DNA of 64,000 nt from Octopus sinensis (GCF_006345805.1 NC_043019.1:12709360-12773359); one strand, 5' to 3'. Numbered from the stretch's first letter, positions 1 through 64,000 are shown. Numbers and translations are program-made. Notes: generated by a model from the letters alone, not told the origin.

Positions 1-490
1 AAGCACTGCCGTAAACAGGGAAAGTGAGCTAGAACGTTAAAACTTAGTGCGCATGCACAACAGGGGTCAAGGTCAATGTGTGCCAAGCGGCTTCACTTTG
101 CGTGCTTTAGCTTCGTTACTATAGCCACAGTCCGGATACTTATTGATCGTGAAAACCTCAATAAAATGTAAACATAACAGAGCTGATGTAATGATTTGGG
201 ATAGAGAAAAAAAACTGTGTATAGTTGTGGAAATCAGCTGCCTGGCGGATGTTAACATAAAATTAAAGATTAGCGAACCATGGAGAAAATTACAGCTACT
301 CTATCCAGATTACAAGTTCAGGTTTATACCTGTAATTATTGGGGCACTGAGATATGTAACACACTGCTTAAATATCAATATTGATGAATTAGGCTTCTCA
401 AAACCAGAAAGGAGAAAGCTGATTCGAAGACTACAGATCAAAGCCATCACTAGAACTGTAAAGATCTGTAAAACTTTCTAAAAGTTTATC
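1..490 (+). mobile_element. 3' fragment of an RLE-type non-LTR retrotransposon (R4/Dong/NeSL-like restriction-like endonuclease end)
   Basis: ORF 143-481 reads NRADVMIWDREKKLCIVVEISC...FIPVIIGAL, a degenerate RPD..E/D-type nuclease motif followed by the IP.IIGALG C-terminal motif. It is shortened relative to intact elements. Confidence 0.7.
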
Positions 491-745
491 ATTTAAGTAT
501 ATATGAGCATGTTCAAGACATGCAACTATATGCATGAGATTAAAAACATAAAACAAAACATACAAATCTGCACTTATCCACCCATCCATCCATCCATACC
601 CTATTGGTATTGTTGAAATTCGAATAAGGGAGCCTTGGATCTGGGTTAGAAACCGGCTTTTTTTTATCTATTGACAAGAAATCTTGAAATAAAACCGAAG
701 AATGATATACATACATACATAAAAAATAATTGACAAAAATCTTAC

Positions 746-953
746 CTTAGACCATTCACCGACTTGCCATTCTCCAGCACAAGGAATCCGGTTGCATTCC
801 CGGGTACCATTGGGTTCTTTACTTGCATCGCAGTAAGAATCAGAAACCACTTCATCTTTCTTTCGGGTGTCTGACACACAAAAGTATACGGGTTGCTCCA
901 CACCATCTGTGCCGCACGTTTTAGAACAACTGCTCCATCGTTCAACCACCCAC
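746..953 (-). CDS. ADAMTS-like gene exon: TSP1 repeat plus start of the next TSP1 (WVVERWSSCSKTCG...RECNRIPCAGEWQVGEWSK)
   Basis: Acceptor ttttatgcag|G at 955-954 and donor AAG|gtaag at 745. Phase 2 to 0. WxxWxxCSxxCG and Cys spacing fit TSP1. Confidence 0.92.
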
Positions 954-1055
954 CTGCATAAAAATAAGCGCTTTCTTCATAACCTAATCATAACATTTCG
1001 AAACTAATATATATATATAATAATAATAATAATAATCATAATAATAATAATAATA

Positions 1056-1093
<38 letters not shown>

Positions 1094-1381
1094 GGGAATA
1101 TTATTCCAAACTTACAGGGAAAAATTCAATTTAGAAATACTAAATCAAATTTCACAAAATATAATATATATATATTATGTGTGTGTGTGTGTGTGTGCGT
1201 GTGTGTGTAAATTAGAAAAAACACCTTTTATCAATTTAATAATGAAAAAATTAAATTATACCATTTAGAAAAATTACATCTTATAGAAAGATTAAACATA
1301 TGATAAAACATATATCAATTATTAAGTAATATGCAAAATAATAAATAAAACGTATATATTTGGTATTTATGTATGTATGTA

Positions 1382-1412
<31 letters not shown>

Positions 1413-1952
1413 CATACATGCATACATACACACACGCACACACATACATACATACATACATACATACATACATACATACATACATACATACATAGTTCAA
1501 ATTTACAGAAAACAAAAGACAAGGACAGGCGAAGGAACAGCAAGTAGGTGTATTGGTTTAACGCTCGGGAAGAATGGAATAGTCTTTGACGTTTCGAGCC
1601 TACGCTCTTTTGCAGAAAGGATTAAGAGGAATAAAAAAATAAAACGGGGAGAGAATGAAAAGATAAAAACGCAGAGAAAAAAAAAATGTGTCGGGATAAG
1701 GGTTCAACATGATGAAATGGCCGGAAGAGAGAGGGCGATGTTGAAAAGTTCCTAGCTTTAAGGGAATCGGGAAAAGCCTGATTGGAGGCCCAAACTTCAA
1801 TGTTGTTAAATTAAAATGTTTTAATTTAACAACGTTGAAACATTTCAGTTTGTCGACATTGAAACTTATAATGATGTTTTTCTAATTTTACACTTTTACC
1901 ATTGATAAAGAAAAAAATATTGTTGAAACTAGTTTGGTATTATATGTAAATG

Positions 1953-2330
1953 TGGAGGCGCAATGGCCCAGTGGTTAGGGCAGCGGACTCGCGGTCATAG
2001 GATCGCGGTTTCGATTCCCAGAACGGGCGTTGTGAGTGTTTATTGAGCAAAAACACCTAAAGCTCCACGAGGCTCCGGCAGGGATGGTGGTGATCCCTGC
2101 TGTACTCTGTCACCACAACTTTCTCTCACACCTTTCTTCTGTTTCTGTTAACCTGTTTCAAAGGCCGGCCTTCACTCTCTGTGTCACGCTGAATATTCCC
2201 CGAGAACTACGTTAAGGGTTACGTGTATGTGGGTAGTGCTCAGCCACTTACACGTTAATTTCACGAGCAGGCTGTTCCGTTGACGGATCAACCGGAACCT
2301 CGTCGTCGTAACCGACGGAGTGCTTCCATT
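1953..2330 (+). mobile_element. tRNA-headed SINE, family B (head GGAGGCGCAATGGCCCAGTGGTTAGGGCAGCGGACTC)
   Basis: A-box TGGCCCAGTGG and B-box GGTTTCGATTCCC. Near-identical copies at ~8725-9102(-), 19537-19917, 42427-42812. Same head with other tails at 27343-27635, 41311-41603(-), 38352-38645, 40871-41160. Confidence 0.9.
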
Positions 2331-2437
2331 TCATATATGTAAATAAATGTATTTTAAACATTTACGAGCTTTTGAAATGTAAGTGCATTTTCAGCAACAC
2401 ATTTTCTATATATATAGATATATCTATATATATATAG

Positions 2438-2470
<33 letters not shown>

Positions 2471-2484
2471 ACATATATTTTTTA

Positions 2485-2860
2485 CTTGTTTCGTCATTTG
2501 ACTGCGGCCATGCTGGAGCAACCGCCTTTAATCGAGCAACTCGACCCCGGGACTTATTCTTTTGTAAGCCCAGTATTTACTCTATCGGACTCTTTTGCCG
2601 AACCGCTAGGTAACGGGGACATAAACACACCAGCATTGGTTGTCAAGCAATGCTAGGGGGGCAAACACAGACACACAATATATATATATATATACGACGG
2701 GCTTCTTTCAGTTTCCGTCTACCAAATCCACTCACAAGGCTTTGGTCGGCCCGAGGCTATAGTAGAAGACACTTGCCCAAGGTGCCACGCAGTGGGACTG
2801 AACCCGAAACCACGTGGGTGGTATACAAGCTACTTACCACACAGCAGCCACTCCTGCGCC
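2485..2860 (-). mobile_element. tRNA-headed SINE, family A (head GGCGCAGGAGTGGCTGTGTGGTAAGTAGC, internal (TA)n/(TG)n)
   Basis: B-box GGTTCAGTCCC, CORE-like CCTTGGGCAAGTG block and tail AATGACTGAAACAAGTAAAAGAG. Other copies at ~5776, 6349, 9540(-), 10533, 20480(-), 23400, 25015, 25587, 26161, 31344, 35345, 35835(-), 40390(-), 41640, 43185(-). Confidence 0.9.
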
Positions 2861-3076
2861 TATATATATATATATATATATACAGAGAGAAAGAGGGAGA
2901 GGGACAAAGAGAGACAGGGGGGGAGAGAGAAAGACAGAGAAGGAGGGAGAATGAGAGAGAAAGAGGGAGATAGTAGGGGACAAGCAGCGAAGATCACTGA
3001 GTGAAGACATAATATTCTTTTATCAGATTCAGTCATTTGGCTGCGATCATGCTGGAGCAACACCATGTATATTTAC

Positions 3077-3209
3077 CTTGATTTCATACATTCCTCCCGT
3101 TTACACTCCACTTTGTCAATCCGGGGATCTTCAAGATGGAGACAGAAGTTCTTCTCAACAAGTTTATCGGTGAGTGTATTGAAACAGTTGTACATCGTAT
3201 TCTGAATTC
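3077..3209 (-). CDS. ADAMTS-like gene exon: second half of a TSP1 repeat (GIQNTMYNCFNTLTDKLVEKNFCLHLEDPRIDKVECKREECMKSR)
   Basis: Acceptor tttgccaacag|GA and donor AG|gtaaat. 133 nt, phase 1 to 2, exactly bridging exons 4292-4430 and 746-953. Not in the ORF track. Confidence 0.9.
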
Positions 3210-3369
3210 CTGTTGGCAAAGACATTAATTATTAACCAATTAATTATAGATACTCATTAATATGTCTGTTTGTCTGTCTGTATGTTTGTTCTTTTCGCTT
3301 TTTAACAATTTGAATTCTTCTACTGAGGGGCTGCTTTCTAACAAAGATACAAAGCTCCCTCATTGGAAT

Positions 3370-3730
3370 GTATTGAGTTGTCCGGAAAGTTCGTGCCGAT
3401 TTTTAAAGGAAAGAAAAAGGTCAACAAATATTTGCCATTACATTTTTAATCAACCAAATATGAACCATTTTGTTGCACAATGCGTCTTCATCTTTCCTTT
3501 AACTTGAAAATACTCTCTTCCCAGAATTGAGGTGGTTTCATCGCAAATAATTCATGAAGGTATCTTTTTATGTCATCCAAGGAATTGAAATTTTTACCAT
3601 TAAGACTATTCTGCAGAGACCTGAATAAGTGGAAATCTGAAGGGGCAATCTCTGGTGAATATGGAGGATGGGGTAACACATCCCAGCCGACCTGCAGCAA
3701 TTTTTGTTGAGAGGGATTCTTTGGAGTTTG
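3370..3730 (-). mobile_element. Mariner transposon fragment (catalytic C-terminus and one TIR)
   Basis: PHPPYSPEIAPSDFHLFRSLQN (YSPDLAP motif) in ORF 3488-3700. TIR TATTGAGTTGTCCGGAAAGTTCGTGCCGATTT at ~3370. Confidence 0.88.
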
Positions 3731-4021
3731 AATAATTCACCTCTGGAAACACGGGTGTTCCGTTCAACATACTTAAACAACCCTTATTCAGAGACCTTTT
3801 GAGCGGGATGGGTTACTCGACCAGAGGAAAATTCTAACTGGTCCCCACCTGCAAGGTCATGTGCTGTTTATCTTGATATGAGATCACCATGTCGCGCACA
3901 TATGGTTGTGATGCATGTGCTTGGTGTACCTTTATCAGACGGGTAGTCATAATGGGTATACTGGGCTTCGTATATTTTACCCCAGTGTCACTTTGATGGC
4001 ATGCACTGCTCTCTCTCACTC

Positions 4022-4062
<41 letters not shown>

Positions 4063-4291
4063 TAATTTCTGCTGCGGGCACCGGGCACTGATTTTTCTGA
4101 GGGGAGGGGCATGTCGATTAAATCAATCCCAGTATTCAGCAGGTACTTATTTTGTAGACTCCGAAGGGCATGAGAGGCAAAGTTGACCTTGACACAACAT
4201 AAACCCGGGAGAAATGCCGATAGCTAAACGTCTTGTCTGCAAGCTCGTCGTCTTAACAACAACAACAACAACAACAACAACACTGGCTTAC

Positions 4292-4430
4292 CTGCGCCGC
4301 AAGAAACGCTACATTCACTCCATTTGTCAAAACGCCACTTAAAACTGTTTTTCTCAAAGGTGTAATCGTCTCGACTGGCCGTGTAGCTATACGATATCTC
4401 GGAGTCTGTGTTGTTTTCTGTCATATACAA
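4292..4430 (-). CDS. ADAMTS-like gene exon: end of spacer (ISYSY) and start of TSP1 (KWRFDKWSECSVSCGAG)
   Basis: Acceptor cttctag|TTG and donor G|gtaag. Phase 0 to 1. Confidence 0.92.
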
Positions 4431-4887
4431 CTAGAAGTAGGAAAAAGACAAAAACAAAAAAAAAAGAAAAAATGAAAAAAACCCCAAAAACATTGGTAAT
4501 GTCATTACAAATGCAGTGTTGGTAAAGAAGCCGTTTATTATAATCACGGATAATGTCATTAAACGGTTATTGTTATCAAAATTCGTGGGTGGCAAAATCT
4601 ATACTTAAAATGAATTACAATTGAAAAAATTATGCGCTTATTAGAATCTAAGGTTCAGATTGCTATATTTCAGATTGCTATATCTTCTGCTTAGCGTTAT
4701 CAGTTATTGTTATCAAAATTCGTGGGTCACAAATTCTGCATTAAAAATGGATTTGAATTGGAAAAATTATGCACTTATTAGAACCTAAGACCCAGATTGC
4801 TAATTCTTCTGCTTAATGTTATCAAGCAGATAATTGTTATCGAATAGATTTTGTTCAAGTGTGATCGCCATTAAGTGACTGTCACTA

Positions 4888-5335
4888 AGGCGGCGAGCTG
4901 GCAGAATCGTTAGCAAGCTGGGCGAAATGCTTAGCAGTATTTCGTCTGCCGCTACGTTCTGAGTTCAAATTCCGCCAAGGTCGACTTTGCCTTTCATCCT
5001 TTCAGGGTCGATTAAATAAATACCTATTTCTTTATTACCTACAAGGGGCTAAACACAGAGGGGACAAACAAGGACAGACATAGGTATTAAGTCGATTACA
5101 TCGACCCCAGTGCGTAACTGCTACTTAATTTATCGACCCCGAAAGGATGACAGGCAAAGTCAACCTCGGCGGAATTTGAACTCACAGTGTAACGCAGACG
5201 AAATACCGCTAAGCATTTCGCCCGGCGTGCTAACGTTTCTGCCAGCTCGCCGCCTAAATAAATACCAGTTACGCACTGGGGTCGATGTAATCGACTTAAT
5301 CTGTTTGTCTGTCCTTATTTGTCCTCTCTGTGTTA
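4888..5335. mobile_element. Inverted/rearranged cluster of tRNA-headed SINE family C (head GGCGGCGAGCTGGCAGAATCGTTAGC)
   Basis: B-box GAGTTCAAATTCC and central block GTCGACTTTGCCTTTCATCCTTTCGGGGTCGAT. A plus copy abuts a minus copy. Other copies at ~10280, 13455(-), 18915, 22793, 23565(-), 24700(-), 32185(-), 37130(-), 45760. Confidence 0.85.
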
Positions 5336-5518
5336 ATAAGGATCCCTTCCAGGGGCCCTTAATATCGATTTCTTTTTTCAACAATTTTAGTATGCCATGA
5401 GGTTTCCAGACATGAGGTTTCATCAAAATCGATAAAACGATGTTGGAGGAGTTAGCTAACAACCCCACACACACTCCCACGGACAGAATTTCCCACACGT
5501 GTAGTAGATATTTGTTTG

Positions 5519-5560
<42 letters not shown>

Positions 5561-6824
5561 TATGTGTGTGTTTGAACCCCACGACCGCGTGACAACCCGT
5601 GTTAATGTGTTTACGTCCTATTGACCTTGAACTCTTCTGTGTATGTGCACTGGGTTATAGCCTCACTTCCGCTGTTTACAGCAGTGCTTGGAAGGAAGGT
5701 GTGTAGCGTGTGATCGTCGCTACATTTTTGAAATTTTTGAAATTTATGGATTCCTTTGATTTCTATTTTACTCAGGGCGTAGGAGTGGCTGTGCGGTAAG
5801 TAGCTTACTTACGAACCACATGGTTCCGGGTTCAGTCCCACTGCGTGGCACCTTGGGCAAGTGTCATCTACTATAGCCTCGGGCTGACCAAAGCCTTGTG
5901 AATGGATTTGGTAGACGGAAACTGAAAGAAACCCGTCGTATATACGTATATATATATGTATGTGTGTGTATGTTTGTGTGTCTGTCTTTGTCCCCCTCAA
6001 CATCGCTTGACAACCGATGCATGGTGTGTTTACGTCCCCGTCAGAATAAATAGCGGGTTTTAAAAAAAAGGCCTGGCGTCGATTCATTCAGCTCAAAAAT
6101 CTTTCAGCATGACTGCAATCGAATGACTGAAACAAGTAAAGATAAAGGTTAAAGAAAATAAAAGATATGCAATGTTAGGGTCAATCTAATGAGTTAATCC
6201 TCCTAATATGTACACTGGCGTATTTTATGCCATCAGATGCATATTTATGAAACGTCGGCAGTGATTTTTTTTTTGTGGTGTATTTAATTTTGTTGATTGG
6301 TAGCAAGGGTTGGGGTGGCATTGAAAAATGCATTAGTAAGAGAAAAGAGGGAGTGGCTGTGTGGTAAGTAGCTTGCTAACCAACCACATGGTTCCGGGTT
6401 CAGTCCCACTGCGTGACATCTTGGGCAAGTGTCTTCTGCTATAGCCTCAGGCCGACCAAAGCCTTGTGAGTGGATTTGGTAGACGGAAACTGAAAGAAGC
6501 CTGTCGTTTATATGTATATATACATATGTATGTGTGTGTATATGTTTGTCTGTGTCCCTCTAGCATTGCTTGACAACCGATGCTGGTGTGCTTACGTCCC
6601 CGTCACTTAGCGGTTCGGCAAAAGAGACCGATAGAGTAAGTACTGGGCTTACAAAGAATAAGTCCCGGGGTCGAGTTGCTCGACTAAAGGCGGTGCTCCA
6701 GCATGGCCGCAGTCAAAATGACTGAAACAAGTAAAAGAGTAAAAGAGAGAGAGACGATGGTTCGAAAAATATTTTTGAGAAACACTGTTTTTTTTTTTTA
6801 CCAAAGACCAAAATTACGTCATAC

Positions 6825-6988
6825 CTTTGCTAATAAAAAGCCGTTAATCGGTCCGATTGATTGTAACGTTTCTTCTGTTTCAGTGTTGGTGTAAATAAAG
6901 CGAGCCCCTCTTGCTATGAACGAATGCGAAGGGGCCTGAATACCGTCACCATTCAAAGGGAATTCGTTGGCTTTCTCGTCTTCAATTG
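6825..6988 (-). CDS. ADAMTS-like gene exon: spacer domain (AIEDEKANEFPLNGD...GARFIY...ETLQSIGPINGFLLAK)
   Basis: Acceptor tctgttacag|CA and donor AAG|gtatga. 164 nt, phase 1 to 0. LNG / F.Y / E.L...GP spacer motifs. Not in the ORF track. Confidence 0.9.
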
Positions 6989-7194
6989 CTGTAACAGAAA
7001 TAAAAGTAGGATTAGATTCAATGGAGATCTTGAAAAAAAAATACCAAACAGATGAATGATCAAAGCTGTTCCAGCGGTGACATTCCCATTTTTTCCAGGA
7101 ATTGATTTTCTAGGACTCAATTGTCTAATGTAACTTTACTTTAAAAAGATACGATAGCTTATGATTTGAAGAGAAGGCTCAGTTAAAGACATAC

Positions 7195-7284
7195 CCATGA
7201 AATTATTTCGACTGGGAGACTCTGATATGAAGATATTTCTGGCTCCTTTTGGTAAAACAATGATTCTATGATATTTCATCAGTT
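7195..7284 (-). CDS. ADAMTS-like gene exon: start of spacer (ELMKYHRIIVLPKGARNIFISESPSRNNFMA)
   Basis: Acceptor ttctgttgcag|AA and donor G|gtatgt. 90 nt, phase 1 to 1. Y..I..(I/L)P.GA..I.I.E motif. Confidence 0.92.
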
Positions 7285-7821
7285 CTGCAACAGAATAGAG
7301 GAAAATGGCTCAAAATATAGAAAGATAAATGAGTATATATATATAAATAAATACAATTGTAGCGTGGAAGGTGTGTATAAGCCATTAAAACACACACACA
7401 CACAAACACACAAAATCCGTTAGATTCACTTCAACATTTAAATTTAATTTGTGTCAAAATATTTTCGTCGCTTTGAAACCGCGACCTGTTCACAGACAAA
7501 ATCCATAGTTGAGTTGCTTACGTCAGTAGAGATACTTTTATGTTGAGAGAGAGAGAGAGAGAGAGAGAGAGGAAGAGAGAGAGGAAGAGAGAGAGAGAGA
7601 GGGTGAGAGAGAGGGAGTGAGAGACTGACAGATAGAGAGCCAAAGAGAAGGAGCGAGAGAAATGGGAGGCGGTAGGAAAATGAGTGAGAGGGAGGAACCG
7701 ATAGAGAGAAAGGAAGGTAGAGAGGGAAAGATGGAGAGAGAGAGAGAGAGAGTCGGGAAAGAGAGAGAGACAGGAAGAGAGGGAGGGAGGGAGAGAGAGA
7801 GAGAGTGGAGGATAGACATAC

Positions 7822-7942
7822 CTTTCTCTGACGATCGATTCGTTGTTCCTGAGATTGATTTGCAAGTAGTGTTGTCCCCATTACATTGTCCACAGGCGTC
7901 TGCTTTCATTGGAGATTCTAAGACACCGTCGCAACCGACTTC
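7822..7942 (-). CDS. ADAMTS-like gene exon: end of Cys-rich domain (EVGCDGVLESPMKADACGQCNGDNTTC)
   Basis: Acceptor ttcgttgcag|GAA and donor G|gtatgt. VGCD..L.S....D.CG.C.GD.TTC motif. Phase 0 to 1. Confidence 0.95.
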
Positions 7943-8129
7943 CTGCAACGAAAACGAACAAATCCAGATATCATTTAGAGATTCTGTTGGGACAAAAGCT
8001 TAATACTTGTTCATACAGCCACAACTCAATATGGCGGTTGACAAGAACGATGTTTTTCCAACCATGTTCGTTGAATAAACCATTAGGTAAACTGAAAGTC
8101 CGTGTCAAAAAGAAATTTAAAATCAATTT

Positions 8130-8632
8130 TAAGTTGTTGAAGATGACGATGTATGGTTTGAACTAAGCTTTATTGCCAATTCTTCAACTGATAATGCAAG
8201 ATTTTCTTCAAGTAATGCCTCAAGGAACTTATCATCAAACTCAACTGAACGTCCTGTTTGATCTTCATTTTCAAGGCTGAAATCTCCACTTCTGAATTTT
8301 GCAAACCATCTTCTGCAAGTTCTTTCATTCAAGCATTCTTTCCCATAAACCGAGTGTATGTTTCGAGTCGCTTCGGCTGCAGAGTTTCCTTTTTTGTACT
8401 CATAAAGCATTATGTGCCTTGAATGCTCTTTGGATAATTGCATGTTAGAAAGGGTTTTAATGAAAGAAATTTTAATTCTGTTATTCTGTAAAATAATATT
8501 TAATTAGTTTAAATGTACACAAATGTATAAAAATAATTTTTTAATTTCATTAGACATTCTAAAATACTTTTTAAATTTCATTCAATTTTAAAAAAGGTAA
8601 AATCGGACAGAACTTATGGGATCACCTGATAT
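8130..8632 (-). mobile_element. Mariner transposon 5' fragment (paired HTH DNA-binding domain and left end)
   Basis: ORF 8129-8443: RHIMLYEYKKGNSAAEATRNI...RTCRRWFAKFRSGDFSLE. TIR-like end at ~8600-8632. Confidence 0.88.
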
Positions 8633-9331
8633 AATCAAAGTATCTGAAAAGAAATGAAAGGAAGCCAACGAACAATAAAGCGCAAAATTAAATCTCTGCC
8701 TACAATTCTGTAAATACATGGAATGGAAGCACTCCGTTGGTTACGACGACGAGGGTTCCGGTTGTACCGAATCAACGGAACAGCCTGCTCGTGAAATTAA
8801 CGTGTAAGTGGCTGAGCACTTCATAGACACGTGTACCCTAAACGTAGTTCTCGGGGATTCAGCGTGACACAGAGAGTGACAAGGCCGGCCCTTTGAATAT
8901 AGGTAACAACAGAACAGGAAGTAAGAGTGAGAGAAAGTTGTGGTGAAAGAGTACAGCAGGGATCACCACCATCCCTGCCGGGCCTCGTGAGCTTTTAGGT
9001 GTTTTCGCTTAATAAACACTCACAACACCCGGTCTGGGAACGAAACCGCGATCCTTTGACCGCGAGTCCGCTGCCCTAACCACTGGGCCATTGCGCCTCC
9101 ACAATTCTGTAAATACAAACATCCACAAATAACGTTCACACACATACGCGCTATCATACGCATGCGCACACACATACGCGCTATCATACGCATGCGCACA
9201 CACATACGCGCTATCATACGCATGCGCACACACATACGCGCTATCATACGCATGCGCACACACATACGCACACCCACACCCACACCCATACACATTCTGA
9301 AAAGTGGAACATGTAAACCTGTGAACCCCAC

Positions 9332-9465
9332 CTGGCAAATTCCTCGGACGCATATATTATTTGAACCATCGTATTGGCAAAGTGTTCCGTCTTTGACATC
9401 CGCTTCCGTTTGAAGAATTTCCGCCGTCTCCTTTGAGATGCAGTTAAGTTTACAAAAGTTCGTAC
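9332..9465 (-). CDS. ADAMTS-like gene exon: Cys-rich domain (GTNFCKLNCISK...VKDGTLCQYDGSNNICVRGICQ)
   Basis: Acceptor tttttccag|GT and donor CAG|gtgggg. C.L.C / V.DGT.C / CV.G.C motifs. Phase 1 to 0. Confidence 0.93.
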
Positions 9466-10007
9466 CTGGAAAAACATAGCAATAACTTTACAAAAAAAAA
9501 ACAACAAAAAAAATTTGAATTGGGTCGATTCTTTTATTCTTCTGCTTGTTTCGGTCATTTGACAGTGGCCATGCTGGAGCACTGCCTTGGAGGATTTTAG
9601 TCGAAGAAATCAACCCAAAGACTTTTAAGCTTAGTACTTATTCTATCGGTGTCTTTTGCCGAACTGCTAAGTTACGGGTGTTAAACACACCAACACCGGT
9701 TGTCAAGTGGTGGTCGGGGGACAAACACAGACTCAGTCACACACACACACACACACATGTACACGTGCGCGCACGCACATACACACACATATACGACGGA
9801 TTTCTTTCAGTTTCCGTCTACCAAATGCGTTCACAAGGCTTTGGTCGACCTGAGGCTATAGTAGAAGATACTTGCCCAAGGTGCCACGCAGTAGGATTGA
9901 ACCCGGAACCATGTGGTTGGGAAGCAAGTTTCTTAGGGATTACGCAGCAACGGTTAGACTAAGTCGAACAGACTGGAGCTATATATAATTAAGTGCTTTG
10001 ATTAAAC

Positions 10008-10272
10008 ATTCATTATTTGGTTTCAAAATTTTCGTTGCACTTATGGTGATCTGGTCACTGATGCGGTTCTACTGCGTGGTCATTTAACTTTGGTATTAAT
10101 TCCAAGTTTACTGACCAACTATAAGCATCCGACTCAGAACGGTTGACCTATATTGTTGGGAAAATGTATAACCCTGGAACCTTTATGCGCCGACCAGCAA
10201 CCTAGATGCAACAGAATTGCATCAGTGACCAGGGCGCAATTGGGGCGACGAAAATTTTGACACCAAATGATA
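10008..10272. mobile_element. Palindromic MITE-like element
   Basis: CTGGTCACTGATGC (10051-10064) is inverted to GCATCAGTGACCAG (10219-10232). TCAAAATTTTCGT near 10022 is inverted to ACGAAAATTTTGA near 10248. Confidence 0.65.
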
Positions 10273-10698
10273 TTTTCAAATTTTGGCCACGGAAGGGCTT
10301 TTAGGGAAGAGGTGAATCGATCACATCGACCCCATTAATTGAGTGGTACTTATGTTAGTAACCACCAAAATGGAAAATCAACCTCGGCAGAATTCGAACT
10401 CAGGAATGCCGCTATAAATTTCGTCTGGCGTGCTAACGAAGTTAGCAGTCATCGTGTGTGTGTGAGTGTGTATGAGTTTTTGAATGGCTAATATCAATCT
10501 TCCATGCTGTAATTGTTTTAGCTTTAGCATATGGGCGTAGGAGTGGCTGTGTGGTAAGTAGCTTGCTTACCAACCACATAGTCCCGGGTTCATTCCCACT
10601 GCGTGGCACCTTGGGCAAGTGTTCTACACTATAGCCTCGGACCGAAAAGCTTTGTGAGTGGATTTGGTAGACGAAAACTGAAAGAAGCCCGTCGTATA

Positions 10699-10748
<50 letters not shown>

Positions 10749-11130
10749 TATATATATATGCGTGTGTGTGTGTGTGTGTGGGGTGTGTTTTTGTATGTAT
10801 GTGTTTGTCTCCCCAACATCACTTGACAACCGATGCTTGGGTGTATTTACGTCCCCGTCACTTAGCGGTTCGGCAAAAGAGACCGATAGAATAAGTACTA
10901 GGCTTACAAAAGATAAGTCCTGGGGTCGAGTGCTCGACTAAAGGCGGTGCCAAGCATGGTCGCAGTCAAATGACTGAAACAAGTAAAAGAGTAAAAGAGT
11001 AAAAGAGATACGGTCTCAGATCAAACACTTTGCCTCGCGTGTACGTCTCCGAATTTACGCCACGTCTATCAACTACACTTCGTCTTTTCACTAAGTATTC
11101 TGGGTGTAATAAACGCACAAAATATCCTAC

Positions 11131-11236
11131 CGTTTCCGAGTTGTGTTGGTCTCCACGTATGCTGGTTGTTTCCAATCACATAGCCATCGAAAAGTGCACA
11201 TTGTTCAGCTCTCATGTCTCTGCTGTTTACACACAC
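11131..11236 (-). CDS. ADAMTS-like gene exon: start of Cys-rich domain (VCVNSRDMRAEQCALFDGYVIGNNQHTWRPTQLGN)
   Basis: Acceptor tttgttgtag|GTG and donor G|gtagga. D.R.EQC...W.P motif. Phase 0 to 1. Confidence 0.9.
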
Positions 11237-11308
11237 CTACAACAAAAAATTATAACGTATGCATATATGTATATATGTATGTATGTGTGTATCCACATTG
11301 ATAGGTAT

Positions 11309-11500
11309 ATACGAGGGGAGTGCTGAAAAGTTCCTGGGTAAAATACAGAAGTATCAGTTAATTATGATTTCATTCAACATATTTCCCGTCTCAGATTCAC
11401 ACACTTATTGCAGAGGTCCTTCGGGTTTTCTAAACCCTGTAAAAGAACTCAGGAGGTTGGGCCGCTGACCAGACTTTTCGCGACACCGAAATTTCAGCAC
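11309..11500 (+). mobile_element. Terminal fragment of a second mariner-like family
   Basis: TA followed by CGAGGGGAGTGCTGAAAAGTTCCTGG, a Tc1/mariner-style terminus. Confidence 0.5.
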
Positions 11501-11693
11501 CCCATCGACATACATTATACGCACTCACACACACACACACACACACCACACACACCACACACACCAACACACACACCACACACACACAACACACACAAAA
11601 TACACACACACACACACACACAACAAACACGTATATATACATATATACACATAAATCATATAACATTAGGTAGAGGTGCTTATCTCCCATATA

Positions 11694-11742
<49 letters not shown>

Positions 11743-11790
11743 AATATATCTATATATCTATATTAGTATATATATATATATGTATGTGTG

Positions 11791-11822
<32 letters not shown>

Positions 11823-11897
11823 CAGACAAAATGAGATGACAAAGCCAAGGCTGTGAGGAGTTTTCAGGACATTTATAAGGAATATATAATGTATATA

Positions 11898-11929
<32 letters not shown>

Positions 11930-11965
11930 TATAGATATATATATATATATAATATATATTATATA

Positions 11966-12250
11966 TACTACAAAATTAGAGAATGGAGGAAATATACTTA
12001 AATCAGTAAAACATCAACTATCCGATGATACTCACTCCATACTTTAATACACCATTACATATGAGTAAAGGCAATACATAAAATGAAATGAGATATACAG
12101 TAATAGTAACAAGATAAAGAGATATAAGTAAAAAATTTTCAAATAATATGCAAATAAATCAAACTGACAGCTGTTTCGGCAGTGAGGACAGTCATACCTC
12201 ATTTAACCTATAAGCCATAAGGCAGGTATAAATGGGCATTAACAAGGATG
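11966..12250 (+). repeat. ~280-bp dispersed repeat (Penelope pLTR-like); further copies at 14866-15145(+) and 15438-15717(-), diverged relative at ~34500-34800
   Basis: Direct sequence identity between copies. All are (TA)n-flanked and carry the TGACAGCTGTT(T)CGGC motif. Confidence 0.7.
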
Positions 12251-12400
12251 CCCCACGGCCTTCAGAGAATTAAATAAATTTGTTATAATAGTGAAAAATA
12301 TTATACAATCATATACATATAAATATAAAAATATAAAAATGTAAATATAAAAAACTTTATACATCATAAAGCTACACTTCAACCCCTATCTCATTTTATA

Positions 12401-12453
<53 letters not shown>

Positions 12454-12470
12454 TATATAATATATATATA

Positions 12471-12517
<47 letters not shown>

Positions 12518-12858
12518 TATATAAAGTAGACAAAGTATAAATATTTATGTTGCATATATATTTTGCTTAGTACACATGCGCGCGTGAGTATGTTTGTGTG
12601 TTGTGTGTGTGTATTTACGGGTATACATTCATGATCTTTCACTCTCTTTATTTCTTTTGTTTTCTCGTCTGCGATGAACTTTCTCCTGTTATAATTCACT
12701 ACATTATCTCACTTTAAAATATTCAAATTTATTCAAATACTCACAATAGTTTTCCGTTTACATTCACACAAACGACAGGTGTTCCATGTTCAATTTTACA
12801 GGTTTTTTAAAAAACTTTTTTTTTTTATATGTAAACTATGAGAAATAATACCACCTAC

Positions 12859-12922
12859 GTCCGTTTTGCAAATCTTGAATTCTTCAAGGCGACCTTCACA
12901 TTCCTTTCCCTTAAACGCTGGG
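12859..12922 (-). CDS. ADAMTS-like gene exon: second half of the first TSP1 (PAFKGKECEGRLEEFKICKTD); first visible exon of this segment
   Basis: Acceptor tatttctgtag|C and donor GAC|gtaggt. P...G..C.G......C pattern. Phase 2 to 0. Confidence 0.9.
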
Positions 12923-13013
12923 CTACAGAAATAAGAATATATGTGCATGTGGTTATACATGTTCATACGAATGCATGCATGCATGCAGGTATGTATGTAT
13001 GTATGTATGTATG

Positions 13014-13047
<34 letters not shown>

Positions 13048-13350
13048 TGTATGTATGTATGATTTTTTTGCGTAATGAGATAAAAAAACCAAGGCTGTAT
13101 AGATATTAGAGCATTTATAGATAGAAGGTTCTTACAGATGTTTCTAGGATATAATTAATAATATCCCTTCATCGGAGACGGTGTGAGAGGAAAGTTAAGT
13201 CATAGTTAGTTTCGATGTGATACAAAATAGAGAGTGATGTAGAGGAAAGAAAATAGATGCAAGATATATATGGATATTGAGTTGTAAATCCATTTTTTAG
13301 GCATAATGGTATATATAATTATCCAATATCCTATGAGTAAAGTCTAAAAG

Positions 13351-13450
13351 NNNNNNNNNNNNNNNNNNNNNNNNNNNNNNNNNNNNNNNNNNNNNNNNNN
13401 NNNNNNNNNNNNNNNNNNNNNNNNNNNNNNNNNNNNNNNNNNNNNNNNNN
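13351..13450. other. Assembly gap (exactly 100 N, probably an unknown-size scaffolding gap)
   Basis: Run of 100 N. Confidence 1.
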
Positions 13451-13689
13451 ACCCACAAGGGGCTAAACACAGAGGGGACAAAAAGGACAGACATGGGTAT
13501 TAAGTCGATTACATCGACTCCAGTGCGTAACTAGTACTTAATTTATCGACCCCGAAAGGATGAAAGGCAAAGTCGACCTCGGCGGAATTTGAGCTCACAA
13601 CGTAACGCAGACGAGATACCGCTAAGCATTTCGCCCGGCGTGCTAACGTTTCTGCCAGCTCCCCGTCTAACTTGAGTGAAGGAGGTCTA

Positions 13690-14072
13690 TATAACGTCCT
13701 TTGTTTGTATAACTGTATACGGTAACGTCCTTTATTATTATTGTATATATAACATAATGCAAACGTGTAGCTTTTTTGTGCATTTTGTTTGCAGAAAATA
13801 AAAATTAACAATAATAATGTTTAATAAATGTTGCTTATTGCAAGTTATGGATGATCCCTTTATGACTTCATTGCTTTCAGGCTTAGCTTAAGGTATTTTC
13901 GCGCCTAACATCACAAAATGCGTTTGAATAAACATTGCCGGACAGTAAATAGAGACTCGGACATTGCTTAGAAAATATTTTTCATTTTTAACCTCGTATA
14001 TAGTACGCACTAGGGATTTTGGCCTTTAAATTTTGGGGAAAAAATGCGGATTATACTCGAGGATTTACGGTA
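13690..14072. mobile_element. Tc2/pogo-like DNA transposon remnant
   Basis: Ends in AAAATGCGGATTATACTCGAGGATTTACGGTA, the reverse complement of a TACCGTAAAT...-type terminus. Confidence 0.45.
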
Positions 14073-14132
14073 TGTCATAATATTAGTTTATCAATTCCGG
14101 ATATGATAGCATGGGAGCGGTCTGGATCCTTT

Positions 14133-14172
<40 letters not shown>

Positions 14173-14509
14173 GCACTTATATTCATTAAATAAAGATAAA
14201 AATCACATTAATGGTAATTATCAGGTAGTCAGCATGGAAATAAGTAATTTATATATTAAATTAATAATCATATATATATGTGTGTGTGTGTTGTGTATTA
14301 ATTTAATATACATACACTTATACATATATATGCGTGTGCGTATGTGTGTGTATGTGTGTATGTATGTTGTTGTGTATATATAATACACACGCGCACACAC
14401 ACATATATATATATCATGTATGTATGTTAGTATATATATATATATATATATCTATATATTATATTTATATATATATGTACATGCATATATATTATTATAT
14501 ATATAATAA

Positions 14510-14545
<36 letters not shown>

Positions 14546-14653
14546 GATATATATATATATATATACATGCATATATATACGTGTACGCACACATGCATAT
14601 TATATATATATATATATCTATACATGCATGCATACATACATTCATACAGGTAT

Positions 14654-14688
<35 letters not shown>

Positions 14689-15715
14689 TTTATTTATAGG
14701 TTATAAAATGAGATAGGGGTTGAAAATTCAACCACCATGGGATAATATATATCCAATATACTGCCAGATAGGTACCCACAAGACTAATACATAGATGTTA
14801 AAAATTGTCAAACAATCAGTTCATCTATTGTATTATATGGGTAAGGTGATAATATTACCGTAAATTAATACTAAAATTTAGAGAATGGAGAAACATACTT
14901 AAATCAATAAAACACAACTATCCGATGATACCCAATCAATACTTTAATACACCATTACATATGAGTAAAGGCATTATACAAAATAAGATATACAGTAATA
15001 GTAAAAAGATAAGAGATATAAGTAAAAAATTTCAAATATAATATGTAATTAAATCAAAACTGACAGCTGTTCGGCAGTGAGGGCAGTCATACCTCATTTA
15101 ACCTATAAGCCATAAAGGCAGGTATAAATGAGGCATTAACAAGGATGCCCACGGCCTCTCTTCAGAGAATTAAATTAAATTTGTTATAATTGTGAAAAAT
15201 ATTATATAACCATATACATATAAATATAAATTAAAAATTAAAATATAAAAACTTATACATCATAATGCTACACTTATATAATATAATACTCATTGGTACA
15301 ATAAAGGAAGGTAACAGAACAAAATAAACAAATATATATCAGTGTATATATTAATATTAATAAGTACCGATATTATACATATTTGGCTAATAGTTTTTTT
15401 AAAAAAAACTAACACATAGGGAGATGAAAAATAATATCCTTGTTAATGCCTCATTTATACCTGCCTTTATGGCTTATAGGTTAAATGAGGTATGACTGCC
15501 CTCACTGCCGAAACAGCTGTCAGTTTTGATTTAATTACATATTATATTTGAAATTTTTTACTTATATCTCTTTATCTTTTTACTATTACTGTATATCTTA
15601 TTTTGTATAATGCCTTTACTCATATGTAATGGTGTATTAAAGTATTGATTGGGTATCATCGGATAGTTGATGTTTTATTGATTTAAGTATGTTTCTCCAT
15701 TCTCTAATTTTGTAG

Positions 15716-15774
<59 letters not shown>

Positions 15775-16177
15775 CATACATACATACATACATACATACA
15801 TACATACATACATACATACATACATACATACAATGCACACTGAAGCCTATTAGATAACGTTGATAATCAAAGGCAAAGCTTTCACGTTTAATGCGTAACG
15901 CTAAACGGCCTGAAGTAATGACGACCAATGAAAGTGCATTAGATTACTGCTTTGAGGAGACATATTACTTGTATTTACCGACCACACCTCGAAAGTTTTC
16001 GTGTCACCTGATAGTGAAATAGTAAAAAGAAACAATGAGCAGCAAGAGCATAAAGATTGGATTACGTAAAAACCAGACGATATGTTTGTTACCTTCTCCG
16101 AAAGCTTGTAAGCTACGCGTTTCGGGTTACTAAAAATAGCAACCAAACCTTTCCCACTTTACATCCAAGCAACTAAA

Positions 16178-16180
<3 letters not shown>

Positions 16181-16242
<62 letters not shown>

Positions 16243-16287
16243 GCTACCTATCTATCTACCTATCTATCTATCTATCTATCTATCTAC

Positions 16288-16332
<45 letters not shown>

Positions 16333-16447
16333 CATCCATCGATCTATCTACCTATCTATCCACCTATCTATCTATCTATCAATCTATCTACTTATCTATC
16401 TACCTATCTACCTATCTACCTATCTATCTATCTATCTATCTATCTAC

Positions 16448-16487
<40 letters not shown>

Positions 16488-16506
16488 TCTATATCTATCT
16501 ATCTAC

Positions 16507-16537
<31 letters not shown>

Positions 16538-16670
16538 CTATCTATCTATCTACTATCTATCTATCTATTATCTACTACCTATCTATCTACCTATCTATCT
16601 ACCTATCTATCTACCTATCTACCTATCTACCTACTTGTCTATTTATCTACCTATCTATCTATCTATATGG
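16181..16670. repeat. (TATC/TACC)n microsatellite, ~490 bp
   Basis: Seen directly. Confidence 0.98.
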
Positions 16671-16745
16671 CAAATAACGATCTACATATATAGAGAGAGA
16701 AAAAAACCAGACCATGTGTGATGGATTATATGCTGTACATCTCTG

Positions 16746-16792
<47 letters not shown>

Positions 16793-16807
16793 TATATATA
16801 TATATTA

Positions 16808-17048
16808 CAAAATAAGCAACAAGAATAACTTCGGTAATTTGGTACGATCGTTTCACACTACATCATTTTATTAAATGTTGTAAGTATTACAACAGTTTTA
16901 AAATGCTGAGCACTCATCAGCCATTAATAGAGGTTTTCCATTAATACATAATTTTCATATCAATTGTAATACTTACAACATTTAATAAAATGATGTAGCG
17001 CGAAACGATCGTACCAAATTACCGAATTTATTCTTGTTGCTTATTTTG
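16808..17048. repeat. Hairpin element: ~85-bp near-perfect inverted arms (16808-16892 / 16964-17048)
   Basis: CAAAATAAGCAACAAGAATAA...TATTACAA versus its reverse complement. Confidence 0.85.
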
Positions 17049-17124
17049 ATTATAACCACCCCATGGATTTATATGGATAACACCATACAAAGTTCTGGTG
17101 CATCTAACTTAAAACCATATTCAT

Positions 17125-17183
<59 letters not shown>

Positions 17184-17189
17184 ATATAT

Positions 17190-17759
17190 ATATTGCGTTG
17201 TCCGGAAAGTTCGTGCCGATTTATAGTAGCTTACCTTTCGACTTATTTTAGAACATGGTTGAGCCCATAAAATAGGATTTTACTACACCTCCATTTAGAA
17301 CACAGTTTAAGCTATCTTTTCATGGAAGAAGGTTATGTTCCTATAACCTATGTTAATTCTGTAAACCTTTAAAATGGAAGATGAGAAAGTTCATTTTCGG
17401 TACTTGATACTTTGGGAACCAGGCAAAAATTGCTGCAGCTTGGCTGGGATGTGTTACCCCACCCTCCATATTCACCAGATATTGCTCCTTCGGATTTCCA
17501 ATTATTCAGGTCTCTGCAGAATAGTCTTAATGGTAAAAATTTCAATTCGTTGGATGACGTAAAAAGATACCTTGATGAAGTCTTTGCCATGAAACCCCCT
17601 CAATTCTGGGAAGAGGGTATTTTCAAGTTAAAGGAAAGATGGAGGCGCGTTGTGCAACAAAATGGTTCATATTTGGTTGATTAAAAATGTAATGGCGAGT
17701 ATTTATCGACCTTTTTCTTTCCTTTAAAAATTGGCACAAACTTTCCGGACAACCCAATA
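17190..17759 (+). mobile_element. Internally deleted non-autonomous mariner with both TIRs
   Basis: TIRs ...GTTGTCCGGAAAGTTCGTGCCGATTT and AAATTGGCACAAACTTTCCGGACAAC.... MEDEKVHFRYLIL is fused directly to the PHPPYSPDIAPSDF segment. Solo ends of the same family at ~18008-18079 and ~22081-22130. Confidence 0.92.
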
Positions 17760-18664
17760 GATACACGTACATATACGCACACACTCATTGTACTAAATGA
17801 CAAATTGTAATACACACGGCGAACAGCATGAATCACACCATGATTTGCATGTATAATATTACATAGGAAGCTCGATCTGCTGGAAATAGCAACTGAATCT
17901 CATATTACCGTCCTTACAAATTGACACATTGGGTAATGTGTCTAAATACAATACAGGTTGGTTCATAGGTAGGGATCACTGGAGTTAAACAGCAATATTT
18001 TATGGACTCAACCATGTTCTAAAATAGGTCGAAAGGTAAGCTACTATAAATCGGCACGAACTTTCCAGACAACCCAATATATCTAATTCATCCTTTGGAG
18101 TCGATAAAATAAGCACCAGTTGAGCACTGGGGTCGATTTAATCGATTTTAAACTAATGTTATTAGAAGTTAAATCGTCATATAGACGGCGAACAGCATGA
18201 ACCACAACAATGACTTGCATAATCATTTTTAATACTTTTCAGATTTGAATGCATTATAAATAAATATGCAAGTCATTGGTTTGATTGTTGCTCTTCACTG
18301 TTGATACGACAATTTATGGTTGGTTGGCAGACATCAGCAAGAGTCATAAAACAGTTTTATTTCACTGAAGTTAGAAACAGGTGTTTCGACTCCTGGGTAG
18401 ATTCATTTATCCGGGAATGCCTCTGGCTCATGAAACACAGTGAAGTCGAAACAGCGGCTATTCCAGAGTCCCTTGCATTAATGAATTAAGTGTTATGAAC
18501 TCACGTTCATCGTAAAGGAGTTGTTCTCCTGCGACGAAACACAACAGTGATCAACGTATTCACGTTCGGATCCGCCGGAACGTATTTAGAACAAATATGT
18601 AGCCGCCATTGTTAATTGAGATGGGGAAGAAAAAAGTCTTTAAAACTCAATAGCGATGTCATAC

Positions 18665-18773
18665 CAAGGTTTTCTGTCATAATGGTTGCTTCCGTAGCAT
18701 TTTCAATCTTTGTAGCCACGTTTTCTCCATAATTCTCCAAAGTCTTCAATAATGATGTCGCTGAAGTCTCTTT
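18665..18773 (-). CDS. aGPCR-like gene exon 13 (last visible): GAIN domain (KETSATSLLKTLENYGENVATKI...IMTENLG)
   Basis: Acceptor ttttcctcag|AAA and donor G|gtatga. Phase 0 to 1. A..LL..LE helix and T.NL strand typical of the GAIN A/B transition. Confidence 0.85.
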
Positions 18774-18813
18774 CTGAGGAAAAAAAAAGAAGAGAAAGAA
18801 GATATTATTATTA

Positions 18814-18900
<87 letters not shown>

Positions 18901-19120
18901 GGTGGTGGTGGTGGTGAGATGGCAGAATCGTTAGCACGCCGGGCGAAATTCTTAGCGGTATTTCGTCTGCCGCTACGCTCTGAGTTCAAATTCCGCCGAG
19001 GTCGACTTTGCCTTTCATCCTTTCGGGGTCGATAAATTAAGTACCAGTGAAACACTGGGGTCGATGTAATATCGATTGCCCCCTCTCCTCCAAATTTCAG
19101 GCCTTGTGCCTCCTGTGGAA

Positions 19121-19170
<50 letters not shown>

Positions 19171-19261
19171 GAAGACGAAGAAGAAGAAGAAGAGAAGAAG
19201 AAGAAGAAGAAGAAGAAGAAGAAGAAGAAGAAGAAGAAGAAGAAGAAGAAATGATAGCTAC

Positions 19262-19333
19262 CTTTTTGTTCATAGTCTCCCAGTTTTGTTTCCGTTTAGG
19301 GGCCAAAATATTGTCTACAGCTTCGAAAAATTG
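19262..19333 (-). CDS. aGPCR-like gene exon 12: GAIN subdomain A (QFFEAVDNILAPKRKQNWETMNKK)
   Basis: Acceptor ttcttttccag|CAA and donor AAG|gtagct. V.NIL......W motif. Phase 0 to 0. Confidence 0.88.
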
Positions 19334-20294
19334 CTGGAAAAGAAATAAATAGAATCAAGATATGAAACACAAGTAAAGAAAAAAATGGAAGAAAAAATTA
19401 TGTGTAGTTTGTTAGAGATTCTTGAAGTCGTCTGTGGCAAATAAATGTGGCTTAGTTGCGTGTATCGAGATTTTGCTTGATTGTTTTTTGAGCAAATGCT
19501 GATGCATATTCTCAATAAACCTACAGTATCGTTAAGTGGAGGCGCAATGGCCCAGTGGTTAGGGCAGCGGACTCGCGGTCGTAGGATCGCGGTTTCGATT
19601 CCCAGATCGGGCGTTGTGAGTGTTTATTGAGCGAAAACACCTAATGCTCCACGAGGCTCCGGCAGGGATGGTGGTGATCCCTGCTGTACTCTTTCACCAC
19701 AACTTTCTCTCACTCTTACTTCCTGTTTCTGTTGTACCTGTATTTCAAAGGGCCGGCCTTGTCACTCTCTGTGTCACGCTGAATATCCCCGAGAACTACG
19801 TTAAGGGTACACGTGTCTGTGGAGTGCTCATCCACTTACACGTTAATTTCACGAGCAGGCTGTTCCGTTGATCGGATCAACCGGAACCCTCGTTGTCGTA
19901 ACCGACGCAGTGCTTCCGCCACACAGTATCGTTCACTATACATTTCGACGCTTATAAAATCAGATGTTAGTTTGTTTATTTTTACACACGTAATTATACA
20001 TTGAGCAATTTATCGCATAAAATCGCGGATAAATTTGTCAGCGGGCAGTTTATCTTAATGGTAAGACATTCAGCCGAAGTCTTCGAGAAATATGGGTTCG
20101 AGTCCAAATGTTGGACAAATGTAAGTGTAATTTATCCAACATTTCTGCCGTTCTAACGGCAATTCTGCATTCGAAAAAATATCATCTAATCTCTATCGTT
20201 CAATAGACATTTCGACGCTTATAAAAGCGTGTTAGTTAGTGTGTGTATGTGTGAGTATATATATAATATATATATAATATATAGATATATATAT

Positions 20295-20327
<33 letters not shown>

Positions 20328-20328
20328 G

Positions 20329-20374
<46 letters not shown>

Positions 20375-20401
20375 CTATATATATATATTATATATATATA
20401 T

Positions 20402-20468
<67 letters not shown>

Positions 20469-20639
20469 GTATGTGGTGTGTGGGTGCATGGATCAGTGGT
20501 CAGAGCGTCAAGCTTACAATCCTGAGGTTGTGAGTTCGAATCTCGGACAGGGCTGTCAAGCGATGTTGAGGGGGACAAACAAAGACACAAACACACACAC
20601 ACAACACCACCACACACCACACACACACAATACATATAG

Positions 20640-20673
<34 letters not shown>

Positions 20674-21109
20674 GACGGGCGTCTTCCAGTTTCCGTCTAC
20701 CAAGTCCGCTCACAATAGTAGAATGCACTTGCCCAACGTGCCACGCAGTGAGACTGAACCCGGAACCATGTGGTTAGTAAACAAGCTACTTACCACACAG
20801 CCACTCCTACCCTATACATACATACTACATACATACATACATATATATAATATATATATATAGAGAGAGATAGAGAGAGAGAGAAGAGAGAGAGAGAGAG
20901 ATCAATAAATGGTGGGTTGTGTTGACCGCACGTTGAGAAATGATAAGCAAGGAAAATTGTAAAAATGCAGAATGCTAAATTGAAAGAAATTTCAATGAAA
21001 TGAGAAATTGATAAAATATATAATATATATTAATTCAAACCAGTTTTCGTCATAATTGACTTTTCAAGAATTGTAAGGGAAAAATTTTTTTTTTAAGTGA
21101 GAAAGGGGG

Positions 21110-21172
<63 letters not shown>

Positions 21173-21245
21173 TATCATCTTCGCTAACTCGTTATCAAAA
21201 GAAATCAAAAGACAACACAAGAGGGATTCTTTAGAGTTGACTTAC

Positions 21246-21431
21246 TTTGATTTGGTCCTCCTCCACAACTTTCACATCCTCCTGGATTGCTGCTATTTTG
21301 TCCAAAGCACTCACTCCAGTGATAACATCTCCGGTGCTAAGAGTTGTGTTGGCTGTATCTTCGGTGACGTTCACTAACATGTCCAAGACCTCAGCGGTAC
21401 CCGTGTGGATATTGTCCTCAATGTCAACAAG
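21246..21431 (-). CDS. aGPCR-like gene exon 11: GAIN subdomain A helices (LVDIEDNIHTGTAEVLDMLVNVT...LSTGDVITGVSALDKI...)
   Basis: Acceptor gttttaaag|CTT and donor AAA|gtaag. 186 nt open. L..T.....L..GD motif. Phase 0 to 0. Confidence 0.88.
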
Positions 21432-21468
21432 CTTTAAAACATTTACATATTAATAGATAATAAATATA

Positions 21469-21469
<1 letters not shown>

Positions 21470-21529
<60 letters not shown>

Positions 21530-22000
21530 CATACATATATACACACCACAAACACATACATACATACACACACACACATACATGCATAGATACAAAACAT
21601 ACATACATACATACATACATACACACACATACATACATGCATGCATACATACACACATACATACATGCCTACATACACACACATACATACACACACATAC
21701 ATACATACATACATACATACATACATACACACATACATACATAAATACATACATACACACACACACATACATACATACATACATACATACATACACACAC
21801 ACACATACATACTTACATACATACACACACACACACACATACATACATACATACATACATACACACATACATACATACAAACATACATACACACACACAC
21901 ATACATACACACATACATACATACATACATACATACATACACACATACATACATACATACACATACATACATACATACATACATACATACATACATACAT
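21470..22000. repeat. (TACA/CA)n compound microsatellite
   Basis: Seen directly; source of the YIHT/MYVC pseudo-ORFs. Confidence 0.98.
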
Positions 22001-22216
22001 GCATAATTTTTAGAAAAGGAGATGACCCAGCCAACACGCACATTACAAATACAAATATGCAGAACGAAGAGTAAAAATATTCGAAAGGTAAGCTACTATA
22101 AATCGGCAGGAACTTTCCGGACAGCCCAATAGTTTCTCACACTTTATTTTCGTTCACAAAATCACTGAACTTACAATGACTCTTCTTTCTCACATCGTAG
22201 AAAAAATTTCACTTAC

Positions 22217-22311
22217 ATTGTTGATAATATCGATGAAAACACGTCGGACGCAAAGCTCATCGTTCGGATTGCCCCATTTTTCATCTTCTGCACAATATCT
22301 AGAAATCATTC
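22217..22311 (-). CDS. aGPCR-like gene exon 10: second half of HRM domain (GMISRYCAEDEKWGNPNDELCVRRVFIDIINN)
   Basis: Acceptor ttccgttgcag|GA and donor AAT|gtaagt. G...R.C....W..P....C motif. Phase 1 to 0. Confidence 0.92.
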
Positions 22312-22792
22312 CTGCAACGGAAAACACGAAGAGTAATAATGAGATTGCCGATACCGTTTTTTTTTTTTTTTAGGACTTTTTCTTTTTTGATTGGAGTCAG
22401 GGGGAACACTAGAACTGGCACTGTCATGCCTTTGGTTGTCAGAAGTGAAAGTAGTCAACTTCGTGTATTTCCGTCAGGTTTATACCTTCGTAAATTTACG
22501 CCGTTTCTTTACGTACCACCACGCTGTTAGGTTTATAAAACAATTGAAGTTCAGTTTAAAGTTTATAAATAAATACAGTGCCCTAGAACTTTATTCTTTT
22601 TATTTTGCTTTTGTTTGTCAAACATTGTTGTCAATTGACATTTGCAAAAATCGAAAATAATCAGTTCTAAAGCCAGTCTGTGTTGTAAATAATTAACATT
22701 TTTCAATCATATGATTTCGGGTTCAGTCTTGCAGCCTGGAATCTCAGGTCGACCGCAGCCACTAAAGTACATATGTGATAGAGGACAGGTAT

Positions 22793-23375
22793 TGGCGGCG
22801 AGCTGGTAGAAACGTTAGCAAGCCGGGCGAAATGCTTTCTGGTATTTCGTCCGCCTCTGCGTTCCGAGTCCAAATTCCGCCGAGGTTGACTTTGCCTTTC
22901 ATCCTTTCAGGGTCGATTAAATAAGAACCAGTTACACACTGGGGTTGATATAATCGACTTAATCCGTTTGTTTGTCCTTGTTTGTCCTCTCTGTGTTTAG
23001 TCCCTTGTGGGTAGTAGAGAAATAGGTATTTCGTCTGCCGCTACGTTCTGAGTTCAAATTCCGCCGAGGTCGTCTTTGCCTTTCATCCTTTCGGGGTCGA
23101 TAAATTAAGTACCAGTTACGCACTGGGGTCGATATAATCGACTTAATCCGTTTGTTTGTCCTCTCTGTGTTTAGCCCCTTGTGGGTAGTAAAGAAATAGG
23201 TATTTCGTCTGCCGCTACATTCTGAGTTCAAATTCCGCCGAGGTTGACTTTGCCTTTCATCCTTTCGGGGTCGATTAAATAAGAACCAGTTACGCACTGG
23301 GGTCGATGTAATCGACTTAATCTGTTTGTTTGTCCTTGTTTGTCCTCTCTGTGTTTAGCCCCTTGTGGGTGGTAA
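22793..23375 (+). mobile_element. Head-to-tail array of SINE family C (one full unit plus two head-truncated units)
   Basis: ~160-170-bp units repeated with junction GAAATAGGTATTTCGTC. Confidence 0.88.
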
Positions 23376-23746
23376 TGACTGAAACAAGTAAAACACTCCT
23401 ACGCCTAAACAATTTAAGATTGTGTGGTAAGTAGCTTGCTAATCAACCACATGGTTCCGGGTTCAGTCCCACTGCGTGGCACCTTGGGCAAGTGTCTTCT
23501 ACTATAGCCCCGGGCCGACCAAAGCCTTGTGAGTGGATTTGGTAGATGGAAACTGAAAGAAGGACAGACAAACGAACTAAGTCGATTACTTCGACCCTCA
23601 GTGCGTAACTGGCACTTAATTTATCGACCCCTAAAAAATTGAAAGGCAAAGTCGACCTCGGCGGAATTTGAACTCAGAACGTAACGGCTACGCATTTCGC
23701 CCGGCGTGCTAACGGTTCTGCCAGCTCTATATGAATACATAAACAC

Positions 23747-23749
<3 letters not shown>

Positions 23750-23795
<46 letters not shown>

Positions 23796-24295
23796 TGTGT
23801 GTGTGTGAGTGTGTGTGTGTGAGTGTGTGTGTGTGTGTGTGAGTGATGTGTGTGAGTGATGTGTGTGTATGTGTGTGTATGTGTGTGTGAGTGATGTGTG
23901 TGTGTGTGAGTGATGTGTGTGTGTGTGAGTGATGTGTGTGTGTGGAGTGATGTGTGTGTGTGTATGTGTGTGTATGTGTGTGTATGTGTGTGTGTGTGTG
24001 TGTATGTGTGTGTATGTGTGTGTGTGTAGGTGATGTGTGTGTGTGAGTGATGTGTATGAGTGATGTGTGTGTGTATGTGTGTGTGTGTGAGTGATGTGTG
24101 TGTGTGAGTGATGTGTGTGTGTGTGTGAGTGATGTGTGTGTGTGTGTGAGTGATGTGTGTGTGTGTGAGTGATGTGTGTGTGTGTGTGTGAGTGATGTGT
24201 GTGTGTGAGTGATGTGTGTGTGTGTATGAGTGATGTGTGTGTGTATGTGTGTGTATGTGTGTGTGTGTGTGTATGTGTGTGTGTGTGTGTGTGCG
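23750..24295. repeat. (TG)n/(TGAGTGA)n compound microsatellite
   Basis: Seen directly. Confidence 0.98.
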
Positions 24296-24338
24296 CACGC
24301 AACCGTTCAGAAATGTGAAAGGATAAACCAATGAATAC

Positions 24339-24440
24339 CTGTAAAGTCTCCTTGACATGGAACCTCGGCTGTTTTGCCAGAAGCTGTCTCTGGCCATTTA
24401 TTTCCGTCATCGTCCGTGAAACTGTCGCACATCTTCGTAT
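24339..24440 (-). CDS. aGPCR-like gene exon 9: first half of HRM domain (DTKMCDSFTDDDGNKWPETASGKTAEVPCQGDFTG)
   Basis: Acceptor ctgttctgcag|AT and donor G|gtattc. C..........WP.T..G......CP-like motif. Phase 1 to 1. Confidence 0.93.
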
Positions 24441-24699
24441 CTGCAGAACAGAAATTATATATAAGTTGCCAAATACACGGCGAACAATGAGCATCGAAAC
24501 CATAACATACATATTCACTCTTAATACTTGTTTCGAACGTAATTTTGCTAATCACTGGTGTGTTTCGTTGCAGAACAACTCCTTTATGATGAATTTGAGT
24601 TCATAATAAGACCGATTCATTAGTGCAAGTGACTCTGGCGTTTCAACATTGCTGTGTCTTGCCAGCCAGAAGCCTTCCTGGACTAATAATTCTTATTTC

Positions 24700-25010
24700 C
24701 TTATTGTCCACAAGGGGCTAAAGACAGAGGGGACAAACAAGGACAGACAAACGGATTAAGTCGATTATATCGACCCCAGTGCGTAACTGGTACTTATTTA
24801 ATCGACCCCGAAAGGATGAAAGGCAAAGACGACCTCGGCGGAATTTGAACTCAGAACGTAGCGGCAGACGAAATACCTATTTCATTACTACCCACAAGGG
24901 GCTAAGCACAGAGGAGACAAACAAGGACAGACAGACGGATTAAGTCGATTATATCGACCCCAGTGCGTAACTGGTACTTATTTAATCGACCCCGAAAGGA
25001 TGAAAGGCAA
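24700..25010 (-). mobile_element. Second head-to-tail SINE family C array
   Basis: Same internal junction seen as GACGAAATACCTATTTC at ~24868. Confidence 0.85.
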
Positions 25011-25988
25011 ATGTCTGTGTTTGTACCCGCAACATCGCTTGATAACCGATGGCGGTGTGTTTACGTCCCCGTAACTTAACGATTCGGCAAAAGACACCGA
25101 TAGAATAAGTACTAGGCTTACAAAGAATAAGTCCTGGGGTCGATTTACTTGATTGACTAAAGGGGGTGCTCTAGCATGGCCGCAGTCAAATGACTGAAAC
25201 AAGTAAAAGAGTAAGAGTATATATGTGTGTGTGTGTGTGTGTGTATTAGAAATTGAAGGAATCTCGCATGCAGGAGGACAGCTGTGAAAGCAGCGTAGAC
25301 GATCGGGTTACAAAACCCTTACATGACAGGCCTCTGCAACAAAGCCCCGATGGAATAAGTACCAGACGTTAAAACGTATCAAGTACTAGGATCAATGTTT
25401 GACCAAAACCCTTTCAGGGCGCTGCCCCAGAATGACCACAATCCAACGACTGAAACACACAAACGATTAAAGAGAAACACTTAAGGTTGTGCTCCAGCAT
25501 GGCTGCAGCCGAATGACTGAAACAAGTAAAAGAATAAATGAGTAAAAAGAAGAAAAAAAACATGGATGTCCCCTTCAGTTTTATAGGCGCAGGAGTGGCT
25601 GTGTGGTAAGTAGCTTGCTAACCAGCCACATGGTTCCGGGTTCAGTCCCACTGCGTGGCATCTTGGGCAAGTGTCTTCTGCTATAGCCCCGGGCCGACCA
25701 AAGCCTTGTGAGTGGATTTGGTAGACGGAAACTGAAAGAAGCCTGTCGTATATATGTATGTGTGTGTGTATATGTTTATGTGTCTGTGTTTGTCCCCCCC
25801 CCCCACTTAGCGGTTCGGCAAAAAAGAGACCGATAGAATAAGTACTGGGCTCACAAAAGAATAAGTCCCGGGGGGTCGATTTGCTTGATTGACTAAAGGT
25901 GGTGCTCCATCATGGCCGCAGTCAAATGACTGAAACAAGTAAAAGAGTAAAAAGAAAAAAGACATAATGATGAGCATGTGAAACGTAC

Positions 25989-26117
25989 CTTTGGCAATAA
26001 ATTCAAGAACTGCTTTCTTCGTTGGTCCTTTTTGCTTATCAGTCACAGCATAGCAAATAATAGACTGATCTTTAGTTATTCTGTCAAATGTGATCTTAGT
26101 AGTGTTTGTTCCTTTAG
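25989..26117 (-). CDS. aGPCR-like gene exon 8: end of second Ig-like domain (KGTNTTKITFDRITKDQSIICYAVTD...VLEFIAK)
   Basis: Acceptor ttattcaactcag|CT and donor G|gtacgt. 129 nt, phase 1 to 1. Confidence 0.85.
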
Positions 26118-26964
26118 CTGAGTTGAATAAAAGAGAAAAATAATACATAATATATATATATGTAGGAGTGGCTGTGTGGTAAGTAGCTTGCTTACCAACC
26201 ACATGGTTCTGGGTTCAGTTCCACTGCGTGGCACCTTGGGCAAGTGTCTTCTACTATAACCTCGGGTCGACCAAAGCCTTGTGAGTGGATTCGGTAGACG
26301 GAAACTGAAAGAAGCCTGCCGTATATATGTATATATATATATATATGTGTATGTGTGTGTATATGTTTCTGTGTTTGTGCTTGTCCCCCCAACATCGCTT
26401 GACAACTGATGCTGCTGTATTTACGTCCCCAAAACTTAGCGGTTCCGGATAAAGAGAACTTACAAAGAATAAGTCCTGGGGTCGATTTGCTCGACTAAAG
26501 GCGGTGCTCCAGCATGGCCGCAGTCAAATGACTGAAACAAGTATTGAACTATTCCGGTGAAAAATATATTTGTTGCACTGACGAACATGAAATGCATATT
26601 CTGCATTAAATGCGAAATCACATGTGATATGTAACTGAATTCTTTTTTTAAAATGATGTGTTTTGAAGTTTTGCATTCGGTAATATTTTGTTTATTTTTA
26701 GTAGTTTTGACCGCATTGGTCCCTCTTAGCGTGTTGGTATCTACTAATAGTAATACCCTCATTATAATATAAATGAATATTTTCAAAGAGGAAGAATTTA
26801 CGGATTTTTTCTCTTACGAGGTTTTTCACGCTGACTACTGATAATTTCTTTTAAAGATTTTATCCTCAATTGTTAATTTATATGTATATATATATACATA
26901 CATACATACATACATACATACATACATACATACATACATACATACATACATACATACATACATT

Positions 26965-27290
26965 ATGGCTGCCCCCTCGTTATCGAGTATGGCCATTGCA
27001 CGAAGCTTAACTGTTACTGGTGCTGTGATCGAATGTGACTTTTTAGCCCAGCTAAAGATCTACAATGTCTTGTACAAAATTGGCAACTAAACCTTTACTG
27101 GTAATAGTCGGCTGTAGTTGTAACTGGGCTTCATGTACCTTTGCATGTCGTTTAAGTCCTCCTGCCGAATTACACTCTCTTCCACATGCCCGACAGATAT
27201 GATTAGTATGGCGTGTTACACCACCACCAGTGGCCAGGTTGTCACTCATCTGTCTCGTTTTATGACTACAAAGATGACTCATGAGTCCAG
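26965..27290 (-). mobile_element. 3' end of an RTE-like LINE (C2H2-type finger and (TATG)n tail)
   Basis: HICRACGRECNSAGGLKRHAKVH in ORF 27052-27282. The element ends GGCAGCCAT directly into (AATG/TATG)n. Confidence 0.6.
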
Positions 27291-27789
27291 CTTTACATAC
27301 ATATATATATATGTGTGTGTGTGTGTGTGTTGTGTGTGTGTGTGGAGGCGCAATGGCCCAGTGGTTAGAGCAGCGGACTCGCGGTTGTAGGATCGCGGTT
27401 TCGATTCCCAGACCGGGCGTTGTGAGTGTTTATTGAGCAATAACACCTAAAGCTCCACAACGCTCCGACAGGGGGTGGTGGCGATCCTTGCTGAACTCTT
27501 TCGCCACAACTTTCTTTCTTTCTTCTGTTGGCCTGCTCGCTTAGCCAACGAGGTGGCGTCATTTGAAGGCTAAAACAATGCGAAGCGCATTGTGACCAGC
27601 GATGTGCAGCAACATCTGATAGCCTGGTCGGTCACATACATACATACATACATTCAATTTTTTTTTTCATAGCATTTTTACCGATGACCAGATAACTGAA
27701 GAGATGGCGGCGTGGATTTCCACCTCGGCATCCGAAACTCGGAGTTTTATCATGGCTACCGAATAATTGTCACATATTACATTTACAGA

Positions 27790-27845
27790 TACATACATAC
27801 ATACATACATACATACATACATACACACATACATACATACATACA

Positions 27846-27879
<34 letters not shown>

Positions 27880-28406
27880 CATACATACATACATACATAC
27901 ATACGTACGTACAGACATACATACATACAAACATACATACATACATACATACATACATACATACACACACACATACATACATACATACATGCATACATAC
28001 ACACACACACATACATTCATACATACATACATACATACATACATACATGCATGCATACATACATACATACATACATACATACATACATACACACACACAT
28101 ACATACATACATACATACATACAAACATGCATACACACACATACATACATACATACATACAAACATGCATACAAACATGCATACATACATACATGCATAC
28201 ATACATACATACATACATACATACACACACATACATACATACATACATACATATATACATACATGCATACATTCATACATACATACATACATACATACAT
28301 ACATACATACATACATACATGCATACAAGCATACATACATACATACATACACACACACACATACATACACACACATACATACATACATACATACATAATA
28401 CATACA

Positions 28407-28435
<29 letters not shown>
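27790..28435. repeat. (TACA)n microsatellite
   Basis: Seen directly. Confidence 0.98.
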
Positions 28436-28437
<2 letters not shown>

Positions 28438-28479
28438 CATTCTTTAAGAAGTAATATGCTGAAAGTGATTTCGCAGGGA

Positions 28480-28519
<40 letters not shown>

Positions 28520-28615
28520 GCACACACACACACACACACACACAACACACACACACTACACACATACACACTACACACTCACACGCAAAAATACACATAA
28601 GAGCTGTACAAATAC

Positions 28616-28807
28616 CTGCTTTAGTGGAATTTATATAGACCATGCCATTCACGTTGTTGGTAATGGAACAAGACACGTCAACTTTTTTGCCTTCCTCTAC
28701 ATATACTGGGTTGGGGCTAATTTCAACTCTTGGAAGAGGCTTTACTTCTATGGTAATCTCTAAAGTGTTCGCTCTGACGGCGCCTCCAAAGAAACACCGT
28801 GCTGTAC
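28616..28807 (-). CDS. aGPCR-like gene exon 7: end of Ig1 and start of Ig2 (GTARCFFGG...PLPRVEISPNPVYVEEGKKVDVSCSI...)
   Basis: Acceptor ttctttcag|GT and donor G|gtattt. 192 nt, phase 1 to 1. P.V.I.P..V.V.EG..V...C Ig A/B strands. Confidence 0.9.
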
Positions 28808-29039
28808 CTGAAAGAATAAACATTTTTTGTTTCAAATTATGAGTGCAGATATGTGACAATTATGTGACAATTATTCGGTGGCCAGAATATAGCGACAGAC
28901 GAAATACTGCTAAGCATTTCGGTTATGGGGTTAAGAAGCTTGGTCTGCAACCAAACAGTTTCAGGTTCAATTTTGTCGTACTGCGCGGTGCCTTGGATAA
29001 ATGTCGGAAAGACTCCCTCCCGTTCTCCACCATTTTCTC

Positions 29040-29650
29040 CGAATTATTTTTTAGTTTTTTTTTCCAAAAACCCCCGTTTTCGGATACGGAGAATCCGGAA
29101 AATTGCCAAAAATCGGCATTTTGAAATTTTGTCCCCGCTTCCCCTTCAATTTCTTCCTTTTTGACTTTTTTCTCTAACCCTAACCCTAACTATAAAAATT
29201 TGGGGTATTTTTTTTTCAGAATCATAATCTCTGTATTTTTCCGCATATTTTGAAAAAAAATTCTGAAAAAAAAATTTTTTTTTAATTTTTGGAATATTTT
29301 TTTTATAATCATAATTTTCATATTCTTCCGCATATTTTTTTTTTTAAATTCTGAAAAAAAAATTTTACAAAAGGTTTTGTAAATTTTTTTCAGAATCTCT
29401 GTATTTTTCCGCATATTTTGAAAAAAAATTCTGAAAAAAAAATTTTACAAAAATTTTTAGAAATTTTTTTTGCAATCATAATCTTCATATTTTTCCGCAT
29501 ATTTTGAAAAAAAAATTCTGAAAAAAGTTGAAAATGAAGAAATTAGGGGTGGGGTAATTTAAAAATGCTGCTTTTTGCCAATTGATTTTTTTTTTTTTTT
29601 TTGCAGATTCGTATTCTCCGTAGCCGAAAACGGGAGTTTGTGTAGAAAAA
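29040..29650. mobile_element. Foldback/MITE-like element with subterminal inverted repeats, internal AT-rich tandem repeats and (CTAACC)3
   Basis: CCCGTTTTCGGATACGGAGAAT (29073-29094) versus ATTCTCCGTAGCCGAAAACGGG (29613-29634), one mismatch. Confidence 0.65.
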
Positions 29651-29732
29651 AAACAATAAAATGCAAAATAGTAGGGGTTGTTGGGTACAAAACGAAGTCT
29701 TGCTTAAATGTCCACAATCTAATGACTGAAAC

Positions 29733-30581
29733 AAATATTGAGTTGTCCGGAAAGTTCATGCCGATTTATAGTAGCTTTACCCTTTGAATTATTTTAGAAC
29801 ATGGTTGGGTCCATAAAATAGGATTTGACTACACCTCCATTTAGAATACACTTTAAGCTATCTTTTCGTGGAAGAAGGTTTATGTTCCTATAACCTATGT
29901 TAATTCTGTAACCCTTTAAAATGGAAGATAAGAAAGTTCGTTTTCGGCACTTGATGCTTTGGGAACCAGATAAAAATTGCTGCAGCTCGGCTGGAATGTG
30001 TTACCCCACCCTCCATATTCACCAGATATTGCTCCTTCGAGTTTCCACTTATTCAAGTCTCTGCAGAAAGTTCATTTTCGGCACTTGATGCTTTGGGAAC
30101 CAGATAAAAATTGCTGCAGGTCGGCTGGAATGTGTTACCTCACCCTCCATATTCACCAGATATTGCTCCTTCGAGTTTCCACTTATTCAAGTCTCTGCAG
30201 AAAGTTCATTTTCGGCACTTGATGCTTTTCTTTTTCCGTGAAGGGAAAAATGTCTCACAAGCAACCAAAGAAATATGCGCAGTTTACGATGATGTTCCTT
30301 TATCCGAAAGAACTGTACGGAAGTGGTTCGCAAGGTTCCGAGCTGGAGATTGTAACCTTATTGATAAAGAGCGATCAGGCAGACCATCCACTACAGATGG
30401 TGACCAAATCAAGTCATTCATTGAGAATAACCCACATTGCGCAACCCGAGAATTGGCAGAAAACCTCAACCTATCAAAATCCGTCGTTCACAAGCCCCTG
30501 GTAAAGCTTGGGTAATGGCAAGTATTTATTGACCTTTTTCTTTCCTTTAAAAATCGGCACGAACTTTTCGGACAACCCAAT
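29733..30581 (+). mobile_element. Rearranged non-autonomous mariner with both TIRs
   Basis: TIRs at 29733-29766 and 30548-30581. Two 134-bp N-term/catalytic fusion units are followed by the HTH-coding segment. Confidence 0.92.
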
Positions 30582-30620
30582 AAAAGATATAAGCTAGTGT
30601 ATTCAGATAATTCTACTCAC

Positions 30621-30863
30621 CTTTATCAGATAATTTTACAGTCTTAAATTTCAGGATGTTTCCTTCTGGCTCTTGAGCAGTATAGATCCTCGATTCGCTT
30701 TTACTGTTAATTTCAAAGCCTTTCAATGTCCAAATGAGCGCATTTCCGGCGGACAGGGTTTGTGTGTTAGAAATCTGTCCCTTACATTTTATGGACAGCG
30801 TTGAATTCTCATAGATTGAAATTCTCTGGTTCTGGATGTTTAAGGAAATACTTCCCGTAATAT
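30621..30863 (-). CDS. aGPCR-like gene exon 6: first Ig-like domain (ITGSISL...LSIKCKG...LIWTLKG...ILKFKTVKLSDKG)
   Basis: Acceptor ctaccaccag|AT and donor G|gtgagt. 243 nt. Ig C/W/L/D.G pattern. Phase 1 to 1. Confidence 0.92.
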
Positions 30864-31204
30864 CTGGTGGTAGAATTTTCGTAAAGAATAAAGAACAAAC
30901 AGATCCGTTAATTGGTATGCTGACAGAGAAAGAGAAGGAGAGAGAGAGAGACAGAGAGCGAAGGAAAAAGAGAGGAATGAGAGGTGACACATATATTTGG
31001 AAGTTATGGGAGCAACTGTCTTCGAAGACTCATATTGTCGTTGAATGTTCGAAATGAGGAGTAGATAAACAGTCGACAACTGATGAAGTGTCGTTCCGTG
31101 TGTTTCTTGTCCTGTTTGCCATTTTCCTTTCTCTCGTTGTTTGTTTTAGTACTTCACGTTGTTTACAGTTGGCACATCCTGTACCCATATATATACATAT
31201 ATAT

Positions 31205-31246
<42 letters not shown>

Positions 31247-31271
31247 ATATATATATATATATATATATGTA

Positions 31272-31310
<39 letters not shown>

Positions 31311-31771
31311 ATATATATATATATATATATGTTATATATATATAGGCGCAGGAGCGGCTGTGTGGTAAGTAGCTTGCTTACCAACCACATGGTCCCGGGT
31401 TCATTCCCACTGCGTGGCACCTTGGGCGAGTGTCTTCTACTATAGCCTCGGGCCGACAACAGTCTTGTGAAGTGGATTTGGTAGACGGAAAATGAAAGAA
31501 GCCCGTCGTATATATGTATATATATATGCATATGTATGTGTGTGTATATCTTTGTGTGTCTGTGTTTGTCCCTGCAACATCGCTTGACAACCGATGCTGG
31601 TGTGTTTACGTCCCCGTAACTTAGCGGTTCGGCAAAAGAGACCGATAGAATAAGTACTAGGCTTCCAAAGAATAAGTTATGGGGGTCGATTTCCTCGACT
31701 AAAGGCGGTGCTCCAGCATGGCCGCAGTCAAATGACTGAAACAAGTAATAGAGTAAAAGAGTATATATATA

Positions 31772-31809
<38 letters not shown>

Positions 31810-31875
31810 TAAAAACGGTAAGATAACAAAAGAAAGAAAGAGACCTCAATATTATGTAAATAGAGGAAATTTATC

Positions 31876-32163
31876 TATAAAATAATATGTTACATTACTC
31901 AATAGTCAAGATAAAACTCTGAGTTTCAGATGCCGAAGTGGAAATCCACAACACCATCTCTTCGGTTATCTGGCTATCTCCATATTAAATTCTTCTGTGT
32001 GTAAGAGTCCTCAACCGATGTTAGGCGATAATCCCAAAAAGCCGTATTAGCTCTTAGTGGAGATAGCCAGATAACCGAAGAGATGGTGTTGTGGATTTCC
32101 ACTTCGGCATCTGAAACTCAGAGTTTTTCTTGACTATTGAGTAATGTAACATATTATTTTATA
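31876..32163. repeat. Hairpin element: ~107-bp near-perfect inverted arms (31876-31982 / 32058-32163)
   Basis: Direct comparison of the arms. A diverged single arm lies at ~27688-27785. Confidence 0.88.
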
Positions 32164-32350
32164 TATAATATATATATATATATATAAAGTCGACCTAGGC
32201 GTAATTCGGACTCAGAACGGAGCGACGGACGAAATACTGCTAAGCATTTCGTCCGGCGAGCTGAAGATTCTGTCAGCTCGCCGCATTAAAGACAGAAAAT
32301 AAACACGATGAAAAAGAAAAGACAAAAATCTAAGAAGAAAAATATCTCAC

Positions 32351-32484
32351 TTGAAAACGGATCAAAAGTTTTGTTTACAGGTATCTGACCAAAGGAACCG
32401 GAAGTCACTGAGTCCTTAATGAGTTTCTCTCCATCGATTGAGGATCTCATGCGCAGAGAAAAGTCTGCGACCACACTACCAGGC
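32351..32484 (-). CDS. aGPCR-like gene exon 5: C-terminal part of SEA domain (PGSVVADFSLRMRSSIDGEKLIKDSV...FDPFS)
   Basis: Acceptor ttaatttttaag|G and donor A|gtgaga. Phase 2 to 1. GSVV motif. Confidence 0.92.
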
Positions 32485-32649
32485 CTTAAAAATTAAAAGA
32501 ATGGTAAATGCATATAGAAAATGTGTAACAAAATATATATTTAAACTTGCATACGTGCGTGTGTGTATGTATGGGTGTGTGTGTATATATATAGATGTAT
32601 ATATGGATGTATGTGTGTGTGTGTATATATGTATGTATATATGTATGTA

Positions 32650-32704
<55 letters not shown>

Positions 32705-32960
32705 GTGATCTTTCAACATGTGATCTCTTGAGCACCACCAGCAAAAATATTTTTTCCTCTGTCTTCCCTTCTTGGGATCTTTCCTTCTCCTTGTTTCCGA
32801 CGAAGAGCTCCGCTCGAAACGTTAAACCTTCCTTCCCTTCTTTCCTGAGCGTCAAATAATACTTTAATTGTTCCACGTCCTCGCGTTGCTGTGTTTTTTT
32901 TCTCTTTTTTTCTGTGTTTACTTGTTTGGATTAACTTTATATATATATATATAATATATA

Positions 32961-33022
<62 letters not shown>

Positions 33023-33208
33023 GTACAACACACATACATGCATTCATATTATATTACATGCATATTATATTATAAATACATATATATACATATCCACACA
33101 CACATACTTATAAGCATCTCCTTCCTGTTGTACATCGTTCTTTATTGCCACTGTATAAAGATTTTGCAGCTTGATTTTATATACATACATATATATATAT
33201 ATATTATA

Positions 33209-33283
<75 letters not shown>

Positions 33284-34183
33284 GTATAGAATTTAATATA
33301 AAATATAAATTACAAAGTGGGACAAGAACGCAAAAACACACAAGGAGACGACACAAAAAAACAGACGGGTCACTCGAAGCCTCTAATCTTCAGTCGGGAA
33401 CCGGATCATCTTAGTAATTTCGGCTGTTTAATCTCGATATCACTCCGACCCGGCCAACCCCAAGGAAAAACCAAGCCACAGGCATTGGATTTCTTGGAAA
33501 GAGGGTCGAATGTATACGGAACAAAGACAGGATGCCACACGAATGTAAATACAAGAAACAAAAATATATATAAAAAACAGAAATTAAAAACACGAATGGT
33601 GGACAGTACAAGGACAGGAGTGTCTTACGACTTTAGACAATTTTTAACATATCTTGGCTGGCGTATATGAAAAAAGCCTTCAACGGCAAAAACGAAAACG
33701 ACGTGAGCGTGGCCGCGGTCAGGCCGAAATGACCAGTTTGAACGCGGTCACGTGAGAGCACGGAAGAAAGAGAAAGAAAAAAGAAAGGCAGGGAGCAAGG
33801 AATCAAAGAGAGAGGGAAAGAAAGGGACGAAGGCACCAGGGGAGAGAGAGAGAGAGAGAGAGAGAAGGGAGTAATAAGAGAGGGGAGAATATAGATGTAT
33901 ATATGGATGTATGTGTGTGTGTATATAGGTGTGTATATATGTATATATGTATGTATGTGTGTGTGCATATATATATATATATAATATATATATATATATA
34001 TACACGTACAAACACACATACATGCATATTATATTATAAATACATATATATACATATCCACACACACATACGTACGCATGCACACACACATACTTATAAG
34101 CATGTCCTTCCTGTCGTATATCGTTCTTTATTGCCACTATATAAGAATTTTTGCAGCTTGATTTTATATACATACATACATAC

Positions 34184-34275
<92 letters not shown>

Positions 34276-34399
34276 ATATATATTATATATCCTTCCCTTC
34301 TTTCCTGAGCGTCAATAATACTTAATTGTTCCACGTCCTGCTGTGTTTTTTTCTTTTTTTCCCCTTTTTTCTGTGTTTTCTTGTTTGGATTAACTATAT

Positions 34400-34465
<66 letters not shown>

Positions 34466-34468
34466 TAT

Positions 34469-34505
<37 letters not shown>

Positions 34506-34867
34506 CAAGATAAGAAAATGGAGAAATACATCTAAATCAAATATCAATTACCAGATAATACTCAATCACATACTTTATTAAACCACCACATAAGAGACTG
34601 TAGGGTTAAACATAAAAAAGCAGAACAAATCAGTGTACATAAAGGAATGTACATAAAAAAGTGTACATAAAAGAGTAATGTTGTATAATAAGTGGAATAT
34701 ATATAAAAGAGAATATAAATACAAGTAAATATAAATATAAGTATAAATTAGATCTTACAGCTGTTTCGGCCATGTCGATAATTATGTCTCATTTTACCAA
34801 TATTAGCCCTTTATGGTTGGTCAATATATAGATTAGGCTCATGTTATATACCGAAAGAGCTCTTATC

Positions 34868-35073
34868 CCAGTCTGTCATCCCGGTTTTCAAACAGGGAAA
34901 TAGATCCCTCGCTGTCAACTATCGCCCAATCTCACTCACCTCCCATACAATTAAAGTGTTTGAAAGGATAGTAAGATCAAGGATAGCTGGCTTCCTGGGG
35001 AGCCACAAACTCCTAAATCCAAACCAGCATGTCTTTCGCTGCAACAACGACTGTCTAACACATCTCTTGCACA
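34868..35073 (+). mobile_element. CR1/L2-type reverse-transcriptase fragment
   Basis: VIPVFKQGNRSLAVNYRPISLTSHTIKVFERIV...LLNPNQHVFR...CLTHLL (hand translation). Confidence 0.8.
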
Positions 35074-35074
35074 T

Positions 35075-35181
<107 letters not shown>

Positions 35182-35211
35182 TAACGTAATATCTAATATA
35201 TATACACTTAC

Positions 35212-35261
35212 TTAAAGCTGAGGTTTGTTATGACCACCTTGTCTTTGAGTACTTCTATCGC
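35212..35261 (-). CDS. aGPCR-like gene exon 4: 50-nt middle SEA exon (AIEVLKDKVVITNLSFK)
   Basis: Acceptor ttattttcag|GCG and donor AA|gtaagt. Phase 0 to 2, the exact phases needed to join its neighbours and give FKPGSVV. Confidence 0.88.
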
Positions 35262-35438
35262 CTGAAAATAAAACGGAACATATTATAATAAAATCAGTGT
35301 AAACGTTTTTACTCTCAGACCAACCATCAATTAAGGCCACTGCTTGCCAGATCATGGGCAAGTGTCTTCTGCTATAGCCCCGGGCCGACCAATGCCTTGT
35401 GAGTGGATTTGGTAGACGGAAACTGAAGGAAGTCTGTC

Positions 35439-35531
<93 letters not shown>

Positions 35532-36865
35532 TGTCCCGCTAGCATTGCTTGACAACCGATGCTGGTGTGTTTACGTCCCCGTCACTTAACGGTTCGGCAA
35601 AACAGACCGATAGAATAAGTACTGGGCTTACAAAAGAATAAGTCCCGGGGTCTATTTGCTCGACTAAAGGCGGTGCTCCTGCATGGCCGCAGTCAAATGA
35701 CTGAAACAAGTAAAAGAGTAAAAGAGTATACAATATATAGTACTGCTTACAATTAAAACGGTATTGAAATTATATACACAGAATTTTGTGTATATAATTT
35801 TAATACCGTTTTTATTGTAAGACTCTCTTTTTTTACGGGGACGTAAACACACCAGCATCGGTTGTCAAGCAATGCTAGGGGAACAAACACAGACACACAA
35901 ACATATTCACACACACTTATATATATATACATATATACGACAGGCTTCTTTCAGTTTCCGTCTACCAAATCCACTCACAAGGCATTGGTCGGCCCGGGGC
36001 TATAGCAGAAGACACTTGCCCAAGATGCCACGCAGTGGGACTGAACCCGGAACCATGTGGTTGGTTAGCAAGCTACTTACCAAACAGCCACTCCTGCGCC
36101 TGACTATATATTGTATCTTCTTAACGCATTCTTAGCATATTTATAAATTCATCTGTCTGGCTGTCTAGTCACAAGGATGTTTCCGCTTGGTAATTGCAAT
36201 GCACTTTTGTAAGCCAAACGCCATCGTATTCTGTCTGTCGGTGTCACCGGCTTCACCGTCGCGGCTGTTTTTGTTTTTGTTGTGCCTACCATCGTCGTTG
36301 TCATGCCACTGTTCTTGCGACATCTCAACCTTCACAATCCCAGTCTTATCAGGTGCATTACCTATCTAGGACTATATCAATCGGTATATCCCATTTATGA
36401 GGGATTTGAGTGTGAGAGAATTGACATCCTAGTTCTAGCAGATTGGGTAACCATGTACAGGCTCCCGTTTTGGCTCCTCTCTTATGTTGTTGGTAACTGC
36501 TTAGCCTCTGAGCATGAGAGTGTAGGCGTATTTCAAAGATAATCCAACAGCGACTATCCCAAGACTACATTATCTAAGGTGTCTAAGGTATCGAAGATTA
36601 CATGAGCCAGTCTATTCCACTGCTTTATAAAGATGGTAAGTTATGATTTGAAATGAATCTGGCATGTAACATGTAGTATTGAAACGTTCGTAACTAAAGA
36701 ATTGTAATACAATAAATTCCACTCTTCGACTGGCTAGGCTTTAAAAGGGTGCATTTATTTTTTATTTTTTAATCCTGCTGAACATTGCCGTATTTAAAGG
36801 GTTTAACTTCTATTTAAGAACTCGACTTGCATCATATGATATAAAGTTTAATAAGGTTTACTCAC

Positions 36866-36978
36866 GTTTCCCGTTAGTTTATCTTTTAAACTACGATATT
36901 CTGACGAAGTATTACTTAGGTAAGCAGTAATCCAGGGTAGTTGTAGTTGCAGCATCACTTGCAACGTTTTATGAGGTT
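36866..36978 (-). CDS. aGPCR-like gene exon 3: N-terminal SEA (EPHKTLQVMLQLQLPWITAYLSNTSSEYRSLKDKLTGN)
   Basis: Acceptor ttcatttcag|AA and donor AAC|gtgagt. W...L.N.SS.EY..L SEA motif. Phase 1 to 0. Confidence 0.92.
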
Positions 36979-39021
36979 CTGAAATGAATAGAAAGTGAGT
37001 CAATTCGGTTGTGTGCCTGCGTGGGGGGTTGCGCACTCGTGTGTGTGTTAGTCAATCAGTCTTCGACATTTTTCATGTCTTATTTTTGTATGCTTTATAA
37101 TATTACATATTATAATAACCATTTCTACTAAAGGCACAAGGCCTGAAATTTGTGGGGAAGAGACTAGTTGATTACATGAACCCCAGTGTTTCACTGATAC
37201 TTAATTTATCAACCCCGAAGGGCTGGAAGGTAAAGTTGACCGCGCCGGAATTTGAACTCAGAAATTACATTTTATAATAATCCGTTCTACTAGAAACACA
37301 AAGCCTGAAATTTTGGAGGTAGGGACTAGTCGATCACATCGACCCCAGGGTTTCACTAGTACTTACTTTATAGACCCCGAAAGGATGAAAAGCTAAGTCG
37401 ACCTCGGCGGTATTTGAACACAGAGCGCAATGGCAGACGAAATGTCGCCAAGCATTTTTTTCTGACATGCTAACAGCTCTGCCAGCACACCGCCTTAAAC
37501 TACTTGTTATAATAATACAAGTGTTTTCATACTTTCCGCAATCTTCAGGTTTATGTAGTAGCAGTATAAACCGGCAGTTGTGTTTCACAATTGACACGGT
37601 TGGTAGCTGTGAAGCTCAATTGTCTGTTGTTATACAACGGGCTTCCTTGTATCAAATTCCTTGTTTCCTTGTATCAAATTCCTTGTTTCCTTGTATCAAA
37701 TTCACATTGGCCGGCCCGGGGCTATTACAGAAGACACGCACGCAATGTGTCACGCAGTGAGTCTGAACCTAAAATCACGTAGTTGCAAAGAAAGCCTATC
37801 AACAACATAGCCAGGATTACAATTTTTTTTTTAAATACTAATTCAAAGAAAATTCATCTCTGACTTCTTTCAGGACCGCAATATTGGCGAAGAGAAAATA
37901 GGAAATTTTGATGAATGCCAAAGTGGACTCCGTTATAAGTCAACCATAGATGTGGCAGAGATATTAAAAAAACAATAGGCAAAGGGTACCAGCAAATAAC
38001 CGGGACAAACCCTCAGACATGCTTCTATCTGTCAAATTTCATTCTAAGGCTAAGGTTGGTCCGATGCATAACTACAGTGGCACGCAGTAGGATTAAACTC
38101 AAACTGAACCAAACAGCGTGGTCACGTGGCCTAGTGGTTAAGGTGTTGCACTCTCAATTTCAAGATCATGGGGTCGATCCTTTTACTGGGCGGTGCGTTG
38201 TATTCTTCAGCGAAAATCTTTATTTCACAATGTTCTATTTCATTCTGTTGTTAAATAAGTAAACCTACAACGGACTGGAGTTCTGTTTAGGGCGTTGCGG
38301 TGTTGTGATAGCGTTCAGTCACTTGAACGCTACGGAAACCGTATAACAGTAGAGGCACATGGCCTAGTGGTTAGAGCAGCGGACTCGCGGTCGAGGGATC
38401 GCGGGTTCGAATCTCAGACCGGGCGATGTGTGTGTTTATGAGTGAAACACCTAAACTCCACGCGGCTCTGGCAGAAGGTAATGGCGAAACTTCTGCTGAC
38501 TCTTTCGCCTCAACTTTCTCTCACTCTTTCCTCCTGCATCTTGCAGCTCACCTGCGACGGACCGGCGTCCCGTCCAGGTGGGGAACCTATACGCCAAGGA
38601 AACTGGGAAACCGGCCCTTATGAGCCAGGCAAGGCTCGAGAAGGAACAAAACCGTATAACTGCTCCTACGAGTCCTAGAATTCGAGACGTTGGTATCTAG
38701 GGTTACAACATAATGCATTCACGATAGATTCTCGGACCAGGAGATACATTGTGCTTATGAGCAAAACACTTACTTTCACATTGCTTCAATCTAGTAAACG
38801 AATAACACTGCGACAGAATGTCATCGCATTCAGGTGGAATATTATGATCTCGGTAACTTATACACCACGAGAACAAAGTAACCGGACCCGTGAAGCCTAG
38901 CCCTCGAGACCCTAATGCCCAAGCAAACAATATATGCCAACACCTCGACTCGACATTTTCAATGTCTTTCAGTGTAAAAAGCCAGCCGCAAATGAACACA
39001 TGAGCTTCAAGTTCCACTTAC

Positions 39022-40274
39022 CTGGGGTTATCGTTACTGTAGTACTCGTACTGGTTGTTGGTGCTGTTGTTGTTGGTGGTGGTGATGATTGTATTGTGAA
39101 AGTTTTTACAGTTGCAACTGAAGTTTCTGTTGATACTAAGGTGGTGTCTGCGCTACCTTCTGCGCTAGCATCGATTCCGAGGTACTGTATGTGGATGATG
39201 GTATGGTTACCACGGTACTTTCTCCGGTTGTTAACATGTTTACCATGGTACTGTCTGTGGATGGTGGCATGGTTACCACGGTACTTTCTCCGGTTGTTAA
39301 CATGTTTACCATGGTACTGTCTGTGGATGGTGGCATGGTTACCACGGTACTTTCTCCGGTTGTTAACATGTTTACCATGGTACTGTCTGTGGATGGTGGC
39401 ATGGTTACCACGGTACTTTCTCCGGTTGTTAACATGGTTACCATGGTACTGTCTGTTGTTGGTGGTATGGTTACCGTGGTATCTTCACTGGTTGTTGGCA
39501 TGGTTACTGTGGTACTTTCTGTGGTTGATGACATCGGTTCCGTAGTACTTTCTGTTGTTGGTGGTATGGTTACCGTGGTATCTTCACTGGTTGTTGGCAT
39601 GGTTACTGTGGTACTTTCTGTGGTTGATGACATTGGTTCCGTGGTACTTTCTGTGGATGGTGACATTGGTACCGTACTACCTTCTGTGGTTGGTTTCATC
39701 GATTCCGAGGTACTTTCCGTGGATGGTGACATTGGTACCGTACTACCTTCTGTGGTTGGTTTCATCGATTCCGAGGTACTTTCTGTGGATGGTGACATTG
39801 GTACCGTACTACCTTCTGTGGTTGGTTTCATCGATTCCGAGGTACTTTCTGTGGATGGTGTCATTGGTACCGTACTACTTTCAGTGGTTGATGGTATGGT
39901 TACCGTGGTACTTTCTGTTGTTGGTGGTATGGTTACCGTGGTATCTTCACTGGTTGTTGGCATGGTTACTGTGGTACTTTCTGTGGTTGATGACATTGGT
40001 TCCGTAGTACTTTCTGTTGTTGGTGGTATGGTTACCGTGGTATCTTCACTGGTTGTTGGCATGGTTACCGTGGTACTTTCTGTTGTTGGTGGTATGGTTA
40101 CCGTGGTATCTTCACTGGTTGTTGGCATGGTTACTGTGGTACTTTCTGTGGTTGATGACATTGGTTCCGTGGTACTTTCTGCTGTTGGTGATATGGTTAC
40201 TATGGTATTGTTTGTAAATGCTAGACTTGTGTTTATGGTTGTTGGGTTGGTCACTGTGGTTACATCTGTAGATG
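39022..40274 (-). CDS. aGPCR-like gene exon 2: Pro/Thr/Ser mucin exon built on 33-bp (11-aa) repeats; carries a 1-nt deletion near 39165
   Basis: Acceptor ttaattgcag|CA and donor CCA G|gtaagt. 1253 nt, one short of the multiple of 3 needed for phase 1 to 1. Confidence 0.85.
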
Positions 40275-43200
40275 CTGCAATTAAATGAGGTGCAATTAAC
40301 ATAAAATGCATAATTGATTATTGGACATTAATATTATGACTTATTCAGGGACACTAAATGAAATTTTTAAACATTTTATTTTTTATTTTTTACATGTTTC
40401 AGCCATTAGACGGTGGCCACGCTGGAGCACCACCTTGAAGATTTTATTCAAAAATATCGATCCCAGGCCTTTCTTTTTAAGTCTGGCAATTATTCTCTCA
40501 GCCCACCCTTCTTCGAACCACTATGTTACTGCGACATAAGCAAACAAACACCGGTTGTTAAACAGTGTGGGCATAAACACAAAGACATTCACACACACAC
40601 ATACACATACACACATATGTACACATATTTATTGATATACGACCGACTTCCTCATTGTTTCTGCCTACCAAATTCGCTCATAGGGTATTGGTCGGTCCCG
40701 GTATTATAGCAGAGGACACCTCTTTAAGGAGCCGTACAGTGGACTTAAGTCGAAACAACCTGATGGCAAGTAAGCTTCTCAATCACAGCCATTAAATTTT
40801 ACTGTTGTTATTCTTGTTAGCTCCAGTTCTACTCGGATCAAGAACATCTTTTATCAAAAACAATCCGTGTGGAGGCACATGGCCTAGTGGTTAGAGCAGC
40901 GGACTCACGGTCGAGGGATCGCGGGTTCAAATCTCAGACCGGGTGATGTGTGTGTTTATGAGCGAAAACACCTAAGCTCCACGCGGCTCCGGCAGAAGGT
41001 AATGGCGAAACTTCTGCTGACTCTTTCGCCACAACTTTCTCTCACTCTTTCCTCCTGCATCTTGCAGCTCACCTGCGACGGACCGGCGTCCCGTCCGGGT
41101 GGGGAACATATACGCCAATGAAACCGGGAAACCGGCCCTTATGAGCCAGGGATGGCTTGAGAAGCCACAAACAAAAACAATCCAGTCGTGACAATCTCCT
41201 AGTATAACTCATTTACAAGCATTAATTTGGGAGATAAACGCCAGGACCTGCACTATTAAGAAATTACTTGCAATAGTTATGGGATATGTGATGATATTTT
41301 CTTTTTTTTCGTGACCGACCAGACCATCAGATGTTGTTACACATCGCTGGTCACAATGCGTTCGCATTGTTTTAGCCTTCGAACGACGCCACCCCGCTGG
41401 CTAAGCGAGCAGACCAACAGAAGAAAGAGTGGGAGAAAGAGTGGTGAAAGAGTACAGCAGGGATCACCACCCCTGCCGGAGCCTCGTGGAGCTTTTAGGT
41501 GTTTTCCCTCAATAAACACTCACAACGCCCGGTCTGGGAATCGAAACCACGATCCTGCGACCGCGAGTCCGCTGCCCTAACCACTAGGCCATTGCGCCTC
41601 CACATGTGATGATATAAAACTGTTTAATTTATACTAATATAGGTGTATGCGTGGATGTGTAGTTCCCAACAACATGGTTGCGGGTTCAGTCTCATGGCGT
41701 GGCACCTTGGGCAAGTGTCTTTTTATTATAACCTCGGGCCGACCAAAGCCTTGTGAGTGGATTTGCTAGACGGAAACTGAAAGAAGCCTGTCGTATATAT
41801 ATGTGCTTGTGTATGTGTGTGTTTGTGTGTCTGTCTTTGCCCCCCCCCCCCACCACCACCACCATCGCTTCATAACCGATGTATATGTGTTTACGTCCCT
41901 GTAACTTAGCGGTTCGGCAAAAGGTACCGATACAATAAGTACTAGGCTTACAAAGAATAAGTCGTGAGATCGATTTGTTCGACTAAAAAGGTGGTGCTCC
42001 AGCATGGCCGCAGCCAAATGACTGAAACAAATAAGAGAATAAAAGAATAACATTTACGGAACCTCCAAGTTTAGAAATAAATATTTTGAGCCGGGGAAAC
42101 GAAAAAAAGGTCAACGCATTGCTGAGTTCAGCGAGCATGATGAAACAAAAAAGACATTTTGGTCATCCACAGAATCCGTCTCCATTCCCAGTTTTCTTGA
42201 TCTGATCTTGCCATCGAGTTGAAAATGAACATGTAAGAAAGAGCGAGGTTGACGTTGCGCAATTCTTTTTCACTTGAAAGTTACCACGCAACTCACCACT
42301 TAAGGATGACCAGATGGCCTTCGACGAACATGTGATCTTGCCTAAGAAAGATTTTTTTTTTCTAAAGGAAGACTGACAGCTACCTATGCCTGTAAGTCTC
42401 TACACCATCACTGTTTTATCCAAAAGGTGGGGGCGCAATGGCCCGGTGGTTAGGGCAGCGGACTCGCGGTCATAGGATCGCGGTTTCGATTCCCAGACCG
42501 GGCATTGTGAGTGTTTATTGAGCGAAAACACCTAAAGCTCCACGAGGATCCGGCAGGGGATGGTGGTGATCCCTGCTGTACTCTTTCACCACAACTTTCT
42601 CTCACTCTTACTTCCTGTTTCTGTTGTACCTGTATTTCAAAGGGCCGGCCTTGTCACTCTCTGTGTCACGCTGAATATCCCCGAGAACTACGTTAAGGGT
42701 GCACGTGTCTGTGGAGTGCTCAGCCACTTACACGTTAATTTCACGAGCGGGCTGTTCCGTTGATTCGAATCAACCGGAACCCTCGTCGTCGTAACCGACG
42801 GAGTGTTTCCCCTTTATCCAAAAGAAAGGCTTAAAGCCCACGCCTATCGCCCACTGATGATTAGGTGTGTGGGTGATTTGTCTGAAATCTAGACGTGATG
42901 GCAAAAGAAAATATCCCACTTTTGTGTTCAGCATATCAAAAATACCTTCAAATCAGATAAAAACGTCTTGACGACAAAAGAATTGTCCATACTTAAGGCA
43001 ATAAAAAATCCGGAAGTAACGAACAGAAACCTTTTCCCCACCTCCATCCAAATTCTACACTACCTGGGAATTATGATTTTTTCCGGTTCATCAGTGATAA
43101 TTTGATCTGATGAACGATGTGGAATACTATGATGATCGAAAGGACAAGGGTTCGAATTTATGAAAAGATTAAAATGATGGACTCTTTTACTCTTTTACTT

Positions 43201-43397
43201 GTTTCAGTCATTTGACTGTGGCCATGCTGGAACACCGCCTTTAGTCGAGCAAATCAACCCCAGGACTTATTCTTTGTAAGCCTAGTACTTATTCTATCGG
43301 TCTCTTTTGCCGAACCACTAAGTTACGGAGACATAACACACCAGCATCGGTTGTCAAGCGATGTTGGGGGGATAAACACAGACACAAACGTATACAC

Positions 43398-43432
<35 letters not shown>

Positions 43433-43435
43433 TAT

Positions 43436-43519
<84 letters not shown>

Positions 43520-44519
43520 CACATATATATATACATTTACATATATACGATGGGCTTCTTTCAGTTTCCCTCTACCAAATCCACTCACAAGGCTTTGGTC
43601 GGCCCGAAGCTATAGTAGAAGACACTTGCCCAAGGTGCCACACAGTGGGACTGAACCCAGAACCATGTGGTTGGTGAGCAAGCTACTTACCACACAGCCA
43701 CTCCTACGCCTATTGATGAAACGAAACAAAAAAGAACACCAGTTATCTAGCAACAGTTAAAAGCTTCGTTGAAAGAAGGACAGAAGAATATTCTTGCTTT
43801 GCCCAACTCGAAAGTATCAGATGGTACTCGATAAAAGTACGGGACAATTTTCTCGCTTTGACTAGCACTGAAAATGTTAACCAGCCATTTCCGAAGTACC
43901 AGATCTCGGTACTCCAAGTAAGTTGATTGGAAATGTGAGATGCTTGGCCCTACCTGCGATTCATACCTGCGATTTTATACCTCACTTTAGAAACATGGAA
44001 CGACACGGAACAAATTGTTTTTAATGATGCAACTCGCGGTAGATAAAGCTATGAATAATAATAGGTTGCAAACATCGGGCTAAAACACTTTTTTCCACCT
44101 AAAGTGGCGGGGTTAACCCATTATTTACACGCTACTGTTTGTAGCTTTATCTCCCTCGAGTTTCACCGTTAAAAACGAATAACTTTTGTGCTCAAACAAA
44201 GAACAATTTTCTCATAACTATTGTTAAAAGTAGTAAAACAAACAAATTAGTCACATATTAGTCGCATGCAATGTGTTTTGTTTTCTATGATGTGCTCTTG
44301 TTTTACAACTCGTGCGCAAACTTAGGGAATGTGCACGCAAAAGGTTTTCAAGAGGAAATCGAATTTTTTTTTTCAGTTGAAGAAATTTAAATGGAGGCCA
44401 TCCTTCGAATTGATGCGCACATATTTTGCAAAAACAAAAAAAAGACATCATTTATACACAACAGTAATTTCTGCACACGTTCATTGCAAAATAAATTAGA
44501 AAGATTGGTGCTTTTTTTT

Positions 44520-46490
44520 GGCTGTGTTTCTAGTTTTTTGTTTCAGCATTTGTTTAGTTTCAGTGTTAGAAGTTAGGGTTTTTAATCAAATGGTTATTAT
44601 TATAATTTGGATCAGTTGTACTTTAAGTTGGAGGAGGTTTTTACATATACTGTTTGTAGTTTTGCTGTTTGGTTATGACATCGCTTGTGGTGAGATTCGC
44701 CAGGGAGTTTGCTTATTAAAGTAACTTCTGTAACGTTTTCGTTAACGCTCGTATTGCCAGTGAACTGATGCCTGTTGACGACTGTGGAATTCAAATCTGT
44801 TGTTTTAATAGTGACACCGTCTGTAACAATTTGATTGCTTGTAAGAGTAATAAGTTGGGCCGCCTTGTCTAGCATATTTGTTCCGGTGTTTAGAGGGAAG
44901 CTGTAATAACAAAAATCGATGTTATAGTGTCTCCATTGTCGAATTATTCTCTTTGAGCGTACTTTGAAATTCTCAGTATTTAGTCGTAGAAAAAAATCTG
45001 GATTTTTTTTTATTTTTTAATAACATCGACAGCAATGCTCGAGCTGGAAAATATACCAGACGATGTCATAATATTTGTAAGAAATTAGTATCGTCTGCTC
45101 CGGAAGTTTCGTGGTCGCCATAGTTATATTCGTCGTTGCAGCTTTAGCGTTTGTAAAATTTACAACAGATGTTTCTGAGGGATTATCGTGTGTGACAGCT
45201 TAATTTCAGAAAATATATATTCGTATTAATTATTTGGTTAGTGGTACGATCAACAGTATATTTTTTTTTCATATATCAGCAGTAAAAAGTTTAGTATTAT
45301 CTATGATGCTGTCAGTATTTTCATATATGAGGTTAGTGTTTCTAACTACAATTATTTCAACACTTAATGTTATTTAAACTATTGTCAGTCATACTAAGGG
45401 TGAGTATCTTTGTATCAGTAAAGCGATCGCGATCAATTATACTTTGATGTGTTATAGCTTTATCTGTTTGTAGAGTAGCGTATTACTCATAGAGAGAGAT
45501 CATTTTCATTGTTACACCGTTTACAGTAAAATCTACCCCGTTATAAGTAGTAATTTCATCATCGTGATCATCATTATCATCCTCATCAACCCCTTGATAA
45601 TCCGGTCTCGTGTCCCCAGGACAGATAGAACTTTAACTCTGAACGTGACGCTAGTACTTCGCAGGGTTAGACATTTACAGCTGAACGGACTGGAGCAACG
45701 TGAAATGAAATGCTTTTACATAAGAATAAAAATACAATGTACCCGCTCACCCCGGTTCGGGAATTGAAACTCCATTACGCATTGGAGTCGATGTAATCAA
45801 CTAGCCCCTTCCCCCGAAAATTTCAACCCTTGTGCCTATAGTAGAAACGATTATTTACTAGAAATAGCAGCAGATTGACTATCATTGTTTCCTTAGATTA
45901 TTAAGCCCATCAGTAACTCGATCTGAAGTAATGTTACTGACAATGATGTGACTAAAGTATGTGCCGTCAGAGGCAGCCCTTGAGTTTGTAGTTCTCTTCT
46001 CCCGGATCGCTACAAGCCTATAGAGGCTTATACAGCAGACCTAAAACCATTGCCCTCACAAGAGCGTCTCCGCCCCCGGGTCGAACTACTCCCAACGTTA
46101 ACTCACCTACCTTCCAACTAGGTTACTGCGCACTAATTGTTTGACATAGCTTGTAATTAATGCTTTCCGTTTGTGCAGTGAGCCTTGCAATTGCTTGTCG
46201 TCCAGTAAGATCATGATTTACAAGGATGTGGTTTCGTTTTACAGTCCGTCCTCAGTTCTGTAGCAATGTCAGCGATACCAGCAGAAAATATCACGACATT
46301 AGGGAGTGCATGTGCCGCGTTACAACCTGGATTGATTACTCATGCGATTTTGTATTGTCGTCAAAAGCAGTCTGAAATGTCGCCGTGTCGTCGCCGTGAT
46401 CTGCAATGTTGACAGAAGCAGTTTCATGTATCGTAACAATAGCGGCCATCTCTGTAATGTTATCGCTTGTTGCTCGCTCTATAGTAGTAG
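44520..46490 (-). pseudogene. Decayed continuation of the Thr/Asn/Asp-rich stalk exon (relic coding sequence)
   Basis: Minus-strand segments read TTIERATSDNITEMAAIVTIHETASVN..., VDEDDNDDHDDEITTYNGVDFTVNG... and ORF 44612-44875. Multiple stops and frameshifts; interrupted by repeat insertions at ~45595-45860. Confidence 0.65.
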
Positions 46491-46500
46491 TAGTAGTAGT

Positions 46501-46882
46501 GTGAGGGCGCATGGCTCAGTGGTTAGAGCGTCGGGCTTACGATCGTGAGGTTGTGAGTTCGAATCCCGGACCGAGCTGCGTGTTGTGTTCTTGAGCAAGA
46601 CACTTCATTTCACGTTGCTCCAGTTCACTCAGCTGTAGAAATGGGTTGCGACGTCATAGGTGCAAAGCTGTATCGGACCCCCTTTGCCTTTCCCTTGGAT
46701 AACACTGGTGGCGGGGAGGGGGGGAGGCCGGTATGCATGGGCGACTGCTGGTCTTCTATAAACAACCTTGCCGCACGGACTTGTGCCTGGGAGGGTAACT
46801 TCCTAGGTGCAATCCCATGGTCAGTCATGACAGAAGGGGGTCTCAGCAACTCAGCAGCAGCAGCAGCAGCAGCGGCAGCAGC

Positions 46883-46953
<71 letters not shown>
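46501..46953 (+). mobile_element. tRNA-headed SINE with (CAG)n(TAG)n tail, inserted in an ACT (Thr-codon) run of the stalk sequence
   Basis: Head GGGCGCATGGCTCAGTGGTTAGAGC...GAGTTCGAATCCC and a TTGAGCAAGACACTT block. (AGT)n on both flanks. Confidence 0.85.
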
Positions 46954-46954
<1 letters not shown>

Positions 46955-46979
46955 AACTAAGATGTTATATAGCACATAC

Positions 46980-49900
46980 TACGGTCTATATCACTGTTAA
47001 TAGAAAACTGAAGTGTGGGTTCGCTAGTAATATTTCTACCTGTTTCTGTAAAGTACGAAGTGATTTCTCCGCTGTAAGTAGTAACTTTTGTAACACCGTC
47101 TACGTTGCCTTCGGTCGTTGTTGAATCTTCGCCTGAATTCTCTGTTGCATCGGTGAGATACGATAGAGTATCGGAATTACTTTCACTGTTCATTTCTACC
47201 GTCGTCACCGTGACAGGTTGCCATCGAGATGCATTCTGGTATGTTACAGATGTGGGAATGACCGTGACAGCATCTGTTGTGATATTAGTAAGAGGTGTTA
47301 CATTCATGGTGACGTCTGCTTTAGTTTCACTTCTTGTAACATCTGTTGTTACATTACTTTCATTTGTTACAGAAGTGGGGAGATCTGTGCTACTATGTAA
47401 CATGAGTGTAACGTTTGTTGTCCTATTACTATTGCTTGTTGCGGGAGTGGAAATGTATGTGCTACTGTTTAATATATTTGTAACTTCAGTTGTCACATAG
47501 CTTTCGTTAGTCACTGAAGGCGAAGTGTTTGTGTTACTGTGTAACATGAGTGTAACGTTTGTTGTCCTATTACTATTGCTTGTTGCAGGAGTGGAAATGT
47601 ATGTGCTACTGTTTAATATATTTGTAACTTCAGTTGTCACATAGCTTTCGTTAGTCACTGAAGGCGAAGTGTTTGTGTTATTGTGTAACATGAGTGTAAC
47701 GTTTGTTGTCCTATTACTATTGCTTGTTGCAGGAGTGGAAATGTATGTGCTACTGTTTAATATATTTGTAACTTCAGTTGTCACATAGCTTTCGTTAGTC
47801 ACTGAAGGCGGAGTGTTTGTGTTACTGTGTAACATGAGTGTAACGTTTGTTGTCCTATTACTATTGCTTGTTGCAGGAGTGGAAATGTATGTGCTACTGT
47901 TTAACATATTTGTAACTTCAGTTGTCACATAGCTTTCATTAGTCACTGAAGGGGGAGTGTTTGTGTTACTGTGTAACATGAGTGTAACGTTTGTTGTCCT
48001 ATTACTATTGCTTGTTGCAGGAGTGGAGATGTATGTGCTACTGTTTAATATATTTGTAACTTCAGTTGTCACATAGCTTTCGTTAGTCACTGAAGGCGGA
48101 GTGTTTGTGTTACTGTGTAACATGACTGTAACGTTTGTTGTCCTATTACTATTGCTTGTTGCAGGAGTGGAAATGTATGTGCTACTGTTTAATATATTTG
48201 TAACTTCAGTTGTCACATAGCTTTCGTTAGTCACTGAAGGCGGAGTGTTTGTGTTACTGTGTAACATGAGTGTAACGTTTGTTGTCCTATTACTATTGCT
48301 TGTTGCGGGAGTGGAAATGTATGTGCTACTGTTTAATATATTTGTAACTTCAGTTGTCACATAGCTTTCGTTAGTCACTGAAGGCGAAGTGTTTGTGTTA
48401 CTGTGTAACATGAGTGTAACGTTTGTTGTCCTATTACTATTGCTTGTTGCGGGAGTGGAAATGTATGTGCTACTGTTTAATATATTTGTAACTTCAGTTG
48501 TCACATAGCTTTCGTTAGTCACTGAAGGCGGAGTGTTTGTGTTACTGTGTAACATGAGTGTAACGTTTGTTGTCCTATTACTATTGCTTGTTGCAGGAGT
48601 GGAGATGTATGTGCTACTGTTTAATATATTTGTAACTTCAGTTGTCACATAGCTTTCGTTAGTCACTGAAGGCGGAGTGTTTGTGTTACTGTGTAACATG
48701 AGTGTAACGTTTGTTGTCCTATTACTATTGCTTGTTGCAGGAGTGGAAATGTATGTGCTACTGTTTAATATATTTGTAACTTCAGTTGTCACATAGCTTT
48801 CATTAGTCACTGAAGGCGAAGTGTTTGTGTTACTGTGTAACATGAGTGTAACGTTTGTTGTCCTATTACTATTGCTTGTTGCGGGAGTGGAAATGTATGT
48901 GCTACTGTTTAATATATTGTAACTTCAGTTGTCACATAGCTTTCGTTAGTCACTGAAGGGGGAGTGTTTGTGTTACTGTGTAACATGACTGTAACGTTTG
49001 TTGTCCTATTACTATTGCTTGTTGCAGGAGTGGAAATGTATGTGCTACTGTTTAATATATTTGTAACTTCAGTTGTCACATAGCTTTCGTTAGTCACTGA
49101 AGGCGAAGTGTTTGTGTTACTGTGTAACATGAGTGTAACGTTTGTTGTCCTATTACTATGCTTGTTGCAGGAGTGGAGATGTATGTGCTACTGTTTAATA
49201 TATTTGTAACTTCAGTTGTCACATAGCTTTCGTTAGTCACTGAAGCGGAGTGTTTGTGTTACTGTGTAACATGAGTGTAACGTTTGTTGTCCTATTACTA
49301 TTGCTTGTTGCAGGAGTGGAAATGTATGTGCTACTGTTTAATATATTTGTAACTTCAGTTGTCACATAGCTTTCGTTAGTCACTGAAGGCGGAGTGTTTG
49401 TGTTACTGTGTAACATGAGTGTAACGTTTGTTGTCCTATTACTATTGCTTGTTGCGGGAGTGGAAATGTATGTGCTACTGTTTAATATATTTGTAACTTC
49501 AGTTGTCACATAGCTTTCGTTAGTCACTGAAGGCGAAGTGTTTGTGTTACTGTGTAACATGAGTGTAACGTTTGTTGTCCTATTACTATTGCTTGTTGCG
49601 GGAGTGGAAATGTATGTGCTACTGTTTATATATTTGTAACTTCAGTTGTCACATAGCTTTCGTTAGTCACTGAAGGCGGAGTGTTTGTGTTACTGTGTAA
49701 CATGAGTGTAACGTTTGTTGTCCTATTACTATTGCTTGTTGCAGGAGTGGAGATGTATGTGTGCTACTGTTTAATATATTTGTAACTTCAGTTGTCACAT
49801 AGCTTTCGTTAGTCACTGAAGGCGGAGTGTTTGTGTTACTGTGTAACATGAGTGTAACGTTTGTTGTCCTATTACTATTGCTTGTTGCAGGAGTGGAAAT

Positions 49901-52900
49901 GTATGTGCTACTGTTTAATATATTTGTAACTTCAGTTGTCACATAGCTTTCATTAGTCACTGAAGGCGAAGTGTTTGTGTTACTGTGTAACATGAGTGTA
50001 ACGTTTGTTGTCCTATTACTATTGCTTGTTGCGGGAGTGGAAATGTATGTGCTACTGTTTAATATATTTGTAACTTCAGTTGTCACATAGCTTTCGTTAG
50101 TCACTGAAGGCGGAGTGTTTGTGTTACTGTGTAACATGACTGTAACGTTTGTTGTCCTATTACTATTGCTTGTTGCAGGAGTGGAAATGTATGTGCTACT
50201 GTTTAATATATTTGTAACTTCAGTTGTCACATAGCTTTCGTTAGTCACTGAAGGCGAAGTGTTTGTGTTACTGTGTAACATGAGTGTAACGTTTGTTGTC
50301 CTATTACTATTGCTTGTTGCGGGAGTGGAAATGTATGTGCTACTGTTTAATATATTTGTAACATCAGTTGTCACATAGCTTTCGTTAGTCACTGAAGGCG
50401 GAGTGTTTGAGTTACTGTGTAACATGAGTGTAACGTTTGTTGTCCTATTACTATTGCTTGTTGCAGGAGTGGAAATGTATGTGCTACTGTTTAATATATT
50501 TGTAACTTCAGTTGTCACATAGCTTTCGTTAGTCACTGAAGGCGAAGTGTTTGTGTTATTGTGTAACATGAGTGTAACGTTTGTTGTCCTATTACTATTG
50601 CTTGTTGCAGGAGTGGAAATGTATGTGCTACTGTTTAATATATTTGTAACTTCAGTTGTCACATAGCTTTCGTTAGTCACTGAAGGCGGAGTGTTTGTGT
50701 TACTGTGTAACATGAGTGTAACGTTTGTTGTGCTATTACTATTGCTTGTTGCGGGAGTGGAAATGTATGTGCTACTGTTTAATATATTTGTAACTTCAGT
50801 TGTCACATAGCTTTCGTTAGTCACTGAAGGCGAAGTGTTTGTGTACTGTGTAACATGAGTGTAACGTTTGTTGTCCTATTACTATTGCTTGTTGCGGAGT
50901 GGAAATGTATGTGCTACTGTTTAATATATTTGTAACTTCAGTTGTCACATAGCTTTCGTTAGTCACTGAAGGCGGAGTGTTTGTGTTACTGTGTAACATG
51001 AGTGTAACGTTTTTGTCCTATTACTATTGCTTGTTGCGGGAGTGGAAAGTATGTGCTACTGTTAATATATTTGTAACTTCAGTTGTCACATAGCTTTCGT
51101 TAGTCACTGAAGGCGGAGTGTTTGTGTTACTGTGTAACATGACTGTACGTTTGTTGTCCTATTACTATTGCTTGTTGCGGGAGTGGAATGTATGTGCTAC
51201 TGTTTAATATATTGTAACTTCAGTTGTCACATAGCTTTCGTTAGTCACTGAAGGCGGAGTGTTTGTGTTACTGTGTAACATGAGTGTAACGTTTGTTGTC
51301 CTATACTATTGCTTGTTGCAGGAGTGGAAATGTATGTGCTACTGTTTAATATATTTGTAACTTCAGTTGTCACATAGCTTTTATTAGTCACTGAAGGCGA
51401 AGTGTTTGTGTTACTGTGTAACATGAGTGTAACGTTTGTTGTCCTATTACTATTGCTTGTTGCAGGAGTGGAAATGTATGTGCTACTGTTTAATATATTT
51501 GTAACTTCAGTTGTCACATAGCTTTCGTTAGTCACTGAAGGCGGAGTGTTTGAGTTACTGTGTAACATGAGTGTAACGTTTGTTGTCCTATTACTATTGC
51601 TTGTTGCAGGAGTGGAAATGTATGTGCTACTGTTTAATATATTTGTAACTTCAGTTGTCACATAGCTTTCGTTAGTCACTGAAGGCGGAGTGTTTGTGTT
51701 ACTGTGTAACATGAGTGTAACGTTTGTTGTCCTATTACTATTGCTTGTTGCGGGAGTCGAAATGTATATGCTACTGTTTAATATATTTGTAACTTCAGTT
51801 GTCACATAGCTTTCGTTAGTCACTGAAGGCGGAGTGTTTGTGTTACTGTGTAACATGACTGTAACGTTTGTTGTCCTATTACTATTGTTTGTTGCAGGAG
51901 TGGAAATGTATGTGCTACTGTTTAATATATTTGTAACTTCAGTTGTCACATCGGTTTTTCTTGTTACTGAAGTGGTTATGTCTGTGCTATTGTCAGTGTT
52001 ATTGTTTAACGTACCTGTAACGGTTGTGACATAGCTTTCGCTTGCTACAGAAGTGGGAATATCTGAGTTACCTGTGATTTCTACATCCGTTGTGACACCA
52101 TTTTCTGTTATTACAGAAGTTGCACCGTCTGCGTTACCCGTGGTTTCTACAATATCTGTTGTCACACCATTTTCTGTTGTTACAGAAGTTGTAAAGTTTG
52201 CGTTACTCGTGGTTTCTACAACATCTGTTGTCACACCATTTTCTGTTGTTACAGAAGTTGTAAAGTTTGCGTTACCCGTGGTTTCTACAACATCTGTTGT
52301 CACACCATTTTCTGTTGTTACAGAAGTTGTAAAGTTTGCGTTACTCGTGGTTTCTACAACATCTGTTGTCACACCATTTTCTGTTGTTACAGAAGTTGTA
52401 AAGTTTGCGTTACTCGTGGTTTCTGAAACATCTGTTGTTACACCATTTTCTGTTGTTACATAAGTTGTAAAGTTTGCGTTACTCGTGGTTTCTACAACAT
52501 CTGTTGTCACACCATTTTCTGTTGTTGCAGAAGTTGTAAAGTTTGCGTTACTCGTGGTTTCTACAACATCTGTTGTCACACCATTTTCTGTTGTTACAGA
52601 AGTTGTAAAGTTTGCGTTACTCGTGGTTTCTGAAACATCTGTTGTCACACCATTTTCTGTTGTTACAGAAGTTGTAATGTTTGCGTTACTCGTGGTTTCT
52701 ACAACATCTGTTGTCACACCATTTTCTGTTGTTACAGAAGTTGTAAAGTTTGCGTCACTCGTGGTTTCTACAACATCTGTTGTTACAGAAGTTGTAAAGT
52801 TTGCGTTACTCGTGGTTTCTGAAACATCTGTTGTCACACCATTTTCTGTTGTTACAGAAGTTGTAAAGTTTGCGTTACTCGTGGTTTCTGAAACATCTGT

Positions 52901-53340
52901 TGTCACACCATTTTCTGTTGTTACAGAAGTTGTAAAGTTTGCGTTACTCGTGGTTTCTACAACATCTGTTGTCACACCATTTTCTGTTGTTACAGACGTT
53001 GTAAAGTTTGCGTTACTCGGGGTTTCTACAACATCTGTTGTCACACCATTTTCTGTTGTTACAGAAGTTGTATTGTTTGCGTTACTCGGGGTTTCTGAAA
53101 CATCTGTTGTCACACCATTTTCTGTTGTTACAGAGGTTGTAATGTTTGCGTTACTCGTGGTTTCTACATCTGTTGTCACGCCATTTTCTGTTGTTACAGA
53201 AGTTGTAAAGATTTCGTTACTCGTGGTTTTTGTAACCTCTGTCGTCACATCATTTTGATATGTTACACTTGTGGTAAAGTTTGTATTATTTGCCGTAAAA
53301 AACGTGTCAGTGACATTGCTGGCTCTTATAGTGTTTTTAC
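46980..53340 (-). CDS. aGPCR-like gene exon 1 (first visible): giant Thr/Ser/Asn-rich stalk exon, ~2,124 aa after correcting net -11 nt of indels
   Basis: Acceptor tctcttacag|GT at 53342-53341. ORFs 51245-53371 and 46957-48843 are its two ends. The 3' boundary (donor A|gtatgt at 46979) is inferred. Confidence 0.8.
47380..51950 (-). repeat. Coding tandem array: 32 copies of a 144-bp (48-aa) unit
   Basis: CATGA(G/C)TGTA anchor counted at 47401, 47545 ... 51854, giving 32 copies. Confidence 0.97.
52100..53270 (-). repeat. Coding tandem array: ~16 copies of a 69-bp (23-aa) unit TSVTTENGVTTDVVETTSNANFT
   Basis: Visible in ORF 51245-53371; frame intact. Confidence 0.95.
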
Positions 53341-53929
53341 CTGTAAGAGATTTGAGGTAATACAACAGCAATTAGTGCATTCCTGAAATGTAAATACAGG
53401 TAAAAAAAAAAGATTCGAAGATGAATATATGCGTATTTATATTTCTGTCAAATATTTCATAAATATGACAAAATAAACAAAACATGTGCGCGTGTATGTG
53501 TATTTGTGTGTATTTATGTGTTTGTGCGCGTGTGTGTGTGTGCGTTTACGTCTGCTAGATAATGCAACACAATTGCCACGGTAAGCACTATCTTAATGAC
53601 TGACAAGGGGGAAGCTCCCTACAGCAGTGGACATAGCCAGATCATCGATGATTTCTCATTTTAATGCCCATCAGTGGCTCTCACCGCACCTAGGGTTAAA
53701 CTCAGCTCGCCTTGTTCGTTTTTATAATTGTTTTTATAATTTTGTTATAATTTTATATTTTTTTATAATTGACCTGTGGGTTGTGTATTCTACTCCATTG
53801 TTTTAGCCTCCAGACGAGGTTCGAGAGAAATGTAGAGTGTCTTTTGTTTATATTGGAAAACGACTAGAGGTGGTTTCTCAAACGATTTTTCATAGTGTCT
53901 GCGGCACTACCAATATACACATATTTCTG

Positions 53930-54945
53930 TGTATTTGTCTTGACTTCGCATTTGTACACTACAATCTATATCATGCAGTTGGGCCCATGTGGAATGAAGG
54001 AGCGAAGAGAAAAGAATATTCCTATTCACGGCGAAGGCGGAAATCCGGATGGCCCCTTTGCAAAGACAATCCGAACACAGATAAGTGTTGTAGTGAATGA
54101 CCAGTAGACCGGAAATGGCGCGAGACCGACGTGTCATTGCCGATTCTGATGTCTCGGAGGTGCTCCGCGAACCGGTCAGCCAAACGGCGTCCCGTTTGGC
54201 CGATGTGCAGAGAAGGGCAGAAAGTGCAGGAGAAGCAGTAAATGACATTGCTAGAAGTGCAAGTAAAGGAGTCGGTGATATGATAGGGACGATGTTAGGT
54301 GCCTGTGAGGATGGTAGTGTTAGAGAGGTAGTGTGCGAGAGCAGGGGAACGAACTAGGCTAGGAAGTGGGGTTTGGAAAGAAACTGTTGACCAGGAGGTC
54401 ACGCAGGTTGTGGGCTTAGATGAAGACAGGAAGGAGTAGGTTGGGGGAAGATGTGCAAGATGGAGGGATCGGACTGTGTCGCCAGAAGACTCGGAGAATG
54501 ATGCGTCAGACGGGCAGGGTGGAGGGGTGGTAGGTAAGGGGAAATGGGAGATGGGCAACGGCGGGGCGGGTGCGAGAAGAGAGAGCAAAGGCACGGTCCA
54601 CGGAACGTGCTCTAGCAAGGGTTGTGCAGAGAGTTGTGAGGGGATATCCACAAAGGATGAAGTGGTGAGCCATGAGTTGTGACAGTCTCAAAATGATGGT
54701 TGTCACTGCAGGGCCTGCACAGACGGAGGAATTGGGAGTAGGGGTGGAGAGCTTAGTGTGGGTAGGGTGGGAGGAGGAGAAGTTAGGATATGAATGCGAC
54801 ACGGTATGTTTTTAGTGGATGGAGGTAGTGACCGCGGAGTGGTGCATGTTGGCCGAAATACCGAGAAATGGAACGAAAGTACTGGAAATAGTGCAGGGGA
54901 ATTCGAGGGCAGGATGGAAGGATTGGACAAAACAGAGGATTACTT
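53930..54945 (-). mobile_element. Penelope-like retroelement remnant (end of RT/thumb, linker, GIY-YIG endonuclease)
   Basis: Hand translation: SHSYPNFSSSHP.H.K...SQFLRL..CSD and FTCTSSNVIYCFSCTFCPSLHIGQTGRRLADRFAEHLRDIR...VSRHF. Frameshifted with stops. Confidence 0.9.
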
Positions 54946-56704
54946 GATACAGTCTTTTTTTCATTAAATGTTATGAAAATTATGAGGATGCTACTAACCT
55001 TTTTTGGGAAGAATTTCTTCTGATGTCTGAGCGCTTCGTTAAACCTTTTCAAACTCACACACAAGCACACACACAGCAGACAATTACAAAGAATACAGTG
55101 AATGATACAACATCAAATTTTTCTTTTAAATTTACAGTTCGTCATACAGCATAATTAGTTTGTTAAAATGACCTACACGTGTTTCTGTTGCACAGAGTAT
55201 GTGCAGTTGCACATGAGACCCAGCATAATCTTTTGTGCACCTTCATTCAGGGTTCTTAAATAAGCGTAGTTCGAAATGAACTGATTTAATTTATTTACTT
55301 GTGGCTAGTTTAAAATCCAAAGGGATCTTATGGGAAATATGTTGAAATCTAATATGGCCAGACAGTTTATTCTTAACTGACCCCTAACTTAACACCAGTG
55401 CCAGGGTGGACATTAGGAATTTGATGTATATCAAATTAGATCAAATTATATTTGAGTGTACTAATGGGTTTTTTCTATGAGTTAAAGGAAATTGAATACA
55501 TATATACACATGCTTATAGATAAAGATACATATATATACATATATATGCATGTATATAGATATATATAGATGTATATAGATATATATGCATGTATATATA
55601 TATATATATATATACATGCATATATATCTATATACATACACACATACGTGTATGGATATATATGAGAGAGGATGAGAGAGAGAACGAGATGGAGCGAGAG
55701 CTGTCTTCTTCGGTATGCAGGAAATACACAAACCAAAAATTCCAAGGCCAGCATTCATTGAACCGCAAGAACTTTTTCTTTTTTTCTTTTTTTTTTTTCT
55801 CCGTGGAAAACTGCAGCGAAAAGCTTTTACAGGTTCAAATAACTCTTAAACATATTTGAAATGCTCTTATGTTCGTATACTTTTCTTCCCTGCTCTCCTG
55901 CACCGAGTCACGAATTTGTTCTGGCTTGGCGGCTAATGTGTGCAGTCATTTAATTGGATTTAATAATTTATGATAAAGGAAACGTTACTTCCTAATCAGT
56001 TCAATTTTTGCCTCTTTTTTTGGTATTTGCAGCTGAGGAGAACAAACATGTTTCAAATGCAGCCATCTGTCCAATAGAGGGCGTTCTGAGCTGACAGATA
56101 TTTCAATTATTTTTTCTCTAAAACGAGAAGTTTTCGGAGGATTTTTTTTCCGTTGCTAATTGGAATTTCAAATATTTCACAAACACATTTGAACTAGTTT
56201 CAGATTTTGTATAAAAATATACTCCAAATTGTTATGGCGGTAGCAATACGATAAGAAAGTAGGGCGACACATGTTATTAATCTTTCTACAATTACGATGT
56301 GAAAACGATGAAAATTACTGAAAATAAAACCTATACTTTCATTAATTTCTTTCCTATGAAATTTTCCCTGAAGAAGGATTTATGTCCGAAACGTTGATTT
56401 TCCCACAGCAAGTTCACTGTACTCTTTCAATGGATTTTGCATAAGAAATAAAATCAAACCTACTTACCTCCTATACTGTAGAGCCAAAATATCTGGAGAA
56501 GAAGCGAGGTCGAAAGCCGCCGAAACGAAAGCATACTGAAAAGTCGGTTGACCCCCTTAAAAAAAAAAGAGGGGGGGAAATGGGTGATTAAACATGACTA
56601 TATAAGTCAGAAAATTGTTGACATGACTATAAATGAAATTCACTATGTTGTGTGTGTGTGTGAATATTTATGTCTATATTTGTATATACATGTATTATAT
56701 GTGA

Positions 56705-56737
<33 letters not shown>

Positions 56738-56764
56738 CGCGCGCGCGCGTGTGTACATTTATAT

Positions 56765-56791
56765 AGATGGATAGACAGACATATAGATAGA

Positions 56792-56855
<64 letters not shown>

Positions 56856-56903
56856 TAAACAGATAGATAGACAGACAGACAGTCAGATAAACTGATAAAC
56901 AGG

Positions 56904-56963
<60 letters not shown>

Positions 56964-57039
56964 TAGATAGATAGACAGACAGACAGATAAACAGATAGAC
57001 AGACAGACAGACAGACAGTCAGATAAACTGATAAACAGG

Positions 57040-57091
<52 letters not shown>

Positions 57092-57204
57092 TAGATAGAT
57101 AGACAGACAGACAGATAAACAGATAGACAGACAGACAGACAGACAGTCAGATAAACTGATAAACAGATAGATAGATTGGTAGATGGATAGATAGATAGGT
57201 AGAT

Positions 57205-57244
<40 letters not shown>
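56765..57244. repeat. (GATA/GACA)n tract flanking the LINE 3' end
   Basis: Seen directly; contains an internal duplication. Confidence 0.98.
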
Positions 57245-57624
57245 TGTTTCTTTATTAGCCACACAGGGCTGCACACAGATAGAACAAATTACAAGGTAGA
57301 GCTTTTCTTTTGAAGGTTTAAAAAAAAAAAAAGGACGGGGGAGTTTCGATCAAAAGGGATCGTAAAAGGAGAGAAAGAGGACAAAAAAAGGGGGGTTAAA
57401 AAAAAGGGGGAGAGGAAAAAAAAAAAAAAAAAAATTGATCAATAGGGATCGTTATCACAGAAATGTCAATATGAAGTGTAAAGGGGAGGACAGGTGAGGT
57501 TTACCCGTGGAAAGAAAAGCCTACGGAAAAGACCACGGTAACCTCGGTCAATGAAGTCACATTTTATATTTCTTTTTTTTTTTTTTTTTGCAAATAAGCA
57601 ACTCTCTGTTTTCGATTTCTGGGT

Positions 57625-60600
57625 TCATAGGACTATGCTCAAGGTGGCTTCGTCATTCATACGTGCCATTCTTGCTACATTCACCCATCTTTTTTAAAAC
57701 ATTCGCTAGACAAAACTTGCCTCTCTACTCTCACTTTCCTTTTCAAGTGGTACTTGAAGAAGTTGATGAGAGATTGACCAGAGAGGAAAGTGTTTGTCTC
57801 CAATCCTTTCAGACGCGTCCACCAGATACATTCTTTCGCCATAGCCACAAGGATGATGAAAATAGCTCTTCCTTCCCGTTTGAAGGAAGGAGGCGTGACA
57901 ATATTGACGATAGACTCAGCTGATAAACCGACTCGTCCCACACGTGACAGCAGTTGTTCGACATAAGCCCACAGGTCGGAAATTGTTGGACACTGAACGA
58001 GTGCGTGCAGAACGGTTTCGTCGCTCTGACCGCATCTCGGGCAGGTCGGCCCCGTGTTCTCGAGCCGTGTCTGTAGAGCTTATCCCGAACGGGTAGCGCT
58101 TCTCGGTAGCACTGCCAGGCCAGGGATCTCTGGAAGTTGTCCATGGGCCCTGGCCCGAAAGTCGTCCCGAACAGGCGGGTCAGGTACTCCTCGTCGACGT
58201 CCAGGTTCGCCCCGAGCTCGTCGTCGTACCTCCCCTCCACTAAACCCCTATAGAATGCTTTGGTTGTGTTGAAGTCACTTAAGGTCGACCCAGGACGGCA
58301 GAGTTGCTTGAGAGCAACGCGACTCTCGCGGTGCCATTCGCCCTTCCTCGGCTCTTTTTGATCCACGACTGCAGTTCGGTCATGGAGACGAGCTGCGGGA
58401 AAGCGTGCCTCACAAACGGCGACCACACCTGTTCACCGTCGTCTACATAGAGCCAGAGATGTCGCAGTCTCAGCGCGTGTCTGCGCATCATCAACCACGG
58501 CATGCCCAGCCCTCCTTTTAACGGGTGTTGACAGCAAATGGATCGCCTGACCATCGGGACGCATCCTTTCCACAAGAAGCGAAAGAGGATGCGTTGTAGT
58601 TTGGTGATGGTAGGGTCGGGACAAGGTACGACGGTCAGGCGGTAGTAGATGACGGACGCGATGTACGTGTTCGCCACCTCCGCTCGACCTTTTAGGGACA
58701 GTTTCCTCTCGGCCCATTGCCGGGCGAGAGTGACCACCCTACTCGTTATCTCGTTCCAGTTCTTCTCCACTTGGAGGTCCGGACCAAACCAGACCCCGAG
58801 CAACTCAACCGGGCCGTCGGTCCAGCGTCCCACGACGGAGGCGCTGGTGGACGGCATGGGCTTGCTTCTCCAGGTGCCTAGTCGCAAGCCCACTGACTTT
58901 TCCGGTTGATTTTCGCTCCTGTCACCGCTTCGTAGTTTTTCAGTGTCTCGCCGACCAGCTCGATGTGCTCGTGGCTAGACACTATGACGGTGACGTCGTC
59001 CGCGTATGCAGACACGCTCGTCCCGCATCCCAATCTCGCGGGATGCCCCTTAGAGTCGCCAGCTTCCGCAGTAGTGGCTCAAGAGTCAATACGTATAGAA
59101 GCGCCGAGAGGGGGCATCCCTGACGGACCGAACGTGCAATGTCGAAAGGTCTCGATAGATGTCCATTTACGCGAATTACCGAACGGATGCCTCTGTACAA
59201 GGCAGCTATCCAGCCGCGGAAGACGGGCCCGAAACCAGCCGCTCTCAGGACTGCCTCCAAGTATCGATGGTCCACCCTATCAAAGGCTTTCGATTGATCC
59301 AAGTTGATCAGGGCCCCACCCATGCCAGGTTCGTTAACTACCCTGTCTATGATGTAGCGCATCAGATGGAGGTTGTCATGGATGGTCCGGCCTGGCACGG
59401 CGCATGTTTGCGCCTTGTCGACCAGTTTCTCGATGACAAGCGCCAACCTCTTGGCTAGCACCTTGGCCAAAATTTTCAAGTCTGCATTAAGCAGAGTGAT
59501 GGGCCTAAAGTTATCTATTACATTTCCCTTGTTTAGATCTTTCTTCAGCAGTGTTACGGCTCCTCGGCTCACAAAACCAGGAATGCTCCCGTTTTGCTGC
59601 CAGTTGCAGTACACCGCCGCCAAGAGATCTCCAAACAAGTCTGGCATGCAATTGTAAAGCTCGTAGGGTAGACCATCCAAACCCGGTGATTTGTCCCTCG
59701 AGCATTCTGCCATCGCTTCCCGCACTTCCGCCGCCGTGATGGCACCTTCGCAGCACCCTGCCTTTCTTGTCGAGAGTCGTGGTAGGCTATGTAGGTAGGC
59801 ACTGAAGTCCACCCTACGTTCTTGCCCTCCACTCGTTCCGAACAGTCGGGCAAAATGCTGCTGAAAGGCCTCACACATTTTACTTGGCTCGAGCAATTCG
59901 CGCCCCTGTTCATCTACCAGTGACCGAATGGTGGCTTTGTTGCCCTGTTGCGCCTCTGCCACCCGGCCTCTCTCGCGGCTCCAACACCTTCGTTCCTTAG
60001 AGCACGCATCCTAGCTCTGACAGCACATCCTTCGTGTTTGGCGTTGAAGTGTTGGTCGAGGGCCAACCTCGCCGCCAAAACGTCGGATGCGATGCCGCTT
60101 CTAATTGCCTCTTCTAGCTTCTTAACTAGCTCACCCTCTACTCTATTTCTATCTATGGCTAGTGCTTTGCTGTATCTAATCGCTTCTGCTTTTACTGCTC
60201 TCTTGAGGGCAAACCACCATTTGTTGTTGATGATGGCTCCCGTCAAAGCCCTCTTTACTAGTGTGCTAATCCGGTCTCTGAAAACTTGTCTCGATGGGAA
60301 AGACGCGTTTAGTTTCCAGTATCCGGGACCCTGCCTAAGTGTCTTACCTAAGTCTAGCGTACATGTCACAAGTTTGTGATCCGTGTAGCTGACTATGTGG
60401 AATTGTGGACATCCTATGCTATCTCTATCTACTGTCCTACACAGTATCCTATCTAGATACGATCTCGATGACCCGATGCGGTTGCTCCATGTCCACGTTG
60501 GCGCATTCGGGTGGTCTAGTCGGAACCTGTCAGACAGTTGAAAGCGTCTGAGCAGGTCTCTGAGGCATTTGCATCCCCGTCTGTTCCTATCTCTACCCAC

Positions 60601-61055
60601 GTAGTCTACATGCGTGTCCAAGGTAGCATTCCAATCCCCCACTAAGAGTAAAGGACGAGACGTTCCCAAGAAAACTTCTAGACGCTGAAAGAAATCCGCC
60701 CGACCTGTTAAGGGCGGTGCGTAAACTGATACGAGTCGAAAGGCGCACCCATTGCTGCCGTCGACATCCAGGACGACCAGTCTACCCTCCGGGTCTACGA
60801 ATATTGTCCTTACTTTGAGATCCAGACTCTTGTGAAAAAGTACCGCGGTGCCACTACCGCCCATTCTCGGCAGACAGGGGAAAATAAATGTTGAACTGTC
60901 CGCCAAACATGGTCTTTAGGGCCCGCGGATTGTGGAGTCTGGTCTCGCTTATGGCTATGATTTCTAACTTATGTGACTTTATGTCATTTAAGAGGTACCC
61001 TTGTTTCCAAGGGGACCCCCAAGCCACGCGCATTTACACAACCAATCTTGATCAT
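57625..61055 (-). CDS. LINE ORF2 (AP endonuclease, reverse transcriptase, zinc-binding domain), split by about eight single-nt indels
   Basis: MIKIGCVNARGLG, ETR, GDWN, LDRI, SYTDH (APE); NFRPITLLN, LDQSKAFDRV, RQGCPLS, YADD (RT); KGGLG, CPRC..DETVLH. ATG at 61055, TGA at 57625. Confidence 0.9.
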
Positions 61056-61086
61056 AGTTCTAATGAATTAGAATACAGAGGTTTAC

Positions 61087-63096
61087 TTACTGCTCGAAAG
61101 TTTTTGCTTTCTCCTCCGTTGGTTTGTCCTCGAGAAGATCCCAGTACAGTTTCTTTGTGAGATATTTTTGGCATTTACCAACCGCACTGGGGAAAATGCC
61201 TTTGAGTGTGTGGTGCAGACTTTTGGAGATGTGTAATATTTTGATGTGGTCTGGTGGTGTTGTGTATGGGTGATTGTTTGTTTTTATGTCATCTTCTGTT
61301 ATGTTTGTTTTTGATTGGATGTATTCCATCAAATTTGTGTTTTTGGTGTCTATGGCTGTGAGCATGTTTGCTGTATATGTTTTTGTGGTGTTGGTGTGGC
61401 TGTTGTTTGCGTTGGGTTTTGAAATGTCTTCGGGAGATGTATTTCCCCCTGCTTTGTTCGTGTTTGCATTTGGTTTCGTTGTGTTTCTGCTCTTTATTTT
61501 CCTTCTTTTTGTAGCTATTTGCCATTCCTCACTGGTTTCGTCTTCCGACGAAATTTCTGAGGAATCAGAAGGGGGTAGGGGTATGTTGTGGGCTTCTATG
61601 TATGTCTGTGTAAGTGGTTGTGTTGTTGTTTTCGTTGTTGTTGGTTGTTGAGTGTTTGTGTGTGTTGAGTGCGGTATAAGTGATGGGGGATCAGTTTGTG
61701 TGTGTTTTCTTTGTTTTTCTGTTCCTTTGGGTTTTGCTGTTGTTGGTGGTGTTGGTATTTTTTCAGGTGTTGAGTGGTTTTTGGTTGATGACGGATTAGC
61801 TTGGTGTGCTTCTCTTGTCGTCTTCTGTGTTGATGGTGGTGTGGATAGTAGAGCTTTTTTTCCGGAGTGCTTTGGTTGTAGTAGTGGTTGTTGTTGTTGC
61901 TCTTGGTGTGCAGTGGTTGGGCACGTCTTTTTCAAGTGTGTTTCGCTTCCACACAAATAGCAGCGTGGTCGCCTGCCCTCAACCACTATATAGAGTTTGT
62001 AGCCTCCTGGCAGTTCTATAGCGGTGGGTATCTTCTCTCTTGCTGCTTCATCCAATTGAAGCAGGAATTCGATTGATTTGCCCACATAGTCTTTCTCTCC
62101 TAGAACCGCGATTTCCAGGATGTTTGTCTCTGACATTGTCTCTGACATTTCAAAGCAGATGGCAGAGACCAACCATTGTGTTTCGACATCAAATGGTATG
62201 TTTTTTATTTGGACTTTCGTGACCCTTTTGTTTAAATAGACTGGTATCATTACCAAGTCGTCCGAATGTAGCTCCAATGTGGAAAAACGTTTTGCTAAAC
62301 TTTCGTTGAGGAAACGTACTTGGACTGTACCAAATTTGTTTCCCCAACTGATATATTCCTTGGAGTCCCATGCAGGACGAAGGCATTTTTCGATTTTTTC
62401 CTGCGGTGCATTTTCTGCTCTTCTTGTTTTTTTGTTTATTACTTTATAAATTATTGTTTTTTTTTTGGTGTTTTCCACGATGTGTTGTGGAATGTGAAGG
62501 TGCAATTTGTCTCCTTCTTTGGAGAAGAGTGCCTTTGTGCGGTTTATCTCTTGTGTGGTGAATGTTACAATTGTTCTTTTTTGTTTTGTTACGTCCGCAA
62601 AATTCGTTTTGAATTTGGCAGTAGAAGTGTTAATTGTGGCAGTGTTAATTGAAGTCATGGTAGTGGTGTTGGTGTTGGCGGTATTAGCAGCAGAAGGCTT
62701 GGATGTAGCATTTGACGTCGTAGTAGTGGTGTTGGTGTTGGCGGTGTTGTCTTTGGTAGGCGGCTTTGTGCCAATTTCGTTGTTGTTGTTGTTGGTGGTG
62801 ATGGTGGTGGTGCTGGCATTCATGTTTTCGTTTGTATTCATTTTTGAAATCCCTTTCTCTGTCCCTTTATCATCAACAAGTGGTGTGGGGAGTGAGGGGA
62901 AATCTAAGTTAATGTTTTTGGTCGCGGCGATGGTGAATGCGGCGTTAGATTTGTTGTTGTTGTTGTTGGTGGTGGTGATGGTGGTGACAGCGGTGTTCAC
63001 GCTGCGATGTTTAGTAGCTAGTGGTAGCAATAGTGTTTTGCTACCGTTCTGCATGACTGGCGGGCTAGCCACGTGGTTTCTAGTTGCCATTTTCAA
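61087..63096 (-). CDS. LINE ORF1 (669 aa, intact; RRM-like region and gag-type zinc knuckle)
   Basis: RCYLCGSETHLKKTC (CX2CX4HX4C); low-complexity Thr/Asn termini; lies 32 nt upstream of ORF2. Confidence 0.9.
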   Translation of the reverse strand: MKMATRNHVASPPVMQNGSKTLLLPLATKHRSVNTAVTTITTTNNNNNKSNAAFTIAATKNINLDFPSLPTPLVDDKGTEKGISKMNTNENMNASTTTITTNNNNNEIGTKPPTKDNTANTNTTTTTSNATSKPSAANTANTNTTTMTSINTATINTSTAKFKTNFADVTKQKRTIVTFTTQEINRTKALFSKEGDKLHLHIPQHIVENTKKKTIIYKVINKKTRRAENAPQEKIEKCLRPAWDSKEYISWGNKFGTVQVRFLNESLAKRFSTLELHSDDLVMIPVYLNKRVTKVQIKNIPFDVETQWLVSAICFEMSETMSETNILEIAVLGEKDYVGKSIEFLLQLDEAAREKIPTAIELPGGYKLYIVVEGRRPRCYLCGSETHLKKTCPTTAHQEQQQQPLLQPKHSGKKALLSTPPSTQKTTREAHQANPSSTKNHSTPEKIPTPPTTAKPKGTEKQRKHTQTDPPSLIPHSTHTNTQQPTTTKTTTQPLTQTYIEAHNIPLPPSDSSEISSEDETSEEWQIATKRRKIKSRNTTKPNANTNKAGGNTSPEDISKPNANNSHTNTTKTYTANMLTAIDTKNTNLMEYIQSKTNITEDDIKTNNHPYTTPPDHIKILHISKSLHHTLKGIFPSAVGKCQKYLTKKLYWDLLEDKPTEEKAKTFEQ

Positions 63097-63310
63097 AATG
63101 AAAAATGGCTAAAAAACCCACGAAAGTTTTGAAAGTTTTTTTGTAATTTCGCCCATACAGGGGCGGAATTCTACGTGAATAATTCTCAGGTTTTTTAGTG
63201 AATGAACTTGCACAACGATTAAAACAAAATATTTGACAACAAGGAGTTTTAAACATGTAAAAGTGGCCAACTTACGTGGAGCCGATATGACTATCGTCCG
63301 TCCATTGTGA

Positions 63311-63337
63311 GATAGATAGATAGATAGATAGACAGAC

Positions 63338-63420
<83 letters not shown>
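63311..63420. repeat. (GATA)n tract flanking the LINE 5' end
   Basis: Seen directly. Confidence 0.98.
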
Positions 63421-63475
63421 CCGACATAAACAGACTACTAAAGAGAGAGATGTCTCTAAATAACTGAAAGTATTC

Positions 63476-63511
<36 letters not shown>

Positions 63512-64000
63512 ATCTCACTTTCTCTCTCTCTCTCACCCCATCTATTTATCTATCTATTGACCTATCTATCTGTATGTCTGTCTGTCTATCTATCAACCTC
63601 TCTCTCTCGCGCGCAATGAAGCTCACCTATTTTACTCTCCCTCTTTCCCAGTCTTTCTCTCACTCCCCACCTCTCCTCCTCCCCCTCTCTCTGTCTTTTA
63701 GTCACCCACCCGTCCATCCTTCGTTTCATTCTTTTCTTTTCCTAAAACGAGCAGTCACGACTACCATCCACCCCCCACCCCCACAACCACCACAACCACT
63801 ATTACCATCTTACTCGAATACTTCTCGAGGCCGACCCCCCCCACTTTTACATAAGCGACCTTGTGGAATGTCGACGATAACTCGATAGCTTCACCTTTGT
63901 TGACAAAGCTGCTAACCTTGCATGTCATCACACATTATTTATAAACGATAAAGAAATATATAAATAGATAAATAAGTGTGTGTGTGTGCGTGTGTGTGGT

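What the first reader, a model, noticed from the sequence alone, without database searches (positions are those of the whole stretch)
746..18773. GAIN-encoding gene stops and an ADAMTS ancillary module starts on the same strand across a 100-N gap: possible chimeric aGPCR/ADAMTS-like gene
Seen: after the last GAIN exon (18665, phase 1) there is no recognisable GAIN-B/GPS/7TM exon in the 5.2 kb before the gap. 430 bp past the gap, a TSP1-CysRich-spacer-TSP1-TSP1 chain starts mid-TSP1 (phase 2), with no protease, prodomain or first-TSP1 exon. Both halves are missing exactly the parts that would face the gap. Inference, three models: (a) two tandem genes with a large hidden gap; (b) mis-ordered contigs, where the ADAMTS-like module is really the N-terminus upstream of the stalk, giving an ADAMTSL-mucin-SEA-Ig-HRM-GAIN-7TM receptor (the stalk exon also lacks its 5' exons); (c) a read-through fusion. 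I know of no described protein with architecture (b) or (c), but (a) is the most parsimonious.
Basis: partly seen in the sequence, partly recalled or inferred. Interest (0 to 1): 0.75.

Follow-up and report, generated by a model that had tools for sequence, protein, structure and literature searches.

The report
Two gene fragments meeting at assembly gap
The apparent receptor/ADAMTS hybrid is most likely an assembly artefact: two ordinary octopus genes, an adhesion GPCR and an ADAMTS-type matrix protein, are each cut off where two contigs were joined by a 100-N gap.

Summary
The window is 100% identical to Octopus sinensis GCA_006345805.1, chromosome CM016881.1. On the minus strand an adhesion-GPCR gene (mucin stalk, SEA-like, Ig, Ig, HRM, GAIN subdomain A) stops at exon 18773-18665. 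No GAIN-B, GPS or 7TM exon exists anywhere in the 64 kb. An ADAMTS ancillary module starts mid-TSP1 at 12922, 428 bp past the gap.

The chimeric reading is not supported:
- In O. bimaculoides the orthologous exon is followed 3.4 kb later by a GAIN-B exon (protein A0A0L8H9Y6). That exon is absent from the window.
- Collinearity between the two species ends at window ~15796. From there to the gap the O. sinensis contig holds only repeats.
- The canonical splice phases (donor 1, acceptor 2) are out of frame.
- None of the 150 closest receptor relatives contains an ADAMTS-like stretch. All eight full-length relatives checked carry GAIN, GPS and 7tm_2.
- NCBI annotates two genes here. One ends by intron read-through and the other starts at an intronic ATG.

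Verdict: two separate, truncated genes at a scaffold join of unknown true size. Whether they are true neighbours or a mis-join could not be decided. Interest is low.

The parts
13351..13450 (.). 100-N scaffold gap between two contigs. It lies in non-coding sequence and its true size is unknown.
   Evidence: Only N run in the window. Same gap in L001 at 33506-33605. Flanks do not overlap, and the right flank starts in a SINE-like repeat.
18665..18773 (-). Last assembled exon of the adhesion-GPCR gene (GAIN subdomain A, '...ETSATSLLKTLENYGENVATKIENATEATIMTENL'). Donor is in phase 1. The NCBI model reads on into the intron to a stop at 18612.
   Evidence: Exact rebuild of P0002. DNA and splice sites. 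Pfam GAIN positions 76-113 of 210.
19262..36955 (-). Ten upstream exons of the same receptor gene, encoding SEA-like, Ig, Ig, HRM and the start of GAIN-A: 36955-36866, 35261-35212, 32484-32351, 30863-30621, 28807-28616, 26117-25989, 24440-24339, 22311-22217, 21431-21246, 19333-19262.
   Evidence: P0002 rebuilt exactly with AG/GT sites. HRM 1.2e-6. Relatives carry SEA-Ig-Ig-HRM-GAIN-GPS-7tm_2.
38972..53371 (-). Likely mucin-like Ser/Thr-rich stalk of the receptor. It includes tandem arrays at 39177-40207 and 47334-51951 (32 copies of 144 bp, 97% matches) and long ORFs of 393-708 aa.
   Evidence: TRF. Long minus-strand ORFs. Membership in the gene is inferred from strand, position and the O. bimaculoides upstream model.
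13451..15796 (-). Repeat-only tail of the right-hand contig, where collinearity with O. bimaculoides is lost. The position where the GAIN-B exon is expected falls in this stretch or in the gap.
   Evidence: L002 21862-22280 matches window 16219-15796, and nothing orthologous follows. Repeat copies.
12859..12922 (-). First assembled exon of the ADAMTS-type gene: second half of the central TSP1 ('PAFKGKECEGRLEEFKICKTD'). Acceptor is in phase 2. The NCBI model starts at an intronic ATG at 12966.
   Evidence: Coordinate mapping of the L001 gene start 33990.
7822..11236 (-). Cysteine-rich domain exons: 11236-11131, 9465-9332, 7942-7822.
   Evidence: Splice sites. ADAMTS_CR_3 4.7e-7. ADAMTS13 DTCS 1.3e-14 in PDB.
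4292..7284 (-). Spacer exons 7284-7195 and 6988-6825. Exon 4430-4292 holds the end of the spacer and the first half of a TSP1 repeat.
   Evidence: ADAMTS_spacer1 1.1e-13. ADAMTS5 cysteine-rich/spacer structure 9rwm, 3.5e-16.
3077..3209 (-). Second half of that TSP1 repeat ('GIQNTMYNCFNTLTDKLVEKNFCLHLEDPRIDKVECKREECMKS'). The first-stage reader did not list this exon.
   Evidence: Cysteine-pattern scan. Splice sites and phases fit both neighbouring exons. With it, TSP1_ADAMTS covers profile positions 1-55.
746..953 (-). A full TSP1 repeat plus the start of the next one ('...EWQVGEWSK'). The gene continues beyond the window start.
   Evidence: TSP1_ADAMTS 9.5e-10. Splice sites.

Best explanation
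Two unrelated genes lie on the minus strand, and each is truncated by the end of its contig. The 100-N gap is a scaffold join of unknown true length, not a short unread stretch.

Gene 1 is an adhesion GPCR of the invertebrate type: variable N-terminus, mucin stalk, SEA, Ig, Ig, HRM, GAIN, GPS, 7TM. Its right-hand contig ends in repeats inside the intron after the last GAIN-A exon. Its GAIN-B, GPS, 7TM and tail exons are therefore unassembled, unplaced or placed elsewhere.

Gene 2 is an ADAMTS-superfamily gene, either a protease or an ADAMTSL/papilin-type protein. Its left-hand contig starts in the intron that splits the central TSP1 repeat. Its signal peptide, any pro- and catalytic domains, the disintegrin-like domain and the first half of TSP1 are therefore missing.

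The juxtaposition is an artefact of assembly. It either reflects true tandem neighbours with tens of kb of missing sequence or a mis-ordered contig.

Shown: the domain content, exon phases, absence of the missing exons from the window, and the GAIN-B continuation in the O. bimaculoides ortholog.
Inferred: that O. sinensis still has those exons somewhere else.
For: 1. The window is identical to O. sinensis GCA_006345805.1 CM016881.1, gap included. That assembly has 20,491 contigs in 13,516 scaffolds, with only 86.09% of bases in chromosome-scale scaffolds (PMC10700109). Missing or unplaced pieces are therefore common.
2. O. bimaculoides protein A0A0L8H9Y6 (P0045) starts with the orthologous last GAIN-A exon and continues 'TENL|AVVVQKVEKEKDVVFPGENKK...'. 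That next exon sits 3.4 kb downstream (L002 22864-23001, 100% identity), with an acceptor that fits the phase-1 donor.
3. P0002 plus that continuation gives a full-length GAIN match (profile 4-209 of 210, E 4.8e-26). The O. sinensis HRM/GAIN exons alone matched only GAIN positions 76-111 (E 1.2e-3).
4. That exon, and all GPS and 7TM exons, are absent from the 64 kb window.
5. Orthologous collinearity ends at window 15796. The remaining 2.3 kb to the gap is repeats, and the contig end lies in a SINE-like copy.
6. Of the eight full-length relatives checked (P0005, P0006, P0007, P0010, P0012, P0013, P0019, P0022, P0024 less one), all carry GAIN, GPS and 7tm_2. P0009 and P0017 are truncated. N-termini vary (SRCR, cadherin, fn3). 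None of the 150 representatives has any ADAMTS-like stretch.
7. The best database relative of the ADAMTS module (P0001) has Reprolysin, TSP1 and cysteine-rich domains in front of the aligned part.
8. Splicing 18665 to 12922 shifts the frame and stops after 24 codons.
9. NCBI annotates two genes. One ends by intron read-through and the other starts at an intronic ATG.
10. dN/dS between O. sinensis and O. bimaculoides over the shared receptor exons is about 0.48, with no stops. The receptor fragment is therefore not a decayed relic.
Against: - No transcript and no independent assembly of O. sinensis or O. vulgaris across the gap could be reached, so the content of the gap is not known.
- Both fragments lie on the same strand, in head-to-tail order.
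- A cryptic acceptor 5 nt inside the ADAMTS exon (cccag|CG, exon start 12917) would be in frame with the phase-1 donor (hand translation of the, 46 sequence).
- A ~0.6 kb repeat occurs in this window only on the two sides of the gap. That would fit either real adjacency or a repeat-mediated deletion.
- The missing O. sinensis exons were not located anywhere.
Confidence: 0.85

Rival explanations
1. Model (b): the contigs are mis-ordered, and the ADAMTS-like module really lies upstream of the mucin stalk. That would give one receptor with the layout ADAMTSL-mucin-SEA-Ig-Ig-HRM-GAIN-7TM.
For: N-termini of this receptor family are highly variable (SRCR, cadherin, fn3, EGF-like). No 5' end or signal-peptide exon of the receptor was identified in the window. 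The assembly is fragmentary. From general knowledge, TSP1 repeats do occur in ADGRB/BAI receptors.
Against: None of the 150 closest representatives has any stretch similar to the ADAMTS module. The O. bimaculoides model just upstream of the SEA exon (407 aa) has no Pfam hit on record. The ADAMTS fragment itself lacks its 5' half, so it would still need a further upstream contig. No positive evidence links its 3' end to the stalk.
Confidence: 0.03
2. Model (c): a real fusion or read-through. A deletion, or transcription across a short true gap, joins GAIN-A to the half TSP1 and the ADAMTS ancillary chain, giving a secreted chimeric protein.
For: Same strand and order. A cryptic in-frame acceptor at 12917. 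A shared ~0.6 kb repeat on both sides of the gap could have mediated a deletion.
Against: The canonical acceptor is out of frame and leads to a premature stop. The product would join an incomplete GAIN domain, lacking subdomain B and GPS, to a TSP1 repeat lacking its Trp layer and first cysteines. Neither half-domain is expected to fold (inference). NCBI's evidence-based pipeline did not join the two. The ortholog has GAIN-B.
Confidence: 0.04
3. A real truncation in O. sinensis: the genome has lost the 3' half of the receptor and/or the 5' half of the ADAMTS gene, leaving one or two pseudogene fragments or a secreted decoy.
For: The expected GAIN-B exon is not at its syntenic distance from the last GAIN-A exon. 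The receptor exons evolve fast (aa identity 56-92% per exon).
Against: All exons on both sides are open with intact AG/GT sites. dN/dS is about 0.48. Loss of synteny coincides with a repeat block that runs to a contig end, which is the usual signature of an assembly break.
Confidence: 0.06

Closest known systems
Invertebrate adhesion GPCRs with SEA-Ig-Ig-HRM-GAIN-GPS-7tm_2 layout (relatives P0005, P0007, P0010, P0012, P0013, P0019). Among vertebrate receptors, ADGRF (GPR116-type: SEA plus Ig) and the HRM-GAIN receptors CELSR, ADGRB and latrophilin.
   Same: Same order of SEA-like, two Ig, HRM and GAIN-A. The best PDB matches of the HRM/GAIN-A part are CELSR1, ADGRB2, ADGRF1 and latrophilin-1. 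Octopus-specific expansions of adhesion GPCRs are described in PMC6408891.
   Different: GAIN-B, GPS and 7TM are not in the assembled locus. There is a very large mucin-like tandem array upstream. Sequence identity to any non-octopus relative is 33% or less.
ADAMTS proteases (ADAMTS5 and ADAMTS13 ancillary domains) and the protease-less ADAMTSL/papilin proteins.
   Same: Central TSP1 (second half), cysteine-rich domain, spacer and C-terminal TSP1 repeats in the canonical order. PDB matches are ADAMTS5 cysteine-rich/spacer at 3.5e-16 and ADAMTS13 DTCS at 1.3e-14.
   Different: No signal, pro-, metalloprotease or disintegrin-like exons are in the window. Protease versus ADAMTSL cannot be decided.
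ADGRB1-3 (BAI1-3), the known adhesion GPCRs with TSP1 repeats.
   Same: From general knowledge, they combine TSP1 repeats with HRM-GAIN-7TM in one protein. They are the nearest precedent for the chimeric reading.
   Different: BAI receptors have plain TSP1 repeats only, with no ADAMTS cysteine-rich or spacer domain. Here there is no evidence that the TSP1 chain belongs to the receptor.

Membership tests
Adhesion GPCR (class B2) | Complete GAIN domain (subdomains A and B) | tested here: not met
   Only GAIN-A is in the window (profile positions up to about 113 of 210). The O. bimaculoides ortholog supplies positions 75-209. The shortfall is therefore attributed to the assembly, not to the gene.
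Adhesion GPCR (class B2) | GPS autoproteolysis motif | tested here: not met
   No GPS hit in the minus frames of 13451-18664. No tblastn hit from 150 relatives anywhere in the window.
Adhesion GPCR (class B2) | 7tm_2 seven-helix domain | tested here: not met
   Absent from the window. Present in 8 of 11 relatives scanned; P0007 has only the first 57 of 250 positions, and P0009 and P0017 are truncated.
Adhesion GPCR (class B2) | HRM domain immediately before GAIN, as in the nearest relatives | tested here: met
   HRM 1.2e-6 and 3.9e-6, above the curated cut-off.
ADAMTS protease | Reprolysin-type zinc metalloprotease domain with a prodomain | tested here: not met
   tblastn with the protease part of P0001 finds nothing in the window. 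The NCBI 487-aa model lists no protease family. The 5' part of the gene is missing, so this does not exclude membership.
ADAMTS protease | Disintegrin-like domain and complete central TSP1 | tested here: not met
   Only the second half of the central TSP1 is present. No W-x-x-W / CSxTCG first-half exon lies in 12923-13350 or 13451-18664.
ADAMTS superfamily (ADAMTS, ADAMTSL, papilin) | Cysteine-rich domain followed by the spacer | tested here: met
   ADAMTS_CR_3 4.7e-7 and ADAMTS_spacer1 1.1e-13, both above curated cut-offs. PDB matches to ADAMTS5 and ADAMTS13.
ADAMTS superfamily (ADAMTS, ADAMTSL, papilin) | C-terminal TSP1 repeats of the ADAMTS type | tested here: met
   Two TSP1_ADAMTS stretches, 4.9e-16, plus the start of a third repeat at 746.
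ADAMTSL / papilin | Signal peptide followed directly by TSP1, with no protease | not testable with these tools
   The 5' exons lie in or beyond the gap. No other octopus assembly or transcript could be reached.
   Canonical splice phases are incompatible. 0 of 150 receptor relatives have an ADAMTS-like stretch. NCBI annotates two genes. The ortholog continues with GAIN-B. Transcripts were not available.

The most novel reading that the evidence does not exclude
In the O. sinensis/O. vulgaris lineage the ADAMTS ancillary chain really is part of the adhesion GPCR. It would be either an N-terminal module upstream of the mucin stalk (contigs mis-ordered) or a fusion to GAIN-A through a deletion and the cryptic in-frame acceptor at 12917. 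Either would give a domain architecture that has not been described.
Probability: 0.05. Interest if true: 0.6.

Novelty: not a real feature. Interest (0 to 1): 0.1.

Why it matters
If the chimera were real, it would be a new adhesion-GPCR architecture linking matrix-binding ADAMTS domains to a tethered-agonist receptor. The evidence says it is an assembly and annotation artefact.

The practical value is as a curation note. LOC115223690 and its ADAMTS-like neighbour in the O. sinensis RefSeq annotation are both partial models. One has an artificial stop from intron read-through and the other an artificial intronic start. The O. bimaculoides ortholog is split into at least three models. Neither should enter gene-family or domain-architecture counts as a complete protein.

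Tried and rejected
- Word-indexed homolog search with the ADAMTS module returned only one distant ENA protein (P0001). It did not return the NCBI 487-aa model of this locus or any cephalopod ortholog. Synteny of the ADAMTS gene in other octopuses could therefore not be tested.
- The same search with P0045 returned only P0045 itself. It has no contig on record, so I could not walk further downstream in O. bimaculoides.
- L002 ends in an N run about 1 kb after the GAIN-B exon and is riddled with gaps.
- A literature search for LOC115223690 found nothing.
- Passing raw translated frames to the Pfam tool failed because of stop codons. I repeated it with X at each stop.
- My first scripted test of the cryptic acceptor was mis-sliced by one base. 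The in-frame result comes from reading the sequence by hand: G + CG TTT AAG gives A F K.
- I considered whether the two gap flanks overlap, which would make the gap spurious. They do not.
- I considered whether the receptor exons are decaying. dN/dS is about 0.48 with no stops.
- I did not try to predict a signal-peptide exon upstream of the mucin array. Without transcripts the prediction would not be reliable.


Full report
WHERE THE WINDOW COMES FROM

The receptor peptide found NCBI protein 'uncharacterized protein LOC115223690 [Octopus sinensis]' (P0002, 484 aa). The contig that encodes it is GCA_006345805.1, CM016881.1, fetched as L001. L001 is 100% identical to the window on both sides of the same 100-N gap: L001 1-33505 equals window 46955-13451, and L001 33606-38344 equals window 13350-8612. 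Both features of the finding lie on the minus strand.

THE GAP, TESTED FIRST

- There is one N run, 13351-13450.
- No exon or open frame abuts it. The nearest exons are 5,214 bp away on the right and 428 bp away on the left.
- The ends do not overlap each other. The left 300 bp is unique in the window. The right contig begins inside a SINE-like repeat with more than ten copies in the window.
- From general knowledge, a run of exactly 100 N is the conventional placeholder for a gap of unknown size.
- This assembly has 20,491 contigs in 13,516 scaffolds, with only 86.09% of bases in chromosome-scale scaffolds (Table 1 of PMC10700109).
- Continuity across the gap therefore cannot be assumed.

RECEPTOR SIDE

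- P0002 is reproduced exactly by 11 minus-strand exons with AG/GT borders, from 36955 to 18612.
- The final 'exon' of the NCBI model is the true exon 18773-18665 plus read-through of the intron to a stop at 18612.
- The true donor is CTT G|gtatga, in phase 1.
- Pfam finds HRM (1.2e-6) and only the first half of GAIN (profile positions 76-113 of 210).
- Upstream lie Ser/Thr-rich tandem arrays and long ORFs, including 32 copies of 144 bp at 47334-51951, that look like a mucin stalk.
- Downstream, the three minus-strand frames of 13451-18664 give no Pfam hit at E up to 1.
- tblastn with all 150 relatives finds no GAIN-B, GPS or 7TM exon anywhere in the 64 kb.

ADAMTS SIDE

There are nine exons with consistent phases:
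- 12922-12859
- 11236-11131
- 9465-9332
- 7942-7822
- 7284-7195
- 6988-6825
- 4430-4292
- 3209-3077
- 953-746

These were defined. Its phases fit both neighbouring exons. With it, the 386-aa peptide gives two TSP1_ADAMTS stretches (4.9e-16), ADAMTS_spacer1 (1.1e-13) and ADAMTS_CR_3 (4.7e-7).

The closest solved structures are the ADAMTS5 cysteine-rich/spacer domains (3.5e-16) and ADAMTS13 DTCS (1.3e-14).

The first exon starts in phase 2 in the middle of the central TSP1. The NCBI model (487 aa, listing only cysteine-rich, spacer and TSP1 families) starts at an intronic ATG at 12966. No protease, disintegrin or first-half-TSP1 exon is in the window. The chain runs off the window at 746.

1. 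Ortholog evidence.
   - An exhaustive HMMER search with P0002 found a 153-aa O. bimaculoides protein (P0045, UniRef A0A0L8H9Y6). It begins with the orthologous last GAIN-A exon and continues 'TENL|AVVVQKVEKEKDVVFPGENKKLETWVKEAKTTATLPKALLKKTLG|NGNSVG...'.
   - In the O. bimaculoides locus L002 (CM046623.1) that next exon lies at 22864-23001, 3.4 kb after the GAIN-A exon.
   - Its acceptor, ttag|CG, fits a phase-1 donor.
   - P0045 alone matches GAIN positions 75-209 (9e-16).
   - P0002 plus this continuation gives a full GAIN match (positions 4-209, 4.8e-26).
   - Neither the peptide nor the DNA of that exon is in the window.

2. Where synteny ends.
   - Alignment between the two species is collinear from the stalk down to window 15796 (L002 22280).
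   - From there to the gap the O. sinensis contig holds only repeats.
   - The simplest reading is that the contig terminates in a repeat block before reaching the GAIN-B exon.

3. Family architecture.
   - Eleven relatives were scanned (P0005, P0006, P0007, P0009, P0010, P0012, P0013, P0017, P0019, P0022, P0024).
   - Those that are not truncated all have GAIN, GPS and 7tm_2. Most carry SEA, Ig and HRM before GAIN, and their N-termini vary (SRCR, cadherin, fn3).
   - A phmmer search of the ADAMTS module against all 150 representatives hit none of them.

4. Splicing.
   - Joining donor 18665 to acceptor 12922 shifts the frame and stops after 24 codons.
   - A cryptic acceptor 5 nt downstream (cccag|CG) would be in frame, so phase alone does not exclude a fusion.
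   - The product would join an incomplete GAIN domain to a half TSP1 repeat, which is not expected to fold (inference).

5. Annotation. NCBI calls two genes, each with an artificial end facing the gap.

6. Selection. The receptor exons shared with O. bimaculoides give dN/dS of about 0.48 with no stops. This argues against an old truncation.

CONCLUSION

These are two separate genes, each cut by a contig end. The 100-N run is a scaffold join that hides, or misplaces, at least the GAIN-B, GPS and 7TM exons of the receptor and the 5' half of the ADAMTS-type gene.

I could not decide three points:
- whether the two genes are real tandem neighbours or were brought together by a mis-join;
- whether the ADAMTS-type gene is a protease or an ADAMTSL/papilin-type protein;
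- where the missing exons are.

No O. vulgaris assembly, unplaced contig or transcript was reachable with these tools.

The chimeric readings keep a small residual probability, about 0.05 to 0.07 together. Three things sustain it: the same strand and order, the cryptic in-frame acceptor, and a ~0.6 kb repeat found in this window only on the two sides of the gap.

Noticed in passing
Its phases fit the 4292 donor and the 953 acceptor, so the ADAMTS chain is uninterrupted.
   Followed up: yes
window 47334-51951 and 39177-40207 (-): Very regular coding-looking tandem arrays (32 copies of 144 bp at 97% matches; 66/99-bp units) with Ser/Thr/Asn-rich ORFs of 393-708 aa. They are probably a giant mucin-like stalk of the receptor. 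The ORF is broken at a few points, which may be introns or long-read errors.
   Followed up: partly
window 11889-12504; 14597-14724; 14868-15275; 15436-15789: A ~0.6 kb repeat present in this window only on the two sides of the gap (85-90% identity; two right-hand copies form an inverted pair). It is absent from the O. bimaculoides locus. It could mark a local repeat cluster that broke the assembly.
   Followed up: partly
window 12917 (-): A cryptic acceptor, cccag|CG, 5 nt inside the first ADAMTS exon would be in frame with the phase-1 donor at 18665. By coincidence the true O. bimaculoides GAIN-B exon also starts with CG.
   Followed up: partly
window 18612-18664 and 12923-12966 (-): The NCBI gene models are padded with intron sequence. 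LOC115223690 ends with 'GMTSLLSFKDFFLPHLN*' read from the intron. The ADAMTS-like model starts with 'MNMYNHMHIYSYFCS', also from intron sequence.
   Followed up: yes
L002 (O. bimaculoides CM046623.1 10079425-10104145): The orthologous receptor gene is split into at least three models: 407 aa upstream, LOC106871914 at 273 aa, and A0A0L8H9Y6 at 153 aa. The locus contains eight N runs. P0003 ends by read-through into a SINE.
   Followed up: partly
window 8132-8503 (-), 3491-3736 (-), 17412-17684 (+): Mariner/Mos1-type transposase fragments inside introns of both genes. The first carries HTH_48 at 2.1e-24. The other two resemble the C-terminal end of the transposase by eye, but the copy at 17412-17684 gave no Pfam hit and the copy at 3491-3736 was not scanned.
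   Followed up: partly
window ~57700-63100 (-): Long ORFs that look like a non-LTR retrotransposon: endonuclease and reverse-transcriptase-like ORFs of 333 and 342 aa, plus a 673-aa ORF at 61090-63108. They lie upstream of the mucin arrays.
   Followed up: no
receptor exons 28807-18665 compared with L002: The receptor evolves fast for a 34-My split: per-exon aa identity is 56-92% and pairwise dN/dS is about 0.48. This is in line with the reported octopus-specific adhesion-GPCR expansions (PMC6408891).
   Followed up: partly
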